From NCBI GenBank assembly GCA_018715325.1, contig DVLV01000098.1:2189-66188 (forward strand): 64,000 nucleotides of DNA, given 5' to 3'. This DNA is from Candidatus Stercorousia faecigallinarum. Lineage in GTDB: Bacteria; Cyanobacteriota; Vampirovibrionia; Gastranaerophilales; Gastranaerophilaceae. The position numbers and the translations under genes were made by a program. The notes beneath the pieces are model-generated. The model did not search any database. It saw only the letters and a list, made by a program, of their open reading frames with translations, and had not been told where the DNA came from. The number at the start of each line of letters is the position of its first letter. The stretch's first letter is position 1. Positions 1 through 64,000 of this stretch are shown here, one piece after another.

Positions 1-70
1 ATTATAGAAACTACGATTAATATGTAAAATATGTAATTCATAGGAAGATTATAGCATAAATTTTGTTTTT

Positions 71-778
71 TTAATTATGCATACTCTTCCACATTTCTAA
101 TGATGATACACCGCCTTTTTCATAAGAATTTATCCCGCATCCGCTAGGTAGTAATTTATAATTGTTTCCGTCTTTAGAAAAGCTCAGTTTAAATAAATCA
201 TGCCCCCATTTATTAGGTCCTTTTTGTCCGTTAACATCTATAAGCATTGAAATCGGTACAGTATCTTTAAGATAAGAGATTACAATTGAACCGTCATTTA
301 GGACATAAACAAGATTATTATTATTTATGCTATTCTTGTTTAAGCCTGCGCAGTTCTTGTTATTATTTTCAAGTTCATCTTCGGTATAATCAGGCTTATC
401 AGTTATCAGCGTGTCCAGACCTTTATATTGATCTTGCTGTAAACAGCCGTTATCTGCGGCTTTTGTGGTACATATTTTCCCTATTTTAAGATTATTTTCT
501 ACGGCCTTTCGAAAATCTTTGCACGAATTTGTGTTCCCCCATTCTCCCTGTACACCTGTCACCAGGTCTGTATGGTAACAATCAGTTACACCTCCTACAT
601 CATATACAGATTTATTATAAGCCTGGTATAATGTGGAGTAGAGTTTTTTATACTGGTTTTTCAATACCATTTTTTTATGGTTGCTTATTAATGCCGGCAT
701 TGTCATTGCGGCTACAACTCCTATAATGCCGAGTGTGATTAAGACCTCTGCAAGAGTAAATCCTTTATCAATTGTCAT
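71..778 (-). CDS. prepilin-type N-terminal cleavage/methylation-domain protein (pilin-like paralogue 1)
   Basis: ORF 71..826. The internal ATG at 778 gives MTIDKG|FTLAEVLITLGIIGVVAAMTMP, which is a class III signal plus hydrophobic helix. The C-terminal motif IDVNGQKGPNKWGHDLF is shared with the other paralogues. GGAGG lies just upstream of the ATG. Confidence 0.8.
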   Translation of the reverse strand: MTIDKGFTLAEVLITLGIIGVVAAMTMPALISNHKKMVLKNQYKKLYSTLYQAYNKSVYDVGGVTDCYHTDLVTGVQGEWGNTNSCKDFRKAVENNLKIGKICTTKAADNGCLQQDQYKGLDTLITDKPDYTEDELENNNKNCAGLNKNSINNNNLVYVLNDGSIVISYLKDTVPISMLIDVNGQKGPNKWGHDLFKLSFSKDGNNYKLLPSGCGINSYEKGGVSSLEMWKSMHN

Positions 779-903
779 ATGACCTCCATTGCATATATAT
801 ATTATATTATATGGTGTATATAGCATAAAGTCAATTATATAATGATAATTTTAGCATGTTTTTTTATTCTAAATCCTAGTATCCTCTATTAAAAGGAGCT
901 CTT

Positions 904-1224
904 ATGAACAGAAAACTTTTCGGACAAAAACTTAAAAATTTAAGAAAATTGCATAACTTTACACAGGAAAAAATGTCGGAATTAATTGATATTGATGTTC
1001 GTCAAGTTGCAAGGATTGAGGCGGGTGAAAGTCTGCCATCCGTAGTAACTCTACAGAGAATGGCAAAAATACTTGCTGTTACTCCAAATGATTTACTGAA
1101 TTTTGAGAATGATGAAGCAAACACCATAAAAACATCTTTAAAATCTGACATAAATGACATTTTATCTCTGGCAAAAGAAGAGCAATTAATCTTAATTAAA
1201 AAATTAATCCTTGCTGTTTTATAG
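904..1224 (+). CDS. XRE-family helix-turn-helix transcriptional regulator
   Basis: LKNLRKLHNFTQEKMSELIDIDVRQVARIEAGES is a typical Cro/C1-type HTH. SD AAAGGAG lies upstream. The gene is divergent from the pilin-like gene 71..778. Confidence 0.8.
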   Translation: MNRKLFGQKLKNLRKLHNFTQEKMSELIDIDVRQVARIEAGESLPSVVTLQRMAKILAVTPNDLLNFENDEANTIKTSLKSDINDILSLAKEEQLILIKKLILAVL

Positions 1225-1225
1225 A

Positions 1226-1882
1226 TTAATGTCTGTGGTGTCTGTGATGCGGCGGTGGAGGCGGGACATCATGTCTGTGATGGTGATGCGGCGGCGGGGG
1301 CGGATACATAATTCCCGGAAGTGTGAATAATTTTATAAAATCTGAAACTTGTTTTGCTTCCATATAATCATTCATAATAGCTTTATATTCATTATAATTT
1401 ATAGTATTTGGATTTGAGTCTTCTTCATTGTAAGCTTCCGAAAGGGCGTTAAATTTTGCACTTGTTTGTTGTTCTTGTGCAGGGGTAAACGGATAATATA
1501 TGTTGTATCTGTTCCAATTTTTTCGTTCTGTTCTTACTACTTCATTAGCTGATATTGCTCCGTTTTCATTAGTATCGAGTTCATTGAAAACTTCGCGCAT
1601 AGATTTATTATAATCAACATTTCCGTTGTCGCCTACTATGAAGCAATTCGGTACCGGATTAAGATTTAACGTATTCGGTGTTGGTAATGGCGGTACCGTT
1701 ATGTAGGTCGGCGGATATATAGGAGGATAAAATATTTGTGCGTCAGCTTCCTCGGCGGGGACAACAGATGCTAAAGCTATAGCTGCTGCTCCTGCTGCAT
1801 TTTTTAACCTGTTTGTTTTGTTAGAACCTTCTCCGTTAAAATGCGGATTTGTTTGATAACTCTTAATTGCTGAAATTCTCAT
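1226..1882 (-). CDS. EF-hand calcium-binding-motif protein with Pro/His-rich C-terminal tail
   Basis: Canonical EF-hand loop DTNENGAISANE. Hydrophobic segment AAGAAAIALASVV near the N-terminus. C-terminus is PPPPPHHHHRHDVPPPPPHHRHHRH. SD AAGGGG lies before the ATG at 1882. Confidence 0.6.
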   Translation of the reverse strand: MRISAIKSYQTNPHFNGEGSNKTNRLKNAAGAAAIALASVVPAEEADAQIFYPPIYPPTYITVPPLPTPNTLNLNPVPNCFIVGDNGNVDYNKSMREVFNELDTNENGAISANEVVRTERKNWNRYNIYYPFTPAQEQQTSAKFNALSEAYNEEDSNPNTINYNEYKAIMNDYMEAKQVSDFIKLFTLPGIMYPPPPPHHHHRHDVPPPPPHHRHHRH

Positions 1883-1963
1883 ATATACCCCTTATATTTA
1901 GACCACATAATTATAATATGCAATAAAAAATTTTTTTGTTTATTCATTAAGAAATTTTTACAA

Positions 1964-2764
1964 TTATCTGTGATATACTTCTCCTAAAAAATCATTCCAA
2001 TAATCTTTTCCTTTCTTAGTTGGGTGAGTATTGGTTAGTGCATAGTAAGCACAAGATGTATTTTGGGAAATATTAGTACTTGTTGTTGAACAATATTGTG
2101 AACCTATATTATTAAAGTTTCCACAAATGCCGCTGCCGCTGGTACATGATGAAGGGTTATTTTTATGCTCTTGTCCTACAGGTAAAACTTTGCCATCTAC
2201 CGTGAATATAAACATAAAGTAATCAACACCATAGCGATTGGGGCGTTTTTTACCGTTTATATCAACACAAATCACAGGACCATTTTCACCCGGTCTGGGG
2301 GCATCATTTAAAATTAATATTGCACCTGACTGGTTATTTCTAAAACCTGTATTATCGCATAAAAAAGAGGAATTTGCTCCTGAACTGTTTCCGCCGCCAG
2401 AATAATTTTTGCCGTTCAAGTAATGTATGTCATAAAAAGCAATAAAATTGCCGTCATCGTCCATTGAACCTTGTCCGGAAGATGTTAAAGCCGTTGCGCC
2501 TTTATAATAACTGAAAATTAAATTTGCATCCGATGCTGAAATTCCGTTGTTCTCACTCGCTGTGTACTCGGGAATTGTAACACCTTTTTCTGCAGCAAAT
2601 AATAGTGCTAATTGGCTTAGTTCAGAATAAGTTTTTAAAAAAGCTGTTTGAAGTTCTTTGTTTTGAGTTTTATTAAATAGTACGGGCATTGTCATTGCTG
2701 CGACTACTCCGATAATTCCGAGAGTTATCAAAATTTCTGCGAGTGTAAAACCGTTCCTTTTCAT
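1964..2764 (-). CDS. prepilin-type N-terminal cleavage/methylation-domain protein (pilin-like paralogue 2)
   Basis: MKRNG|FTLAEILITLGIIGVVAAMTMP. Motif VDINGKKRPNRYGVDYFMF. SD AAGGAG lies upstream. Confidence 0.85.
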   Translation of the reverse strand: MKRNGFTLAEILITLGIIGVVAAMTMPVLFNKTQNKELQTAFLKTYSELSQLALLFAAEKGVTIPEYTASENNGISASDANLIFSYYKGATALTSSGQGSMDDDGNFIAFYDIHYLNGKNYSGGGNSSGANSSFLCDNTGFRNNQSGAILILNDAPRPGENGPVICVDINGKKRPNRYGVDYFMFIFTVDGKVLPVGQEHKNNPSSCTSGSGICGNFNNIGSQYCSTTSTNISQNTSCAYYALTNTHPTKKGKDYWNDFLGEVYHR

Positions 2765-2783
2765 GTTTTCTCCTTTATAAATA

Positions 2784-2819
2784 CACTATTATAATACTGT
2801 ATATACTATTATAATAGTG
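2784..2819. promoter_or_regulatory. candidate operator: inverted repeat CACTATTATAATA-N10-TATTATAATAGTG in the pilin/XRE divergent intergenic region
   Basis: Perfect 13-nt inverted repeat read directly at 2784-2796 and 2807-2819. It lies between divergent genes 1964..2764(-) and 2855..3076(+). Confidence 0.45.
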
Positions 2820-2854
2820 TAGAAGGAACATTGTCAATAGTATAAAATTTTATT

Positions 2855-3076
2855 ATGACAGATTATAAAAATGTTCTTAGAAAAATCGGCTTAAATTTCA
2901 GGGTAGAAAGAACCAAAAAACGCCTGTCTCAGGAACAATTTGCCGAATTGGCAAATGTTCATACAAATTACATAGGAAAAGTCGAAAGAGGTGAACAGAA
3001 TTTAACTGTCAGAAAAATAGTTGAACTTACAAATGCTCTTGAGTTAACGGTTGATAAAATTTTAAATATTAGTTAA
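2855..3076 (+). CDS. XRE-family helix-turn-helix transcriptional regulator
   Basis: RLSQEQFAELANVHTNYIGKVERGEQN HTH. Divergent from pilin-like gene 1964..2764. No SD; a TAAAAT -10-like hexamer ends 6 nt before the ATG. Confidence 0.85.
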   Translation: MTDYKNVLRKIGLNFRVERTKKRLSQEQFAELANVHTNYIGKVERGEQNLTVRKIVELTNALELTVDKILNIS

Positions 3077-3129
3077 CAGCACTTGCGTAAAAAATTTTTT
3101 TCTTATAGAATATTTTCCAGAGAATTATT

Positions 3130-3219
3130 ATGAACAATATTACAAACGCAATGATGATGAATATGATGATGATGCAAAGTTCCGATTACGGCAGTTTGTA
3201 TTTTTTGTTGCGAATGTGA
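3130..3219 (+). CDS. 29-codon Met-run mini-ORF (candidate leader peptide) MNNITNAMMMNMMMMQSSDYGSLYFLLRM
   Basis: Hand-translated; too short for the ORF track. Seven of nine consecutive codons (3151-3174) are ATG. A terminator follows. The SD is weak (AGAGA). Confidence 0.3.
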   Translation: MNNITNAMMMNMMMMQSSDYGSLYFLLRM

Positions 3220-3242
3220 TACTTTCAAATAAAAAATTTTAG

Positions 3243-3272
3243 AACTGCCTTTTTAAAAAAGGCAGTTTTTTT
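3243..3272 (+). terminator. rho-independent terminator (AACTGCCTTTTT/AAAAAGGCAGTT stem plus T7)
   Basis: Near-perfect palindrome followed by a run of 7 T. It lies 27 nt upstream of the ATG at 3299. Confidence 0.6.
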
Positions 3273-3298
3273 GTTTAGCGTTATTTGAAAGGATTGTC

Positions 3299-4603
3299 AT
3301 GATTAATAAAGTTAATAATTTTGAGCAAAATAATTTATATAAAAATTTAAAAAAATCGGTTAAACCTCTTGATAAATTTATCCAGTCACAGGAAAATTTA
3401 TCTCATACAAGATTTATTCAAGATACTGTTACTAACTGGGTTCCTAAAGCTTTGTTTGCCAGAAGTATTGCAGATTTTGGCGATATGAGCTTTTTGGAAT
3501 TTTTGGAATCCGGTATTTTTTATTTCGCACCTCCATTGATAGGTGAATTTCTTTTGAGAAGAAAAATGCTTCCGAAAATTGTCCCTGATAAAATTACAAA
3601 AAATCCCCATTTAACGGATTCGCTTGAAAATATTTTAAATAATAAGGGATTGCAAAAAGGCGGGATTAATAAAAAAATTATTGCAGCAAAAACAGCACTC
3701 GTTGTCGGTTGTACATGTGTTCCTGTTGCGGAATATATGCTTAGTTTTGCAAAAAATCTTTTTACTTTGAAAGTTTTTAAAAAAAGCAATTTTGATAATA
3801 TAGCTAATCTTGACAAAACAAATAAAGAAGATGCTGAACAACAGAAAAGAGTTGAAAGAAATGCAAAGAAAAATTTGAAAAAAGGCGCCCTGCTTTCTCT
3901 CGGCGGTTTTGCCGCCGCTGCTGTTATAGCTGCTTACGGGCATAAATCAGATATTGCTCAGAAATTATTTAAAACGATTTTGGAACCTGCTGATTTGGTT
4001 ACAAAAGTTTTTCCGAAAATTAAAGGTTCTAAATTTGATAAATTTTTGCATGAATATACAAAACTTGATTTTGACAGTAAAGACGGGAAACTTGTATTAA
4101 GCAAAGGTCAGCTGGCTTTAACTGCAATCAGCGGGCTGTTTGGATACAGTGAAGCTGCTAAAGACAGAGGAAAACTTGATTTTCTTGAAGTGTGGACACG
4201 TGTTCCTCTTGTTGTTTTCTATACAATTTTCGGGAGTTCAATTTTTGATTATGCGTTTAAAAAATATCTTATAAGAAATAATAAATTCCCTGATTTAATT
4301 CAAAAAACTTCATCCGGAGATATGCACATACCTTCTCGAAAAGAATTACCTGATATTGCACAGAGAATTGCTAAAAACAAAAATCTTAACCCGCAGGACG
4401 TAATGAACAGATTAGTTAAGGAAAAAGCTGTTGTTACTGCTGTTCCTTATGCTTTTGCCTTGCTATTTATGGGCTTTTCTCTTGCTGCTATTACAAGATT
4501 GTGGACACAGGTCAGATATAACCAACAAACAAAAAAGTATGCAGGAAAAGCACAACCATTTGTAAAACCGTCTTTTACAGCGTTTTATAATAAAAAAGTA
4601 TAA
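3299..4603 (+). CDS. hypothetical membrane protein
   Basis: 434-aa ORF with several hydrophobic segments (for example GALLSLGGFAAAAVIAAYG and AVPYAFALLFMGFSLAAI). Loose N- and C-terminal resemblance to ORF 9991..11562. Confidence 0.6.
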   Translation: MINKVNNFEQNNLYKNLKKSVKPLDKFIQSQENLSHTRFIQDTVTNWVPKALFARSIADFGDMSFLEFLESGIFYFAPPLIGEFLLRRKMLPKIVPDKITKNPHLTDSLENILNNKGLQKGGINKKIIAAKTALVVGCTCVPVAEYMLSFAKNLFTLKVFKKSNFDNIANLDKTNKEDAEQQKRVERNAKKNLKKGALLSLGGFAAAAVIAAYGHKSDIAQKLFKTILEPADLVTKVFPKIKGSKFDKFLHEYTKLDFDSKDGKLVLSKGQLALTAISGLFGYSEAAKDRGKLDFLEVWTRVPLVVFYTIFGSSIFDYAFKKYLIRNNKFPDLIQKTSSGDMHIPSRKELPDIAQRIAKNKNLNPQDVMNRLVKEKAVVTAVPYAFALLFMGFSLAAITRLWTQVRYNQQTKKYAGKAQPFVKPSFTAFYNKKV

Positions 4604-4677
4604 ATGTTTATTTTTATAACAATTTATAAAGTTTTGTAAATATGTTCAAAACCCTTGAAAAATAAGCGATAATACCT

Positions 4678-4710
4678 CATAGCATAGCATAGCATAGCAT
4701 GCGAGGCGAG
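4678..4710. repeat. simple repeats: (CATAG)x4 followed by (GCGAG)x2
   Basis: Read directly as catagcatagcatagcatagcat gcgaggcgag. Flanked by the inverted 7-mers ATACCTC (4672-4678) and GAGGTAT (4708-4714). Confidence 0.8.
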
Positions 4711-4784
4711 GTATACTTTTCCTGAAATCACCCCTTTTTTCTTTTGTTTATATATTTAATAAGACAAAATAAGAGAGGCAATTT

Positions 4785-6635
4785 ATGGGTGAATTCGGAT
4801 CAATAACCACCAAGTATTATATTAGTACGGATAAGTACGGAAAAAAAAATAATGTTAGAAATAATTTAAAAACTAAAACTGATATTCGTATGACTAAGGA
4901 TGGGTCGGTTATGTCAAAAAAAGTATCAAACGGAGTGCCTAAACAAACTTCTCAAACAAAAAATGTTTCATTTGCTGACATTGTTGATGCTATGGGGATT
5001 TTAAATAAATCTTTAAACTCAATTACTTCCCAAAAAGCTAATTCGTCAGGTACTTCTTCTGTTTCAACTCCAGCGGCTTCAAATTCTTTCAACCGGGAAA
5101 CGGCTGCGTCAATTCCTGATAACGGAGTTTCTTATTCAGGTCTTGCACAAAATGTTAGTGCCGATAACAGTTCAACAAATGATTATGATTTTAGTGCGCT
5201 TAACAAGATGGATAGAACCATAAGCAGCAGTAATAAACTTTCTATAAATGAACTTAACGATATGAAAAATGAATTATCTGCATCTTCTGTTGATGTCGGC
5301 AGCCGTTTATCATCAGCAGAAGCTGATTTTAGCAATATTCGCAGCCAAAAGCTTACTGCCGAGGCTAACGCTGCAAGGCTTGAAAGTGCTGTAGGGAATG
5401 CCAAAACAACACAAGAAAATGCCAAAAATACATTAGATAATAATACGAGTAATTTAAATTCATCTATCAAAGCTCGTGATACACTTGATGAACAGTTAAG
5501 TTCCGTTAATGAACAGTATGAAAAGGATTGTGAACAGGTAAAAACTCAAGAACAAAATAAAACTTCAGCCCAACAGGAAGTATCATCTGCTAAGACATCA
5601 AAAAGCAATGCTCAGGCTGCAGTATCAGCAGCTGCTCAGTCTTTACAAGCGGCTGAAACAAATCTTGCAGGAACCCCAAAAACTCTTGATAACGGGCAGC
5701 CAAATCCTGCGTATGAAACAGCCAGAGCAGCTGTTGAAAAAGCAAAAGCGGAAAAACAACAGGCTGATGAAGTCTTTCAACAGGCTGAAAAGGATTTGGA
5801 CAGTGCACAGCAAAAACTGGATAATATTGAAACCAGCCTTGAAAAAGCTCAAGAAACAAAACGTAATACTCTGCAGTCTTTACAAAAGACAGACTCAAAA
5901 TATAAGGATATGGCACAAAAATGTGAAAAAATGCAGGATACTGTTGAACAAAATCAGGAAGCTTACGACACATCACTGGAAACATTCGATGATACAAATG
6001 CGAATTACCAGCGTCTTAACGCAGAGCTTGAGGCCCAACAAGGCTTGCTAAATCAATTTGAAGTTTATCAAAATAAAGTTGATAATTACAAAAATGCATC
6101 AGATAAGATAAAAGCACTAAATGCAAAAATTGATGAAAAATTGAAGGCTAAAGAAAACATGACAAATACAATGCTTGAAAAAGCTGATTCATCTGAGGGA
6201 TGTTCTGCTGCAAAAACCCCTGCCGAAAATTTTCTATCAATGAAAGACGGTCCGGCAAAATTAAATAATTTTGCATATACGGGCAAGATGGTAAATACTC
6301 CAAACGGTTCCTTTGTAGATGAATCTCAAATGAAAGCTCTTCAGGGAAAAGATGTAATTAAAGAAGATGCTTCATTCTTTGAAAAATCAGGATGTATTGC
6401 TAACGCTGACGGTTCTTATACAAATTCTGAAAACGGCTGGACATGGATTAACCTGAAAGATAATACCTGGGTTCGTACAGATTGTATAGCTGACAATGCA
6501 GAGTATAGAGATATTGCTAAAGCTAAATATCCTGATGTATTTGAGGCTTCACAAAGAGCAAAAGAGCAAGAGGCTGATTACGGAATTCAAGGATGGGTTC
6601 CAAACAGTAATTTGAATAAGTTTAGAAAATATTAG
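4785..6635 (+). CDS. hypothetical coiled-coil protein (Ser/Thr-rich N-terminus, long Q/A/E/K-rich helical centre)
   Basis: 616-aa ORF with SD AGAGAGG upstream. The composition is typical of extended coiled coil. No recognisable catalytic motif. Confidence 0.6.
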   Translation: MGEFGSITTKYYISTDKYGKKNNVRNNLKTKTDIRMTKDGSVMSKKVSNGVPKQTSQTKNVSFADIVDAMGILNKSLNSITSQKANSSGTSSVSTPAASNSFNRETAASIPDNGVSYSGLAQNVSADNSSTNDYDFSALNKMDRTISSSNKLSINELNDMKNELSASSVDVGSRLSSAEADFSNIRSQKLTAEANAARLESAVGNAKTTQENAKNTLDNNTSNLNSSIKARDTLDEQLSSVNEQYEKDCEQVKTQEQNKTSAQQEVSSAKTSKSNAQAAVSAAAQSLQAAETNLAGTPKTLDNGQPNPAYETARAAVEKAKAEKQQADEVFQQAEKDLDSAQQKLDNIETSLEKAQETKRNTLQSLQKTDSKYKDMAQKCEKMQDTVEQNQEAYDTSLETFDDTNANYQRLNAELEAQQGLLNQFEVYQNKVDNYKNASDKIKALNAKIDEKLKAKENMTNTMLEKADSSEGCSAAKTPAENFLSMKDGPAKLNNFAYTGKMVNTPNGSFVDESQMKALQGKDVIKEDASFFEKSGCIANADGSYTNSENGWTWINLKDNTWVRTDCIADNAEYRDIAKAKYPDVFEASQRAKEQEADYGIQGWVPNSNLNKFRKY

Positions 6636-6645
6636 ACAATAAAAA

Positions 6646-6671
6646 GCACCTTTTATTAAAGGTGCTTTTTT
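6646..6671. terminator. bidirectional rho-independent terminator
   Basis: GCACCTTT-tatt-AAAGGTGC stem flanked by an A-run and a T6. It lies between convergent genes ending at 6635(+) and 6694(-). Confidence 0.7.
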
Positions 6672-6693
6672 GCTTATGGAATTTTAAAAATGA

Positions 6694-8853
6694 TTAGTGG
6701 CAGCAAGAGCATTCAGAACAAGTACATCCCAAAGCTTCTTTTGCTTCTTCCAATCTTACTTTGATGCGACCGTCTACCGCGATACCTTCACCTGTTGCTT
6801 CGGAAATTAACAACGGGTTAATATCTAATTCGTCGATAAATTTGAAGTCACTTACCAGTTGAGATAATCTCAATAATGTTTCCTGTATCTGGTCGATTTG
6901 TGCAGGTTTTGTTCCTCTTGCGCCTTCTAACAGCTTGTATGCTTTTACGGATTTAATCATATCCATAGCATCAACATCTGTTAATGGAGCAATTCTGAAT
7001 GTTACGTCTTTCATAACTTCTACAAATACGCCGCCTAAACCGAACATCATCATTGGACCGTATTGAGGATCTGTCGCAATACCGCAAACCATTTCACGGC
7101 TGCCTTTTACCATTTCCTGAATGATTACGCCTTCAAGACCGTCTAACAAGCCTTTTGCTTCAAGTCTTTCAAGTAATCCTTTGTATTCTTTTCTCAATTG
7201 TTCTTCTGATTTAATGTTAACAACAACACCGCCTACATCTGTTTTGTGAGATGTTGTTTTTGAAGTCATTTTCATTACAACAGGGTAACCGATTGAGTTT
7301 CCGAGTTCAACAACTTCTTCTTCGTTTGTTGCTAAACCGTATTTGCAAGCTCTGATACCGTATGCCTGAAGTACATCGATAGATTCAAGAGTCGTAAGCT
7401 GTGCTCTGCCTTCTGCAAGAGAGTTTTTAATAATTTTTTCAACTTTAGCTCTGTCAACATCGTAGCAAGGAATTTTCCCTTCCGGTCTTTCCATCCACAA
7501 TCTCTGTTGATTTAACCTGTTCAAACCGTCTGCAGCTTCTTCTGCGTACATAAAGAACGGCATATTAACATTCATGTCTGAAAGTTTTGAGAAGAATTCA
7601 TTTTTAGTCATGAATACACCGATTACAGGTTTTTCCGGATGTTGAGCTTTAATTTCCATTAATGCCTGAGCAACGTCAATATCTTTTAAGCCTAAGAACG
7701 GTAGATAGATTGTAATAATCATATCAACATTTTCATCTGCAATAACAGTTTCAAGTGTTTGTTTATAGTGTTCGATAGGTGCTGATGCAATCATATCTAT
7801 CGGGTTTTTAACTGATGCTGCTGCTGGTAAGAAGCTTCTTAATTTTTCTTTTGTTGCATCAGAAATTTTAGCCATTTGCATACCGTATTCGCATACAGCG
7901 TCTGTAGCCATAATTCCGGGACCGCCTGAGTTTGTGATAATTGCTACTCTGTCGCCTTTTGGAATAGGGCAGTTTGCAAATACCTTTGCTGTTGCAAATA
8001 GGTTTTTCAAAGAGAATTCTCTGATAACGCCTGACTGGTGTAATAATGCTGCAGCGGCTTTATCTGCACCGGCTAATGAACCTGTGTGAGAAGAAGCTGC
8101 AGAAGCACCTGCTGCTGAACGACCTGATTTTAAAGCTAAAATAGGTTTCTTTTTGGTAATTCTTGATGCTAATTTTCTAAAGTTAGCAGGATTTTGAATT
8201 GATTCCATATAAAGAAGAATTTGTTCAACGTCTTCATCATTTTCCCAGTATTCAATAGCAGTTTCTGCGTTAACATCAGCCTGGTTACCGATTGAAATGA
8301 ATTGAGCAAAACCTAAGTTAAGGTCTTTCAAAATATTCAAAATACCGCCGCCTAAAGCTCCTGATTGAGAAACAAAACCGATGTTTCCGCGTTCAGGTAA
8401 AGATTCTGCAAAGCATCCGTCCATGCGGATATCATGGTGAGTGTTTACAACGCCTAAGCAGTTAGGACCTACACATCTCATACCGTATTCGTGAATTTTT
8501 TCAACTAATTGTTTTTCAAGTTCAGCACCTTCAGCGCCTGTTTCTTTAAAACCTGCAGTAATTATACAGATACCTTTAATACCTTTTTCGTGGCACTGGT
8601 CAATTGTTGATAATACAAATTTAGCGTTTACAACGATAATTGCAAGGTCAACTTCTCCGGGAACTTCAGTAATTGAAGTGTATGCCTGCAGACCTTCGAT
8701 AATTCCGCCTTTTGGGTTTACAGGATAAATTTTACCGTTAAATTTGTATTCCTGTAATCTTTTCATAATATCTGAACCAATGGTGTGTTCTTTTGTTGAC
8801 GCACCGATAACCGCAATTGATTTCGGTTTCATAATTTTGTCTAAAAGATTCAT
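6694..8853 (-). CDS. acetyl-CoA synthetase (ADP-forming) / NDP-forming acyl-CoA synthetase, fused alpha-beta
   Basis: N-terminal CoA-binding domain (KSIAVIGAS). Phosphohistidine loop SSHTGSLAG. C-terminal ATP-grasp domain. Unusual Cys-rich tail GCTCSECSCCH. Confidence 0.85.
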   Translation of the reverse strand: MNLLDKIMKPKSIAVIGASTKEHTIGSDIMKRLQEYKFNGKIYPVNPKGGIIEGLQAYTSITEVPGEVDLAIIVVNAKFVLSTIDQCHEKGIKGICIITAGFKETGAEGAELEKQLVEKIHEYGMRCVGPNCLGVVNTHHDIRMDGCFAESLPERGNIGFVSQSGALGGGILNILKDLNLGFAQFISIGNQADVNAETAIEYWENDEDVEQILLYMESIQNPANFRKLASRITKKKPILALKSGRSAAGASAASSHTGSLAGADKAAAALLHQSGVIREFSLKNLFATAKVFANCPIPKGDRVAIITNSGGPGIMATDAVCEYGMQMAKISDATKEKLRSFLPAAASVKNPIDMIASAPIEHYKQTLETVIADENVDMIITIYLPFLGLKDIDVAQALMEIKAQHPEKPVIGVFMTKNEFFSKLSDMNVNMPFFMYAEEAADGLNRLNQQRLWMERPEGKIPCYDVDRAKVEKIIKNSLAEGRAQLTTLESIDVLQAYGIRACKYGLATNEEEVVELGNSIGYPVVMKMTSKTTSHKTDVGGVVVNIKSEEQLRKEYKGLLERLEAKGLLDGLEGVIIQEMVKGSREMVCGIATDPQYGPMMMFGLGGVFVEVMKDVTFRIAPLTDVDAMDMIKSVKAYKLLEGARGTKPAQIDQIQETLLRLSQLVSDFKFIDELDINPLLISEATGEGIAVDGRIKVRLEEAKEALGCTCSECSCCH

Positions 8854-8884
8854 TTTTTGTCCTTTCTTTTCTTCTTATTTTAAT

Positions 8885-9298
8885 TTATTCGTCTTGCATT
8901 ATTTCCAAAAATTTTTTTCCGAGTTTATTAAAGAACTTTTTGGATTTTTCTTTAAATGTAGGGGGTAAACTTGCTAATTTTTTATCAAATTCTTCTATGG
9001 CATAATTGGCTGCGATATCATAAAACTCAAGGTTTTTATCCATAATAACGGCATGTCTTGCAGCTTTACGCCTGCCTAAATCTTTTTCTTTTTGAGCTAT
9101 TATACTTACTGTATTTTCTGCATGATTTTGTTTAATAAACAAATCATAAGGCTTTTTAGCTATCATTTCCTGCATTGTTGTCAGGTGTTTTCTTACAAAT
9201 CGGCAGGGATAATAGCTTAAATCAGGATCAACAAAAACTTTACCCTGAAAACTTTTATTATTTTGAGCATTATTATTTGGTATTTTTTGTACCTGCAT
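8885..9298 (-). CDS. hypothetical protein carrying the recurrent N-terminal motif
   Basis: The start preferred here is the internal ATG at 9298 (MQVQKIPNNNAQNNKSFQGK), which has SD GAGGA upstream. The longer track ORF would overlap the upstream radical SAM gene. Confidence 0.5.
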   Translation of the reverse strand: MQVQKIPNNNAQNNKSFQGKVFVDPDLSYYPCRFVRKHLTTMQEMIAKKPYDLFIKQNHAENTVSIIAQKEKDLGRRKAARHAVIMDKNLEFYDIAANYAIEEFDKKLASLPPTFKEKSKKFFNKLGKKFLEIMQDE

Positions 9299-9314
9299 TA
9301 CTTTATCCTCGTTT

Positions 9315-9929
9315 TTAATATCCGTTCGGAATCCATTCTCTGACACGGAATTTAGCACCTAAATCCTTGGCGATGTTTTCGCATATTGTAAGATCAAGGT
9401 GTCTGCCTTTATAACCTTCGACAACACTTGCAACAACAGAAATTTTTTCATCTGCACAAGCTTTTATAAATTTTTTCACTTCTTCATAGGCTTCATCAAA
9501 TTTCGGCTGTGAAAGTTCATTATATTCTTTTTTTGTTGGGGCATTTAAGCTTACCGAAAACTCGTCAATCAAACCTTTTAATTCGGGTACAATATTTTTT
9601 TGATATACAAAATTTGCATGTCCGTTTGTGTTAACCCGAATTTTTGTATCAGGGTAATTCGTTTTAATATATTGAGAGACTTGTTTTAGTTCTTCAAATT
9701 TAAGTAAAGGCTCTCCGTAACCGCAAAATATAACTTCTTTTGTCGGTTCAAAAGAAGAGAGCTGTTTAATTACATCTTCTGCGGTTGAATTTTCGTCATC
9801 AAGCCACAGTTCTTGTCCCTTAACATCATCTTTGTCTTTTCTTAGGCAAAAGATACAGTCATTTGTACATCTGTTAGTAAGATTAATATAAATTTTTCCG
9901 TCAAGTAAATATACTAAAGTGTTCGCCAT
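9315..9929 (-). CDS. radical SAM protein (small, TatD-associated-like type)
   Basis: CTNDCIFC is a CxxxCxxC cluster motif near the N-terminus. The protein is about 200 aa. The ATG at 9929 (MANTLVY) has GAAAGG upstream. Confidence 0.75.
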   Translation of the reverse strand: MANTLVYLLDGKIYINLTNRCTNDCIFCLRKDKDDVKGQELWLDDENSTAEDVIKQLSSFEPTKEVIFCGYGEPLLKFEELKQVSQYIKTNYPDTKIRVNTNGHANFVYQKNIVPELKGLIDEFSVSLNAPTKKEYNELSQPKFDEAYEEVKKFIKACADEKISVVASVVEGYKGRHLDLTICENIAKDLGAKFRVREWIPNGY

Positions 9930-9990
9930 GACAAGCCTTTCGATATTAAAATTATCGCATGGGCAAAAATATTTTACAAGCAAATATTAA

Positions 9991-11562
9991 TTACTTTTTA
10001 GCATTTTTTTCTTGAGAATAATCTGCTGTTCCTGGGAATTTATCCTGACCTGTAGTCATTTTTGTTATCCAGTATTGCATTTTCGGAATAAGAGTAGACA
10101 GGAACAGGGCTGAAATTGCAAAACCGACACCCCAGTTAAATGTATTTTTAATGAAGTTTTCACGGCAGAAGTTTTTCAATGTGTCTGACGTTATATCTTT
10201 ACCGTGTTTTTCTGCCTTTTCAACAAGTTTTGTTACGTAATGGATTATATCTTCTTTTAACTCTTTCAGTTCTTCATAATTTACATATTTATATTTATTT
10301 GTAGAGGCATTACTTGTCGCAACGCTGAAAACATTTTGCAAGAATTCAGGCATGTTAATTGCGCCTTCTCTAAATACATCTTTAATCTGGTTTTTAGTAA
10401 GAACGGCAACCCCTTCAACTTCCGGCTGAAGTTTTGACATACGTTCTGCAAGATTTGAATATCTCGTAATATCTTTGTTTGAGAATGTCTTATGGTTTTT
10501 CAGATAATCCTTAAATGTATCAAGAGTTACGACTTTATGTTCATTGAATTTTTGAAGCAGAGTTTTATCAATATAGCCCACATTTGCATTGTCGCCGAAT
10601 ACCTGCTTCGAGAATTCTTCTATACTCATTTTACCGTTATTTTTATCTAAAACAGCTTGTAAATGGTCTGTAACTTGTTTTGCCGCAACGGGATCAAGTC
10701 TTGTTTTTCTTCCGTCCTCAAGCTGGTTAAGCCATCTGTTAATGTTCGGCATACTAAACATATAGAAATATATTGAACTTAAATCTCTAAATAATACTTC
10801 TGTTCTTTCATGATTATTTCTGGAGCTTATCGCACGTCCGCCGGCAATTCCGGCATCTGTTGAAAGCAGCTGATATGTCGGGTCGTTTTCAAATTTATTT
10901 GCAACAGATAAAAGCATATTATAATTCATACCGAAAGAAACTTTTTTATTATCTTCTGACTTAATGAATTTATCCATTGACAGTTTTTGTTCAGATGTAT
11001 TAATTGTGGATTTCGCAGGGGGTTCATCAGGGCTGCCGAAATGTTTACTGTGATAAACAGCTGTAATGTGCTGGTTAATTTTAGGAACAACAAAACCTAC
11101 AAGAACATTCGCAAGCAAAATACTTGATGCAATTTTTAAGAATTTGAATTTTGCGATTTGTTCTTTTGTTAACTCCTTGATAAACTTGCCTGTTTTCCCC
11201 TCAAGCTTAGCTTTAGCCTTAATGGCTTTGTCATCATGCAGATAGTTTTGAAGCGGTTTTCGTATACCGTCTTCCTGTGCATCAAAATCGCTTGTATGAA
11301 GATTTAAAACTTTTTTGCCTATATGGTCGTTCATTTTATTGAACATTTTCACACCGGCAAACCAAAATGCTGCTCCTACGCTTTCTTCCGTAAATCTTTC
11401 ACGTGCTTCTTCAAAGCCGCCTCTTTTATAAGCTTGTAATGTTCTTCCGCCGGTTACAAAGCATTCAAGCATAATAAGAGGTGCAAGACTTCTGCTTGCA
11501 ATGCCGCGTACAAAACGTCTCGGATAACTGAAATTTGAAATTGTCTGAGGGGTTACATTCAT
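9991..11562 (-). CDS. hypothetical membrane protein carrying the recurrent N-terminal motif
   Basis: 523-aa ORF. N-terminus is MNVTPQTISNFSYPRRFVRG. Hydrophobic segments include FLKIASSILLANVLVGFVV and GVGFAISALFLSTLI. Confidence 0.6.
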   Translation of the reverse strand: MNVTPQTISNFSYPRRFVRGIASRSLAPLIMLECFVTGGRTLQAYKRGGFEEARERFTEESVGAAFWFAGVKMFNKMNDHIGKKVLNLHTSDFDAQEDGIRKPLQNYLHDDKAIKAKAKLEGKTGKFIKELTKEQIAKFKFLKIASSILLANVLVGFVVPKINQHITAVYHSKHFGSPDEPPAKSTINTSEQKLSMDKFIKSEDNKKVSFGMNYNMLLSVANKFENDPTYQLLSTDAGIAGGRAISSRNNHERTEVLFRDLSSIYFYMFSMPNINRWLNQLEDGRKTRLDPVAAKQVTDHLQAVLDKNNGKMSIEEFSKQVFGDNANVGYIDKTLLQKFNEHKVVTLDTFKDYLKNHKTFSNKDITRYSNLAERMSKLQPEVEGVAVLTKNQIKDVFREGAINMPEFLQNVFSVATSNASTNKYKYVNYEELKELKEDIIHYVTKLVEKAEKHGKDITSDTLKNFCRENFIKNTFNWGVGFAISALFLSTLIPKMQYWITKMTTGQDKFPGTADYSQEKNAKK

Positions 11563-11758
11563 AATCTTTACCGTTCGAACAGTTTATTTAATATTCCTGA
11601 ATATTATTTTTTGCTTTATGAAATAATATTTTTAATATTTTGTTACACGACAAATGTAGCATGAACACTAATTAAGTTTTGTTAAACTTAAAAGATATTT
11701 TAGCAATGTTTTTTCTTTATTGTTTTTGTTACAATGGAAACAGAAGGTGTGTGTATAA

Positions 11759-12538
11759 ATGCAAGTAACTCCAATTAATAATAATGTAAACCATCAAGGG
11801 ATAAATAATAAGAAAAAAGATAAAAAGATAAAAGCAGGTGTTATTGCTGCTTCTGCTTTCGGTGTGGGTGCTGCGTTGGCACATGTTGCCAAAAGGCAGG
11901 GATTTTCATTATCTCCATCGGCAATTAAAAAAACTCCTGTTAAAGATTGGGCAATTTTTGGTTTGTATAATAAAAATCAACCAGGTAAAAAAGTTTTGGA
12001 ACTTGATGATCCTCTTGACATTATTGAATTGGCTTCAGCTTCTGTTATAGGCGGTGTTGCGGGCGGAGCTGTTTTAGATGATAAAAAACATTTAAAAGCT
12101 AAATTTAAAGAAGCGGTTAATCAGCTTTTAGGTAATGTTTTAGTTCCGATTGCTTGTGTTGGGGCAGCATCAAAGTTATACGGCAAACATAAAGAGAAAA
12201 TTTTAAATTTTGTTCCGCAAATTGCCCAAAAAGGCAAAGCATCTGTTGTGTTTAATAAAGCATTAAAAGCCCTTCCTGCCTCAATCGCGACAGTGGCATC
12301 ATTAGGAATAGGAATATTTGCAGGCAACAGAGTTTCAAATATTTTAAACGAAAAAATATTCCACAAAAAAGTTAAAAGAGAAATTAAAGGCTCTGATTTT
12401 GCTCCGCACGTTGATGATTTAGGAATGGCAATATCTTTAATGTCCGAACAATCTAAATTTTCTTCATTTGTACAAAGAATAGTACCGCTGTTCTTATGTG
12501 TGCCGGGAATTGAAGCAGGAACACACAGAGAAGAATAA
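11759..12538 (+). CDS. hypothetical membrane protein carrying the recurrent N-terminal motif
   Basis: 259-aa ORF starting MQVTPINNNVNHQG, followed by a basic stretch and then TM-like AGVIAASAFGVGAALAHV. SD GAAGG upstream, and an upstream TGTTACAAT extended -10. Confidence 0.6.
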   Translation: MQVTPINNNVNHQGINNKKKDKKIKAGVIAASAFGVGAALAHVAKRQGFSLSPSAIKKTPVKDWAIFGLYNKNQPGKKVLELDDPLDIIELASASVIGGVAGGAVLDDKKHLKAKFKEAVNQLLGNVLVPIACVGAASKLYGKHKEKILNFVPQIAQKGKASVVFNKALKALPASIATVASLGIGIFAGNRVSNILNEKIFHKKVKREIKGSDFAPHVDDLGMAISLMSEQSKFSSFVQRIVPLFLCVPGIEAGTHREE

Positions 12539-12551
12539 TAAAAAAAATCTT

Positions 12552-14558
12552 TTATTCTTCAGGTTCTTTCAATATATCAGCGTATTTTTGCAGGTCGTCA
12601 AGAAGCGGCTTATATTTTTCATTAAGTTCTGCACGAGTTTTATCTCTATCTTTACTTTCCATAACCTGCATATCAATTTTTGCCTGAAGTGCTTTCTTTA
12701 ACAATTCTGGAATGTTCAAGGCTGTTGGATTTTCGCTTGAAAGATTTTTATAATATTTATCCAAATAATCTGCACTTATACGTTCTTTCCAGTTTTCTTC
12801 CCTTTTTGAACCGCCGATATTATAAGTAACGTCAGTAATGCCTAAAAGATCTGCAAATGATATTTGGAACTTAGGAGTTGTCATAAGTTCGGCAAATTTT
12901 GCACGAATACGCTCTCTGTCATTTGTTTTATAAAGTTCTTTAAGTTCGTTTCTTATTTGTCCTATATTTTCCCTGCCGTCATCCATGTTAAGGTACCCTG
13001 CAAGATAATCGAGATTCCAGGCATCATGTTCTCTTGTGTATTCTCCTTTTGATCCGTCTTTCATGTCTCCGATACGCTGCATATATGTCATTGCAGGCAT
13101 GTTGTCATGAGAACCCATTAAATACCAATCGTCTTTTCTGCCATCTCTGTTTAATTTATCCTGTACTCTGCCCCAGTCAATATTTTGTATTTTAGGCAAG
13201 TTGAGTTCTCTTTCATAAATTTGTACAAATCTGTCAGGATAACTGCAAATATCTTCCCATACTGCCTTGTCCGGAGTTATTCCCTTTCTCCGCAATGCCG
13301 GAAGTACTAGTCTTGTAAGCAGTTTCGGATAAGCTTTGTCATATTCGTTACCGTCAGCATCTTTAAGTTCTGAAATATATTTTTCAACATCATGATTTTT
13401 ATCATTCCCGTTTACGAATTCATCTTCAGATGCAGACGTAGAAAGCAGATAGGGTTCAATAAGACCCATTACGTGGTCAATTCTGATATTTTCACAAAAT
13501 TCTAGTGCGAAATCAAGTTTTTCTCTTAAGAATTCACCGCCGATATCTAATTGGTAACTGTTCTTTTTAAATATTTTTTTAGGATCTACTACAGGAATAA
13601 ACCATCTTTGAGATTTGCCGCCGCTTTCTTTTGCTCCCATTTCCCAATCTTTTAAGAATGCATCCTGATAACGCCATTTATCCATTTTTGAACATCCGAC
13701 AAGCAGATCATTTATATATTTAAAGCCTTGTTTATCACGCCAGTCTTTGTTCTCTTTAATTTGTTTGGTTGCAATAAATTGTTCAAATTTATATTGATTA
13801 ATTTCATTTTCATTGGCATCAACCATATCATAATATTTTTCTATAGCGTCCATATCTCCGTTATGGACACCGGCAATAAAAGTTTTGTTTTCTTCGTCCG
13901 GCCATTCCTCAAATCTGTCTGTACCGTATTTCTTTGATAAGACATGAAATAATCCCTCTTCGGTCAGTCTGTCATCATGTTTATCAAGAAATTTTTCAAA
14001 TTCTTTATTTAGTGTTAAGGCTTCGGGTTGTCCTTTTGCAACTTTTGCTTTGAAATTATTATAGCTTTCTTTTAATGCGGTATTATATGTTTTGAATGCT
14101 TCGTTAAAGTCTGTCATGTCATAATTTTTATCATCTGCTTCGGGAAGTTTAGTGACATTATTAAAAGTTTCTTGGGAAAGAATTTTGCCGTATTTATCTT
14201 TTGTTAATTCTTCCAAATCAATAAACAATTTATTTTTAGCAAAAGCTGAAGAATTATATGGTGAAGGTTGTATTTCGCCTTTTATAATTTCAAGTTCTCC
14301 GCCGGGTCCTAGCTGGTTTCCGTTGAAACCGTAGAGCATAAGAAATTTAGTATATTCTTTTGCCGCACTGCCGTAAGGAGATCCTATATAAGAACTTCTG
14401 CCAAGAGCCGGAAAACACGATCCATGTGTTATTACAACACGTTCTTTTGTTCCCAATGCTTCATAAGTTTTGTTAATAGTTTCCTTTAAACCCGGTTCTT
14501 CTTCCTTTGTCGGTCGTCTTCTAAATGTTATTTGATTATTTATCCCTAATACACGCAT
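12552..14558 (-). CDS. malQ: 4-alpha-glucanotransferase (amylomaltase, GH77)
   Basis: GH77-type segments: SPYGSAAKEY...GNQLGPGGE...SPYNSSAFAKN and IRIDHVMGL. Carries an N-terminal extension MRVLGINNQITFRRR. Confidence 0.8.
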   Translation of the reverse strand: MRVLGINNQITFRRRPTKEEEPGLKETINKTYEALGTKERVVITHGSCFPALGRSSYIGSPYGSAAKEYTKFLMLYGFNGNQLGPGGELEIIKGEIQPSPYNSSAFAKNKLFIDLEELTKDKYGKILSQETFNNVTKLPEADDKNYDMTDFNEAFKTYNTALKESYNNFKAKVAKGQPEALTLNKEFEKFLDKHDDRLTEEGLFHVLSKKYGTDRFEEWPDEENKTFIAGVHNGDMDAIEKYYDMVDANENEINQYKFEQFIATKQIKENKDWRDKQGFKYINDLLVGCSKMDKWRYQDAFLKDWEMGAKESGGKSQRWFIPVVDPKKIFKKNSYQLDIGGEFLREKLDFALEFCENIRIDHVMGLIEPYLLSTSASEDEFVNGNDKNHDVEKYISELKDADGNEYDKAYPKLLTRLVLPALRRKGITPDKAVWEDICSYPDRFVQIYERELNLPKIQNIDWGRVQDKLNRDGRKDDWYLMGSHDNMPAMTYMQRIGDMKDGSKGEYTREHDAWNLDYLAGYLNMDDGRENIGQIRNELKELYKTNDRERIRAKFAELMTTPKFQISFADLLGITDVTYNIGGSKREENWKERISADYLDKYYKNLSSENPTALNIPELLKKALQAKIDMQVMESKDRDKTRAELNEKYKPLLDDLQKYADILKEPEE

Positions 14559-14608
14559 ATTTTTTCAAAACCCCAATAAAAAATTTTTTGCTGATTTGTA
14601 ACGCAATA

Positions 14609-16087
14609 TTAAATTTCTGATATAATATCAATTTGTGCGTTACATCCGATTTCTTCTCTTGAAAGTACGGTTATATTATTCATATAACTGCTTAAAAGAG
14701 TAAATATTAAATGTCTGAATTCCAGAGGAACAATCAATTTCGGGCATTCAATATTAAGCTGTGCCGTTTTTTTTGAAATTTTTTCGGCTAATTTTTCTGC
14801 AAAACCCGCATCTATTCGTATTATTGCATCATCGCTTTCATCAAAATTCGGCATAAATTTATCAAGTGTGTTTTCTGATATTTCAAAAGCACTTATTACT
14901 CCGTCTGAATTTTGATTGCATTTACAGATTTGGCGGGAGAGCGATAATCTGATTTTCTTGATTAAATCTGATTTTGTGCTTTCCTGAGCAAAATCATTTA
15001 TTTTTTCAAAAATGTTTGTAATATCCTTTATAGAAATTTTTTCTCTGATTAAGCTTGTTAAAATAAATCTTAAATCAGATAAGGATATAAAATCGGGAAT
15101 GATATTTGACACAAGAAAGTCATTAACGTCATTCACAACATCTATATATTTATCTAAATCTTCATAATCCAAAAGGTCATCCACATATTTTACGGCGCAA
15201 AACTCTAATGCTCTGGCAATAAATTCGGAGCCTGATATACCTTTTTGCCAGAAATCTTTTGTTTTATCTTTTTCAAGCCAAATAATTTTACGACCTGTTA
15301 TTTTATCAATATCAGAAATAGAATTTTTAATTTTCTTATCAAGATGTAAATCGTCGTCAAAAAACATTAAAAATTGAGGATATACGCATGCTTTAAAAAC
15401 ATCCAGACCGCGAACTCTTATTGTAAATTCGTAAGGGTTCAGATTTTCGTCATCCTGAAAAACAATTTTCGGTATAACATATCCGAGTTCTTCAGTAAGT
15501 TTTAAACGGGATTTTACTGTTTCCGCAACAAGTTCTTCTTCCTGAATCTCACTGTCAGGATCAATGTAGCCGAGGATTTCTTCGCTTAAATGAATAGAAA
15601 GCTTTTCCTCTTTTAATTTTGCATACATAGTGTCAGGGGAAGTCGCTTTTGCAAGTTTCAGCTTCAATTCATCAAGCTCTTTAAGACCTGCCGAAATTTT
15701 ATCGTTCAGTTTTTTTCTGTTTACTGATGCTGGTGCTTCTCCTTCAAGTTCTGTTTTTATCTTTGCGATTTTTGCTTTTTGTTCTCTTATTTTACTCTGA
15801 ATATCAAGGCAAATTTCATAAGGTGATTGTTCAGGAGAAAGCATTTTTTCCATCTGGCTTTTAAATGTTGAAATATTTATTGTATCTGCATTTATTTCGT
15901 TTCCTGAAGATGCTGCTTCCCGCATAAAAATGCAGTGGCATAAAACTTGCCCGTCGTCATTTTCAACTTCTTGCATGCTGTATAATTCCCAGTCATTCAT
16001 TGACATCTCGTTCAAAAGATTTTGAAGCTCCTGAGTATTTTCACTTGAGCAGGTTTTGATAACATACTGCATCTTTTTGTTGTACAT
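14609..16087 (-). CDS. soluble FlhA/FHIPEP C-terminal-domain protein with DUF4177-like N-terminal domain and coiled coil; no FHIPEP transmembrane domain
   Basis: Collinear blocks match the FlhA cytoplasmic domain: LGYVIPKIVFQDDENLNPYEFTIRVRGLDV, ITGRKIIWLE, IIPDFISLSDLRFILTSLIREKISIKDITNIFEKINDFA, IRLSLSRQICKC and PKLIVPLEFRHLIFTLLSSYMNNITVLSREEI. The N-terminus QYVIKTC...LNEMSMNDWELYSMQ is DUF4177-like. SD AAGGAG upstream. Confidence 0.7.
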   Translation of the reverse strand: MYNKKMQYVIKTCSSENTQELQNLLNEMSMNDWELYSMQEVENDDGQVLCHCIFMREAASSGNEINADTINISTFKSQMEKMLSPEQSPYEICLDIQSKIREQKAKIAKIKTELEGEAPASVNRKKLNDKISAGLKELDELKLKLAKATSPDTMYAKLKEEKLSIHLSEEILGYIDPDSEIQEEELVAETVKSRLKLTEELGYVIPKIVFQDDENLNPYEFTIRVRGLDVFKACVYPQFLMFFDDDLHLDKKIKNSISDIDKITGRKIIWLEKDKTKDFWQKGISGSEFIARALEFCAVKYVDDLLDYEDLDKYIDVVNDVNDFLVSNIIPDFISLSDLRFILTSLIREKISIKDITNIFEKINDFAQESTKSDLIKKIRLSLSRQICKCNQNSDGVISAFEISENTLDKFMPNFDESDDAIIRIDAGFAEKLAEKISKKTAQLNIECPKLIVPLEFRHLIFTLLSSYMNNITVLSREEIGCNAQIDIISEI

Positions 16088-16096
16088 AATTACTCC

Positions 16097-16867
16097 TTAA
16101 TTTTTGTCATTTGCAATTAACAGTTTCAAAGCTTCTATTGCTGTTTTAATTGCTTTATCCGTGTCATGGACTACGGGATTTTCAAGATTTTGTTTTTCTC
16201 TTTCCTGATTTGCGACTGTTAAAAATACAGACCCTGTTTTTACTCTCAGAAAACTGCCCACAATAAAAAGCGCAGCGGATTCCATTTCTGAAGCAAGACA
16301 GCCCATTTTCTTCCATGCTTCCCATTTATTGAGAAGTTCATAATTCACAGGCATTCTTTCGGGATTGTGCTGTCCGTAGAAAGAGTCTTTACATTGAACA
16401 ACACCTGCATGATATTCATAGCCTAAGTTTTTCGCAGCCTGCACGAGTGAATTTGTTACATCAAGATTTGCAACAGCCGGAAATTCTATAGGTGCGTATT
16501 CTTTTGAGGTTCCTTCCATGCGGATTGCTCCTGTTGCAATTACGATATCCCCGCCCTTTACATTTATATCCATGCCTCCGCATGTTCCTACGCGGATAAA
16601 TGTTTTTGCTCCGATATTAACAAGTTCTTCCAGTGCGATTGAAGCGGATGAGCCGCCTATACCGGTTGATGTTACACTGACTTTTGTGCCGTTTAAATAT
16701 CCGGTATAGGTTGTAAATTCGCGTCTGTCCGCTACAAGTTTTGCATCTTCAAAATATGCCGCTATTTTTTCGCATCTTTTAGGATCGCCGGGTAAAATCA
16801 CATATTCTCCGACATCACCGTGATTAAGACCGATATGGTACTGTTCTCCGTGGTTTGAATATTTCAT
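16097..16867 (-). CDS. udp: uridine phosphorylase (PNP/UDP family)
   Basis: [10 protein letters not shown]...[16 protein letters not shown]...RVGTCGG and the EMES motif are typical of the PNP_UDP_1 family. Confidence 0.8.
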
Positions 16868-16933
16868 GGTTTTCCTTTGAGTATTTGTAATTTTTCACGC
16901 AAAGCCCTATAGGGCGGATGCAGCGGCACGCTG

Positions 16934-17392
16934 CTAGAACTGACCGCTTTTCAATTTTTGAATAACAAGATCCGAAATATCAACGCCGCCTACAAAAATT
17001 ACTCTGTAATCAACAATTGCATCAAGTTTTTGTTCTACAAGAACCTGTTTTGTTGCCGCTTGAATTTTGTTATAAACCTGTTCTTCTTTTTGTGCTTTTA
17101 ATTTCATATAAGCTTCTTCTTTAAGCTTAAATTCTCTTGCTGTTTGAGCTTCGAAGTTTTGTTTTTTCAAAGGTGTATCCAATGATTTATATTGTTTTTC
17201 TTTATCCACCATATACTGCTGCATTTCAAGTGCTTTTGCATCAATTTCTTTTACTGCCTGCTGTGCAAACGGAAAGCCGTCCTGAACTTTTTGATAATTA
17301 ATGTAACCTACACCTGCGGCATCAGCTTGATTGCCTAAAGTAAAGAACAATCCTGCGGTCATTAAAAGTGCTGCTAGTTTAAATTTTTTCAT
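16934..17392 (-). CDS. skp: OmpH/Skp-family periplasmic chaperone
   Basis: Signal peptide MKKFKLAALLMTAGLFFTLGNQADA. Body of about 130 aa is Lys/Glu/Gln-rich and helical. Located immediately downstream of bamA. Confidence 0.7.
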   Translation of the reverse strand: MKKFKLAALLMTAGLFFTLGNQADAAGVGYINYQKVQDGFPFAQQAVKEIDAKALEMQQYMVDKEKQYKSLDTPLKKQNFEAQTAREFKLKEEAYMKLKAQKEEQVYNKIQAATKQVLVEQKLDAIVDYRVIFVGGVDISDLVIQKLKSGQF

Positions 17393-17418
17393 TTGATACC
17401 CTCCTAAGGAATTTTATA

Positions 17419-19392
17419 TTAATACATTATGTCGCCTACACCAAAAGTAAAGTAACCGTTTCTGTTACCGTTGTCACCCGGATTGGTAAGCGGAATACCG
17501 TAATCGATTGAAAGCGGTCCCATACCGGGGATATATAGTTTCAAACCTACACCGGCAGATACTGCATAAAGAGGTCTGTCGTATATCTGATCTGTAATTG
17601 ACGGGTTAAAGATTTTACCTGCATCAGCCCATACGGTAAATCTCAGGTTATTTAAGAAGTTAATTCTTGTTCTGTCAAGAAACGGGATTGGAGTTGCAAA
17701 TTCTGCACTACCCATGATGAACGCATCACCGGTACCTACACCGCTCATTTTAAAACCTCTGATGGTATAAGGACCGCCTAATCTGTACGCCATTACTTCA
17801 GGCATATTGTCGCCGTGAATTTTGCCGCCGCCCTTTGCAGTGAATGATAATGAAGATTTCTTTCCGACAGGAATATATTGTTTAACCATACCGGTTAATT
17901 TACCGTGAGTTTTATTAAAATCTATAACTCCCAGCTCTTCATCAAACCTTAAACTTGCCATTGTACCTTTTCTTGTAACAGTGGCATTATCACGCGTATC
18001 GTATAGTAATGCAGGACTTAAAGACAGGAATAAACCGCCTTCAAGCTGTTTTGCACGTTCGGAAATCGGGATGTTATATCGTGAATACAGGCTGCCGATT
18101 TTTCTTCCGTCACCTTCAGAAACGTCAATATTTTCAAGTCCTAAAGAGAATGTACTTGTAACATGTTTGTTAAATTTCATTCTGTGAGCGACGGTTGCTT
18201 CGGCTCCAACTCTTCTTTCAATTGCAAGAGGCACCTGATAAGAACCGAAATCCCTGTAGAATACTTTACTCATTAATGATGTATCGGCATTATAGAAGTA
18301 TGGTTTAAAGTAGCTTAATTCCGCCTGCAAGTTCATTCGTCTTTTAATTGAAGAGTCATTTAAAATTACACCTGTACCTGCAATACCGTTTAAAGACAGC
18401 CTTTCATTTCTTCCTAGGAAGTTATTATCAGCAATACCTACAGAACCGAATACGCCTGTTACGGAGTCAATACCGCCGCCTACGGATATGCTTGCCGTTC
18501 TTTGTTCTTCAATATTAATAGTAATATCATATTTATCGGGATCGTCGGTAGGTTCAATTTCTCTTGTTACGTCTTTAAATGCTTGAGTGGCATATAAGCG
18601 CACCAAATCTTCTTTAAGCAGATTTTCATTATAAATTTGCCCGGGTTCGGTCAGTACATTTCTTTCAATGACATAGTCTTTTGTTTTTTCGTTGCCTGAA
18701 ATTAAAATTCTGTTAATAGTACCTTCTTTAATGCTGATATTAACAGTTCCGTCGGGGTCATCGGATACGGAATCTATTCTTGCCAGAATGTAGCCTTTAG
18801 AACTGTAGCAATCCTGAATTTTAGCAATAGCTTCATTAATATCGGCAATATTTTGAGGTTTGCCTTTCATAGGCAAAAGATAGGTAAGTATTTCATCGGT
18901 AGAGATTACTGTATTGCCTTCTATTGTAAAATCAGTTACGGGCGCATTTTCTTCCAGTACAATTTTTAAAGTTACGGTACCGTCAGGGTTATTAACGGGG
19001 ATAGCTTTCATTGTTTCCGTAAAATATCCGAGCTGGTAGATAGATTTTAAATCCCGCTGAATTAATTCACGGCTGTAAACGTCGCCTTGTTGAAGTTTCA
19101 TCTGCTGTAAAATCACGGATGTATCAATAACGTTATTCCCGAGAATTTCAATATTTTTAATAGTTTTTTTATCTGTTTTTTCGGCAGAAGTTTCTGTTTT
19201 ATTTACAGCTGCAGATGCTGTAGGAGTGTCATTTTCACTTGTTGTCTGGGTTGCAGACGGAGTTTGAAGGTCATTGATTTCTGTTTTAGTTTTATCTCCC
19301 CAAAAATTTCCTTTTGCAACACTCTGAAGCGGGCACATTATAACCAACAGCAGGGCTATTAAAGATATATATACTTTGTTCAGTGAATTCAA
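17419..19392 (-). CDS. bamA: outer membrane protein assembly factor BamA (Omp85 family)
   Basis: Signal peptide, repeated POTRA-like units, a C-terminal beta-barrel region, and a terminal aromatic residue (...GVGDIMY). Confidence 0.85.
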   Translation of the reverse strand: MNSLNKVYISLIALLLVIMCPLQSVAKGNFWGDKTKTEINDLQTPSATQTTSENDTPTASAAVNKTETSAEKTDKKTIKNIEILGNNVIDTSVILQQMKLQQGDVYSRELIQRDLKSIYQLGYFTETMKAIPVNNPDGTVTLKIVLEENAPVTDFTIEGNTVISTDEILTYLLPMKGKPQNIADINEAIAKIQDCYSSKGYILARIDSVSDDPDGTVNISIKEGTINRILISGNEKTKDYVIERNVLTEPGQIYNENLLKEDLVRLYATQAFKDVTREIEPTDDPDKYDITINIEEQRTASISVGGGIDSVTGVFGSVGIADNNFLGRNERLSLNGIAGTGVILNDSSIKRRMNLQAELSYFKPYFYNADTSLMSKVFYRDFGSYQVPLAIERRVGAEATVAHRMKFNKHVTSTFSLGLENIDVSEGDGRKIGSLYSRYNIPISERAKQLEGGLFLSLSPALLYDTRDNATVTRKGTMASLRFDEELGVIDFNKTHGKLTGMVKQYIPVGKKSSLSFTAKGGGKIHGDNMPEVMAYRLGGPYTIRGFKMSGVGTGDAFIMGSAEFATPIPFLDRTRINFLNNLRFTVWADAGKIFNPSITDQIYDRPLYAVSAGVGLKLYIPGMGPLSIDYGIPLTNPGDNGNRNGYFTFGVGDIMY

Positions 19393-19471
19393 AAAATCTC
19401 TACCTTAAAAACTTCAATTATACTATCCTAAAAATATTATATCATAAATTAAAAAAAGTGGAACATGTAAA

Positions 19472-20281
19472 TTATGTTAAACATCTTTTGTAAATATCAT
19501 TTTTGTTGAGCTTATAAAGTTCGGATAAAATTATAGAAATTTCTTTCGCCTTAAAGTTTTTTGATTTTAATAAAGAAATTTTTTCATCAATATCAATATC
19601 TGAGCAGGTTTCTTCTTCTCTGAAAACAAGTGCGACGATTTCACCTTTCAGGGTATTATTTCGAAAATGTTCAATAACTTTTTCGGTTTCATCAATAACG
19701 ATTTCTTCAAAAACTTTTGTCAGTTCTCTTCCTATACCAACGCGTGAATTCGGGCGAAATTCTTTTATTAATTGAAGAGTATTTAAAATTCTGTTAGGGG
19801 ATTCGTAAAATACTAAATCAGTTGATTTATATTTTTTTAATAAGTTTTCTATTTGTGATTTTGTTTTTGGTAAAAATCCTGCGAAGGTAAAATCTTCTCC
19901 CTTTCTTGGAACCTGAGAAAGAAATGTTGCAACGGCATTTGCTCCTGCGAGTGAAGTTACGGTGTAATTATTTTTTCTTAATTCGTCTACTATTATCGCT
20001 CCGGGATCACAGAATAAAGGAGTTCCTGCATCGGATACAAGTGCAATTTTTTTCCCTTCTTTTAATATATTAAGAAAACAATTTATACGTTCTTTTTCGT
20101 TAAATTTGTGATATGAGATACATTTTGTTTTTATATCAAAATGATTTAGAAGTTTTTGTGTTACTCTCATATCTTCGCAAGCAATTATATCAACAGATTT
20201 TAAGGTATCTATTGCCCTTCGGGTTATATCTCCAAGGTTTCCGATAGGGGTCGGAACTATATAAAAATCATATTCTTTCAT
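19472..20281 (-). CDS. rsmI: 16S rRNA (cytidine1402-2'-O)-methyltransferase RsmI
   Basis: YIVPTPIGNLGDITRRAIDTLKSVDIIACEDMRVTQKLL is the tetrapyrrole-methylase-fold RsmI signature. Confidence 0.85.
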   Translation of the reverse strand: MKEYDFYIVPTPIGNLGDITRRAIDTLKSVDIIACEDMRVTQKLLNHFDIKTKCISYHKFNEKERINCFLNILKEGKKIALVSDAGTPLFCDPGAIIVDELRKNNYTVTSLAGANAVATFLSQVPRKGEDFTFAGFLPKTKSQIENLLKKYKSTDLVFYESPNRILNTLQLIKEFRPNSRVGIGRELTKVFEEIVIDETEKVIEHFRNNTLKGEIVALVFREEETCSDIDIDEKISLLKSKNFKAKEISIILSELYKLNKNDIYKRCLT

Positions 20282-21417
20282 TAATTAAATCTCGCTTCCG
20301 TATCTTTTTTAAGTTTGTCTGTGATCTCTCTGTAATCTATGGTTACAGGTGTAGGTTTTGAAGTCTTTATTATATCTAAAAATATTTTCGCATTCTCCGG
20401 TTTTTTACCGTCCAAAAAATAAGCGGAATTTGCGGCATCTTCCCGGGCAGGAACAATTAAACCGCTTTGTGCAAATTTTTCACTGCTTTCTTTTGATGAT
20501 AAAAATTCTATAAGCTTTTTAGCTTCATTTTTGTGTACGGATTGTTTTGAAACTGCCCAGCCTGATGCGTCTAACTGTACAATACTGCCTTTAGTTCCTT
20601 TCGGAAACTGTGCAATATCCCAGTCAAATTCAGCTTCCTCGCGTAATTTCGGAACCATCCATCGTCCCGACAGGTACATCCCGATACGCTGCTGCAGAAA
20701 CATTTGTGCCATTGTAGCACTTGCACTTTCAGATTTTAAAGGTGCAGCATGATATTTTTTTCGCAGATCAGCATAAAAAGTTATTGCATTTTGGCTTTCA
20801 GGTTTTGATATTTCGTCAGGCAATATTCCGCCGCCGCTGCTCATCAGATAAGGAAGATAAAATAACGGATCTTCCTCAAAACTTATACCGAAAATATTTT
20901 TATCGGTTAGTTTTTGTGCCGTTGTAAGAAAATCTTCAAATGTCCAATTTTTGTCAGGGTATGCAATATGTTTTTTATTAAATAAATCTTTATTGTAATA
21001 GATTACTAAATTAGAAACGTCACGCGGAATTGCGTAAAGCTTGCCTTTCCAGCTTAATGCTTCAAGTGGCTGAGGATAAAAATGCCCGTCAGCATTTAAT
21101 TCTTCCAAAAGTCCTGCATTTGCATAAACAGGTAAATATAAATTATTGATAAATATTATGTCAGGAGCTGTGTTTGATGCAAAAAGGAGGTGGATTTTCT
21201 GAAAATAATTCTGGGGAATATGCATAAAATCCACTTTGATATTCGGATTTTCTTGTTCAAACTCTGATAAAAGAGGTTTTAATATATCTGTTTCCGATTT
21301 AGAGCCCCAGCTTGCAAATTCAATTATTGTTTTGGTTTCCTTTTTGCCGCATCCGCATAAAAATATAATGCAAACAAGTATTGTGCAAAATATTTTTTTA
21401 TTAAACGCTGCTCTCAC
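20281..21417 (-). CDS. ABC transporter substrate-binding lipoprotein (sugar-type, family 1 SBP)
   Basis: Lipobox-like FLCGCG after a hydrophobic leader. The SBP_bac_1-like body includes FASWGS...DIIFINN...YAIPRD. The stop overlaps the rsmI start (TAATG). Confidence 0.75.
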   Translation of the reverse strand: MRAAFNKKIFCTILVCIIFLCGCGKKETKTIIEFASWGSKSETDILKPLLSEFEQENPNIKVDFMHIPQNYFQKIHLLFASNTAPDIIFINNLYLPVYANAGLLEELNADGHFYPQPLEALSWKGKLYAIPRDVSNLVIYYNKDLFNKKHIAYPDKNWTFEDFLTTAQKLTDKNIFGISFEEDPLFYLPYLMSSGGGILPDEISKPESQNAITFYADLRKKYHAAPLKSESASATMAQMFLQQRIGMYLSGRWMVPKLREEAEFDWDIAQFPKGTKGSIVQLDASGWAVSKQSVHKNEAKKLIEFLSSKESSEKFAQSGLIVPAREDAANSAYFLDGKKPENAKIFLDIIKTSKPTPVTIDYREITDKLKKDTEARFN

Positions 21418-21430
21418 AATTATTTACCTG

Positions 21431-23398
21431 TTACAGTTCAATTAATACGCCCATTTTATCTTCATTAACTTCAACAAGTGACTTGAAGCCGCCTGCTTTA
21501 ACCATATAGACATTTGCATTATCATGTCTTACCTGAATAGGATTTGTTACGTTATTATCGAATTTTTTCAATACAAAAACTTCATCGTTAACTTTTCCTA
21601 TTAAAGCTGATTTCCCGTCAAGGTTCACAATATAGAAACCTTTGTTTTCGTCAATATTAAACCCTGATTTTACAATTAATCCGTTAATATATGAAGATTT
21701 TGTTTCGTTGCGCAGTTTTGTGATGGGATTAGTTTGCTGTGTAGATTGCGGCATTTTCGGTGTTGCAGACGGTTTTATAACCGGATTGCTTGCTGTTTTT
21801 TCTTTATCAATAATTGAAAAGAACTCGTCAATTGATGACATAATGTATTCTGTCGGTTTAAATTTCATACGTTCACCTCTGTTTTCCACGTCAGCTACAT
21901 CTAAGTTAGCGTCTTTTAACCTTCTTGTATTTGAATGAAGTAATGAATTACCCAGTTCCACATTTTTTTGTTCGCGGAGAGGGATTTCATTTTCATATTT
22001 TTTAAATCTGCTTTTTATTTTATCACGGCTTGTCATGCTTAACGATGTTCTGTGCGTATCAAATGCTTTAAGCTTAATTGTTTTTTGAATTGCATCTTCT
22101 TCGTTATGGACTTCAATTATTTCGGGTTGTTTACTGCTTTCATCACCGTAAGGCGTCTGTTCCGTAACCAGTTTTTCCAATTCCTGACGTTTTTCTTCTA
22201 TTACGGGATCAGGTGTTTCGGCAGGAGTTTTAATAAATGTATAGTGACCTTTGTTATTTGCTCTTGGAACAGGTTTTGCGGATTCGTCCAGGTAACGCTG
22301 ATATTTCTGCTGCCATGATAATTCATTGTTGTTTACGATATTGTTATATTTTACGGTATTAAGTATAGGCTGGCTGATTGAAGGTTCTTTTAAATTGTTT
22401 GATTTTTTTGATTTTAAAATATTAGAAATTATTATTAATGCCAACAACGGTAGCAGTCCGAAACGTACAGATTTTGGAAGCTGTATTCTGCTTAATCGGT
22501 TTTTTATTACAGAAACAATTGAAGGTTTTTCAATCGGAGGAAGTTCTTTAATATCTTTGACAGGAGCATCGAATGTTGTACCTGCAACAGTTTGTACTTG
22601 AGAGATTGTTTCTTGCGGAGCGGTTTCAGCCTGTTTTTCCTGCTTTACTTCTTCAATGAGTTCTGCTAGCTGTTCTTTTCTTGTAAGTCTGTCATCCTGC
22701 GGGTTAATTTCCTTAAGTTTAATTTCAGGAGCTTTAACTTTATTTTGTTTTTTTATTTCAGTTTTTTGCACAGTTTTTTTGGGAGTTTCCTGTTTTACAA
22801 CAGTAACCGGTTCAACTTTTTTTGTATTAACTGCCGGTTTTGGCTGAGCAGAAATCTGTTTTTGCGCAGGTGCTTTATTTACAGTAACTTCTGTTTTAGG
22901 CTGTTGCTGCGTTTTTTTAGGAAGTTCTTGCTTAGCTATATTATTTTTAACCGCATTTGCCTGTGCTATAAGGGTTTTATATTCTTTTTGCTCTGCAGTA
23001 ACAGGTGCACTTTTTTGAGTATTTGTTTTAATATCAAGCGGTTTAGTCGTAATAAGCGTTACTTTAGTGTAACCGCCGCTTGTGTCATTAATTGTTTTTA
23101 CATCAATATTTGAAACTAAATCATTAACACCGTTTAAGCTTGAGCTGCTGAAACCGTTGCTTTGAACTTTAGGTATAAGGATTACATATTTATTATCGGA
23201 TTTTTTTCTTACAAGTACGTTGTCGTTGTAAGTATTTGAGGTAAATAAAGTAACATTAACGGAATTATTTGATGCCCGTTTCAAATCGAGCTGTACAAGG
23301 TTATTATTTTCGGCATTTGCAAACGACTCTGATACAGGTGTTACTGTAAGAGCAAGCAATAGCGCCATACCTACTATATTAGATTTTTTTACTGCCAT
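21431..23398 (-). CDS. hypothetical secreted/membrane protein with AMIN-like N-terminal domain and Lys/Pro/Gln-rich linker
   Basis: Signal peptide. LVQLDLKRASNNSVNVTLFTS...KYVILIPKV resembles an AMIN domain. A mid-protein TM is present (GLLPLLALIIISNIL). The remainder is not recognised. Confidence 0.45.
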   Translation of the reverse strand: MAVKKSNIVGMALLLALTVTPVSESFANAENNNLVQLDLKRASNNSVNVTLFTSNTYNDNVLVRKKSDNKYVILIPKVQSNGFSSSSLNGVNDLVSNIDVKTINDTSGGYTKVTLITTKPLDIKTNTQKSAPVTAEQKEYKTLIAQANAVKNNIAKQELPKKTQQQPKTEVTVNKAPAQKQISAQPKPAVNTKKVEPVTVVKQETPKKTVQKTEIKKQNKVKAPEIKLKEINPQDDRLTRKEQLAELIEEVKQEKQAETAPQETISQVQTVAGTTFDAPVKDIKELPPIEKPSIVSVIKNRLSRIQLPKSVRFGLLPLLALIIISNILKSKKSNNLKEPSISQPILNTVKYNNIVNNNELSWQQKYQRYLDESAKPVPRANNKGHYTFIKTPAETPDPVIEEKRQELEKLVTEQTPYGDESSKQPEIIEVHNEEDAIQKTIKLKAFDTHRTSLSMTSRDKIKSRFKKYENEIPLREQKNVELGNSLLHSNTRRLKDANLDVADVENRGERMKFKPTEYIMSSIDEFFSIIDKEKTASNPVIKPSATPKMPQSTQQTNPITKLRNETKSSYINGLIVKSGFNIDENKGFYIVNLDGKSALIGKVNDEVFVLKKFDNNVTNPIQVRHDNANVYMVKAGGFKSLVEVNEDKMGVLIEL

Positions 23399-23500
23399 TT
23401 TCTACCGTTAAATTTTTCCCTTATACATATATATAATACTTTGAGCAAAAAAAAATTGCCAGTTTGTTAAAAAAATATACTTTTATGTTACAATTTTTTT

Positions 23501-24391
23501 ATGAAAAGCGGATTTACAGCAATCATTGGACGCCCGAATGTAGGCAAGTCAACTTTATTGAACCAAATATTGGGGCAAAAAATTGTTATTGCTACAGATA
23601 AGGCGCAAACTACACGCAAACGAATTAAAGGAATTTATACTACAGATAAGGGACAGATTGTTTTTATAGACACTCCGGGAGTTCACAAGCCTTTAAATAA
23701 ACTCGGTGAATTCCTTCTTGACGAGTCAAAAACAGCTGTACCTGATGCGGATTTAATTTTGTTTCTCGTTGATGGTTCTGAACCTGCAGGAAAGGGCGAT
23801 AAATGGATTGCACAAAATCTTTTGCAGACCGAAACTCCTGTTATTATTGTAATGAATAAGGTTGATAAACTTAAAAAACTTAATAAGGTTGAAGAAAATT
23901 TATTGACTTATAAACTCTTATTTGAAAAGAATTATCCTGTTGTTAAAATTTCTGCAAAAACAGGAAGAAACATAGATACTCTCATTAAAAATATTTACAA
24001 ATATCTTCCGGAAGGTGAGCTTTTATATCCCGAAGATGTTGTTACAGAAGAAACAATGAGGGATGTAACGGAAGAAGTTATACGTGAAAAAATTCTTTTG
24101 AATACATCTGATGAAATTCCGCATTCGGTTGCCGTGAAAATCGAAAGCTATACCGAAAGCGATGATATCGACAGAATTTATGCAACAATATATTGTGAAA
24201 CAAAAAGCCAGAAGGGTATTTTAATAGGAAAAGGCGGAAGTCTGCTAAAAAAAATCGGTACGGAAGCCCGCAAAGATTTGGAAAATATTGTTGAGAAAAA
24301 AGTTTTCCTCGGGCTTGAAGTTAAAATTGAAAAGGATTGGCGTAAAAAACAAAGTTCTTTGAAAAACTTCGGCTACGAGCAGGAAAAGTAA
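23501..24391 (+). CDS. era: GTPase Era
   Basis: G1 motif GRPNVGKST, DTPG, NKVD, and a C-terminal KH domain. There is no SD; the TGTTACAAT extended -10 ends 6 nt before the ATG. Confidence 0.9.
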   Translation: MKSGFTAIIGRPNVGKSTLLNQILGQKIVIATDKAQTTRKRIKGIYTTDKGQIVFIDTPGVHKPLNKLGEFLLDESKTAVPDADLILFLVDGSEPAGKGDKWIAQNLLQTETPVIIVMNKVDKLKKLNKVEENLLTYKLLFEKNYPVVKISAKTGRNIDTLIKNIYKYLPEGELLYPEDVVTEETMRDVTEEVIREKILLNTSDEIPHSVAVKIESYTESDDIDRIYATIYCETKSQKGILIGKGGSLLKKIGTEARKDLENIVEKKVFLGLEVKIEKDWRKKQSSLKNFGYEQEK

Positions 24392-24392
24392 T

Positions 24393-25061
24393 TTACAAAT
24401 CCAGAGTTTCCAATAAATTCAATTCTTTATTACTATTAGTCGGTGTTGTATTTATAATATTGTTAAGATGTTTCATTGTTTTTTCTGTCGTATCTCTGTT
24501 TGTCCGCATTGCAACAAGCCAGTTTTCTCCGCCAACCTGCTTAAAACCCAAACGTGAATATTTTGACACAGTATCGAAAGGACCGTTTAAAATTGCATCT
24601 AGACTTAATATGTTCGCTTTACTGCCAAGAAAATCCGTAAACATCTGTTTAAATAAAGTTTGCCCCGCAAGGACTACTTTCTTGCCTGTTTCTACAGGCC
24701 ATGTGCAGATACAATCTAAATGATACTTATTTTTACCAGGCTGAAAGGTTATAATCCCGCACGGCTTATTATCTTTAGCAGCAATAAAACATTTCCGGTC
24801 TGAGTTTAATGCTTTATCAAGTGCAACATTAAGCATTTCCTGCCAGCGGTCAAATTCTGATTTTGTAATTTTAGCATCCGGCATGAGTTCATTCATTTTT
24901 ATTGTATTTCTCAGTTTTTGAAGAAAGGCGCGGTCGTTACGGGTTATCTGATACAAACCGATATTTGTTTCCGCATTTTTAATACAGTTTATTGAATTTG
25001 CAATATGAATGCCGTTAAATGTCGGGGGGGGGGCACTTTTGAGGCTGTTTTGTATTTGCAT
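24393..25061 (-). CDS. GNAT-like acetyltransferase-fold protein with a C10 tract in codons 10-13 (in frame as assembled)
   Basis: MQIQNSLKSAPPPTFNG, where the PPP codons come from the C10 tract at 25024-25033. The C-terminal part (...LAGQTLFKQMF...SRLGFKQVGG) is GNAT-like. Confidence 0.5.
   Translation of the reverse strand: MQIQNSLKSAPPPTFNGIHIANSINCIKNAETNIGLYQITRNDRAFLQKLRNTIKMNELMPDAKITKSEFDRWQEMLNVALDKALNSDRKCFIAAKDNKPCGIITFQPGKNKYHLDCICTWPVETGKKVVLAGQTLFKQMFTDFLGSKANILSLDAILNGPFDTVSKYSRLGFKQVGGENWLVAMRTNRDTTEKTMKHLNNIINTTPTNSNKELNLLETLDL
25024..25033 (-). repeat. homopolymer G10 (C10 on the coding strand) inside the 5' end of CDS 24393..25061
   Basis: Counted directly: gtc gggggggggg cac. 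Confidence 0.95.
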
Positions 25062-25066
25062 AAAAT

Positions 25067-25099
25067 ACTTCCCTTTTATTTTCTATACAAAAGGGAAGT
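25067..25099 (-). terminator. hairpin (11-bp stem ACTTCCCTTTT/AAAAGGGAAGT) between the pilin gene and the GNAT-like gene; the 3' arm contains the SD of the downstream gene
   Basis: Perfect 11-bp inverted repeat at 25067-25077 and 25089-25099. On the minus strand it is followed by ATTTT and the ATG at 25061. Confidence 0.5.
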
Positions 25100-25142
25100 T
25101 ATATGAATGTTTAAAATTGCCTTAATTTTAAGTTTTTTTAAG

Positions 25143-25903
25143 TTACCACGGATAATCTTTTGCGATTTCCCATCCGTCATTCATTATTATAGAAGCACAC
25201 CAGTAGCCTGATTGATTTCTGTTGCAGGCATTTCCTCCTCTGGTAAATATTTTATCCCTGTCAAATTCTCCATAACTCCATGCTTCCTCTGTCCCTGCTC
25301 CTCCTAACGGCTGCAGTCCGTACTTATTCGTAAAAATAAATAAAAAAGTATCTTTACCGATTTGATTGGGCTTTTTTAATCCGTTTACGTCTATACCTAC
25401 CCATATACTCGGATGTACGTAGTTAAGAGTTATCATAGTGCCGTCTGAAAGAACAAAGTTTGTTGCGGTTACTGATGAGGGGGCATAGGTAGTACCGCTG
25501 TAATTTTTACCGTTTAATAATTTTCTTGGAGCGATATCCCATAGTTCTTTTGTAGAATATTCATTTACATACTGAACATAATTTTTTATATATTTATTAA
25601 AAAAATCTTTACCGTGTAATTGGGTAGACCAAAATTCTGAAGATTCATTATAAACTTCCGAAAGTTTTATTGCCTGCTCAACAATACTATAAGCCTTTTT
25701 TAAACGAGTTACGGTCTCCTGCTTTTTATAATTGGCTAAAAGTGCAGGCATAGTTAATGATGCAACTACTCCTATTATCCCCAAAGTTATTAAAACTTCT
25801 GCAAGTGTGAAACCGTTAGAAAAATTTGAAAAATTCCCTGTATGGCGGGTTAAGCGGCACACTTGCGGGGGGGGGGCAGTCTCAAAGCTTCTTGTTTAAA
25901 CAT
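25143..25903 (-). CDS. phase-variable prepilin-type protein (pilin-like paralogue 3); SD-linked ATG is out of frame at C10
   Basis: AGGAGG-N7-ATG (25903) opens MFKQEALRLPPP. With C10 this frame stops at 25850-25852. With C11 it reads MFKQEALRLPPPPQVCRLTRHTGNFSNFSNG|FTLAEVLITLGIIGVV... through to 25143. The track ORF 25143..25862 starts at a GTG with no SD. Confidence 0.7.
25867..25876 (-). repeat. homopolymer G10 (C10 on the coding strand) between the start codon and the prepilin motif
   Basis: Counted directly: ttgc gggggggggg cagt. Confidence 0.95.
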
Positions 25904-25967
25904 TTTTCAACCTCCTGTTTTTCTTTATTATTTAACATGAAGTTGTTTTTGTCAAGTGCTGTTTAAC

Positions 25968-26663
25968 TTATACATTCAGTTTATATCCACCGCCGTATAT
26001 TGTTTCTATGTATTTTTTTCCGTCCGAAATCTTATCAATTTTACTTCTTAAATGTCTTATGTGAACTCTTATTGTTTCAATATCATCATCAGGAGAGTAG
26101 CCCCATATATCTTTCAAAAGCTGTGCAGATGAAACCATATTGCCATGATTTTGGAACAGAAGATTAAATATTTCAAATTCTATAGGCGTTAATTTTGCCT
26201 GTTTTTCTCCTATTTTTACACTGTAAAGTTCTGGAAGCAAGGTGATTTCCCCGAGTGTCAAAAGTTCTCTTGTAGATGCACTTTCAGGAATTTGCCGTGT
26301 TCTTTTCAAAAGAGCTCTAACTCGAACCTGCAATTCTTCCATTTCAAAAGGTTTTACAAGGTAGTCATCCACCCCGATGTTAAAACCATTAACTTTATCG
26401 TTAACTTGTGAAAGTGCTGTAAGCATTAAAATCGGAATATCTTTTGTTGCATCGTTTTTTCTTATTCTCTGTGCAACGGTAAATCCGTCAACATCAGGCA
26501 TCATTACATCAAGCACCACAAGGGAAGGAAGTTCCTGTTTGCACAAAGCAAAGCCTTTAATGCCGTCATAAGCCTGAATAACTTTATACCCGCATAATTC
26601 TAAGTTAACTTTTATAAGCTCGTTTATCGCTAAATCGTCATCTATTACAAGAATTTTATTCAT
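25968..26663 (-). CDS. OmpR/PhoB-family response regulator (orphan; RpaB-like)
   Basis: Receiver domain (ILVIDDD...VLDVMMPDVDG...LTA...KPF) plus a winged-helix output domain (LTPIEFEIFNLL...GYKL). No adjacent histidine kinase. Confidence 0.9.
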   Translation of the reverse strand: MNKILVIDDDLAINELIKVNLELCGYKVIQAYDGIKGFALCKQELPSLVVLDVMMPDVDGFTVAQRIRKNDATKDIPILMLTALSQVNDKVNGFNIGVDDYLVKPFEMEELQVRVRALLKRTRQIPESASTRELLTLGEITLLPELYSVKIGEKQAKLTPIEFEIFNLLFQNHGNMVSSAQLLKDIWGYSPDDDIETIRVHIRHLRSKIDKISDGKKYIETIYGGGYKLNV

Positions 26664-26782
26664 ATCTGAATTCTATATATAAAATACAAAAAATACAACT
26701 CTGTTTGTTAAAAAATATTAATAAAAATAGCCCGTTCGAATGATACATTATGACTTATTTTTAGGCATATTTATTTGAAAAG

Positions 26783-26822
26783 ATTTGTAAAATTTTTTAT
26801 TTAAAGTGTAAATTTTACAAAT
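26783..26822. promoter_or_regulatory. 12-bp perfect inverted repeat ATTTGTAAAATT-N16-AATTTTACAAAT in the divergent regulator/speD intergenic region
   Basis: Read directly at 26783-26794 and 26811-26822. Confidence 0.35.
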
Positions 26823-26910
26823 TTTCGGATTTTTATTGTAATATGTTTATTGCATAAACAAATTATTTTGTAGTAGATAAGTATACATTTATAGATAGGA
26901 GGCACATGAA

Positions 26911-27366
26911 TTGGCAGTAACATCACCTTTCACAGCGTTTCAGGAAAACGGCAAAAAAGAAATCCACTTAGGACAACACGTTTTAGCAGAATTTTTTGAA
27001 TGTGACCCGAACACATTAAACAGTTTAGATAAAGTAGAAAAGTACATGGTGGATGCCGCCCTTGAATGTGGTGCTACTATTGTCCAAAAATGTTTCCATA
27101 TGTTTAACCCTTATGGAGTTTCAGGTGTGGTAATCATTTCCGAAAGCCATCTGGCTATTCATACCTGGCCTGAATTAGGATATGCCGCTGTTGATTTATT
27201 TACCTGCGGCGATAAATGCGACCCGAAAATTTCTTATGAATTTTTGAAAAAGAAATTTAATTCTAAAAAAGCAACTTTCTCTGAATTAAAAAGAGGTATT
27301 ATTGATGAAGAAACTCTTAAAGTTGCTGAAAAACCGTTTGAAATCATGCAGCAATTTGCTGATTAG
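26911..27366 (+). CDS. speD: S-adenosylmethionine decarboxylase proenzyme (small bacterial class)
   Basis: HVLAEFFECD...GVSGVVIISESHLAIHTWPE...DLFTCG includes the E-S-H self-processing site. The TTG start lies 7 nt after AGGAGG. Confidence 0.85.
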   Translation: MAVTSPFTAFQENGKKEIHLGQHVLAEFFECDPNTLNSLDKVEKYMVDAALECGATIVQKCFHMFNPYGVSGVVIISESHLAIHTWPELGYAAVDLFTCGDKCDPKISYEFLKKKFNSKKATFSELKRGIIDEETLKVAEKPFEIMQQFAD

Positions 27367-27420
27367 GAGCCAGCCAATATTTCAGTAATATTTGGAATAG
27401 CATGAATTTTAATATTTTAA

Positions 27421-27458
27421 AAACAAAAGACCATTTTTAATATGGTCTTTTGTTTTTG
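27421..27458 (+). terminator. rho-independent terminator after speD
   Basis: 13-bp stem AACAAAAGACCAT/ATGGTCTTTTGTT with a 7-nt loop and a T-rich tail. It overlaps the TTG start proposed by the ORF track for the next gene. Confidence 0.65.
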
Positions 27459-27539
27459 TTAAATCATGTAAAAAATTTGCCTTCATGCCATGACAATAAG
27501 CAGCTCTTTTTGTATGATTTTTTATATCAGGGGGTAGAA

Positions 27540-28019
27540 ATGCCGGAAGATTTAATTGAAAAAAAATCAAATTTTGACTTAACATCAAGAAGTGCTTTTT
27601 CTCGAGATGAAGAAGTTTTCACTTCCCGTTCTTATGCGGCGCTTTTAGCAAAAAATATTATACCGTATTCACATCGAAAAATCGCCGATAATTACGTGAT
27701 TGTTAAACGTATTTTTAAATTTCAGGCCGTTATGCCGAGAATTACGAACGCGGAAAAAACACTGCTTGCAAAATATGATTTTAATACACTTGAATTTACC
27801 ACTGTTAAGCAAATGTATGAAGAACTTGCTTTATTGCAAAAATGGTCAATGTCAGGTGATGAAAATTTGAAAAAAGATTCCGACATGCTTCTTGAAATCA
27901 GAACAAAAGAACTTAAATTTATTGTGGCAACAAGCTATGCAAATATTTCCAACGAAATTTATAAAGGCTACCTTGCTTTAGAAAGCTATTTTACCGAAAT
28001 CAGCAAGTATAATGATTAA
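27540..28019 (+). CDS. hypothetical protein
   Basis: The ATG at 27540 (MPEDLIEKK) is preceded by GGGGG. The upstream extension of the track ORF lies inside the speD terminator. Confidence 0.5.
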   Translation: MPEDLIEKKSNFDLTSRSAFSRDEEVFTSRSYAALLAKNIIPYSHRKIADNYVIVKRIFKFQAVMPRITNAEKTLLAKYDFNTLEFTTVKQMYEELALLQKWSMSGDENLKKDSDMLLEIRTKELKFIVATSYANISNEIYKGYLALESYFTEISKYND

Positions 28020-28101
28020 TTGTTGCTGATTGTAAATATATTCACTATTAACCGGCAAATTATTTTATTTTTGCTTGTTAGTTGTGTGGAAAGGCTTAAA
28101 T

Positions 28102-28644
28102 ATGTCAGTTAATGCGATTAATTCTGTATCAAAATCTCAAGTAAAATTTAGTGCGAGTTTTAATTTGCCTGAAAGAAAAACAGGTATGAGTTCGGAAACA
28201 AAGGCTTTAATAGGATTATCTGCTCTTGGTGCAACTATTGCAGGCGGTGTGCTTGTAAAAAAAACTATTGATGCAAATAAAATTTCAGCCCTTGCAAAAA
28301 AATTGCTTAAAAAGCCTGAAACTTTTGATCTTGAATCTGTTAAAGACATAGCTGTAGGATTTGCCAAAGCAGGTATAGCCGTACCCGGTGATTCCGTTTT
28401 GATTATGGGAAGAGATATGTTAAAGGAACTGGCTCAAACCTCACCGAAAAGTAAATGGGCTAAACTGATTAAGTCTATGCAAATGTCAGAAACAGGTTTT
28501 GCCTCTGTTATCCAAAAACCTGATAATATAGTTGTTTATGAGTCTTTAAGATTTTTTGATCCTGAAAAAATTACATATAAACCGCTTCTAAAAACTTTGC
28601 AAGAAGGACGATATTACCAATTTAAATTGAAAAAGAACGGATAA
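28102..28644 (+). CDS. hypothetical single-pass membrane protein carrying the recurrent N-terminal motif
   Basis: The ATG at 28102 gives MSVNAINSVSKSQVKFSASF, followed by the TM ALIGLSALGATIAGGVLV. Confidence 0.5.
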   Translation: MSVNAINSVSKSQVKFSASFNLPERKTGMSSETKALIGLSALGATIAGGVLVKKTIDANKISALAKKLLKKPETFDLESVKDIAVGFAKAGIAVPGDSVLIMGRDMLKELAQTSPKSKWAKLIKSMQMSETGFASVIQKPDNIVVYESLRFFDPEKITYKPLLKTLQEGRYYQFKLKKNG

Positions 28645-28646
28645 TA

Positions 28647-28946
28647 TTACTCATTGATTGTTGCTTTTATTATTTTATAAATTGTTTCAATTTTTTCTCT
28701 GTCTTTGAGATTTTGTACATCTGAAACTATTTCACTTATCAATTCTTCTTTTGGTTTTATGTGATCAAATGCAAAAAGTTCTGAACTTGACACATTAAGG
28801 GCTTCAAAAACTTTTTCCAGAGTTTCTGCAGTTACAAAGTTTTCACCATTTTCAATTCCGCTTAATGTTCTGGGAGCAATTTCAATTTTTTCTGCTAATT
28901 GTTCCTGTGTGTATCCGCGTTTTTGTCTAAGTCTTTTAATTTTACG
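28647..28946 (-). pseudogene. XRE-family HTH gene lacking a canonical start codon (5'-truncated, or non-canonical ATT start)
   Basis: Hand translation of the minus strand: (R)KIKRLRQKRGYTQEQLAEKIEIAPRTLSGIENGENFVTAETLEKVFEALNVSSSELFAF...KATINE*. An in-frame TAA lies at 28947-28949. No ATG/GTG/TTG precedes the HTH. Not in the ORF track. Confidence 0.5.
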
Positions 28947-29032
28947 TTATGCTAAATGTTTTTATATAAGTATAAGATGTGCAAATTGCAATTGACACGA
29001 GTGAAGATATTAAATGAAAAGGAGATTGAAGT

Positions 29033-29680
29033 ATGACAGAAATTAACAAGATTAATGGAAACGGGTTAAAAAACAGCGGGAAAATTTCATCAAATCCTAA
29101 ACCAGAAAAGGGGAAGGAGCCAAACGTAAATTCTATAATGGTTGGCGGGATTAAGTATAACAAAAATGATGTAATTCAAACCAGAATTTCTCAAATTTCT
29201 TTACCTGATGCGTTAGACGGAAGTATTTTCAAAGATGCTGCCAGATATGAAGTAACCTTAAAAGATGGAACAAAGATTATGCACACCTCGTCAAATACCG
29301 ATGAAGTGTCTACAGAAGAACAAAACTTAAGACGTAATGCAGAAGTACAGGTTGAGAGAGACGGAACTATCAATTTTAAAGGTTTATACGGGGCTGAGAT
29401 AACAGATACGCCTAAAAATGATAATTACAGACTTTTAGGATGTGATTATACGGATGTACATGCAGAAAGAGAAACTCCTGTACCAAAAAGTATTGTGGAG
29501 CGATTATCCGAAGCAGTTGGAGGATATGTTCCCGAAAAAACTGTTGGAGCTGACGCTGACACAATTACCGTTGCTGGAAGAGTGCTTCCAAACGGAGAAA
29601 TTCAAAAAAGCGGTTTTATGAATGATATTAATGTTAATGATGGAGATGTTGTTAACTATCTGAAACCTGAAGAAAATTAA
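29033..29680 (+). CDS. hypothetical protein
   Basis: 215-aa ORF with SD AAAGGAG upstream. No recognisable motif. Divergent from the XRE remnant. Confidence 0.5.
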   Translation: MTEINKINGNGLKNSGKISSNPKPEKGKEPNVNSIMVGGIKYNKNDVIQTRISQISLPDALDGSIFKDAARYEVTLKDGTKIMHTSSNTDEVSTEEQNLRRNAEVQVERDGTINFKGLYGAEITDTPKNDNYRLLGCDYTDVHAERETPVPKSIVERLSEAVGGYVPEKTVGADADTITVAGRVLPNGEIQKSGFMNDINVNDGDVVNYLKPEEN

Positions 29681-29702
29681 AACTTATTGCATTCTTAATA
29701 AA

Positions 29703-29728
29703 AAAGGCTCTCATTATGAGAGCCTTTT
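29703..29728. terminator. bidirectional rho-independent terminator
   Basis: GGCTCTCA-tta-TGAGAGCC stem flanked by A5 and T4. It lies between convergent genes 29033..29680(+) and rpsP(-). Confidence 0.7.
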
Positions 29729-29746
29729 AATAATGTTACATTTTTC

Positions 29747-30115
29747 TTACGCTTCAGCCGGAGCTTCTGCAGCTTGAGCGGCTTCTGCCTCTGCAGCCGC
29801 TTTTGCCTCAGCTTCTGCTTGAGCCTTAGCCTGTGCTTTTTTAGAAAGTTTTACTGTTTCTTTTTTAACGTAATTTAAAGTGCCGTCATCATTACAGTTT
29901 TTGATTAAGTAAGCAACTGTTTCTGTAGGTTGTGCACCTTTTTTAATCCAATCTAAAGCAGAAGTTTTATCTAACTGCATAACTTTAGTTTTCGGATTGT
30001 AGTGACCTAATTCCTGTACAGGTCTTCCTTCACGTTTTGTTGTTGAATTGATTACGATAATTCTGTATGTAGGGTTCTTTTTTGCACCCAATCTTTTTAA
30101 TCTGATTTTTAACAT
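29747..30115 (-). CDS. rpsP: 30S ribosomal protein S16 with Ala/Glu-rich C-terminal extension
   Basis: MLKIRLKRLGAKKNPTYRIIV...GHYNP is the canonical S16 N-terminus. The tail is KAQAEAEAKAAAEAEAAQAAEAPAEA. Confidence 0.9.
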   Translation of the reverse strand: MLKIRLKRLGAKKNPTYRIIVINSTTKREGRPVQELGHYNPKTKVMQLDKTSALDWIKKGAQPTETVAYLIKNCNDDGTLNYVKKETVKLSKKAQAKAQAEAEAKAAAEAEAAQAAEAPAEA

Positions 30116-30307
30116 TTTGTTTTCCCTTATTTTTTAGTTCTATTCATCGGGGCTTCATCCAACGCAGCCGCCGCTTTGTATGACGACCCCTTGAATAAGG
30201 TTAAGAGGAATTACCTTATTCCGATTTTATCAAACCATAAAAACATTATCTAATCAAGTGTTTTGTTACAAAATTGAAAAATACGAAGAAATCTGTATAA
30301 TTATGGT

Positions 30308-31654
30308 ATGGACGGTTTAGATACTAGCAGGCTTGATGAATTAAAGCAAAGGGTTAAAAATAAGCTTGATGAAACGGAATTATTTCGTTTCAAAGGCACT
30401 GTGTCTAAGCTTTTGGGATTGACGGTCGAGGTAAAGCTTCCGGGATTGAAAATCGGTGATTTATGCTATATTGAAACTTACGACGGACGTAAAAAGCCTG
30501 CTGAAGTTGTTGCTTTTAAAGGTGAAGCAGCCCAGTTACTTTTGCTTTATGACGGAGAAGGTATCGGGCAGGGAAGTCTTGTAACTTCTACGGGTAAACC
30601 TATTATTATTCCCGTCGGGGATTTTCTTCTCGGACGTCTTATAAATCCAATGGGCGAGCCGATTGACGGAAAGCCTTTGGATACTTCCGGTGCTACATGG
30701 CGTCCTGTTGAGGGACCTCCTCCCGGACCTTTTGAAAGACCGATTATTACCGAAGTTTTTTCAACGGGTGTAAGAGCTATTGACAGTTGTATGACAATGG
30801 GCTGCGGTCAGCGTTTGGGTTTATTTGCAGGGTCAGGCGTAGGAAAAAGTACATTGCTCGGTATGATTGCAAGAAATTCAGATGCTGATGTTAACGTTGT
30901 AGCTTTGATTGGAGAACGCGGTCGTGAGGTAAAAGAGTTTGTTGAAGATGCATTAGGAGAACAGGGTATGGCAAAATCCGTTCTTGTATGCTCTACAGGC
31001 GATCAGCCCCCTTTGATCAGACAAAAAGCCTTGCTTACGGCAACGGCTGTGTGTGAATATTTCAGAGATCAGGGGAAAAAAGTTTTCTTAATGACCGATA
31101 CTGTTACCAGATGCGCAATGGCAGGGCGTGAAGTTGGTTTATCAATAGGTGAACCGCCTACTATGAAAGGCTATCCGCCTTCTATTTTTTCATGGCTTCA
31201 AAAAGTTCTAGAACGTGCGGGAAACAGTCCTAAAGGTTCCGTTACGGCGCTATATACCGTTTTAATGGAAGGCGATGATATTTCAGACCCCATTGTTGAT
31301 ATTGTAAGAGGTATTGTTGACGGTCACATTTTCTTATCGAGAAAAGTTGCCGAAATGAATCATTACCCTGCAATTGATGTTCTTGGAAGTATTTCAAGGC
31401 TTATGTCATCTATTGTTACGCAGGAGCACAAGGAAGCTGCAGGCAAAATGCGTGCAATTATGGCTTTGTATCGTGAAAATAAGGATTTGATTGATGTAGG
31501 GATGTATCAGCCGGGGACTAACCCGAGACTTGATATTGCTATTGAAATGATGCCCAAAATTAATGCTTTTTTACAGCAGAGAACATCTGATATAGTCAGC
31601 ATGGACACTACTATAGGAACTCTTGTTGATATGATGCGCGGTGTTGATATTTAA
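30308..31654 (+). CDS. fliI: FliI/YscN-family (flagellar/type III export) ATPase, isolated from other export genes
   Basis: Walker A GLFAGSGVGKSTLLGMI, Walker B VFLMTDTVTR, an F1-beta-like fold and the typical length of 448 aa. The neighbours are rpsP and zupT. There is no SD; TATAAT ends 6 nt before the ATG. Confidence 0.8.
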   Translation: MDGLDTSRLDELKQRVKNKLDETELFRFKGTVSKLLGLTVEVKLPGLKIGDLCYIETYDGRKKPAEVVAFKGEAAQLLLLYDGEGIGQGSLVTSTGKPIIIPVGDFLLGRLINPMGEPIDGKPLDTSGATWRPVEGPPPGPFERPIITEVFSTGVRAIDSCMTMGCGQRLGLFAGSGVGKSTLLGMIARNSDADVNVVALIGERGREVKEFVEDALGEQGMAKSVLVCSTGDQPPLIRQKALLTATAVCEYFRDQGKKVFLMTDTVTRCAMAGREVGLSIGEPPTMKGYPPSIFSWLQKVLERAGNSPKGSVTALYTVLMEGDDISDPIVDIVRGIVDGHIFLSRKVAEMNHYPAIDVLGSISRLMSSIVTQEHKEAAGKMRAIMALYRENKDLIDVGMYQPGTNPRLDIAIEMMPKINAFLQQRTSDIVSMDTTIGTLVDMMRGVDI

Positions 31655-31698
31655 CTTAATTCTTTTGTGGTACAATTATTCCGAAAGGAAATATTATT

Positions 31699-32499
31699 AT
31701 GAATTTACCGCAGAATTTTATCCCCGCTATGTTAATTACCCTGTTTGCAGGCTTGTCTACAGCTATCGGAGGCGGCATAGCTTTTGTCGTAAAAAAAGAT
31801 AATTTGAAAGCCTTATCAGTAGGCTTGGGATTTTCTGCGGGGGTTATGATTTTTGTTTCTTTTATTGACATGCTGCCCGAGGCAGATAAGCTTCTGGCGT
31901 TGAACTTTCCGCATAATCATGACTGGATTACATACGGCGGGTTTATTATCGGTTTAATTGTTGCGATTTTAATCGATTACTTCCTGCCAGATCATATTGA
32001 TACAGATGATGTTTTACATCCTGATGCGCCTGCGCATCATAATTACAAGATTAAGCGTGCTGGTTTGTTTACTGCTATTGCGATTTGTGTTCACAACTTC
32101 CCCGAAGGAATGGCAACATTCTTTACTACTACGCAAAATGTTACTCTCGGATTGTCTGTCGGAATTGCAATTGCTATTCATAATATTCCCGAAGGTATTG
32201 CCGTTGCACTTCCTATGTATCATGTTACGGGCAAAAAACGTTACGCAATGCTGTATGCCGCTTTATCAGGGATTACAGAGCCTATTGGCGCCCTTGTGGG
32301 AATGATGATTTTCGGGCTGTTCCTGCCGCAGGTTTTAATCGGTGCTTTAATGGCTGCTGTTGCAGGGATTATGATTTATATTTCATTTGATACTCTGCTT
32401 CCGCTTGCAAAAGAATACGGAGACTGGCACCAGTCGCTTGTTGGTATAATTTCCGGTATACTTGTTATATGGGTAAGCTTAATTTTGATTGGAGCGTAG
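31699..32499 (+). CDS. zupT: ZIP-family zinc transporter ZupT
   Basis: Multi-pass membrane protein with the paired HNFPEG and HNIPEG motifs. Confidence 0.85.
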   Translation: MNLPQNFIPAMLITLFAGLSTAIGGGIAFVVKKDNLKALSVGLGFSAGVMIFVSFIDMLPEADKLLALNFPHNHDWITYGGFIIGLIVAILIDYFLPDHIDTDDVLHPDAPAHHNYKIKRAGLFTAIAICVHNFPEGMATFFTTTQNVTLGLSVGIAIAIHNIPEGIAVALPMYHVTGKKRYAMLYAALSGITEPIGALVGMMIFGLFLPQVLIGALMAAVAGIMIYISFDTLLPLAKEYGDWHQSLVGIISGILVIWVSLILIGA

Positions 32500-32502
32500 A
32501 CT

Positions 32503-33573
32503 GTGGTTAATCTTTCAAATTTATTTGATATTGCCAGAAATTTGTATGCGCTGCCTGCCTATAATAACAGAAGCGGACTTGCGCCTATGCCTTTAAGGTA
32601 TTTTTTTGAATTGACATACCGTTGTAATCTTAATTGCCCGTATTGTTATGTCGGAAATGACAGAAAAAAAGAAGAACTTACTACTGATGAATGGTTTAAA
32701 ATTATTGAGCAAATTCCGTGGTATTCGTTTGTTACGCTTGTGGGCGGCGAGCCTCTGGTAAGGAAAGATTTTATTGATATTTTGATGAAAACCGCTAAGA
32801 AAACATTCGGGAAATTAAATGTAGTTTCAAACGGTATTTTGATAAATGATGATATTATTGATGCTTTTATTAAAAGTAAAATGATGCTTTTATCTGTTTC
32901 TCTTGACGGTTACGGCAGAAACCACGATATTAACAGGGCTAAAGACGGGATTTGGGACAAAATTATGAATAATTTTGAAAATATGAATTCCCGTAAAAAA
33001 CGTCCTATGATTGATATTAAAACAATTGTTCTTGAAAATAATCTTGATGATATTGTTAAACTTTATAAAATGTGTGATGAAAAGAATTTTAATTTTTTAT
33101 CAATATCGTTTTTAAGAAACAATAATTTAAAACAAAATTCTGTTTTATTTGACAGTTTTGTTCCTGAGTTTAATGCAAATTATCCTATTGAAAAATATTT
33201 TGATATGGAGCATTTTAAAGAAGTATATAAAGAACTGATGTGTTTAAGCAGGAAGTCAAAAGTTAAAATTCGTTTTTCTCCTAAATTTGAGTATTCGGAA
33301 AATCCGCTTGACAAAATTGAGGAGTTTTTTAACACACCTGCCGATAAACCGGTGTCTGAAATTTATAAACCTTGTATGTACCCATATTCTAATATGATGA
33401 TTACACCGGCAGGTGATGTTTATCCGTGCCTTTCGCAAAAAATCGGAAATGTAAAAGATATGAAAATTAAGGAAGTTTTTAATCTTCCGCATTACAGATG
33501 TTTTCGAAAAAATCTGCATGCCGCAAAAGTTTTCGGAGCCTGCCAGATGTGCTGTGAGCTATGTGTCAAATAG
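32503..33573 (+). CDS. radical SAM protein with C-terminal SPASM-like Cys cluster
   Basis: CNLNCPYCY is a CxxxCxxC motif. The C-terminal Cys-rich region is YKPCMYP...DVYPCLSQ...CFRKN...GACQMCCELC. The GTG start lies 3 nt after the zupT stop, with GGAGCG upstream. Confidence 0.8.
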   Translation: MVNLSNLFDIARNLYALPAYNNRSGLAPMPLRYFFELTYRCNLNCPYCYVGNDRKKEELTTDEWFKIIEQIPWYSFVTLVGGEPLVRKDFIDILMKTAKKTFGKLNVVSNGILINDDIIDAFIKSKMMLLSVSLDGYGRNHDINRAKDGIWDKIMNNFENMNSRKKRPMIDIKTIVLENNLDDIVKLYKMCDEKNFNFLSISFLRNNNLKQNSVLFDSFVPEFNANYPIEKYFDMEHFKEVYKELMCLSRKSKVKIRFSPKFEYSENPLDKIEEFFNTPADKPVSEIYKPCMYPYSNMMITPAGDVYPCLSQKIGNVKDMKIKEVFNLPHYRCFRKNLHAAKVFGACQMCCELCVK

Positions 33574-33574
33574 T

Positions 33575-34264
33575 TTATGGGAGATTTTTGAAGTAATTTG
33601 GGTCTGTTAATGCTTTATAGGTACAGCCTATACCATTAATGTTCCCGGTTGAAGTTTCAGAGCATTCTCTGTTATAAAAATCTGTACCTTCTTGCCCCAT
33701 TGGAAGGAGTTTTCCATTATCCATTAACTGAAAAGTAAATACATCATGTCCCCAGGCATTTGGTTTCTTAGATGCTCCATTAATATCTGCAGTTAAGTAT
33801 ACTGTTGGAGTTTTTTCGTTTTCTATCATTATCAGCATTCCATTTTTTAGAACAAATTGTCCGTCGTCAATATAGCGGGTAGATATACTTTGTGTTTTTT
33901 TTGAGAAGTTTTTATAGTTAATGTTTACTTCATTGCCGCTATCATCCGCTCCGCCACAGATTATTGAGTTTGTAACTCCTTTATTACCACCCCAGGAACA
34001 ATCTGTTGGATTATCAAAATATGGCATTATTAAACTTTTAAACTGTCTGTACTCTACATTTTTTGAAGTTAGTGTTTCTCCGGCACCGTTATTTGCGTTG
34101 ATTATAGCTTGATTTATTAATGAGTATGCGACTTTTAAACCTGTTTCAAGTTCTTTGGTCTGTTTTTTTTGTATTAATGATGGCAGAGTTAATGCTGCAA
34201 TTACACCGATAATTCCTAATGTAATAAGTACTTCTGCAAGTGTAAAACCAAATTTTTTCACCAT
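33575..34264 (-). CDS. prepilin-type N-terminal cleavage/methylation-domain protein (pilin-like paralogue 4)
   Basis: MVKKFG|FTLAEVLITLGIIGVIAALTLP. Motif ADINGASKKPNAWGHDVFTF. Confidence 0.85.
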   Translation of the reverse strand: MVKKFGFTLAEVLITLGIIGVIAALTLPSLIQKKQTKELETGLKVAYSLINQAIINANNGAGETLTSKNVEYRQFKSLIMPYFDNPTDCSWGGNKGVTNSIICGGADDSGNEVNINYKNFSKKTQSISTRYIDDGQFVLKNGMLIMIENEKTPTVYLTADINGASKKPNAWGHDVFTFQLMDNGKLLPMGQEGTDFYNRECSETSTGNINGIGCTYKALTDPNYFKNLP

Positions 34265-34292
34265 AATAAACCCTTCTTTTAGTTATTAAATA

Positions 34293-34355
34293 ATTACTAT
34301 AGTAGTTATATTATTACTATAGAGTATAGTGAGTTTTTTGTCAATAGAATAAAAT
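34293..34355. promoter_or_regulatory. candidate operator/promoter block: direct repeat ATTACTATAG x2 plus TTGTCAATAGAATAAAAT box
   Basis: ATTACTATAG occurs at 34293-34302 and 34313-34322. TTGTCAATAG[A/T]ATAAAAT occurs at 34338-34355 and also at 2831-2848, each ending 6 nt before an XRE ATG. Confidence 0.45.
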
Positions 34356-34361
34356 ATATAA

Positions 34362-34586
34362 ATGAATAAAATCGAATTTTTACAGGATTTAGGGTTTGCA
34401 ATAAAGGTTGCAAGGTTGCGGCAAAAGATTTCTCAGGAACGGCTGGCAGAACTTTCTGATTGTAGTATGTCTTATATCGGTTTTGTTGAAAGAGGGGAAA
34501 AAAGCATTTCTTTATATAATTTTTTAAAAATCGCTAATGTTTTAAATTTAGACCTGGGCAAATTTTTGGGAGATTATAAGTTTTAA
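34362..34586 (+). CDS. XRE-family helix-turn-helix transcriptional regulator
   Basis: RQKISQERLAELSDCSMSYIGFVERGEKS HTH. Divergent from pilin-like gene 33575..34264. No SD. Confidence 0.85.
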   Translation: MNKIEFLQDLGFAIKVARLRQKISQERLAELSDCSMSYIGFVERGEKSISLYNFLKIANVLNLDLGKFLGDYKF

Positions 34587-34733
34587 ATTAAGCATGAAAA
34601 CATGGATATGTATGCATGTGCTTATAATTGTGGACTTTTCAAATATTTAGAATAAGTTATACTGAAAATGTGGTTAAGGTTCACGCCCTCAAGATGGCAA
34701 AATCGTTTACCACACGGGTTAGGGGATAGTGGT

Positions 34734-35114
34734 ATGGGATATATTCACTGCTGCGGTGCCTTGCATAAGACCAGAACTTATCGTCTTGTGCCGCAGGGCA
34801 GCTTCATTCTATGCGAACTGGATTACCTTGCAAAATGTCCTGTTTGCGGACATACGGTTGTTCAGCTTACAAGAGTTGACAGAGATGATAATATATCTGT
34901 TGTCAGGAAAGTTAATAAAAAAGCTAAATTATTTTTTGAGAAATTGAAGAAACTTATTTTATATGAAGTTCGTTCAATTAAGTACAACAAGGTAAATTGC
35001 GGGAAATTTTATCTTAATTACAATGAATTCGGTGTTAAGAAAAGATGTTATTCAAACTTAAGAACATTAAAAATCGGATTAGCCGAAAACAAAGATTTAA
35101 AAATCAATCCTTAA
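34734..35114 (+). CDS. hypothetical Cys/His-rich (zinc-ribbon-like) protein
   Basis: The ATG at 34734 lies 7 nt after AGGGGA. MGYIHCCGALHK...CPVCGH suggests a metal-binding knuckle. A strong terminator follows. Confidence 0.45.
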   Translation: MGYIHCCGALHKTRTYRLVPQGSFILCELDYLAKCPVCGHTVVQLTRVDRDDNISVVRKVNKKAKLFFEKLKKLILYEVRSIKYNKVNCGKFYLNYNEFGVKKRCYSNLRTLKIGLAENKDLKINP

Positions 35115-35130
35115 AATTATCTTACTCTCC

Positions 35131-35157
35131 GGGCGGATTACCCGCCCTGTTTTTTTT
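35131..35157 (+). terminator. rho-independent terminator
   Basis: GGGCGG-attac-CCGCCC stem followed by T8. Confidence 0.75.
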
Positions 35158-35236
35158 GAACGGAAATATTATGAATGAACAACAAATATTTTTTAGTATG
35201 CTGAATATAAATTTAAAATAAAAGGGAATTAGGAAA

Positions 35237-35497
35237 ATGGCACTATCTCCAAAGGAAGTTAAAGTATTGACTTTGGTTGCAATGGGCTATTCTGATAAAG
35301 AAATCGGAGTCGAATTAAAAATAGCTTACGGAACCGTCAGGAACCATATTGATAAAGTTGTCTTAAAGTTAAACGCACAGAATAGGACACATGCAGCCAT
35401 AATTTATAAACTTATGAATAAAGATTGGTTAGAGGATATTTATGAAACGAATAATAATACATTGGACCGCAGGAGGATATTATCCGACAGATTATGA
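35237..35497 (+). CDS. LuxR/GerE-family HTH regulator
   Basis: LSPKEVKVLTLVAMGYSDKEIGVELKIAYGTVRNHIDKVVLKL is the GerE-type HTH. SD AGGAAA upstream. Confidence 0.8.
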   Translation: MALSPKEVKVLTLVAMGYSDKEIGVELKIAYGTVRNHIDKVVLKLNAQNRTHAAIIYKLMNKDWLEDIYETNNNTLDRRRILSDRL

Positions 35498-35933
35498 GAA
35501 AGAACATTATCACTTTTTAATTGATAAGGACGGTGCTATTCATTGCGGGAAGTTTAAACCTGAAGATAATGAAGTTTGCAAACCATATAAATATGCAGCG
35601 CATACCGGAGGCGGTAATACAGGAAGTATAGGTATTTCTTTATGTGCTATGGCGGGATTTATAAATAAATTGACAACCGGTAAATATCCGATTTTAAAGA
35701 AACAGTTTGAAAGTGCTATGGAGTTTTGTGCAAAACTGGTAAAAAAATACGATTTGGATATTACTCCGCAAACCGTAATGACACATTATGAATTCGGATT
35801 AAAAAATCCCAAAACATCATCAGCAGGTAAAATTGATATTATTTATCTGCCGCCTTATCCGTGGGTGTCAAAAGATGAAGTCGGCAGTTTTATACGCTCT
35901 AAAATTAAGTGGTACAAATCAAAAGGAGTTTAG
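35442..35933 (+). CDS. N-acetylmuramoyl-L-alanine amidase (Amidase_2/PGRP, T7-lysozyme-like endolysin)
   Basis: IIIHWTAG...EHYHFLID...AAHTGGGNTGSIGISLC...MTHYEF is the amidase_2 pattern. SD GAGGA upstream. Overlaps the 3' end of the LuxR ORF by 56 nt in another frame. Confidence 0.8.
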   Translation: MKRIIIHWTAGGYYPTDYEKEHYHFLIDKDGAIHCGKFKPEDNEVCKPYKYAAHTGGGNTGSIGISLCAMAGFINKLTTGKYPILKKQFESAMEFCAKLVKKYDLDITPQTVMTHYEFGLKNPKTSSAGKIDIIYLPPYPWVSKDEVGSFIRSKIKWYKSKGV

Positions 35934-35938
35934 AATTT

Positions 35939-37447
35939 ATGGAAGTTGCTTATTATAATTTAGCAGGAGGCATAAACCAGGCATTAACAAAAACAGAGCT
36001 TGGAATTGATACAAAAAAAGTTTGCTGGTCAGATGCAGAAAACGTTGAAATACTTCAAAACAGAGGAATTGTCAAACAAAAAGGCAATTCTTTATTTTTG
36101 GAAATAGGTGAAGAAATTACCGGGTTGGCTGAAATATCAGCTTATGACGTTAGTAAAATGTTAATAACTACCGTGTCCGGTAAGATATATATTTATGACG
36201 AAAATCATTCTAAAAAAACTTTGGTTGATAAAACTTTAAAGGGTGTAAAACCTGTATTTCTCAATTTTTTGAACGGCATCCTGGTTATGACTGAAGCCGA
36301 CGGTTTATTTTATATAAAAAACAATGCCGATTATGAAGTTGTGGAATGTAATCTTAAAGATTTGTCAAAAAATACCGTTACAGGGGCATCCATGGCAATT
36401 TATAAAGGCAGAGTTTGGGTTGCAAAAGATGCTGCCATCTATTATTCTGCTCTGGGAACTTATAATGATTTTACAACGGAAAATGATGCAGGGTATATTA
36501 ATGAGTTTCATACCGATACAGGTTCTATAACTGCTTTAAAACCATATAAGGATTATCTTGCCGTTTATAAAAAAGACAGTGTATATCTGCTTACGGGAAC
36601 AAGTCCTGATGATTTTGCAATTGTATTGTTCGCAAGTAAAGGGGCAGTCGGTGCAAATTCTATTGTTAACGTAGAAAATAAACAATATTTTTTAAGTAAC
36701 GGAATTTTTACCCTTGAACAAGCAGGAGAATTAAATCAAATTCAACTCGGAAGTGAAATTTCACAGAAAATAAAGCAGGAATTTTCATCTTTCGGCAAAC
36801 TTGAAAATACATTATGTCTTCATTATGAGACAAGAAGTCAGATGTGGTATTTCTTCCCTTACGCGGATGATACCTTCTTACATACGGTGTGGATTAATGA
36901 CTATGTTAACAAAGCCTGGTATAAACGTGTAATTCCGCAGGATATTGTGACTGCATGCATTTATAACGGGTCTGTATATACCGCAGATAAAGACGGAAAT
37001 ATTTATAAAGAAGATTTCGGCACTACATTTAACGGTAAGGCTGTAAAATTTATGTGGAAATCGCCTTTTCTTGCTCTCTCAAATCCGCATCACAGAAAAA
37101 TGATTGATGAATTTTATTTTCTTCTGGATACAGAACATGATAACGATTTTAACTTCTATGTTTGTAAGGACTACGACAGTGAATATTCGGATGATATAGA
37201 AAAGATTTATTCCATACACCGGGATCATTTAATCTGGGCAGACGATGAGACTTCAGATGATCTGCCGTGCCACTGGACACCTGAAGATGCAAGTGTTCCT
37301 GTTTGGTCGGTAAATAAAGACACAATGGAAAAAGCTGAAATTTCAGAAGCAAATTATTCCGTTCAACTTTGTGTTTCGGGAGAGGATATCACACAGTCCT
37401 GTGCAATTATAGGACTTCAGTTCAGAGAAGTCTATAACGACGATTAG
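35939..37447 (+). CDS. phage structural protein (possibly tail/adaptor; not identified)
   Basis: 503 aa starting at the ATG at 35939, after AAGGAG. It sits immediately upstream of the capsid gene and is predicted to be beta-rich. The assignment rests on context only. Confidence 0.45.
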   Translation: MEVAYYNLAGGINQALTKTELGIDTKKVCWSDAENVEILQNRGIVKQKGNSLFLEIGEEITGLAEISAYDVSKMLITTVSGKIYIYDENHSKKTLVDKTLKGVKPVFLNFLNGILVMTEADGLFYIKNNADYEVVECNLKDLSKNTVTGASMAIYKGRVWVAKDAAIYYSALGTYNDFTTENDAGYINEFHTDTGSITALKPYKDYLAVYKKDSVYLLTGTSPDDFAIVLFASKGAVGANSIVNVENKQYFLSNGIFTLEQAGELNQIQLGSEISQKIKQEFSSFGKLENTLCLHYETRSQMWYFFPYADDTFLHTVWINDYVNKAWYKRVIPQDIVTACIYNGSVYTADKDGNIYKEDFGTTFNGKAVKFMWKSPFLALSNPHHRKMIDEFYFLLDTEHDNDFNFYVCKDYDSEYSDDIEKIYSIHRDHLIWADDETSDDLPCHWTPEDASVPVWSVNKDTMEKAEISEANYSVQLCVSGEDITQSCAIIGLQFREVYNDD

Positions 37448-37509
37448 TTTTTTGAATAAATGCCGCTCATTTAATTTTTTGTAGTTAGAAAAAGAAAGGA
37501 AACAAAGAC

Positions 37510-38367
37510 ATGACAGACAATGCTTATTCTGCATTTATCCCTGAAATTTGGAGCCAAAAACTTAATTATATGCTTTCTAAAGATTGCGTAATGCTCCAAT
37601 GTGTAAACAGAAACTGGGAAGGTGAAATTAAAAATCAGGGTGACAAGGTTAAAATTATTACACCGGCTGACGTTGCGATTTCTACTTTAAGTACATCAAA
37701 TATTACTTATGACGAATTAGAACCGACTTCTCAAGACCTTGTAATTGATCAGAAAAAATTCTTTGCATTCAAAATTAATGATGTAGCTCAAGTTCAATCT
37801 AATGCTGACATAATGGAAGCTCATTTGAAAAATGCAAAAAAAGCTATTGAAGAAGTTCAAGATGCTTATATCCTATCGTTACATACAGAAGTTGATTCCA
37901 AAAATGTTGTAGGGGATGAAGAAACAGCGGTTACACTTGATAAATCAACTATTTATTCTAAATTTGTAGAGCTGGCTCTATGTTTGAAAAATTCAAATGC
38001 GGTATCTGCAGGTGTAAGACCATGGGTAGTTATTAACCCTGTAATTGAATCTTACTTATTGCAAAGTTCTGAATTTATCGGAGCTCATAATGTTGCCGAC
38101 GAAACTTTAAGGGAAGGTGCTATCGGAAGAATTGCAGGCATGGATGTTCTTGTAAGCACTAATTTAACTGATGTTTCAGGAAAATATTATGTTCTTGCAG
38201 GAACAAATGAAGCTATTACGTTTGCTTCTCAATTATCAAAAATTGAAAGCTTAAGAGATAAAGACAGTTTCTCAGACCTGGTAAGAGGATTATATTTATA
38301 CGGTGCAAAAGTTGTTCAGCCGAAAGCTCTTGCAAAAATGATAGTAGCTTCTGCTGCAGCGGCATAG
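37510..38367 (+). CDS. phage major capsid protein (P22-coat-like family)
   Basis: The N-terminus AFIPEIWSQKLNYML...VNRNWEGEIKNQGDKVKI resembles the conserved start of this coat-protein family. Size is 285 aa. SD AAAGGAAA upstream. Confidence 0.65.
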   Translation: MTDNAYSAFIPEIWSQKLNYMLSKDCVMLQCVNRNWEGEIKNQGDKVKIITPADVAISTLSTSNITYDELEPTSQDLVIDQKKFFAFKINDVAQVQSNADIMEAHLKNAKKAIEEVQDAYILSLHTEVDSKNVVGDEETAVTLDKSTIYSKFVELALCLKNSNAVSAGVRPWVVINPVIESYLLQSSEFIGAHNVADETLREGAIGRIAGMDVLVSTNLTDVSGKYYVLAGTNEAITFASQLSKIESLRDKDSFSDLVRGLYLYGAKVVQPKALAKMIVASAAAA

Positions 38368-38443
38368 CATTTATCCGTACCCCGTAATGCATCTTCGAAA
38401 AATCTTTTGAAGATGCATTATTAAACAATATATTGAGGTAATT

Positions 38444-38680
38444 ATGTTTAATAAATTAAAAGAAAAAATAAAAGAGCTTGCAAAGACTGCCGTTATAAAA
38501 GCTGAAGAAGCTTTAGGCAGCAGTAAAGGACAGCAGAAAAAGGAAATGGCTGTAAAATATGTTGTCGGCAGAATTCCTGTACCTGATTTTTTTAAGCCTT
38601 TAATCTCTGTACTGTTATCCTCTTTTATTGATGACGCAATTGAGCTTGCGGTAGAATATATGAAAAATGAGGTATTATAA
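38444..38680 (+). CDS. small phage protein, unknown function
   Basis: 78-aa ORF located in the head module, between the capsid gene and the Gln-rich ORF. Confidence 0.4.
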   Translation: MFNKLKEKIKELAKTAVIKAEEALGSSKGQQKKEMAVKYVVGRIPVPDFFKPLISVLLSSFIDDAIELAVEYMKNEVL

Positions 38681-38681
38681 A

Positions 38682-39335
38682 ATGAATGAACAAAATATAC
38701 AAAATATTTCATCCTATGCCGGTAATCAACAAGCGGCAGCCGGAGTGCAGCAGCCTTTAAATAACTATGCGGAAGTAATTAAACAAAAGGCTGTTAATGA
38801 TTTGAAAACTATTAAAAGTCTTGTGCAGACAGGTGTAATGACCCAAGAACAAGGACAAAATTTAATGAATTATGTTACTCAAAAGGCGTTTGAAAAGTAT
38901 ACATTAAGTCAACAGAACGGTCAGACATCTGCAGCCGCATTACTGCAGCCTGCAGCGCAAATGCAAAATCAGATGCAGGGAAGTATTCCGCCTGAATTTT
39001 TCAATAAAGACGGAAGAATTGATGTTTTTGAATATTTAAGAAACTCCAATGCTGTTTTTGATGAGGATGAACTCTCTAAAATCTCAGCTCTTGTGGAAAA
39101 TATTGAAAATAAAGCAGTTGAAAGATATTTGAGAGAATTACAGCACGAAAAAACATTAAACAGCGAAAATGAAACCGCAAAACAACGATTGAGAGCTAAC
39201 GCTCAAAACTCTGTTTGTGACGGTTTAAAAAATTTGGTTTTTACCCGTGAACAAATCGGCAAAATGAGCGGCGCAGAATTTGCTAAGCACGAACGTGCAA
39301 TTATGGACCAGTTGAAAAAAGGTCTTATAAAATAG
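38682..39335 (+). CDS. phage protein, Gln-rich/helical (scaffold-like, speculative)
   Basis: The ATG at 38682 lies just after the preceding stop. The composition is Gln-rich and helical, and the position is in the head module. Confidence 0.35.
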   Translation: MNEQNIQNISSYAGNQQAAAGVQQPLNNYAEVIKQKAVNDLKTIKSLVQTGVMTQEQGQNLMNYVTQKAFEKYTLSQQNGQTSAAALLQPAAQMQNQMQGSIPPEFFNKDGRIDVFEYLRNSNAVFDEDELSKISALVENIENKAVERYLRELQHEKTLNSENETAKQRLRANAQNSVCDGLKNLVFTREQIGKMSGAEFAKHERAIMDQLKKGLIK

Positions 39336-39364
39336 CAATATTCAAAAAAAATCTTTAATGAAAA

Positions 39365-39389
39365 AACAGTCTTTTTAAGGCTGTTTTTT
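39365..39389 (+). terminator. probable rho-independent terminator
   Basis: AACAG(tc)...(gg)CTGTT stem followed by a T-run. Confidence 0.4.
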
Positions 39390-39414
39390 CTTAAAGATTG
39401 AAGAAAGGAAATTT

Positions 39415-40053
39415 ATGAATTATTTAGAACTTATTAACAAATGTCTTGTTGAATTAAATTATAAACAAGTCAGTGCATTTTCAGAGCTCACTAAAAATGA
39501 CCACAAAAAATTAAAAAATATTCTTAATATATTAAATACAGAAATTTGCGGTTTCGACAGGTGGAATTTTCTTCTTCGTAAAACAAAAATTGTTTTACCT
39601 AAAAATACCTGCGAAGTTGAAAATTCTATCGACGGAAGGATTGAAGCATTAATTGCGGATGGAGTGAAACTTGAATATTATGAAGATTTTGAAACGTTTT
39701 TTGTTAATAATCAGCCTCAAAATACGTATAGTTTATTTAATGATAAGATTTTGCTGCCGATTTTTAATAAAGACAAAGATATAGAAGTATTGTATTATAC
39801 AAAGAATTGTGCAAAGAATTTGGATGGTGTTGAAAAACTTTTAATGGAGAATGCGGAAGACACTACTCTTATCCCTGATAACTTTGCCGAACCTCTTCTT
39901 GTCTACGGGGCATGTATGCGTTTAAAGGGAAACCCTCAGCATGTACGCTTCAGTTACTGGTACAGCATGTATAAAGATGCTCTCGCAAATATGCGTTCAA
40001 GAATTTCTTCAAGTATGGATGATACCCCGTCGGTAAAGTTATACAGAAGGTAA
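39415..40053 (+). CDS. phage hypothetical protein
   Basis: 212-aa ORF with SD GAAAGGAAA upstream. Located in the head module. Confidence 0.4.
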   Translation: MNYLELINKCLVELNYKQVSAFSELTKNDHKKLKNILNILNTEICGFDRWNFLLRKTKIVLPKNTCEVENSIDGRIEALIADGVKLEYYEDFETFFVNNQPQNTYSLFNDKILLPIFNKDKDIEVLYYTKNCAKNLDGVEKLLMENAEDTTLIPDNFAEPLLVYGACMRLKGNPQHVRFSYWYSMYKDALANMRSRISSSMDDTPSVKLYRR

Positions 40054-40232
40054 TGTGTTCATAACGTATTCAGGCAAAAAAAACAGGAAGTTTAAAATTC
40101 ATTTTCCCCTCCTGTTAAGATTTACACTAGCCGAAATATAAATAGCATGTTTATTATACAATTTTTTTTCAAAAAATTCAAATTCTACAAAGATTTGTAA
40201 AGAAAAATACATAATTTATACCCATTAAGACA

Positions 40233-40667
40233 ATGAAACATTTAACCAAACAACAAAAAAAATTTGTTACGGAATATATAAAATCCCTTAACGGCGAGCT
40301 TTCTGCCCAAAAGGCAGGTTATAAATCCAAGGACTTAAAAGAAACAGCATCGATACTTTTATCACAGGATGTGATTATTAAAGAGATTAAATTTCAACTT
40401 AATAATCAGATTAACTCTTTAAGAGTTAATAAAGGGTATGTAATCCAAAAACTTTTGCAGATTGCAGAGTTTTCTCTAGAAGAAGAAGACATTCTGGATA
40501 AAGAAGGTTGTATTACGGGTAAGAAGAAACTTCGTGATACATCTGCCGGTTTGAAAGCTCTTGAAAGTTTATGCAAGTATTTGGGATTTAACTCTGATCA
40601 GGACGAGGAAGAATATAAGTCTGCAAAGATAATAACTATTTCTAATCTTGATGACAGTAAAATTTAA
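40233..40667 (+). CDS. phage terminase small subunit
   Basis: LTKQQKKFVTEYIKSLNGELSAQKAGYKSKD matches the conserved N-terminal HTH of the Terminase_2-type small subunit. Confidence 0.7.
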   Translation: MKHLTKQQKKFVTEYIKSLNGELSAQKAGYKSKDLKETASILLSQDVIIKEIKFQLNNQINSLRVNKGYVIQKLLQIAEFSLEEEDILDKEGCITGKKKLRDTSAGLKALESLCKYLGFNSDQDEEEYKSAKIITISNLDDSKI

Positions 40668-40683
40668 CAAAGGAGATTTTTTT

Positions 40684-41034
40684 ATGAAAAATAACGACGC
40701 AGAAGAAAGGCTTTTAAACAATGCCTCTCTTGATGACCTTATTAAGATGAAAATTGAAAAAGAATTTATTGAAGATTTGAAAAAATCAAAAGAAAAAATT
40801 CCCCCGAAAGTATATACAAATATAAAAGATATACCTTCGGATAAAGTTTTTTCAAAAGTTTCGGTATTCAGATATTTCAACCGTAAGACAAAATGCGAAA
40901 CCTTTGTAAACGGAATTCAGGCAGATGCTCTGATAGGAATTCAAAATAACATCAGAGAGAAAATGTTAAAAGGAGAACTTAATGCTTTTACGACAGAAAC
41001 TGCTTATGTGAAGTTTGAGAAAGCGGTATTTTAA
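40684..41034 (+). CDS. phage hypothetical protein
   Basis: The ATG at 40684 follows AAGGAG. The track start at 40648 lacks an SD. Confidence 0.4.
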   Translation: MKNNDAEERLLNNASLDDLIKMKIEKEFIEDLKKSKEKIPPKVYTNIKDIPSDKVFSKVSVFRYFNRKTKCETFVNGIQADALIGIQNNIREKMLKGELNAFTTETAYVKFEKAVF

Positions 41035-41546
41035 TGGCTGAATTCCGAAATCCTTTTGATAATCCTGCTTTTTTTGAGCAGGCTTTATTTTTATATACAA
41101 AATATTTGAAATATCTTGAAGATGATTATGCTTTTAATGGTTCGAATGTGTATGATTATTTCTTTAGTCTTATACAAAGAACTTATCCCTTCTGTTTTGT
41201 AATAACAGAAGGGAATATAGTTAGCGGCTTTGTCTACTTAGATAATATTATCGGTGATAGTAAAACTTTGCATAGTGCAGAGTTAACAACTTGTTTTGAT
41301 AAACGTTTTTGGGGTAGCTATACAAAGGAATGTGCGAAATTTTTTATAAATTACTGTTTTCAACATTACGGTTTTCAAAAGATTAAAGCTCTTGTTTACC
41401 CTGATAATTCCAGAGTTAAAACTCTTTTAAAAAATGCCGGTTTTGTAAAAGAAGCCTTGCTTAAAAGCGAAACATTGAGAAAAGGACAGTTACAGGATAT
41501 TGAGTTGTACTCGGTCTTTAAAAATAAGACAACAAAAAATAATTAA
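41034..41546 (+). CDS. GNAT-family N-acetyltransferase (RimJ/RimL-like) inside the phage packaging module
   Basis: ...FDKRFWGSYTKECAKFFINYCFQHYGFQKIKALVYPDNSRVKTLLKNAGFVKEALL is a typical GNAT core and C-terminal block. Confidence 0.75.
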   Translation: MAEFRNPFDNPAFFEQALFLYTKYLKYLEDDYAFNGSNVYDYFFSLIQRTYPFCFVITEGNIVSGFVYLDNIIGDSKTLHSAELTTCFDKRFWGSYTKECAKFFINYCFQHYGFQKIKALVYPDNSRVKTLLKNAGFVKEALLKSETLRKGQLQDIELYSVFKNKTTKNN

Positions 41547-41561
41547 TAAAGGTGGTAAAAA

Positions 41562-43220
41562 ATGAAGATAGAAACAGAAGATTTAACACAGAAACTTTCT
41601 GATACTGAAGAAAGATTTTTGGTTTCAAGTATCACGGAAAAGTATGACAAATTTAATGACCAAAGAAGTGCACAGCTTACTGATATAAAACTAGTAAGAG
41701 ATGCAATATATAATTCGGATGTTCCGAAAATTAACGGCTGGGATAACAGGGTGGAACTCCCTGACATATATGAACTTGCTCAAACACTCAAATCTCATAT
41801 AAGTGAAAATTTATATTCACATCCTGATGCGATGTTTGATGTTTCTGGAACTACTCCGCAAACTCAGGGTTATGCCAATAAACAAAAAGCAATGCTTGTA
41901 AATACTTTTGAACAGATGAATATTGAAGATGAAATAGAAAAAGTAATTGACAGCATTGTCGAAACCGGAGAAAGCACTCTTTTTGTCGGCTGGGAAACAA
42001 AGATTAAGACAGTAAGACGGGCAAAAACTATTGAAGAACAAATTCTTAAACCTGATAAAAAAGGGTTTACAATAGATGAAAAAGTAATTTATGATAACGC
42101 AAAAGTTAAACACATAAAATCAGAAGATTTTGTATTTGATAAATTTAATAAAGATAACTGGGATAAGTGTGCAAAAATTTACAGAACATATTCAACAATA
42201 GATGAATTATATTCTGATAAATCAAATAATTGTTTGGATGATAGAAAATTGGAAATATTGAAAGGGGTGGTGGCATCAAGAAAATCTCAAAATAATGATG
42301 AAAATGCTGTTGAAGGGAAAAAGGTAGAAATTTTAGAATTCTGGGGAGATATTGAACTATCTGACGGTACACTTCTTAAAAATTGGTTAATCGTAGTTGC
42401 CGCAAGACGAGAAGTTATCCGTTTTGAAAGCAACCCTTTTGTAATAAATCCTTTTATTCATGCAAATATTATTGAATCTCCAAGGACAGGAAGAGGTATT
42501 TCTCCATTAAGAGTAGCTCTAATTTTAAACAGTCTTGCATCAACAATTTTAAATAAACAGATAGATGCTTTAACTTTGATGATGAATCCTCCATATCTTG
42601 CACCTAAAGGCTGTTTTAAAGGCCAGCAGGACGTAAAACCGGGAAAAATTATTGAATATGATGCGGCATTAATGCCGACGGCTCCGACACCTTTAGCTTT
42701 TGATAAAGCTATGGTGGGCTGGGATTTCTTAAACTATTTTAAATCAACAATAGAAAGTGCAACAGGAATTTTCAAGAATATGGCCGGCAATCTTCAATCT
42801 GCAGAACGAACTGCAACAGAACTGAATTATTCCGTAAGCGGTCAGGAAGCACGATTAAACATGATATTGGATTCCATAAATCGAAAAATTATTGTTCCAA
42901 TGGTTGAAAAAACAGCTGAGATAATCTCTAATTTTAAACTCGGTAAAGAATTAATCGGAGTAAATGACAGAGGCAAAACAAGCTTTATGGAAATTGATGA
43001 TAATGTAAGAAATGGTAATTACATATATCGTTATGGCGACAGAAGAGCTTCTTTTGAAAGAAAAATGAGATTGAAGGAATTATTTGAAGTTGTTCAGTCT
43101 TTTGCTCAGGTTCCTGAAGTAGAGCAAAAAATAGATTGGCTGGAATGCTTTAAATTTGCACTTGAACAGTACGGAATAGAAAACGCAAATAACTTTTTAA
43201 TCAGTGAAGATAAATCATAG
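41562..43220 (+). CDS. phage portal protein (probable)
   Basis: 552 aa, a typical portal size, positioned in the packaging module between TerS and TerL. No motif-level proof. Confidence 0.5.
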   Translation: MKIETEDLTQKLSDTEERFLVSSITEKYDKFNDQRSAQLTDIKLVRDAIYNSDVPKINGWDNRVELPDIYELAQTLKSHISENLYSHPDAMFDVSGTTPQTQGYANKQKAMLVNTFEQMNIEDEIEKVIDSIVETGESTLFVGWETKIKTVRRAKTIEEQILKPDKKGFTIDEKVIYDNAKVKHIKSEDFVFDKFNKDNWDKCAKIYRTYSTIDELYSDKSNNCLDDRKLEILKGVVASRKSQNNDENAVEGKKVEILEFWGDIELSDGTLLKNWLIVVAARREVIRFESNPFVINPFIHANIIESPRTGRGISPLRVALILNSLASTILNKQIDALTLMMNPPYLAPKGCFKGQQDVKPGKIIEYDAALMPTAPTPLAFDKAMVGWDFLNYFKSTIESATGIFKNMAGNLQSAERTATELNYSVSGQEARLNMILDSINRKIIVPMVEKTAEIISNFKLGKELIGVNDRGKTSFMEIDDNVRNGNYIYRYGDRRASFERKMRLKELFEVVQSFAQVPEVEQKIDWLECFKFALEQYGIENANNFLISEDKS

Positions 43221-43298
43221 TGCCGCATTTGCGGCACTATAAAAAACAACTAAAAGTATTATATACAAATAGTCCTTTTTTAGTAAAATAATATTATT

Positions 43299-43763
43299 AT
43301 GAAGAAAATAATTTTACTAATAATGTTAATACTCTTTCAAATGCCTGTCTTTAGTGAGGACTTTCCCCCTTTTGGTGCAGGGATTGAAGTAACCAAAGAA
43401 ACAAACCCAATATACTGGGGGTACTTTGAAGATTACGCATCCTTACTTAAAGAAGCTCTTGAAGCCAGTCATATGTTTCGTCTTCGCGGCTGGGGCTCGA
43501 GCTGTGAGTTTATAGTGACCCGTAATAGAGAAATAAATGGAATTAAAACATCAGTATTTCAAAATGATTATTTTGATGAGAAAGTAAAAAATATAATCTT
43601 ATCAGTGAAACCTTTACCATTTCGTGAAGGAATGAATATGGATGAAATGCGTTTTCGAGTATATCTTGGTTATGAAAAGTATAATGAAATTAGTATAAGT
43701 GTTGGCAGTTCTTTTGTAGATAATAAAAAAACATTTAGTTTAATGATAATAACAAGTAAATAG
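43299..43763 (+). CDS. secreted hypothetical protein (cargo gene)
   Basis: Signal peptide MKKIILLIMLILFQMPVFS. Followed by its own terminator. Interrupts the portal-to-TerL order. Confidence 0.5.
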   Translation: MKKIILLIMLILFQMPVFSEDFPPFGAGIEVTKETNPIYWGYFEDYASLLKEALEASHMFRLRGWGSSCEFIVTRNREINGIKTSVFQNDYFDEKVKNIILSVKPLPFREGMNMDEMRFRVYLGYEKYNEISISVGSSFVDNKKTFSLMIITSK

Positions 43764-43793
43764 TTAAGAATAGCTGAGAAGTATGATTATTTC

Positions 43794-43821
43794 AAACCGC
43801 TGAAAACAGCGGTTTTATTTT
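43794..43821 (+). terminator. rho-independent terminator
   Basis: AAACCGCTG-aaaa-CAGCGGTTT stem followed by TATTTT. Confidence 0.65.
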
Positions 43822-43851
43822 AATGTGAAAAAAATAGAAAGGAATGTAAAC

Positions 43852-44886
43852 ATGAACAAACATGCAATGGCTAACGAATACAAAATTTTATGTTCTGAGG
43901 CAAATTCAATGGTTAAAATGAAAAACGGTGCAGTAACATCAAACGGTTGGACAAAAGTTGACGGTGAATATGACCGTCCTAGCAACTTTAAAGCAGTTCT
44001 TTATGAAAAGAACGGACAATATGCACTTTGTTTTGTAGGAACAGACAGGTTCAGTGCAAAAGACTGGGGTGCAAATGCTAAAATGGCTCTGACTGGGGAT
44101 AGTAAACAAATTGAATTGGCTCAAGATTTTGCAGAGAAAATGAGAGATAAACATGGTTTAAATACAGAAAATACTCAATCAATCGGACATTCTGAAGGCG
44201 GAACAGAGGCAACTGTTGTTGGTATCCAATATGGATTACAAACCACAACTTTTAATGCGTATGGTGTCGGCAAAAAATATATAGAGCCCGGCAAAAATTA
44301 TAATAACATTAATAATTACAGAGACCCGCATGACCCTGTTTCGAAACTACGAGAAAATGTTGGAACAACATATATTACTCCAAATTTACAAAACGAATTT
44401 ATGGCAAAATCTCCATTCGGTTTTATTCCGGCACATGCAATAGATAATATGGGAGATTGTATGCAGTCTGTACCTGTTGATGAATATAAAAAATCTCATC
44501 CGTTCTTTATTAATAAAATTTCTGATGCAAATATTTCAAGACAGGATATTGCAAACATGGATCCTGATTTATTTAAAGTTTATGAAAAAGAAATTGATAA
44601 TCGTATGGCAAGCAACAGTATTTATGATTTTCGTCAGGAAAATTCTCCAAATCCTTTTGGCTGGTTTGGTCGTGATGTTATTGATGAGCAAGGCGGACTT
44701 ATTGGTAATGATAAATATTCTCAGTATAATAAGTATTTTTCAAATCCGAATAGTACAGGAAATAACAGCAAAAGACAAACTTCTGAAAAATCATCTCATA
44801 AGTCATCTTCAGGCAAAAGTTCAGGCAGTTCTTCAGAAGGAAAGTGGGTTACTATTAACGGAAATCACGTTTTAATTAAAGATTAA
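43852..44886 (+). CDS. alpha/beta-hydrolase, lipase class-3-like protein with Ser-rich C-terminal linker (cargo gene)
   Basis: The nucleophile elbow GHSEGG follows FKAVLYEKNGQYALCFVGTD. The C-terminus is SSHKSSSGKSSGSSSEGKWVTINGNHVLIKD. The ATG at 43852 follows GAAAGGAA. Confidence 0.55.
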   Translation: MNKHAMANEYKILCSEANSMVKMKNGAVTSNGWTKVDGEYDRPSNFKAVLYEKNGQYALCFVGTDRFSAKDWGANAKMALTGDSKQIELAQDFAEKMRDKHGLNTENTQSIGHSEGGTEATVVGIQYGLQTTTFNAYGVGKKYIEPGKNYNNINNYRDPHDPVSKLRENVGTTYITPNLQNEFMAKSPFGFIPAHAIDNMGDCMQSVPVDEYKKSHPFFINKISDANISRQDIANMDPDLFKVYEKEIDNRMASNSIYDFRQENSPNPFGWFGRDVIDEQGGLIGNDKYSQYNKYFSNPNSTGNNSKRQTSEKSSHKSSSGKSSGSSSEGKWVTINGNHVLIKD

Positions 44887-44902
44887 TGAGTTACAGGGGA
44901 TT

Positions 44903-46192
44903 ATGTTGTATAAATTATTAAAGGCTCAGCGGAAATTTTTAGAAATCCCGCACGATTATACATTAGATGTTGCGGTATATCAGGGAGGTTACGGCTCAGG
45001 GAAAACGTTTGCAGGTTCTCTTCTGGGAATTTTACTTGCATTAAAATTCCCGGGTGTGCGCGGATTGGTCGGTGCACAAACTTATACTCTTGTTAGAGAT
45101 ACTACTTTACAAACTTATTTTGAACATTTAGAAAATTTTGGTTTTGTGGACGGCAAGGATTATGAATGGTCATCAACTCTGCAAAAACTGACTTTTAAAA
45201 ACGGTTCGGAAATACTTTTCAGACATTTTGACGAGCCTAATAAGCTTAAGTCTTTAAATCTCGGGTTTGTAGAAATTGAAGAAATGTCGGATATTCCTTA
45301 TGATACTTTTAAAATGCTTTTAGGGCGTATGCGTCAGAGAGTTAAAAAAGTTTGGAAGAATTTTACCTACCGAATTTTTGGTCATACAAACCCTGAAATG
45401 CAAAGAGGCTGGATTTACAAAACGTTTGTTGAAAATCCTGCTCCGAATTATAGGCTTATCACTGCACCAACAACCCAAAATATTTATTTGCCCGAGGGTT
45501 TTTGTGATGAACTAAAAAAACTTTATGATGAACAATATTATAATATATTTGTTCTTGCTCAAAACGGGGAATATAATAACGGGCTTGTTATAAAGGATTT
45601 TACCGATGCAAATATCAAAGATATTTCTTACCAGCCTGATATGGATTTGCATATTTCCTGCGATTTTAACGTTGACCCTATGTGCTGGGTTTTTGCGCAT
45701 AAAACAGATGATAAAGTTTTTTACTTTGATGAAATTGCAATGGAAAATACTACAACTGCAAAAGCCTGCGATGAATTTTACAGACGTTACCCGAACCATA
45801 AAGGGAAAGTAATCGTAAACGGTGATGCATCAGGCGATAACAGAAGCTGTACAAGCGAATATACAAATTATGTAATAATCAAGAAAAAACTTTTACAATA
45901 CGGCTATGATGTTGAAATTCAGATTAAAGCATTTAACCCGCCTATTAAAAACAGGATAATGGCTTTTAATTCAAAAGTTCGTTCCGCAAATGGCGAAGTT
46001 TGTCTGTTTGTTGATAAAAGATGTGAAAAACTTCTATATAATATTTACAATCTCAAATATAAAGAAGGTTCGTCAAAGATTGATATTCCGACTTATCAGC
46101 AGATAAAGCAGTCAAAAGAACTTAAATTTTTATCTCATCCAATGGATGCTGCTTCGTATCTTGTTGACTTTTACTGGCCTATAACACTTTAA
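44903..46192 (+). CDS. phage terminase large subunit
   Basis: Walker A YQGGYGSGKTFAG, a downstream acidic Walker B-like block GFVEIEEMS, a C-terminal nuclease-like half, and a length of 429 aa. Confidence 0.8.
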   Translation: MLYKLLKAQRKFLEIPHDYTLDVAVYQGGYGSGKTFAGSLLGILLALKFPGVRGLVGAQTYTLVRDTTLQTYFEHLENFGFVDGKDYEWSSTLQKLTFKNGSEILFRHFDEPNKLKSLNLGFVEIEEMSDIPYDTFKMLLGRMRQRVKKVWKNFTYRIFGHTNPEMQRGWIYKTFVENPAPNYRLITAPTTQNIYLPEGFCDELKKLYDEQYYNIFVLAQNGEYNNGLVIKDFTDANIKDISYQPDMDLHISCDFNVDPMCWVFAHKTDDKVFYFDEIAMENTTTAKACDEFYRRYPNHKGKVIVNGDASGDNRSCTSEYTNYVIIKKKLLQYGYDVEIQIKAFNPPIKNRIMAFNSKVRSANGEVCLFVDKRCEKLLYNIYNLKYKEGSSKIDIPTYQQIKQSKELKFLSHPMDAASYLVDFYWPITL

Positions 46193-46204
46193 AGAAAGGA
46201 AATT

Positions 46205-46435
46205 ATGGATAAATTCATAGAATATTCTCCGATAATTATTGTAGTTTTAATGTTTTTTGTTCAGCAGAAAATATTCGTAACTCCCGAGCAGCTTGAGAAA
46301 AAACATAGAGAGATAATCGAAGAAATAGAAGAAAAGTTTGTAACAATACACAGTTTTATTGATTTAAAAGATCAATTTTCCGAAGTTAAAGATAAAATTG
46401 ACAAAATGTATGATTTGTTGATTGATTTGAAATAA
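46205..46435 (+). CDS. small membrane protein with N-terminal TM and coiled coil (holin/spanin-like, speculative)
   Basis: The TM YSPIIIVVLMFFVQQKIF is followed by a charged helical tail. It is the last gene of the co-directional phage block. Confidence 0.35.
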   Translation: MDKFIEYSPIIIVVLMFFVQQKIFVTPEQLEKKHREIIEEIEEKFVTIHSFIDLKDQFSEVKDKIDKMYDLLIDLK

Positions 46436-46552
46436 TGTTAATAAATTGTTACAAAAGACTGTTTTTTATTAAAGTTCACGCATAATAATGCCGTCAATTC
46501 GAATAACGGACATGTTGTTACTAAGATAAATCGAAAGGAAAGCGTTACTAAA

Positions 46553-48229
46553 ATGGGATTGGCGGCTTCACAAGCGAGATTTCTAGCCATAACATCAAGA
46601 AAGTTGAATTGCGAATTTCAATCAATGCAAATTGCGCAAGAAAAACTTTCTATTACCCGTGATCAGCAAAAAGCTGCAGAAGAATATCAAAATTCTTTGA
46701 ATGCAACTAAACTCGTATGGGATACAGTTGATGATGATGTTTACGATTTATCTTACGATATAATGATGAAACCTTCAGCTCTTAACGAGTATGACCCGTA
46801 CTTAATTACGGATGCTCAAGGTAAGATCGTTTTGTCTGAAAGTATGTTCCAGGCTGCAGTAGATGCAGGTATCATTGATGAAAAAACAGGTGATCCTAAA
46901 GTGTCACGTTCTATGGGTAGTACATCATTAGACGATAACAACAGAAGTAAAACAGATGGTTCCCGTAACGCATTTTTGTATCAATTGGGCGTATATAATC
47001 AGGCAGATGCTTCAACTATAAATGCAGTAATAAAACTTGGTAAGGATGGCTACACCGATTCCGGTGTAGGCGGTGAAATTATTGATAAAACTCTTGCAAA
47101 TTCATTTACCACTAATGCATTTATTAATTACTTGAAAGAAGCAACATACACAAGTGATGACGGTACGCACAAGAAAGGTGATCCTCTTTATGCAATAAAC
47201 CTTAAGGATATATTCTCTACTGCAGGTCTTAATTTAACCACCACGACATCGCTGAAAAACGATAAAGATATTGCTGTTACAAAAAATGGTCAGCCTATTA
47301 CCGATCCTAAAGAGTTAGAAGAGATTACACTCGGTGATATAATTGACGGTAATTATGCCATTGCAGCTAAAGTAGATGCTGGAGTTATGGAAAATAATGT
47401 TGCTACTGTTATTTTAGATGCAATGGCAGCAGCATTAGGTAAGGGCAGTTCTGGCAGTGTTAACGGCTTAAATGTTGACGATGAAGCTAATGATGCATTA
47501 AATAATGCATGGGAATTTACTAAAGCTTTATTGAATTCAACTCAAACATCTTCATCTAACGGTGCTATTATTTCATCTTCCGTAAATAATGCAATTTCGA
47601 AATCAGAAGAAGTTAATAATATTGTTCAAGGAACAAATGGTGTAACCGCTGTGAACGTAAGCAATATGCTGAAATCATATTTGACATATTTTGCTATTTC
47701 TATGGTGGGTTATGAGTATGGCGTAAGTGTTGATGCCGGTTCTTCTGCTAACAGCTCATATATAACCGATGATGTTTCATATAATTTCGTAGTCAAAAAT
47801 GATAATGCAATGACAGAGCAAGATGCATTAAACGCTGATTTTTATAACATGTTGTATAACCAATTATGTATGAACGGTGCTTGTACCGATAAGATGAAAA
47901 GACAGCAGGTAACCGATCCTGATTATCTTAACAACGCATTGAAAAATGGTCAGTTATTTATCTCTTCACTAAATAACGACGGTTATTTCTACCAGGGGCA
48001 TTATACTCTGAACGGTCATGTTGCGGAAGTTACTGACGACGATGCTGTCGCTCAAGCTGAGGCTGAATACAATGTTAAGAAAAGTCAGCTCAATACCAAA
48101 GAACAATCACTGGAAGTAAAGATGAAAAATATTGATACAGAGCTTTCTGCGTTGACAACCGAATATGATACGGTTAAAAACTTAATAAGCAAAAACGTAG
48201 AAAAAGTATTCACAATGTTTAGTACGTAA
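46553..48229 (+). CDS. hypothetical protein with helical N- and C-termini and a Ser/Thr/Asn/Asp-rich centre
   Basis: 558-aa ORF with SD GAAAGGAAAG upstream. Heptad-like termini: SQARFLAITSRKLNCEFQSMQIAQEKL... and ...KEQSLEVKMKNIDTELSALTTEYDTVKNLI. Confidence 0.5.
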   Translation: MGLAASQARFLAITSRKLNCEFQSMQIAQEKLSITRDQQKAAEEYQNSLNATKLVWDTVDDDVYDLSYDIMMKPSALNEYDPYLITDAQGKIVLSESMFQAAVDAGIIDEKTGDPKVSRSMGSTSLDDNNRSKTDGSRNAFLYQLGVYNQADASTINAVIKLGKDGYTDSGVGGEIIDKTLANSFTTNAFINYLKEATYTSDDGTHKKGDPLYAINLKDIFSTAGLNLTTTTSLKNDKDIAVTKNGQPITDPKELEEITLGDIIDGNYAIAAKVDAGVMENNVATVILDAMAAALGKGSSGSVNGLNVDDEANDALNNAWEFTKALLNSTQTSSSNGAIISSSVNNAISKSEEVNNIVQGTNGVTAVNVSNMLKSYLTYFAISMVGYEYGVSVDAGSSANSSYITDDVSYNFVVKNDNAMTEQDALNADFYNMLYNQLCMNGACTDKMKRQQVTDPDYLNNALKNGQLFISSLNNDGYFYQGHYTLNGHVAEVTDDDAVAQAEAEYNVKKSQLNTKEQSLEVKMKNIDTELSALTTEYDTVKNLISKNVEKVFTMFST

Positions 48230-48319
48230 TAATAAATTTTTCCTTAAGATTAAGCAAATTTTCCTTGTCCATGCTAGTATTAAAATAAGAAGTACCGGAA
48301 TGGAGAGGAAAATTTTATA

Positions 48320-50956
48320 ATGTTAAGTTTTTTATTAAAGATGTTGGGCGATCCTAACGAAAAAAAAGTTAAAAGTATTATGGGGATAATTGACCATATA
48401 AATGCTTTGGAACCGCAGTTTGAACAGCTTACGGATGAGGAGCTGCGGGCAAAAACCGATGAATTTAAGGAAATACTTGCCAAGCGTCCCGCATCTGATG
48501 ATTTTAAAACTGACAGAAAGTTAGAAAAAGAAGCTCTGGATAAAATTCTTCCAGAAGCCTTTGCAACCGTAAGAGAAGCAGGCAAGCGCGTTTTAAATAT
48601 GCGTCATTTTGATGTTCAGCTTATAGGCGGCTATTTTCTCCATAACGGTCATATTGCCGAGATGAGAACAGGGGAAGGTAAAACCCTTGTCGCTACGCTT
48701 CCTGCCTACTTGAATGCATTGACAGGGAAAGGTGTTCACGTAATCACGGTTAACGACTATCTTGCAAAACGTGACAGCGAGTGGATGGGAAAAATATACA
48801 AATTCCTCGGTCTTTCTGTCGGTGTAATCCTCTCGGGCGGAAGAACTGCAGATGATTTCGCTGCTAAAAAAGCCGCCTATGACTGTGATATTACTTACGG
48901 TACAAATAATGAATTCGGCTTTGACTACTTGCGTGACAATATGGCTGCAAGCCTTGATATGCTTGTTCAAAGACCATATAATTATGCGATTATCGATGAA
49001 GTTGACAGTATTCTTATTGATGAAGCAAGAACTCCGTTAATTATAAGCGGAAGACTTGAAAAATCGGCTGAAACATACCAATTAATGGCAAAAGTCGCTC
49101 CTCAATTAGAAAAAATTAAAGATTACGAAGTTGATGAAAAAAATAAAAATATTATTTTAACCGAAGACGGTATCGACAGGGCTCAGGAAATTATAGGAGT
49201 TCAGGATTTATTTGATATAAATACACAGTATGCCCATCATCTTTTGCAGGCACTGAAAGCTAAAGAATTGTTTGTAAGAGATACGGATTATGTGGTTAAA
49301 AATGATGAAGTTGTTATCGTAGACGAGTTTACGGGACGCCTTATGGAAGGCAGACGCTGGTCTGACGTACTTCATCAGGCTATCGAAGCTAAAGAAGGCG
49401 TAAAAATTCAGGATGAAACTCAAACTCTTGCAAGTATTACTTTCCAAAATCTGTTCAGATTATACCCGAAACTTTCCGGCATGACAGGTACTGCAATGAC
49501 TGAAGAAGCAGAATTCGGCAAGATTTATAATCTTGAAGTTACTACAATTCCGACAAATAAACCTGATATAAGAGTTAACTATCCCGATGTAATTTATAAG
49601 ACCGAACGCGCCAAATTTAATGCGGTTGTCGAAGACATTATCAGAATGCATAAAATCGGACGTCCCGTTCTTGTCGGTACAATAAGTATTGAAAAATCGG
49701 AATATGTATCTTACCTGTTAAAGCAAAAAGGAATTCCACACCATGTCTTAAATGCCAAACATCATGAAAAAGAAGCTTATATTATTGCACAGGCGGGACG
49801 TGTAGGAGCCGTTACAATTGCTACAAACATGGCAGGGCGCGGTACGGATATTCTTCTCGGCGGTAACGCGGAATTTCTTGCAAAAGAAATGCTTGATAAT
49901 AAAGGAATTACTTCAGAAAGCCCGAATTATGAAGAAGAAAAAGAAAAAGCATTAAAAGAAGCCCGTGCAATTACGGAGGCTGAACACGCAAAAGTTGTTG
50001 AAGCGGGCGGTTTGCACGTTATAGGTACAGAACGACACGAATCACGCCGTATTGATAACCAGTTAAGAGGTCGTGCTGCCCGTCAGGGCGACCCCGGCTC
50101 TACGAGATTTTTCTTATCTCTTGAAGACAACTTAATGAGAATATTCGGCGGTGACAAAATTACGGCGTTAATGAATATGCTTAACGTTGAAGAAGATTTG
50201 GCTATTGAAAATACTCTTATCACTAAACAAATTCAATCAGCTCAGAAAAAAGTTGAAACATATCATTTTGACATAAGAAAATCAGTTCTTGAATACGATG
50301 ATGTAATGAATATTCAACGTGAAAAATTCTATGCTCAGCGCAGAAAAGTTCTTGCAGGTAAGAATTTGTCAGAAGATATTTATTATATGATTGAAAAAGA
50401 AATAGACAGATTGCTTAGAAGTTATATTGCGCCTGATTTACACCCCGAAGAATATGTTTATGAAGATTTGCAGACAATGATAAAAGAACTTCACTCAATT
50501 ATTCCGCAATTGTCAGGAGTTCAAGTTTCAGATGTTCAAAATCTCAGGTTTGAGCCTATATATGATAAATTAAAAACGCTTGCAATTAATTCATACAGAC
50601 AGCACGAAGAAGAAGTTATAAATTTTTATAATCAGGTAATCTCACAATACGACCCTGACGCAATCCCGCAGGAAGCATTCAGTGAAAATAATGTAATCAG
50701 AAATTTAGAAAAAGATATATTGCTTCGTGTTGTAGATAATAAATGGATTGACCACCTTCATAATATTGATATGTTGAGAGAAGGTATAGGACTTCGTGCA
50801 TACGGGCAGAAAGATCCCCTTATCGAATACAAGCGCGAAGCTTATGACCTGTTCAATAAGATGATGTATGAAATTCAGGGTGATACCGTAAAACACCTGT
50901 TTAGAACAAAATTCGGTATACAGGTAATCGGTCCTTCTGATGAAGGTATTGCGTAA
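48320..50956 (+). CDS. secA: preprotein translocase ATPase SecA
   Basis: FDVQLIGG...[43 protein letters not shown] and the overall length of 878 aa. Confidence 0.95.
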
Positions 50957-51030
50957 ATCCTGCAGGCTTGAACTTATTAAAAAAATAGTCTATAATTAAT
51001 GTAGATTATTTTTTTATAAAGGAGTAATTT

Positions 51031-51797
51031 ATGAAAGATTTAATAGAATTACCCTACCCACGGGGGGGGGGCGTTTTGTAGCTTGTAAAGAGAGTTTTAC
51101 GCTCTTATGTAATTCGTTTAAAATTAATCAAGCTGTGCGTTTGGGGTTTACGCTCGCTGAAAGTTTAATTACTCTCGGAATTATAGGTATTCTTGCCGCT
51201 TTAACTCTACCTGTTATTGTAGAAAATCATCAAAAGCAAGAAACTATAGTGCGCTTAAAAAAGGTTTATTCTACAGTTTCCAATACGTATATGTACGCTG
51301 TAAATTTATATGGAGCTATTAATACATGGGATTGGAGTGATAAGCAACAAGTTTTTGATACATACTTATTACCTCTTTTACCTTCTGTAACTACTTTTAA
51401 TTCAAACTGTGCTTGGGGAGCTTGTTTCTGTGTTTCAACAACTGATAAAATCATTTGGGCAGCTAATCTTGAACATGAATACAGATGGCCTGGTGGTCAG
51501 GGAATTACTTCTCCTATACCTTCCAGTTCTCCGTCTATTCAGTTTCCTGACGGGGCTTGTGCAATAATTGATAAAGAAACTATTTGGATTGATGTTAATG
51601 GAGCCTATAAACTTCCAAATGTAATTGGAAAAGATGTATTTGTTATTGGTATTAATGAAATGGGAGGTATTGAACCTTATAGACCATATGGAAGAGACAC
51701 ATGTGGAGCAGATTATAAAAAACAAAAAAGCGGCTCAGGATTGGACTGTGCTACTAAAATCATTGAGCAAGGCTGGCAAATAACTTATCCATGGTAA
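51031..51797 (+). CDS. phase-variable prepilin-type protein (pilin-like paralogue 5); SD-linked ATG is out of frame at G10
   Basis: AAAGGAG-N6-ATG at 51031. With G10 the frame stops at 51079-51081. With G11 it reads MKDLIELPYPRGGGRFVACKESFTLLCNSFKINQAVRLG|FTLAESLITLGIIGILAALTLP... through to 51797. The track ORF starts at GTG 51135, which has no SD. Confidence 0.7.
51062..51071 (+). repeat. homopolymer G10 between the start codon and the prepilin motif
   Basis: Counted directly: ccca c gggggggggg cgtt. Confidence 0.95.
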
Positions 51798-51871
51798 TAC
51801 AATCTTGAAAATAAGTAACAAATAGGCTATAATTAATATGGATTATTTGTTATTTTATGAAAGGAGCAATT

Positions 51872-52623
51872 ATGAAAAGATTAAACGCAAAACAGGCACA
51901 TAAATTTAATAAGTTTCATAAAGCTTGTGTTGAAGTGTCTGCCTGCGGATCAGTCGGGGGGGGGGCAATTCTCCAGCTCCTAAATTAGCATTCACCCTTG
52001 CTGAAGTTTTAGTAACTTTAGGCATAATCGGTGTGGTATCCGCAATGACTGTACCGACTTTAATGCAAAATCATCAGCGTAAAACTTATGTTGTGCAGCT
52101 TCATAAGTTCTATAATGAAATGTCACAAGCTTTACTGCAATATCAAACCGATAAAAATGCCATTAATCTGAAAGAAGCAGGACTGGTTTCAAATGATGAT
52201 ATAGGTGAATTTATAAAAAGCTATTTTAAAGTGGTTAATGATTGCGGAGCAGATAGAACCCCTTGCATGGCAAACGAATACAAAAAAATTAGCGGGACAG
52301 CAGTTTCTACTAATTTAAACAGATATGTAACACTGGCAAGCGGTGCTTCATTAGGTTATTCCTACAAATCTGCCGCACCTGCCAACATTCTTTTTAGTCT
52401 TGATGTCGATATAAACGGTCAAAATGGTCCTAATATAGTAGGCAGAGATGTTTTTGCAGTTTATGTTTATGAGAATGGCATAATTGATGACTATGGTGCT
52501 TCCGCCCCCGTAAGTAAAGATGACAGAGAAAACAACTTTGAAAACACATGCATCGGTACTGCTGCGGACTGGTACGGTTGTTTCGGTAAAATATTAAATG
52601 ATAATTGGGAAATGACTTATTAG
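51872..52623 (+). CDS. phase-variable prepilin-type protein (pilin-like paralogue 6); SD-linked ATG is out of frame at G10
   Basis: AAGGAG-N6-ATG at 51872. With G10 the frame stops at 51986-51988. With G11 it reads ...ACGSVGGGGNSPAPKLA|FTLAEVLVTLGIIGVVSAMTVP... through to 52623. The pilin frame has a TGA at 51931 and no usable start upstream of the motif. Confidence 0.7.
51956..51965 (+). repeat. homopolymer G10 between the start codon and the prepilin motif
   Basis: Counted directly: cagtc gggggggggg caatt. Confidence 0.95.
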
Positions 52624-52644
52624 TTATTATTGTATATTTTTGAT

Positions 52645-52672
52645 AAGGCGGGAAAATCTTCCCGCCTTTTTT
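52645..52672 (+). terminator. rho-independent terminator
   Basis: AAGGCGGGAA-aatc-TTCCCGCCTT stem followed by T-rich sequence. Confidence 0.8.
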
Positions 52673-52729
52673 GTATTTGTTTGAAGTACAATAATAATAG
52701 TGGAAATTTAAGAAAAGGAATATTTTATA

Positions 52730-53827
52730 ATGTTAAGAACCGGAATTGTCGGCTTGCCGAACGTTGGAAAATCAACTTTATTTAACGCTTTAACAAGTGC
52801 AAAAAATGCACAGAGTGCGAATTATCCGTTTTGTACAATAGAGCCGAATGTGGGTGTTGTTAATGTGCCTGATGAAAGATTGGAAGTATTACAGAAACTT
52901 TGTAAATGTTCTGATATTATCCCGACAGCAATAGAATTTGTTGATATTGCAGGGCTTGTAAAAGGTGCAAGCAAAGGCGAAGGATTGGGAAACCAATTTT
53001 TGCATAATATAAGAGAAGTTGATGCAATTATTCAGGTTGTAAGATGCTTTGATGACCCGAATACAATTCATGTCGCAGGAAAAGTTAATCCTCTGGATGA
53101 TATTGAAGTTATTAATACCGAACTTGCACTGGCAGATATGGCTTCAGTGGAAAAACAAATTGCCAAAGTTTCAAAAACCGCAAAATCAGGTGATAAAAAT
53201 GCAGTTTTATTGCTTTCGGTTCTTGAAAAAATGCAAAAACTATTAGAGGATGCAACATTTATTAATGTAAAAGATAACTTTAATGAAGATGAAATTCCTG
53301 TTGTTAAACAGCTTAACCTGATGTCTACAAAACCTGTTATTTATGCCGCAAATGTATCCGAATTTGATTTGAAAGACGGAAATGCTTACACTGAGCAGGT
53401 TAAAGAATACGCCTCTAAACATAATGCGGAAGTTGTGCTTATTTCTGCCAAAATAGAAGAAGAACTTGCTGAACTGGGTGAAGAAGAAGCTAAAGAATAT
53501 TTAAATGAACTCGGTATTGAGGACAGCGGAATAAACAGAATGATTAAATCCGTTTATAAACTTCTTAACTTAAGAACTTTTATTACTGCAGGAGAAAAAG
53601 AAGTTCACGCATGGACAATTCCTGCCGGAGCAAAAGCTCCTCAAGCCGCAGGCGTAATCCATACCGACTTTGAAAAAGGTTTTATCAGAGCTGAAATCAC
53701 TCCTTATGATGAATTTGTGAAAAACGGTTCATATGCTGCTTGTAAAGAAAAAGGTGTTACACGCCTTGAAGGAAAAGATTATATAGTACAGGACGGTGAT
53801 CTGGTACACTTCAGATTTTCAGTGTAA
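52730..53827 (+). CDS. ychF: ribosome-binding ATPase YchF
   Basis: [18 protein letters not shown], the YPFCTIEPN motif, and a C-terminal TGS-like domain (...[12 protein letters not shown]...). Confidence 0.9.
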
Positions 53828-53879
53828 TTAGCCTGACTTACTAATTTATACTTTTTAAATTTCGGCTTTTAATAATCGT

Positions 53880-55256
53880 ATGATGATTGATGATATTGCA
53901 GCAAATTTAAAAGAATTTTTTAATACTAACAGAACTAAAGATGTAAGTTTCAGAATAAAACAGCTGAAAAATCTCAAGGATTCAATAAAGCATTACGAAC
54001 CTGAAATTGTTCAGGCTTTGCGTGATGATTTACGAAAATCTGATTTTGAAATTTATACGACCGAAATCGGTTTTGTTCTTAAAGAACTTGATTATACAAT
54101 TAAGTATTTGAAGAAATGGGCTAAAACAGAAAGAGTTTCAACTCCAGTCTATTTAAAACCGTCAAATGCTTATGTTGTAAAAGAACCTTACGGGGTAGCT
54201 TTAATAATTGTTCCTTTCAACTACCCTTTTCAGCTTGCTTTTGTTCCGTTAATCGGTGCTGTTGCGGCGGGCAACTGTGCAGTTGTAAAACCTTCGAAAA
54301 GGACGCCCAGATGTACTGAAGTTATTTGCAGAATAATAGCCCAGACATTTAGCGACAATTATGTAAAATGTATTTTGCCTACGGAAATGTCATCATCAGA
54401 ACTTTTATCAGGCGATTTTGATTATATGTTTTTTACCGGAAGCACACAAACAGGAAAACTGGTTGCGGAAGCCGCTGCCAAAAAACTTATACCGTATACA
54501 CTGGAGCTTGGCGGTAAAAGCCCGGTAATCGTAGATAAAAATGCAAACTTAGAACAGGCTGCCAGAAAAATTGCCTGGGGGAAATTTTTGAATTCAGGTC
54601 AAACCTGTATAGCACCGGACTTTGTTCTGGTGCATGAAGATGTAAAACAAGAGCTTGTTAACAATTTAATAAGCTCGATAAAGAGCTTCTATGGCGTTTT
54701 TGCACAAGAAAGCAAAGATTATGGAAGAATAATTGACACAGATGCTTTCAGGCGTTTGGAGGAGTTAATAGCTCAGGAAGCTCAAAATATTATATACGGC
54801 GGTGAAACAGATGAATGCGGGTTATATATAGAACCAACTCTTTTATCCGTTGATACTTATGATTGTCCGTCGATGCAGGAGGAAATTTTCGGACCTGTCC
54901 TTCCTATAATGACATATATAAATATTGACAGTGTTATAGATACTCTGCGTAATAAACCGAAACCTTTAGCGCTGTATGTATTTTCCAAGGATAAAGAATT
55001 TTATTGGAAAGTAATAAAAAGTCTTTCATTCGGCGGCGGTGCCGTTAATGATACAATTCAGCATACAACAAATGTAGAAATGCCGTTTGGCGGAATAGGT
55101 TATTCCGGTGTGGGGAGATATCACGGTAAATATACATTTGATGCGTTTACTCACTTAAAAAGTATTCTTGTCCGCAATCCTGAAATTGATATGAATATTA
55201 TGTATCCGCCGTATTCTTTTGATACAGTGAAGAAAGTGAGAAAATTTTTCGGTTAA
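53880..55256 (+). CDS. NAD(P)-dependent aldehyde dehydrogenase (class-3-like)
   Basis: ELGGKSP and the catalytic Cys context GQTCIAPD, together with EEIFGPVLP. Length is 458 aa. Confidence 0.85.
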   Translation: MMIDDIAANLKEFFNTNRTKDVSFRIKQLKNLKDSIKHYEPEIVQALRDDLRKSDFEIYTTEIGFVLKELDYTIKYLKKWAKTERVSTPVYLKPSNAYVVKEPYGVALIIVPFNYPFQLAFVPLIGAVAAGNCAVVKPSKRTPRCTEVICRIIAQTFSDNYVKCILPTEMSSSELLSGDFDYMFFTGSTQTGKLVAEAAAKKLIPYTLELGGKSPVIVDKNANLEQAARKIAWGKFLNSGQTCIAPDFVLVHEDVKQELVNNLISSIKSFYGVFAQESKDYGRIIDTDAFRRLEELIAQEAQNIIYGGETDECGLYIEPTLLSVDTYDCPSMQEEIFGPVLPIMTYINIDSVIDTLRNKPKPLALYVFSKDKEFYWKVIKSLSFGGGAVNDTIQHTTNVEMPFGGIGYSGVGRYHGKYTFDAFTHLKSILVRNPEIDMNIMYPPYSFDTVKKVRKFFG

Positions 55257-55260
55257 TACA

Positions 55261-55288
55261 AAAGCCCGTTTTATAAAACGGGCTTTTA
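55261..55288. terminator. bidirectional rho-independent terminator
   Basis: AAAGCCCGTTT-tata-AAACGGGCTTTT lies between convergent genes ending at 55256(+) and 55292(-). Confidence 0.8.
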
Positions 55289-55291
55289 AGT

Positions 55292-58200
55292 TTATTTGCT
55301 CAGTAAGGCAAGCTTGCTGCCTGCATTATGTTTTTCTTTATTCACCTGCGAATAAGGGTTTGAAACTATGTTATATTGAGGGTTATACATAACCCTTTTC
55401 CCGGTGAAGCTAGGTTGGTGATAAAGAATTAAAGTTGCATCTTTAAATTTAATAGGAGCATTATTAGGACCTGTTATCTGATTTTGTTCATTTACACTAT
55501 ATATTGTTTTATCATTTTGATCAGCATTTCTGAATTGCATACCTGATCTTAAACCGCCTCTCAAGCCGACTTTACCGCCGCGGTCGTCATTAAGGTCGAT
55601 GCATTCCAGCGTTAATTCGGCTGCATCATAGTATTTATCAAAAGTATGATTTAAGCCTGCTGTATTAAATACAGATACAGTCATTGCACCGTTAGGACTT
55701 TGTCTTAGAAGCGCAGAAACTTGAGTATCGCCTTCTTCTGTGTGGTCAAAGTTTTCAGGTATTTTGTTAGTATCGTCTTTGTAAACATCATATTTAAAAT
55801 GAGCGTTTTGTTCTTTAAGCGCAAAAGGCGTACCATCGTTTAAAGGTTGAAGTTCAGTTTTTGAACGTAAGGCTAATGCCTTCATCATATCTTCTTTATG
55901 TCTTTTTACGAAAGGTTTGAACTCGGGGCTGTTCGGATCTGCCCATTCTTCATGGATTACGTTGCGGTTCTGCAGACAAATCTTTTTAGTTTTTGTTTCG
56001 TAACCAGTTGCACCGTATTCATCACCTGCAAATAATGTCGGGTTTCCTAATAATGCAACAAGGAATTTTGTCTGTCCGAGAAGTTTTGACATTGCAGGGT
56101 CTATTATTCTTTCAAGAGTTTTATCTTTAAGTTTTTTTCTTTCATCATCGTTTAAGCGTTTACCCGGTTCAGGTTCGAGATAGCTCATTTCATCAAAAAC
56201 AATATCTAATGCAATATTGTAGTCCTTAGTACCGAAGCCGTCAGCTTCAATAAGCTTATCTTTATATTTTCCGTTAGAAAGGTTTTTTAACGCTTCAATC
56301 ATTTTGTCATAAACATATTTTTTTCTGTTTTCGCTCAGCCCGATTTCTTCTTTGGCTTTTCCCATACCGCTTGCAATTGCTTCGGATTTGGCAATCGCAA
56401 GATTACTTACTTTATTGTAGTTATAATTATCAATTGAATCATAATTTACATTTTCACCGTATTTAATTCCGTTGAGAATTCTGTATGCCCTTTCACGGTA
56501 TGGATTTCCCTTTTCGGTTAAATCAGTGTAAACCAAATCCATATCCATTGAAAAACCATCTAACGCACGGCATTTATCATGGTTGCCGGCAAAAGTATAA
56601 GAATAAATTAATGATTCGAGAGAACCTGAATTTAAGAAGTTTTCACCGCCGGCTAATTTATCAAGAATTGTTTTTCCCTGGTCATATCCTTTTTCAGGAC
56701 TGTATTTCCCGTCAAAATCAAATAATTTTCCGAAAATTTTAGTTAAATCTGATGAGAAGTAATCATAATTTGCAGTAGTTGTAAATCCTGCTTCATTAAG
56801 CAGCTTTCTCATAGCTTCGGTTTTGTCTGCAAATCTGTCGCCCGATTTTTTACCGTATCCGTCAGTATAAATATCACCCAAATCTGTTACTTCTGCTGCA
56901 ATATATGCATCAGGGTGTGATTCTTTTACAGCATCAGTAAATTTTGACCAAAATTCTATAACTTTATTCCATGTATATTCAAAATCAGTCTTTTTATTTC
57001 TCAGAGATTCGATATCGCCTATATCTTTGGTTGCATCAATTCTCCAATCCAAACCTGCTTGAGTTCTGTCAACAATCATTTCTGCAAGCTTGAAACTTTC
57101 AAGATTTGTTCCTTTTATAGATCTTAATAAAGCACTTGCAAGTTTTTCTTTATCGGAAGCATGTATATTTTTGATACCTCTTCTTAAATGATTTATAAGA
57201 GAAACCGCTTCATCTTCAGGGCAGTCTGCAATAATTCCCATACCCAATAAAGATGTGCGTTTCAATGAATTATAATCATAAGCCAGTTCGCCTGTTTCTT
57301 TATCATAGCTGAATGTTGCTTTCGGATCCACGGCTTTAATAACTGCAAATCTTGCAATTTCTGAAGTTAACAGTGGTATAACATATTTACCGTAAGGCGT
57401 AGCATTTCCGTACTGGTCATGAAGTTTGGTATTGGCAGGGAGTTTTGATTCAACGGCTTGCAGGATTTCTTTTGCAAATGAATACATTTCTTTTGTATAC
57501 ATTTTATCAGTTAATTCGTAAGCATCTTTATATTCATTTCTTAAATGCATGTTTCCGTGTTGATACATTTCGTATCTCGAAACCCCGATTTGGTCGTCTT
57601 TGGTTGCTCTTTTGGAAATATAAGGAGAACCAAGTGCGGAAATAATATCATCACCCACTTCAATAGAATCAAGAGGTACATCCATTAATCCCATAACAAT
57701 ATGGTCATTGTATGATTCAACCGATTGTGCTCCGAATAATTCATATGAGTCATCTAATACGTTTTCCACGATATTTTGGGTAACATCTAAGTCTTTCGGG
57801 AATACTTTGCCGTTAGACTGTTCTTTAATTCGTTTATAAATTCCCTCGGCATCTAAGCTGTTGATGTTTCTCAAATGTTGTGCTGCATTTAGATTTAATA
57901 TCTGGTTTGTTTTCTTTGTCCAGTACTGTGCTGATGAAACGGCATAATCCTGAACTTCCATATTTTTACGCTGCATTAAAGCTGTTTTTGCTGCTCTTTC
58001 TCTCGGATCTGTAATACTTTTTAACGCCTGCGTATCTGTATGTGAGAAAACATAATTTAACTTTGCAATATCAGGATTTGCATCCCATGTATAAAAACCG
58101 CTTTCATGTTTTCCGTCCAGCCCGAAGTATTCAAATTGAGTTACTGATTTTGTTCCGATACCGCTTTTAAGTTTAATACGTTTATACTCCGGCACGCTCT

Positions 58201-59482
58201 TATTATATTCGTTAAGCGTTTCAACATTCTTTTTATATGTTTCGGGGTTAATTCTGAAACTGTAAGGTGCAACAGTATCATTGTGGTTATTTATATCAAG
58301 GTAGTTTTTGTCGAATTTTTCATAAGCTTTAATCAAATCTCTGCTGCTCAATTTATCGGCATAAACCAGTCTGTTATCATAAATCTGAATATAAGTAGGT
58401 TTATTGGAGTCATATTCTCCTCTGTTTGGTTTAATGCTGACAGTCCCGTCTTCATTTTGGATAAACTTATAAGGAGAGTTAACAAGTCTGTGAGTAACAT
58501 GTTCCGTATCTTTGCCGAATACGCCGAGACTAAGAGGGCTGTCTTTCAGACCTGTAATTCTAAACCAGTTGAAGTAAGGAGATTGTTCTCCCCATTTCAA
58601 TATATGTTGGAAGTGCGTACCTTCCAGACCTTCGTTAACATATGCTCCATCAGAAACCATATTCATACCTTTGGCAAACATTTTTCTCTGGATGGCTGCA
58701 TAATTGTTAATATTACCTAAACTGTGCGCCATCTGGAAGCAGTTTTTATTCCAATAAGCATGGGCTGTTAAGCTGTCATCCGTAAATAACGGAAGTGTAA
58801 TAATTCTTGTAAAATTATCCAGTTCTCCGTTATCCAGTGACTTTTCAATACCGGCAAGAGAGCCGCCGATTTTATTGGCAAAGTTCTTTGATGAACTCAT
58901 CAGCTTAACTATTTCATCGGGGTCTTTCATTACAACTTTGTTATTATCATCATATTTCCATATAACGTTATGGCAGTCAGGTATGATTAATTTCATAGCT
59001 CCGCCTTTAGAAACGGTTGGCTGTCTGTCAGTTATAATATTGTAAACATCATAAGCATTATGAGTTGTTATTGATTCGTTAATCACATTTCCAGGGTCAA
59101 GTACGTAAATAGGAGGTGCGCTGTGATTGTTTTTCGGATAAAGTTTGTAATGATATGCAAACGGCTCGTCCGGTGCAATATCGAAATCTCCGGATAAATC
59201 TACTTTTGTTGCTTTTCCGCTTTCAAGTTTAATACCGCGTTCTTTATTTTCAGAATCATCATTCATTGTGTCAATTTTTTCAAGAATGCCTGTTGTGTAA
59301 TAGTTTTTGTTATCATCCTGTTCAACGGAATATAGTTCAAGAAAACAGTCATATTTACTGTCGTCAAAAACATAGTTAAACTCGTATTCTTTGTCTCCGT
59401 ATTGCGATTTTACCGGCTTGTAGCCTTCAAACTTAATGTTATTTTTTACATTCGGTTGATTTAAATTTAAACTGACTTTCAC
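55292..59482 (-). CDS. giant divergent GH13-like alpha-glucan-active enzyme carrying the recurrent N-terminal motif
   Basis: Candidate GH13 conserved regions appear in the expected order: I MVSDGAYVNEG, II GLDWRIDATKD, III YIAAEVTD, IV YTFAGNHDKCR. About 500 aa are inserted between regions I and II. The N-terminus is MKVSLNLNQPNVKNNIKFEG. Confidence 0.5.
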   Translation of the reverse strand: MKVSLNLNQPNVKNNIKFEGYKPVKSQYGDKEYEFNYVFDDSKYDCFLELYSVEQDDNKNYYTTGILEKIDTMNDDSENKERGIKLESGKATKVDLSGDFDIAPDEPFAYHYKLYPKNNHSAPPIYVLDPGNVINESITTHNAYDVYNIITDRQPTVSKGGAMKLIIPDCHNVIWKYDDNNKVVMKDPDEIVKLMSSSKNFANKIGGSLAGIEKSLDNGELDNFTRIITLPLFTDDSLTAHAYWNKNCFQMAHSLGNINNYAAIQRKMFAKGMNMVSDGAYVNEGLEGTHFQHILKWGEQSPYFNWFRITGLKDSPLSLGVFGKDTEHVTHRLVNSPYKFIQNEDGTVSIKPNRGEYDSNKPTYIQIYDNRLVYADKLSSRDLIKAYEKFDKNYLDINNHNDTVAPYSFRINPETYKKNVETLNEYNKSVPEYKRIKLKSGIGTKSVTQFEYFGLDGKHESGFYTWDANPDIAKLNYVFSHTDTQALKSITDPRERAAKTALMQRKNMEVQDYAVSSAQYWTKKTNQILNLNAAQHLRNINSLDAEGIYKRIKEQSNGKVFPKDLDVTQNIVENVLDDSYELFGAQSVESYNDHIVMGLMDVPLDSIEVGDDIISALGSPYISKRATKDDQIGVSRYEMYQHGNMHLRNEYKDAYELTDKMYTKEMYSFAKEILQAVESKLPANTKLHDQYGNATPYGKYVIPLLTSEIARFAVIKAVDPKATFSYDKETGELAYDYNSLKRTSLLGMGIIADCPEDEAVSLINHLRRGIKNIHASDKEKLASALLRSIKGTNLESFKLAEMIVDRTQAGLDWRIDATKDIGDIESLRNKKTDFEYTWNKVIEFWSKFTDAVKESHPDAYIAAEVTDLGDIYTDGYGKKSGDRFADKTEAMRKLLNEAGFTTTANYDYFSSDLTKIFGKLFDFDGKYSPEKGYDQGKTILDKLAGGENFLNSGSLESLIYSYTFAGNHDKCRALDGFSMDMDLVYTDLTEKGNPYRERAYRILNGIKYGENVNYDSIDNYNYNKVSNLAIAKSEAIASGMGKAKEEIGLSENRKKYVYDKMIEALKNLSNGKYKDKLIEADGFGTKDYNIALDIVFDEMSYLEPEPGKRLNDDERKKLKDKTLERIIDPAMSKLLGQTKFLVALLGNPTLFAGDEYGATGYETKTKKICLQNRNVIHEEWADPNSPEFKPFVKRHKEDMMKALALRSKTELQPLNDGTPFALKEQNAHFKYDVYKDDTNKIPENFDHTEEGDTQVSALLRQSPNGAMTVSVFNTAGLNHTFDKYYDAAELTLECIDLNDDRGGKVGLRGGLRSGMQFRNADQNDKTIYSVNEQNQITGPNNAPIKFKDATLILYHQPSFTGKRVMYNPQYNIVSNPYSQVNKEKHNAGSKLALLSK

Positions 59483-59624
59483 GCGAAAACTCCTTACTAC
59501 TAAAGTTATAACTCAAGTAAAGAAAAATTTTTGACATAATATATTATATTATTAAGAAATTTTTACAATAAAAGATTTAAAATATATTTCTTGTTATAAT
59601 TCAGCTTGAAAAGGAGAAAATTAA

Positions 59625-60893
<1,269 letters not shown>

Positions 60894-60896
60894 TTT

Positions 60897-61775
60897 CTAA
60901 AATATATATGAAAGAAGTACCGTTGAGATTAACTTAACGGTATTTCTTATTCCGATTTTGTTTCTTTCTTCCCACAAAAATTTGATTGTTTCAGGGCGTA
61001 TTTTCAAATTGTTTTGTATATTAACCTTTGTAATATAATCGCTGTGCAGTCTTTTATCCCCCGTTACAAGAGAGCAGTTTCCCGCGTTATTTTTGTGGCG
61101 TCTGTAACCGATTAGAGGTTTAAAGATTATTGCAGAACCGCCGATTAAATTTGCAAAATTAAACAAAAACTTGTCGGGACAAATTTTCCACTTATGCGTA
61201 TTTTTGTAATTACAAATAAGTTCAATTGATGCTTTTCTAAACATTGCAGAACTGTTTGGAGCCCAGTACCAGCCGCCGAAACGCTTATGCTTTAATAATT
61301 TAAGATTAATTTATTCAGAAGCAAATAAGCTGTCGAGATTATCACAATGGGGGCAGGCATTTGAATTCAATGTATGAACTTCATCATTTTCTCCTATTTC
61401 AACAATTTGGCATGACGTTAAGGCAACTGATGTTTCCATATGAACCTTTATATGACTTTGAGCGTATTCGGGGAGTAAAATATCATCACTGTCAATGAAA
61501 CTTATAAATTGTCCCTTCGCATTTTCAAGCCCTCTAATCATTGAGGCAAGCTGTCCCTGATTTGTTTCATTTTTAATAAGAGTAATTTTCAAATCCTGAT
61601 TATCAGAAATAAAATCTTCGATTATTTCGCATGAATTGTCGCTTGAGCAGTCATCGACAACTATAATCTCAAAATTTTTGTATGTTTGAGCCTTAATACT
61701 CTCGAGCGTTTTTAAAATATATTTTTCGTAATTATAAGAGGTTACAATAAATGTAACAAGCGGAAGCTTAAGCAT
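60897..61775 (-). pseudogene. family 2 glycosyltransferase interrupted by a single in-frame TAA (61311-61313)
   Basis: ORF 61311..61775 carries the GT2 N-terminal half (FIVTSYNYEKY...IIVVDDCSSDNS...FIDSDD). Hand translation shows that ORF 60897..61244 is in the same frame and stays open back to that stop (...ASE*INLKLLKHKRFGGWYWAPNSSAMFRKA...). Confidence 0.65.
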
Positions 61776-62838
61776 TTTTGTTTTCCTTTTCAGCTAAAAG
61801 TCTTTCCATTTTTTTGTTATGCATAACGGAAGAAATAAAAGCAAGAACAATAAATCCTAAACCTATTCCGCCTGTTACTGCTTCGGGAATTTCTTTTACC
61901 GTGGAAACAAGCATTAAACAGGCTAAAGCTCCGATTGCCCAGTGAGCACCATGTTCAAGATATAAAAATTGTTTTAAAGTCTTTTTTTCAACGAGCATAA
62001 TTGTTAAAGAACGTACAAACATTGCACCGATGGCAAGTCCTATTGAGATAATTATAATGTCCTTGCTTAACGCAAATGCGCCGAGTACTCCGTCTAAAGA
62101 GAATGATGCATCTATTAATTCCAAATAAAGAAAGCTTATCAACCCTGTGCAGCCTGCATTTTTTGCCGCACAGCTTGCAAGCCGCATTTCTTCATGTTTT
62201 TCAAGGTAATGAGTAAATCCGTCAATTGCAAGATATGTAATTATACCAGAAATTCCCGCAATCATAACATGAAGTTTTTGCTCGGCGGGAACAAAGTTTT
62301 GTGTGGCAAGAAGCATTAAAAGTGAAATAATAATTTCAATTCCTTTTATATGATCAAAATGCGATAACCAGTATTCAACAGGTCTTATCCAGTGAACCTC
62401 TTTTTTGTGATCGAAAAAGTAGTTTAAGAAAAGCATAATCAAAAACATTCCGCCGAAAGTTACAATCGGAGCGTGTGTCTGATGAAGATAATATGCGTAT
62501 TTATCGGCATTTGTCAGAGCAATGTTTGCGACTTCAACCATTTTTAATTTTGCAAAAATTGAAACAACCAAAATCGGGAATAGAAAACGCATACCGAAAA
62601 CAGCTATAATAATTCCCCACGTCAAAAATCTGTGGCGCCATTTATGGCTCATCTTTTCAAGTTTCATTGCGTTAACAACGGCATTATCAAATGACAGACT
62701 TACCTCTAATATTCCTAGAACTATTGCAATAAAAACGCAGGTAAGCCCTGTTCCGTTATGAACATGCTCTCCCCAGAAATATGCACCTATAAGTCCCGCT
62801 ATAGTAACTATATATGAACCTAAAAAATACTCTAACAT
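61768..62838 (-). CDS. TerC/DUF475-family integral membrane protein
   Basis: Multi-pass protein with SLSFDNAVVN and ELIDASFSLDG motifs. The ATG at 62838 (MLEYF) follows AAGGAG-N6. Confidence 0.7.
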   Translation of the reverse strand: MLEYFLGSYIVTIAGLIGAYFWGEHVHNGTGLTCVFIAIVLGILEVSLSFDNAVVNAMKLEKMSHKWRHRFLTWGIIIAVFGMRFLFPILVVSIFAKLKMVEVANIALTNADKYAYYLHQTHAPIVTFGGMFLIMLFLNYFFDHKKEVHWIRPVEYWLSHFDHIKGIEIIISLLMLLATQNFVPAEQKLHVMIAGISGIITYLAIDGFTHYLEKHEEMRLASCAAKNAGCTGLISFLYLELIDASFSLDGVLGAFALSKDIIIISIGLAIGAMFVRSLTIMLVEKKTLKQFLYLEHGAHWAIGALACLMLVSTVKEIPEAVTGGIGLGFIVLAFISSVMHNKKMERLLAEKENKNA

Positions 62839-62972
62839 TGTTTTCTCCTTATTTAACAGCTTAATTATACTTAAAAACTCAATATGTGCAATCATTCAAT
62901 ATTTGTATTACTTGAAATTTTAAGAGAAATCTTTTATAATAAATATGTTAGTTATATAAAGGAGCTAGTTAT

Positions 62973-64000
62973 ATGAAGAAGATTATTAATCGCATGTTTT
63001 GCGGGGGGGGGGCAGCCTAAAAGCTCCTGTATCAAGGTTTTTAGCTTATACGTTAGCAGAAATAATTGTAGTAATGTTAATTATTGCAGTTATTGTAGCT
63101 GTAACAATCGGTATAACGAAAGCCAAATTTGATAACATAGTATCTTATACATATTACAACGCCTATTCTTCTCTACGTAAGATTTCAACGGAAATGTTAG
63201 CTGACTGGGATCCACAAGATCCGGAATATAAACAAGCTTTAAATCCTGAAGAAAATTTCAGTATTAAATTAAAGTTGGCAAATATAAAGAATAATTTAAT
63301 CAGTGTATATAAAGATTTGTGGTTTCAACCTGCTAAAGCATTTACTGATTGTTCTGTTTATTATTGGTATACACCATCGGAGTGTAGAGCTCATGGGTAT
63401 ACATGGTGCGGTCTTTTAACTACTGATGGCAATACACCCCCGCAAGCTAACATGTGTAAACAGGGAGTTTCTTGCTGTCGTAATAGTGGCGGCGGCAACC
63501 GTCCAGGCGGCGGTTCCGGCGGCGGCAGTACTTGTAATAAGAGTTGCGGCAGCGGCTACACGTTAGATAAGAATAGTTGTACCTGTAAATGTAGCCGCAG
63601 TTGCGGGAGCGGTTATAAGCTGAACAGTTCGAGCTGTAGTTGTGAGAAATTACCTTGTACTAATAAGCCGAGTAAAATTCCTTGCGGTCAAAGTTGGAAT
63701 GAAAGTACATGCAGTTTGACAGGGAGTGTAAAAACCTGCGGTTCCGGCTACAGTTTAGACGGTAACTGTAATTGTGTCTGTACCCGCACTTGCGGCACAG
63801 GTTATAAATTAAACAGCAGTAGTTGTAGTTGTGTAGCGTTGCATAAGTGTTGGGACAATAGTTATGTTGACAACAGTTCTGATTGCCCAGGTTATGTTAC
63901 CTGTTGGAATGGCACTAAGGCGTATAACTGGGGAGAGTGTCCGCCTTGTCCCAATAAACCTGATAAAATCCCTTGCGGTCAGGGTTGGGATGAACACACC
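62973..64000 (+). CDS. phase-variable prepilin-type protein with Cys-rich tandem-repeat C-terminal region (pilin-like paralogue 7); partial, runs off the window; out of frame at G10
   Basis: AAAGGAG-N9-ATG at 62973. With G10 the frame stops at 63018-63020. With G11 it reads MKKIINRMFCGGGGSLKAPVSRFLA|YTLAEIIVVMLIIAVIVAV... I hand-translated the frame starting at 63044 and it stays open to 64000. Absent from the ORF track because there is no in-window stop and no in-frame start. Confidence 0.65.
63003..63012 (+). repeat. homopolymer G10 between the start codon and the prepilin motif
   Basis: Counted directly: tttt gc gggggggggg cagcc. Confidence 0.95.
63536..64000 (+). repeat. in-frame coding tandem repeats (CG[ST]GY-x-L-x3-5-C-x-C units and NKP[SD]KIPCGQ[SG]W[ND]E units)
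   Basis: Units read from the translation: CGSGYTLDKNSCTCKC, CGSGYKLNSSSCSCEK, CGSGYSLDGNCNCVC and CGTGYKLNSSSCSCVA. NKPSKIPCGQSWNE and NKPDKIPCGQGWDE also repeat, which suggests a super-repeat of about 80 aa. Confidence 0.8.

Follow-up and report, generated by a model that had tools for sequence, protein, structure and literature searches.

An ancient soluble FlhA paralogue found across Vampirovibrionia/Melainabacteria

The window, a 64-kb stretch of DNA from a gut Candidatus Gastranaerophilales bacterium, carries on its minus strand an intact open reading frame of 492 aa, which encodes a soluble FlhA paralogue composed of the following parts.

14609–16087, minus strand: complete CDS of the soluble FlhA paralogue, 492 aa plus stop codon (ORF list; Pfam match to the C-terminal part of FHIPEP only)
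16093–16098, minus strand: Shine–Dalgarno sequence AAGGAG, 5 nt upstream of the ATG at 16087 (read from the sequence)
15917–16072, minus strand: N-terminal beta-alpha-beta-beta module, DUF4177-like, residues 6–57 (AlphaFold, family alignment)
15824–15916, minus strand: low-confidence, length-variable spacer, residues 58–88 (AlphaFold, family alignment)
15641–15823, minus strand: predicted helical hairpin, Lys/Glu-rich, residues 89–149 (AlphaFold)
15602–15640, minus strand: equivalent of the FlhA linker (FlhA_L), P151-x-x-M154-Y155, residues 150–162 (alignment)
14612–15601, minus strand: FlhA-C body with the four-subdomain fold, residues 163–492 (Foldseek, residue alignment)

The gene lies directly downstream of udp (TIGR01718, 326 bits, above cutoff), and is followed by a gene for a divergent GH77 4-alpha-glucanotransferase; both neighbours, the second as malQ, had been named in an earlier note made from the sequence alone. 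The Shine–Dalgarno sequence of the gene overlaps the udp stop codon (16097–16099), and the presence of so strong a signal before the ATG supports the start as annotated, as well as coupling of its translation to that of udp. In 80 gut loci the gene occupies the position X in a conserved block, bamA-skp-[udp]-X-malQ, in which a promoter and terminator scan found no minus-strand terminator (overall counts were equal to those in shuffled sequences). In distant relatives the gene is set among unrelated genes, and in neither the 80 gut loci nor the distant members checked does it ever lie in a flagellar operon. An Rfam scan of the 64-kb window gave no matches, and PADLOC returned none for the paralogue or its conserved unknown neighbours. 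The earlier note had also stated that the neighbours are not flagellar or type III secretion genes, which was incomplete; no injectisome genes were found in the window, but the following gene lies 14 kb away.

30308–31654, plus strand: orphan FliI/YscN-family type III secretion ATPase, 448 aa (Pfam ATP-synt_ab and T3SS_ATPase_C; TIGR01026)

This ATPase scores 546 bits against the 379.5-bit cutoff of TIGR01026 (fliI_yscN) and carries the P-loop AGSGVGKST. It is located between rpsP and a ZIP transporter gene, an order that recurs on other contigs, and may be regarded as a candidate functional partner of the soluble FlhA paralogue.

Homology of the paralogue to the FHIPEP family is far beyond chance and is confined to the cytoplasmic part. 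Residues 144–483 match positions 314–655 of the 657 positions of Pfam PF00771 (E=1.4e-45), with no match to positions 1–313, so that the N-terminal membrane domain of ~330 aa with its 8 TM helices and FHIPEP cytoplasmic loop is missing, and residues 139–491 match positions 323–677 of the 678 positions of the FlhA model TIGR01398. The homology thus begins near residue 140, and not at about residue 190 as first thought, because the FlhA linker is included. The equivalog cutoffs were reached neither for FlhA (TIGR01398, 149 versus 772 bits) nor for SctV (TIGR01399, 84 versus 692 bits). Among PDB sequences the best match was B. subtilis FlhA-C (3mix, E=2.4e-19), and the AlphaFold model of the protein (mean pLDDT 81.2) retrieved FlhA-C 6ch2_C from the PDB with Foldseek (E=1.1e-22, target TM-score 0.84, 343 aligned columns), as well as FlhA of H. 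pylori and B. subtilis, MxiA, YscV, CdsV, SsaV and EscV. The absence of a transmembrane region, claimed previously, was also found here: the best 19-residue Kyte–Doolittle window scores 1.43 and none exceeds 1.6, compared with 89 windows above 1.6 in E. coli FlhA, and the same scan detected no transmembrane segments in most of 15 divergent family members. Pfam, TIGRFAM, AlphaFold/Foldseek and hydropathy therefore agree with the structural reading in the earlier note, that of a soluble FlhA-C protein in which the membrane half is replaced by a small N-terminal module and helices; the six strings quoted in its support are located at residues 201–230, 329–367, 379–390 and 449–480 (four FlhA-like blocks) and at residues 7–13 and 30–39 (N-terminal). 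As the proton-driven membrane domain is absent, the soluble paralogue cannot act as an export gate.

The N-terminal module consists in the AlphaFold model of strands at residues 6–14, 34–42 and 48–57 and a helix at residues 18–30 (pLDDT ~88–95), a beta-alpha-beta-beta topology that was also obtained when the module was modelled in isolation (pLDDT 87.6), and L25, N26, W33, E40 and F54 are invariant across 16 divergent members. The module itself is thus present as previously described, but its assignment to DUF4177 (PF13783) amounts to a sub-threshold signal. There was no match to DUF4177 at E<=1 in a scan of the full-length protein, and when scanned alone the module scored 15.4 bits (E=0.022), short of the gathering cutoff of 25 bits; DUF4177 was the top Pfam match of the isolated module in 15 of the 16 divergent members (best E=1.9e-4), a count taken at E<=10 in which all scores lie below the gathering threshold. 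Both are about 60 aa long and share the pattern '..Y.v......L...LN.....GWEL.........', yet the resemblance adds no mechanism, since DUF4177 is itself without an assigned function. A profile search of the module against PDB sequences gave no match, and Foldseek comparison of its model with the PDB gave nothing significant (best E at least 0.014, to dodecin, NikR-C and ACT-like folds). The spacer that follows has pLDDT values below 50 at residues 60–84 and many indels in the family alignment. Beyond it, helices at residues 89–115 and 122–149 (pLDDT ~80–90) are predicted to form a hairpin, in which K99, I100 and N128 are invariant and dN/dS is 0.05–0.08. This region had been taken for a Lys/Glu-rich coiled coil, a label that we have dropped as the two long helices show no significant heptad periodicity relative to shuffled sequences.

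The linker sequence P151-x-x-M154-Y155 aligns with the canonical P-x-x-M-Y (the E. coli/Salmonella equivalents are E351-W354-N355). All three residues are invariant in the canonical FlhA of the lineage (13/13); among 30 members of the soluble family the proline is found in 21, the methionine position is hydrophobic in every case (M, F or L in 27) and Y or F occupies the last position in 20. The dN/dS of the linker (0.03–0.06) is the lowest of the whole protein. In FlhA this segment docks on the neighbouring protomer and stabilizes the nonamer (PMC8213127). Also invariant is R194, which corresponds to R391. At the G368 column (GYXLI), however, the protein has S168, and serine is present in 29 of 30 soluble members and threonine in the other, whereas the glycine is kept in 13/13 canonical sequences of the lineage and in every other canonical sequence aligned; this replacement is followed in the soluble family by an invariant glutamate at the R370 column. 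Of the residues of the chaperone dimple (D456, F459 and T490 in Salmonella), mapped in agreement with the HMMER alignment to 3mix, D456 is kept as D261 (D in 24/30 soluble members), F459 is replaced by T264 (in the soluble family T in 11, S in 8 and Y in 6, versus Y in 13/13 canonical sequences) and T490 by R292 (R, Q, N, E or K, versus T in 13/13). As the late-chaperone pocket has changed at two of its three residues and the glycine of GYXLI is substituted, client specificity and conformational switching should differ from those of canonical FlhA.

Reference genomes contain 495 loci with the same architecture, which can be followed across Vampirovibrionia down to ~28% identity. The best 80 of these loci are nearly all labelled Gastranaerophilales or Melainabacteria and include the complete MEL.A1 genome; among distant members the labels read Vampirovibrionia and Melainabacteria RIFOXYA12. 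In a neighbour-joining tree the soluble family is monophyletic (100/100 bootstraps) and sits on a long branch, its sister relation to the canonical FlhA of the lineage not being resolved; by identity, the closest canonical relatives are the FlhA proteins of the lineage itself (28.9 versus 23.5%). Of 80 orthologous loci, 79 have an undisrupted reading frame, and dN/dS is 0.03–0.12 in every region, including the novel N-terminal parts, and 0.06–0.11 overall, showing strong purifying selection. The paralogue is, accordingly, a functional and hitherto undescribed form of a known protein rather than debris left by the loss of flagella.

The lineage also encodes a normal 8-TM FlhA. On Gastranaerophilales-type contigs its gene belongs to a fliE-fliF-x-fliH-flhA cluster and, in all contigs examined, follows fliH; the FlhA matches of ~700 aa represent this canonical 8-TM protein and not the 'FDYK' architecture. 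In a groundwater Melainabacterium (MFRQ01000090.1) a member of the soluble family and a flagellin gene are separated by 2.6 kb. MEL.A1, which carries the soluble paralogue, has a reduced flagellar set, yet is reported to retain flhA, fliPQR, fliF and fliH. Flagellar gene sets are incomplete in many Gastranaerophilales (PMC4040986; bioRxiv 10.64898/2026.04.24.720558); only about 25% are reported to have complete ones, and the reduced genomes to keep fliI and flhB (bioRxiv 10.64898/2026.04.24.720558). At the level of the lineage, then, the soluble paralogue coexists with flagellar genes. Compared by assembly or contig name, the assemblies with canonical FlhA and the 80 soluble-paralogue loci have none in common, and the supplements of PMC3787301 and bioRxiv 10.64898/2026.04.24.720558 contain no flhA or KO entries. 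A 2013 paper gives two flhA genes for each genome and makes no remark on this and, as databases label the soluble paralogue 'FlhA' or 'FHIPEP family type III secretion protein', flhA can be overcounted in flagellar-gene inventories of this lineage.

The explanation that we prefer, and to which we give about an even chance, is that the paralogue forms an accessory, membrane-detached oligomer of the FlhA-C type that acts with flagellar-type export machinery. Because the ring-locking linker motif and the invariant R391 are retained, FlhA-C-type oligomers are most likely still formed. Such an oligomer might exist as a free cytoplasmic ring, or might be stacked with or mixed into the ring of canonical FlhA, and would provide an additional platform on which soluble parts of the lineage's flagellar-type type III export are docked or regulated, possible clients being the FliH/FliI/FliJ ATPase complex or export cargo. 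Persistence of the paralogue despite reduced flagellar sets would plausibly reflect the fact that those species keep the export core. Against this explanation stand the absence of the gene from flagellar operons in the loci checked, the lack of conservation in the chaperone pocket and the serine found at G368 in 29/30 members.

A less likely possibility is that the FlhA-C fold and its oligomerization have been recruited as a scaffold outside type III export, with new contacts made through the N-terminal module and hairpin, in a process such as envelope biogenesis or carbohydrate/nucleoside metabolism, as the operon suggests. Across 80 gut loci the gene keeps its place beside bamA-skp-udp and the GH77 gene, and no minus-strand terminator separates them; this stable synteny is consistent with such recruitment, as are the absence of the gene from any flagellar cluster in those loci and in distant members, the replacement of the chaperone pocket and the GYXLI glycine, the contrast between 495 reference-genome loci and the ~25% of Gastranaerophilales reported to have complete flagellar sets (bioRxiv 10.64898/2026.04.24.720558), and the finding of FlhA-C in several further architectures that are not canonical and in contexts that are not flagellar. 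However, the synteny is not kept outside the gut clade, so the operon neighbours are probably incidental, and it is the type III secretion-specific linker motif and R391 that are under the strongest constraint. Moreover, the genes reported as retained in reduced genomes (fliI and flhB, and in MEL.A1 also flhA, fliPQR, fliF and fliH) mean that these species still possess an export core with which the paralogue could operate. Among the options raised in the earlier note, a decoy or regulator for export machinery whose genes lie at another place is favoured over a repurposed platform, because the lineage encodes canonical FlhA, FliH, FliF and FliE and the window has an orphan FliI.

In its strict form, however, the decoy option appears improbable. 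Here the paralogue would be a poison subunit that inserts into or caps the canonical FlhA-C ring via the linker–groove contact, or would titrate FliJ, FliI or chaperone–cargo complexes, and the outcome would be negative regulation of export, by a logic like that of FlaG versus FlhA in Campylobacter. The linker motif (P-x-x-M-Y) hardly differs from the one in canonical FlhA of the lineage, and the paralogue coexists in the lineage with canonical FlhA and flagellin; both points speak for such a role, and there is a precedent in soluble antagonists at FlhA-C (PMC11536152). Yet the FlhA-C regions are only ~29% identical, so that precise co-assembly is less likely, and the chaperone pocket is divergent; a pure inhibitor, moreover, should have disappeared with flagella, whereas the paralogue is retained in MEL.A1 with its reduced flagellar set. 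Finally, the gene could be seen as a decaying relic of a lost flagellum or as the 3' end of a full-length flhA that was disrupted, views that could draw on the missing membrane half and the many incomplete flagellar sets of Gastranaerophilales (PMC4040986; bioRxiv 10.64898/2026.04.24.720558). Both are refuted, leaving them a negligible probability, by the class-wide monophyly of the family, 79/80 intact reading frames, dN/dS of 0.03–0.12 even in the novel N-terminal parts, an architecture kept down to 28% identity, the flagellin gene beside a family member in a groundwater relative, and the abutting udp and strong Shine–Dalgarno sequence directly upstream, with no remnant of the FlhA membrane domain in any of 80 flanks.

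Returning to an accessory oligomer that works with the export machinery, it is tempting to speculate on a more specific and more doubtful version, in which a second, membrane-detached FlhA-C ring with a crown of hairpins and beta-alpha-beta-beta modules would be a free cytoplasmic hub for FliI and/or cargo. If this were true, the hub ring would have been kept after loss of filament and outer-ring genes, implying non-motility secretion or sorting by the reduced apparatus plus the hub, and a natural soluble, self-assembling FlhA-C ring would represent a new class of component for type III export. In flagella and injectisomes, substrates are sorted by the rings of FlhA-C and SctV-C, respectively; to our knowledge, work on how these rings assemble has until now dealt with the gate anchored in the membrane. 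The soluble paralogue offers a tractable protein for FlhA-C oligomerization and linker switching without the membrane domain, and a lead to the role of the 'partial flagellar gene sets' in gut Melainabacteria.

Like FlhA, the paralogue has the linker and a complete four-subdomain cytoplasmic domain, with the fold of Salmonella, B. subtilis and H. pylori FlhA-C, and it keeps the P-x-x-M-Y linker, R391, D456 and the D3 motif 'VSIKDI..IFE..ND'. It is unlike FlhA in having no 8-TM proton-conducting domain or FHIPEP loop, an unrelated N-terminus, a score of 149 bits against the 772-bit equivalog cutoff, serine at G368, T or S at F459 and a variable T490, and in the location of its gene outside the flagellar operon. 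The SctV proteins (InvA, MxiA, YscV and CdsV) share the cytoplasmic fold (Foldseek E 1e-17 to 1e-20, TMt 0.73–0.86), but the sequence match is weaker than to FlhA (TIGR01399, 84 versus 149 bits), the paralogue has no membrane domain and the window has no injectisome genes. Detachment of FlhA-C from the 8-TM domain is also seen in the 'FDYK' N-terminal family, in TM-anchored short forms and in phrog_12657, and transmembrane segments are likewise absent from the non-canonical FlhA-C proteins P0176, P0197 and P0202; these other forms differ in their unrelated N-termini, in their genomic contexts and in an identity to the lineage's canonical FlhA of ~52%, versus ~29% for the soluble paralogue. The chlamydial FlhA paralogue keeps its membrane domain, whereas the paralogue described here lacks it and has a new N-terminal module. 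The orphan FliI, FlhA and FliF of Chlamydia nevertheless provide a parallel, being flagellar-type export parts that are retained without a complete flagellar set and are scattered in the genome (PMC2830194), much as FliI is orphaned here between rpsP and a ZIP transporter.

The gene at 14609-16087 (minus strand) encodes a 492-aa soluble paralogue of FlhA, its ATG preceded at 5 nt by a Shine-Dalgarno sequence (AAGGAG) overlapping the stop codon of udp (uridine phosphorylase); udp lies directly upstream, as the earlier note stated, and was found to end 9 nt before the gene. FlhA is matched with high significance, over its cytoplasmic part only: Pfam FHIPEP aligns residues 144-483 with profile positions 314-655 of 657 only (E=1.4e-45), and TIGR01398 (FlhA) aligns residues 139-491 with positions 323-677 of 678 at 149 bits, far under the equivalog cutoff of 772 bits. 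By sequence, the closest solved structures are the cytoplasmic domains (FlhA-C) of B. subtilis, H. pylori and Salmonella FlhA, and an AlphaFold model built with 16 divergent family members as input (pLDDT 81.2) superposes on FlhA-C crystal structures, among them 6ch2_C (target TM-score 0.84 at E=1.1e-22), as well as on MxiA, YscV, CdsV, SsaV and EscV. The profile and structure comparisons called for in the earlier note therefore uphold its reading of the C-terminal part, and the peptide blocks it quoted are all in the ORF, although the alignment begins at residue 139 (TIGR01398) or 144 (Pfam) and not near 190. There is indeed no transmembrane (TM) segment, the top 19-residue hydropathy window scoring 1.43; E. 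coli FlhA, as reference, has 89 windows above 1.6.

The model divides the protein as follows:
residues 6-57: beta-alpha-beta-beta module
residues 60-84: disordered, indel-rich spacer
residues 89-115 and 122-149: hairpin of two long helices
residues 151-158: short helix, equivalent of the FlhA linker (FlhA_L)
residues 163-491: FlhA-C body

That the N-terminal module is genuine is shown by the invariance of L25, N26, W33, E40 and F54 in members down to 28% identity. The DUF4177 assignment made previously falls below threshold: DUF4177 was absent from the full-length scan, and the isolated module reached 15.4 bits (E=0.022) against a cutoff of 25. The modules of 15 of 16 family members matched it (best E=1.9e-4), suggesting a weak but consistent relation; PDB sequence and structure searches gave no significant relative. 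The proposed coiled coil is not borne out, heptad periodicity in the two long helices being not significant, and 'helical hairpin' is therefore the safer description. It is tempting to speculate that module and hairpin stand in for the membrane domain in assembly or tethering.

Relatives are encoded at 495 loci in a scan that took a single genome from each GTDB species, and the best 80 of these have full-length coverage and 64-94% identity, with labels nearly all Candidatus Gastranaerophilales or Melainabacteria, the complete genome MEL.A1 included. Exhaustive searching of 1.84 billion representatives traced the whole architecture, in proteins of 476-507 aa that align over their full length, down to 28-30% identity, below which matches were other FlhA-C-bearing proteins aligned to residues ~130-490 only; labels of the most divergent members include Vampirovibrionia bacterium and the groundwater organism Melainabacteria bacterium RIFOXYA12_FULL_32. 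The family is monophyletic (100/100 neighbour-joining bootstraps) on a long branch. By identity its nearest canonical relatives are the lineage's own FlhA (28.9% vs 23.5% for other canonical FlhA); the neighbour-joining tree resolved no sister relationship between the two.

In gut species the gene lies within a conserved rsmI-bamA-skp-[udp]-X-malQ block (X, the target; udp absent at 9 of 80 orthologous loci) that contains no minus-strand terminator-like sites. Because this synteny is lost in distant members, the neighbours are probably incidental. Downstream are:
12552-14558, minus strand: the 'malQ' neighbour, a divergent GH77 protein of 668 aa
9991-11562, minus strand, and 11759-12538, plus strand: two ORFs (523 and 259 aa) conserved downstream of malQ

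The former scores 113 bits with Pfam Glyco_hydro_77 and far under all NCBIfam 4-alpha-glucanotransferase cutoffs (TIGR00217: 70 vs 206). The two ORFs, present at 51 of 80 Gastranaerophilales loci, match neither Pfam nor NCBIfam families, and PADLOC gives nothing meaningful for them.

The earlier note named malQ and udp correctly as adjoining genes, but its statement that flagellar or type III secretion neighbours are lacking overlooked an orphan ATPase:
29747-30115, minus strand: rpsP
30308-31654, plus strand: FliI/YscN-family ATPase, 448 aa (TIGR01026 546 bits, cutoff 379.5)
31699-32499, plus strand: ZIP transporter

The P-loop of the ATPase is intact, its gene stands apart from any flagellar operon, and the rpsP/fliI/ZIP arrangement recurs on other contigs; profile searches found no further flagellar genes in the window. 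A prophage-like block follows (~34600-48230, plus strand), as it does after fliI on related contigs (L086-L090):
35442-35933, plus strand: amidase
35909-37447, plus strand: 512-aa virion-protein or amidase-like ORF
40233-40667, plus strand: small terminase
41034-41546, plus strand: GNAT
41562-43220, plus strand: portal-like
44903-46192, plus strand: large terminase

Elsewhere are:
71-826, 1964-2764, 25143-25862 and 33575-34264, minus strand: four type IV pilin or pseudopilin-like ORFs (prokaryotic N-terminal methylation motif)
55292-59482 and 21431-23398, minus strand: large ORFs (1396 and 655 aa) that match no Pfam family

The ORF at 25143-25862 also matches DUF6613, genes for which flank the canonical flhA cluster (L082-L085), and among NCBIfam profiles the 1396-aa protein shows no more than a faint glucosidase-like resemblance (E=2e-6). 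Cumulative GC skew has its minimum near 20-22 kb, and genes are mostly on the minus strand at the left and on the plus strand right of ~26 kb; a replication-origin-proximal region at ~20000-30000 would fit, with no dnaA seen in the window.

The ORF is intact at 79 of the best 80 loci, pairwise dN/dS is 0.03-0.12 in all regions, including the novel N-terminal parts, with its minimum in the linker, and the flanks of these loci hold no FlhA membrane-domain or FlhB remnants. The sole interrupted ORF (L035, JBKUMA010000076.1; stop after 392 aa) may reflect faulty assembly, or the gene may truly be a pseudogene in this MAG. Gastranaerophilales-type contigs also encode a canonical 8-TM FlhA (36% identity to E. 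coli FlhA, residues 23-696), whose gene always comes immediately after fliH. At the four canonical loci with flanks examined further out (L082-L085), the cluster is fliE-fliF-x-fliH-flhA (e.g. L082 6164-13136: FliE 123 aa, FliF 556, FliH 236, 8-TM FlhA 703), with an unannotated 340-aa protein between FliF and FliH at the usual fliG position, a TPR protein (332 aa) after FlhA, and fliI outside. MEL.A1 is without filament, cap, junction and L/P-ring genes and keeps the export core (Di Rienzi et al., 2013). The 2013 study lists two flhA genes per genome and does not comment on this; since MEL.A1 carries an ortholog 82% identical to the target (L016), the second flhA group of those authors is very probably the soluble family. 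Complete flagellar sets are reported for just ~25% of Gastranaerophilales, the rest retaining flhB, fliI and flgG (2026 preprint, bioRxiv 10.64898/2026.04.24.720558). In a groundwater Melainabacterium (MFRQ01000090.1) a flagellin gene lies 2.6 kb from a family member. Intact, under selection, found beside flagellin and retained in MEL.A1, the paralogue thus predates flagellar reduction and survives it.

Sites in 13 canonical FlhA of the lineage and 30 soluble-family members (Salmonella/E. coli numbering; mapped by MAFFT, cross-checked by HMMER alignment to 3mix)
Linker P-x-x-M-Y (E351/W354/N355 columns): canonical P, M, Y 13/13; soluble P 21/30, M column hydrophobic 30/30 (M/F/L in 27), Y column Y/F 20/30
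R391: invariant in both
D456: canonical D 13/13; soluble D 24/30
G368 (GYXLI motif): canonical G 13/13; soluble S 29/30, T 1/30, then an invariant Glu
F459 position: canonical Y 13/13; soluble mostly T or S
T490 position: canonical T 13/13; soluble variable (R/Q/N/E/K)

FlhA_L occupies a groove of the adjacent protomer and stabilizes the nonamer (PMC8213127), from which we infer that oligomerization is retained. Structure-search matches of the model include D456V, F459A and T490M mutant PDB entries. In Salmonella these three residues make up the docking pocket for FlgN, FliS and FliT chaperone-cargo complexes; because the F459 and T490 columns are replaced, canonical late-chaperone docking is probably altered in the soluble family.

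Having no membrane domain, the target cannot be the gate. The reading we favour, at about an even chance, is that it would form an accessory, membrane-detached FlhA-C-type oligomer, contacting soluble components of the flagellar-type export machinery of the lineage, with a client specificity different from that of canonical FlhA. Repurposing of the scaffold for an unrelated process is possible but distinctly less probable, and action as a decoy or poison subunit on the canonical FlhA ring is more doubtful still. A decaying remnant of flagellar loss or a gene fragment, such as the 3' end of a disrupted flhA, both entertained in the earlier note, is effectively refuted by the intact ORFs, the low dN/dS, the flanks free of remnants and the flagellin gene near the groundwater family member.

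Databases name the target 'FlhA' or 'FHIPEP family type III secretion protein', and full-text literature searches turned up no account of FlhA-C paralogues without TM segments; the target is genuine and functional, an undescribed variant within a known kind of protein. Reuse of FlhA-C is broader than this family alone, as several other non-canonical architectures were found. In the 'FDYK' family (P0165, P0172, P0188, P0193, P0306, P0312, P0314; loci L109-L112, GC ~32%) an unrelated N-terminal region of ~190-500 aa, starting '..FDYK.FA....Q', precedes 2-3 TM helices and an FlhA-C ~52% identical to that of the lineage's canonical FlhA; some members have a Peptidase_M10 domain, and at L109 TPR, TPM, LemA, VWA and M48 genes accompany three genes with an FHIPEP domain (412, 444 and 780 aa). 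Three proteins of 479-496 aa (P0176, P0197, P0202), apparently TM-less (maximum hydropathy 1.16-1.36), join an FDYK-like helical N-terminal region straight to FlhA-C, and short forms have a one- or two-TM-helix anchor. The FlhA-C part of the target is also matched by phrog_12657, a functionally unannotated PHROG family (E=2.2e-20, profile 218-576 of 579), and there is a weak FlhA-C match in MT835480.1 ('Bacteriophage sp.', human faeces; 24296-25321, 21% identity, E=7e-7); FlhA-C may reside on mobile elements, or phage-labelled contigs may be mis-binned. Compared with the FlhA/SctV export gates, the target departs in membrane domain, equivalog score, G368, chaperone pocket and operon context, whereas the cytoplasmic fold and the linker are common to both.

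Follow-up and report, generated by a model that had tools for sequence, protein, structure and literature searches.

Why should several pilin-like genes in one stretch of bacterial DNA each carry a run of exactly ten guanines or cytosines close behind the start codon, at the very length that puts the rest of the gene out of frame? In the 64,000-nt stretch analysed here (the window), from the gut bacterium Candidatus Stercorousia (order Gastranaerophilales), G runs of at least 6 nt occur at exactly five places: 25024-25033, 25867-25876, 51062-51071, 51956-51965 and 63003-63012. Each is a G10 tract on the + strand with a C on either side, and the whole 64 kb holds zero C runs of 6 nt or more on that strand. 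From base composition, about 0.004 such runs would be expected in the window by chance. The initial annotation had listed five G/C homopolymers of exactly 10 nt, and our census reproduced all of their coordinates. It had also placed four of them between an SD-linked ATG and a prepilin motif, with early stops in the ATG frame that a gain of one or a loss of two nucleotides would relieve, and recomputing the frames gave the same stops and the same fusions. When the tracts were resized in silico from 7 to 13 nt, a length of 10 put the four pilin-like genes (A, B, C, and E) out of frame, and a length of 8 or 11 restored the frame and gave full-length ORFs, whose leaders measure 25-40 aa and end in [GA]-[FY]TLAE (the hyphen marks the cleavage point). 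A one-unit change in the tract thus toggles between a full-length and a truncated product in silico, and gene-caller products in other assemblies match both states. The tracts lie 9-33 codons past the ATG in the five window genes. Rfam and tRNA scans of the window returned no match.

Genes A and B stand in tandem on the + strand. Gene A (51031..51797) has an AGGAG SD and an ATG at 51031, with its tract (51062..51071) 10 codons further on; at G10 the ATG frame terminates at 51079-51081, and at G11 the gene encodes 255 aa with a 38-aa leader ending in RLG-FTLAE. Gene B (51872..52623; tract 51956..51965) yields a 38-aa peptide at G10, with the stop at 51986-51988, and 250 aa at G11 with a 40-aa leader ending in KLA-FTLAE. 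An intrinsic-terminator-like hairpin with a T run lies 3' of gene B (52645..52678, + strand). Promoter-like sites are found on the + strand before both genes, at 50968..50996 for gene A (TTGAAC-17-TATAAT) and at 51805..51833 for gene B (TTGAAA-17-TATAAT, 11 of 12 matches). The former overlaps a conserved block at 50985-51011, which recurs with zero mismatches at 51822-51848 and nowhere else, in agreement with the common upstream block noted earlier for this pair. The block contains the -10 box of these near-consensus sigma-70 promoters. As a family-wide element it was rejected because it is specific to the A/B pair. The description of the gated genes as a "coordinated" set is not supported, since promoter, SD, and tract are separate for each gene.

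The other two pilin-like genes lie on either side of this pair. Gene C (25143..25903, - strand, ATG at 25903) carries a DUF6613 domain, and its tract (25867..25876), G10 on the + strand, reads as C10 in the mRNA sense. At this length the gene is OFF (stop at 25850-25852), and at C11 it encodes 253 aa, with a 31-aa leader ending in SNG-FTLAE. Gene E (62973..64000, + strand, ATG at 62973) extends beyond the window, has a long Cys/Gly-rich body, and is called at about 620 aa in other assemblies. It is OFF at G10 (tract 63003..63012, stop at 63018-63020), and its 25-aa leader ends in FLA-YTLAE; no Pfam or NCBIfam match was obtained for gene E, and the A-YTLAE motif was recognised by eye only. The fifth tract (25024..25033, C10 in the sense strand) belongs to gene D (24393..25061, - strand), a non-pilin gene of 222 aa with a weak PseH/acetyltransferase-like match, which is in frame at a tract length of 10.

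The assignment to pilin-like proteins was examined with domain and structure comparisons. TIGR02532 scored above cut-off for genes A, B, and C; Pfam N_methyl exceeded its cut-off in C and in three non-gated paralogues (N1, N2, and N3) and fell short of it in A and B. With the type IV pilin and T2SS pseudopilin superfamily (N_methyl, TIGR02532; DUF6613 head), these proteins share the G/A-FTLAE cleavage-methylation motif followed by a hydrophobic helix. The AlphaFold (AF2) model of gene B (pLDDT 78) has a disordered leader, a helix of 52 residues (43-94), and a 5-strand beta-sheet; the predicted N-terminal helix and beta-sheet may resemble those of the superfamily. In a Foldseek comparison of this model with the PDB, the top matches were TcpA and PAK pilin, neither of them significant (E = 0.35 and 0.8). 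The gated members differ from the superfamily in their leaders of 25-40 aa, and their head domain is DUF6613 or none assigned. In contrast, the non-gated paralogues have the ordinary leaders of 4-5 aa seen in the superfamily. These are N1 (71..826, probable start MTIDKG-FTLAE), N2 (1964..2764, MKRNG-FTLAE), and N3 (33575..34264, MVKKFG-FTLAE), all on the - strand. They are divergent from genes at 904-1224, 2855-3076, and 34362-34586, respectively, all of them HTH_3/XRE. The control by XRE genes proposed in the initial annotation has its counterpart in this divergent adjacency, and in adjacency only. Likewise, of the stochastic subunit switching proposed there, the gating by the tract is real in silico, and we infer assembly of the gated proteins into a pilus from the N-terminal motif and the predicted pilin-like fold. 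A scan of about 40 of the 61 window ORFs gave no prepilin peptidase and no assembly ATPase/platform gene. A Gastranaerophilales genome with pilB/C/D/T has been reported (PMC5877343).

We then considered how tracts of this kind are distributed in the order Gastranaerophilales. The sample comprised 79 loci from 40 Gastranaerophilales assemblies (1.27 Mb) and is biased towards pilin neighbourhoods. The G/C runs were bimodal in length, with 220 runs of 5 nt, 27 of 6, 2 of 7, 0 of 8, 7 of 9, 71 of 10, 9 of 11, and 4 of 12 or more. Absence of the homopolymers from related genomes would speak against a switch; tracts were present in 30 of the 40 assemblies. About half of the pilin-like ORFs (65/136) carried a tract, at a median of 9 codons past an SD-linked ATG in 68 related genes, and 63 of the 68 pilin-like tracts would be ON at 8, 11, or 14 nt. 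The G11 tracts observed were ON. Because the leader modules have a common descent and the paralogues undergo gene conversion, these 60-odd cases are not independent. The pilin-like family itself is hugely expanded, its homologues numbering over 3,300, and over 580 loci were confirmed in a genome collection. Among the orthologues from other species are both truncated OFF calls and full-length ON proteins whose leaders contain GGG(G) or PPP(P).

Tract length within the species was taken from independent metaSPAdes, MEGAHIT, and Logan assemblies of different samples and from a 2.23-Mb NCBI contig. G10 was the prevailing length at about 45 same-species loci; among 43 unbiased observations, 40 were G10, 3 were G11, and none was G9. 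The G11 variants in this set switch gene C and a sixth gene ON and gene D OFF; with the exact-sequence look-ups included, G11 is known at four of the six loci (genes A, C, and D and the sixth gene). Gene A, which is missing from 6 of 10 strains, has G10 in 4 other strains and G11 in the sequences L111 and L112. Its predicted G11 product (255 aa) matched exactly on 2 contigs, against 67 with the OFF call, and the DNA confirmed G11. The predicted G11 product of gene C (253 aa) matched exactly on 4 contigs (7 read in one look-up), against 41 OFF, again with G11 confirmed in the DNA; the ON form was assembled in L090/L108, L109, and L110. Gene D has G11 in L093, whereas in L091, L094, and L097 the tract is replaced by a non-homopolymeric 10-nt sequence, CCTCCTCTCC, that keeps the frame. 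This interrupted tract is one of three kinds of locked allele, next to a deletion of the tract in gene C (P0283) and, in gene B, an allele with a short leader and no tract (P0001/P0265). The tract of gene E was G10 in 10 of 10 other strains, as was that of gene B, for which a G9-type call (P0268) was present on 2 contigs. Repeat number is therefore polymorphic between same-species populations with otherwise identical flanks, with G10 in the majority. The uniformity of the tracts, about 93% of which are exactly 10 nt within the species and 78% across species, counts against phase variation, as does gene B at G11, which was found on zero of several hundred contigs.

We consider it probable that these genes are contingency loci in which slipped-strand mispairing at the G:C homopolymer during replication switches expression on and off, with G10 as the modal OFF length. 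The arrangement looks like the random on/off switches of Campylobacter, by analogy with its polyG/polyC phasome. C. jejuni has a genome of similarly low GC content (31% vs 35% here) with many G/C runs, tracts in the 5' parts of ORFs with surface functions, and ON/OFF switching by 1-nt indels. Its census is bimodal with few G7-G8 runs, as in our sample (220, 27, 2, and 0 runs of 5 to 8 nt, mode 10); in strain NCTC11168 the corresponding counts are 303, 18, 0, and 4, with a mode of 9-10 (PMC3401435). The dearth of G7-G8 and the sharp mode in C. jejuni were attributed to an insertion bias at G8-9 and a deletion bias at G10-11 (PMC3401435), and length-dependent biases of this kind probably set the modal G10 here. 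The present organisms differ in being uncultured non-photosynthetic relatives of cyanobacteria, in a mode of 10 and not 9, and in a consensus that is almost always OFF by -1. The targets differ as well: capsule, LOS, and flagellar glycosylation genes in C. jejuni, and here overwhelmingly one pilin-like family, with the tract in the cleaved leader.

A strong sigma-70-type promoter stands before each gated gene, followed by a ribosome-binding site (AGGAG), an ATG, and an unusually long class III leader enclosing the tract. In the mechanism that we propose, the prepilin peptidase would remove the Gly or Pro residues encoded by the tract together with the leader, so that length changes of 3 would leave the mature protein unaltered. 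A similar placement is known from Neisseria gonorrhoeae and N. meningitidis, where pilC has a poly-G tract in its signal-peptide-coding region and the Opa genes have CTCTT repeats in the leader. In those genes, too, the repeat lies in the part encoding the cleaved signal peptide, in-frame variants give the same mature protein, and the control concerns a pilus-associated protein or a surface adhesin. However, pilC is present in one or two copies with a Sec-type signal peptide and the major neisserial pilin varies by gene conversion from silent cassettes, whereas here there are dozens of copies with a class III prepilin leader and homopolymers. Because G10 leaves the pilin-like genes one base short of frame, most paralogues would be silent in most cells, and a minority of cells with G11 (or G8) would express a given paralogue. 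With dozens of paralogues per genome switching independently, pilus or pseudopilus subunits would vary in a combinatorial way, heritably but reversibly, and so would a small number of further genes, among them the acetyltransferase-like gene D. Switching would take place within a clone, the proteins would be assembled into a filament, and the selective agent may be phage, host immunity, or adhesion.

The same layout may be read as programmed recoding at a fixed C-G10-C site, where a constant fraction of products would be in frame and the tract would act as a fixed expression attenuator and not as a heritable switch. The route would be transcriptional slippage, with RNA polymerase adding one G or C in a run that matches the RNA-DNA hybrid in length, or a -1 frameshift of the ribosome on G GGG GGG or C CCC CCC. 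Such cases are established for Shigella mxiE, Thermus dnaX, IS elements, and the poly-A rescue of endosymbionts. The tracts resemble these sites in a homopolymer close to the hybrid length and in a conserved one-base offset between the two parts of the ORF. The length is sharply conserved at 10 within and between species, and the flanking bases and an adjacent motif are conserved. The OFF state is nearly always one base short (59 of the 68 pilin-like tracts need +1 and 2 need -1), as is also the case at some G9, G11, and G13 tracts, and a recoding site would look alike. However, the known recoding sites consist of A/T runs or of heptameric slippery sequences with stimulators, the documented transcriptional slippage sites being mostly A/T runs, whereas the runs here are G or C in the mRNA sense and the choice tracks the replication strand, which argues against a transcript-specific design. 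A slippery run is trivially given by the tract itself. A search for shared RNA structure 3' of the tracts gave none, neither a common stem-loop nor a pseudoknot (z-scores 0.36, -1.38, -0.34, -2.8 for gene C, and -0.71). A length of 10 keeps the non-pilin tract genes in frame, and the DNA itself shows G11 and G9 variants with the predicted products. In addition, the similar census in C. jejuni was attributed to mutational bias (PMC3401435). We therefore regard recoding as an unlikely substitute for the switch, and it could also run beside DNA slippage as leaky expression.

The sequences around the tracts show regularities that simple slippage does not require. A C stands on both sides of 69 of 91 tracts (p ~1e-75), and a conserved 18-nt flank follows 3' on the G strand (CA..CT.AAAGCTYC) and is kept in either gene orientation. 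With a PWM built from the G-sense genes, the C-sense tracts score 5.5, random sequence -2.1, and the other side of the tract -8.1; the flank of the non-pilin gene D scores 8.0-10.3. The AGCTCC core of the flank is kept in two reading frames. At 75 of 81 tracts, the G run lies on the strand whose orientation-corrected GC skew is positive; among the C-sense genes this holds for 10 of 11 (Fisher p = 1.6e-8). The replication strand is taken here from skew on fragments and not from mapped origins. In 86 of 95 cases the raw local GC skew was positive for the G strand; we rejected it as evidence because skew here mainly tracks gene orientation, and the orientation-corrected measure was used in its place. 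The tract base thus follows the inferred replication strand and not transcription, which points to a process at the DNA level. We know of no report of C flanks, an adjacent motif, or a leading-strand bias in C. jejuni, our literature check there being one paper.

These regularities would fit a stronger proposal, in which C-G10-C with its 3' flank of about 18 nt is a dedicated leading-strand switch cassette, actively kept at 10 and expressed after insertion of one base through tuned replication or recoding. The G run would stay on the leading strand for either direction of the gene, and the unit would be a novel, engineered type of contingency element and not a passive slippery run. We consider this proposal unlikely. 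A related possibility is a portable, replication-oriented cassette of tract and flank in which a dedicated factor (a polymerase, a repair bias, or a DNA-binding protein) sets the length of 10. The conservation of the flank irrespective of gene orientation, its core in two frames, the C flanks, and the strand rule speak for it. However, most true non-pilin tract genes are without the flank motif, and a small number of ancestral local inversions may have given rise to the C-sense class, the similarity being preserved by descent and gene conversion. We identified no candidate for such a factor, and the census of C. jejuni is alike without any such factor (PMC3401435). A portable cassette of this kind seems improbable. 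Spread of a flank-marked cassette to unrelated genes was also considered and rejected, as gene D is the sole clear carrier of the flank among such genes, next to a few uncertain cases.

The initial annotation had itself warned that the same +1 correction everywhere might reflect an undercalled tract, with true lengths of G11, constitutively ON genes, and a short-read consensus that drops one G. Nearly all pilin tracts do need the identical +1, and nearly all of the assemblies appear to be short-read from their contig names (SPAdes- or MEGAHIT-style). However, the assembled G10 leaves gene D in frame. So does the interrupted 10-nt allele of this gene, a sequence not prone to such errors, and this calibrates the tract length. 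The same pipelines yield G9, G11, G12, G13, and G14 elsewhere, and G10 was reproduced by metaSPAdes, MEGAHIT, SOAP-era CAG scaffolds, Logan, and the 2.23-Mb NCBI contig. Illumina consensus calling is not known to shorten 11-nt runs in more than 90% of assemblies. Masking of homopolymers or their limitation to 10 in the data source was ruled out because runs of 11-14 occur. An undercalled fixed G11 does not fit the frame of gene D, the independent assemblies, or the G11 variants, and we consider such an artefact very improbable. Decay of the genes as pseudogenes by ordinary inactivating frameshifts in a redundant family is hardly credible: the consensus is out of frame and the large family shows presence/absence polymorphism, as with gene A, but every frameshift falls at the same type of site 6-35 codons past an intact SD-linked ATG, no frameshifts occur elsewhere in the genes, G7-G8 runs are almost absent (2 of 7 nt and 0 of 8 nt in the census), intact ORFs that other species conserve follow downstream, and the promoters are near consensus.

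The slipped-strand switch is thus the reading that we favour, and it differs from the recoding sites in having G or C according to the replication strand, no common stimulatory structure, and variants in the DNA itself. The initial annotation had not recognised such a system as described, and our literature search could not find a prior description in this lineage, with no account for Melainabacteria or Gastranaerophilales. The Gastranaerophilales are widespread gut bacteria and, to our knowledge, uncultured; YchF of this species is listed in 481 blocks of a public assembly index. Tract gating in the OFF state leads to annotation of the genes as truncated "hypothetical" or "type II secretion" proteins together with orphan peptides of 33-38 aa. 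About half of a very large pilin-like family would lie behind poly-G switches and be silent in the population consensus, and the switch predicts extensive cell-to-cell heterogeneity hidden by consensus MAGs. It would extend homopolymer contingency loci of the Campylobacter type to a cyanobacterial lineage. If the strand rule and the flank conservation extend to whole genomes, they would be relevant to the question of what determines the modal length of such tracts and the biases in their switching.

The window has a G+C content of 34.9% and contains exactly five G runs of at least 6 nt, all on the + strand, each 10 nt long with C on either side; base composition predicts about 0.004 of them. 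No C run of at least 6 nt occurs in the whole 64 kb. We set each tract in silico to lengths 7 through 13. At the assembled length, the frames of four pilin-like genes stop soon after their SD-linked ATGs: the tandem genes A (ATG 51031, + strand, stop 51079-51081) and B (ATG 51872, + strand, stop 51986-51988), gene E (ATG 62973, + strand, stop 63018-63020), and gene C (ATG 25903, minus strand, stop 25850-25852). All four are full-length (ON) at G8 or G11, with a leader of 25-40 aa ending at [GA]|[FY]TLAE. The frames and stops read by hand in the initial annotation proved exact to the base. The remaining tract (25024-25033) lies nine codons into gene D, a non-pilin gene of 222 aa (24393-25061, minus strand; weakly PseH/acetyltransferase-like), which is in frame at 10. 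For the OFF genes, gene callers fall back on in-frame GTG or TTG codons without SD, namely GTG 51135 in gene A (MRLG|FTLAE), TTG in the 62999 region just 5' of the gene E tract, and TTG in the 51930 region. The ATG-frame remnants are annotated as orphan proteins of 33-38 aa on at least 150 contigs.

Anchoring on exact YchF, Era, and TerC-family proteins, we fetched same-species loci from other samples and assemblers. The unbiased tally was 40 G10, three G11, and no G9. With G11, gene C yields a called ON protein of 253 aa, and gene D (locus L093) is truncated to OFF. A sixth gated pilin-like gene lies past the window end, downstream of gene E and before prfA (1087-1833 in L098, tract at 1813; also in L099), and has G10 in five strains and G11 in one, with an ON protein of 273 aa. 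The G11 product of gene A (255 aa) is found on 2 public contigs versus 67 with the exact OFF call, and that of gene C on 4 (7 in another look-up) versus 41; G11 was confirmed in the DNA beneath both products. Gene B at G11 was never seen in the public look-ups, and a G9-type call occurs on 2 contigs. Some alleles are locked. In L091, L094, and L097, gene D has the non-homopolymeric 10-mer CCTCCTCTCC in place of its tract, an allele of unchanged length that is locked ON; gene C is found with its tract deleted, and gene B tract-free with a short leader. Gene A itself is missing in 6 of 10 same-species loci (L001-L003, L005, L006, L009), in which gene B comes right after SecA; the tandem pair is polymorphic for the presence of this member.

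Across 79 loci totalling 1.27 Mb, drawn from 40 species-level assemblies of Gastranaerophilales, the census of G/C runs was bimodal, with 220 runs of 5 nt, 27 of 6, 2 of 7, 0 of 8, 7 of 9, 71 of 10, 9 of 11, 2 of 12, and one each of 13 and 14. Homopolymers at such genes recur in related genomes, as the initial annotation required: tracts were present in 30 of the 40 assemblies and in 65 of the 136 pilin-like ORFs, at a median of 9 codons past the SD-linked ATG and 43 nt before the Phe codon. The ON length belonged to the class 8/11/14 in 63 of 68, comprising 57 at G10 that need +1, four at G11 already ON, and two at G9 that need -1. Orthologue proteins from other assemblies occur in both states, either as truncated calls or as full-length proteins whose leader includes GGG(G) or PPP(P). 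The same bimodal census in C. jejuni (G5/6/7/8 = 303/18/0/4, mode 9-10) was ascribed not to rate selection but to a bias towards insertion at G8-G9 and towards deletion at G10-G11 (Bayliss et al., PMC3401435). Since the consensus of a MAG shows the population mode, our peak would be even sharper than in single-colony isolates.

Classical slipped-strand phase variation is the best-supported reading of these sequences, and by mechanism and genomic signature it falls in the same homopolymer contingency-locus class as the C. jejuni and Neisseria systems. For the phase-variable pilin switching first proposed, the support consists of length polymorphism between populations and comparative genomics; switching within a clone is predicted. 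The coding-strand effect on GC skew is strong in this genome and was removed by averaging ORF GC skew over both strands within 10 kb on each side of a tract. The G run lay on the strand of positive residual skew, the putative leading strand, for 75 of 81 tracts and 47 of 51 loci (window and L011-L089), and this rule was obeyed by 10 of the 11 C-sense genes, those with the C run in their mRNA (Fisher p = 1.6e-8). Of six tracts counted for the window, all have G on the + strand, though two genes are on the minus strand, and the tracts of any one locus share a strand with two exceptions (L069, L074). Tract base identity tracks the inferred replication strand and not the transcript, and for that reason a DNA-level process is favoured. 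Programmed insertion-type recoding, by transcriptional slippage or -1 frameshifting, would also give the near-universal 'one short' state, the extreme length uniformity, and the C flanks, and it could coexist as leaky expression. We rank it second because no shared RNA structure was found downstream of the tracts, G and C runs are interchangeable, and length variants are present in the DNA. Systematic under-calling of a true G11 as G10, a warning drawn from the shared need for +1, is unlikely, given that gene D reads in frame as assembled and retains its frame with a 10-mer that cannot be mis-sized, that G10 recurs across samples and assemblers with G11 exceptions, and that predicted G11 products are recorded in the public protein collection.

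The tract surroundings are also conserved. C flanks occur on both sides of 69 of 91 tracts, and on the G strand the run is followed 3' by an 18-nt motif, CA..CT.AAAGCTYC, in both gene orientations (25840-25866, 63013-63030, and 25034-25050 in the window; also in L011-L089). A weight matrix from G-sense genes alone gave C-sense tracts a mean of 5.5, against -2.1 (sd 3.9) for random and -8.1 for the opposite flank. Gene D has this flank, its AGCTCC core is retained in two reading frames, and C-sense genes are arranged like a G-sense leader with tract and flank inverted in place. Such likeness might reflect a functional DNA module, but descent from a few local inversions with gene conversion would be the economical explanation, because the flank is absent from most truly unrelated tract genes. 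Directly after its tract, gene C has 9 nt (GCAAGTGTG, 25858-25866, minus strand) that recur exactly, in inverted orientation, 48 nt downstream, where FTLAE has its TLA codons (CACACTTGC, 25801-25809, minus strand); the fold z-score is -2.8, and the repeat may be an inversion scar. The leaders suggest that modules may have been swapped by recombination inside the conserved sequence coding for the N-terminus. In L023, L029, L032, L044, and L049, leaders of pilin-like genes contain an additional FTLAE-like motif further upstream (e.g. ...GFTLAEGATHVATLEDNRFSAFTLAEVLV), and gene A has SFTLL at 51093-51107.

In profile searches, genes A, B, and C, as well as three paralogues free of tracts, fell into the prepilin N-terminal cleavage/methylation class. 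Gene C additionally matched DUF6613, and the prepilin motif of gene E was seen by eye only. For gene B, AlphaFold predicts a disordered leader, an N-terminal helix of 52 residues, and a five-stranded sheet; the best PDB matches of this model, short of significance, are two type IV pilins. One paper reports that a Gastranaerophilales genome encodes machinery for type IV pili, with pilD for the prepilin peptidase among the genes (PMC5877343). Each gated gene has its own predicted near-consensus sigma-70-type promoter and AGGAG ribosome-binding site. The upstream block described earlier as conserved is shared by the tandem pair, where it is the -10 region, and occurs nowhere else in the window. 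The tract-free paralogues (71-826, 1964-2764, and 33575-34264, all minus strand) have leaders of 4-5 aa. The XRE control first ascribed to them corresponds to adjacency: each is divergently paired with a small HTH_3/XRE gene (904-1224, 2855-3076, and 34362-34586, respectively). The regions between them (827-903, 2765-2854, and 34265-34361) contain repeated palindromes, among them ACTATTATAATAGT, present twice upstream of 2764. Pairing and palindromes together resemble a second mode of control for the family, based on repressors.

The surrounding genes are chromosomal (SecA, YchF, Era, S16, BamA, and the flagellar FliI and FlhA). Public proteins of identical sequence carry the names 'Candidatus Stercorousia faecigallinarum', which belongs to Gastranaerophilales (Melainabacteria), and 'Fusobacterium sp. 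CAG:439'. A prophage-like block (about 34600-48300) separates the XRE/pilin pair at 33.6-34.6 kb from secA; it contains a large terminase (44903-46192) and numerous unassigned ORFs. A family-2 glycosyltransferase (60897-61775, minus strand) is split into ORFs of 154 and 115 aa and is intact at 292 aa in other same-species loci. Two substitutions relative to the intact gene were the sole differences found, so a premature stop is the likely cause; this is no homopolymer event. The pilin-like family is very large, with more than 3,300 gene B homologues and more than 580 confirmed loci in the genome collection.

Full-text searches for the lineage found nothing relevant on phase variation, homopolymers, poly-G, or pilin, in agreement with the initial view that the system had no known description. 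Several aspects are new: the lineage is Melainabacteria; the tracts sit in the class III leaders of a massively expanded family of pilin-like proteins of DUF6613 type; about half of that family is gated; and strand and flank show regularities. A repeat in a cleaved leader is a design known from Neisseria pilC and Opa. With the tract inside a leader predicted to be cleaved, in-frame length variants would leave the mature protein the same. A modal length of 10, set by mutation, would place the pilin-like genes in the OFF state, so that in most cells the majority of paralogues would be silent, with a small, shifting subset ON.
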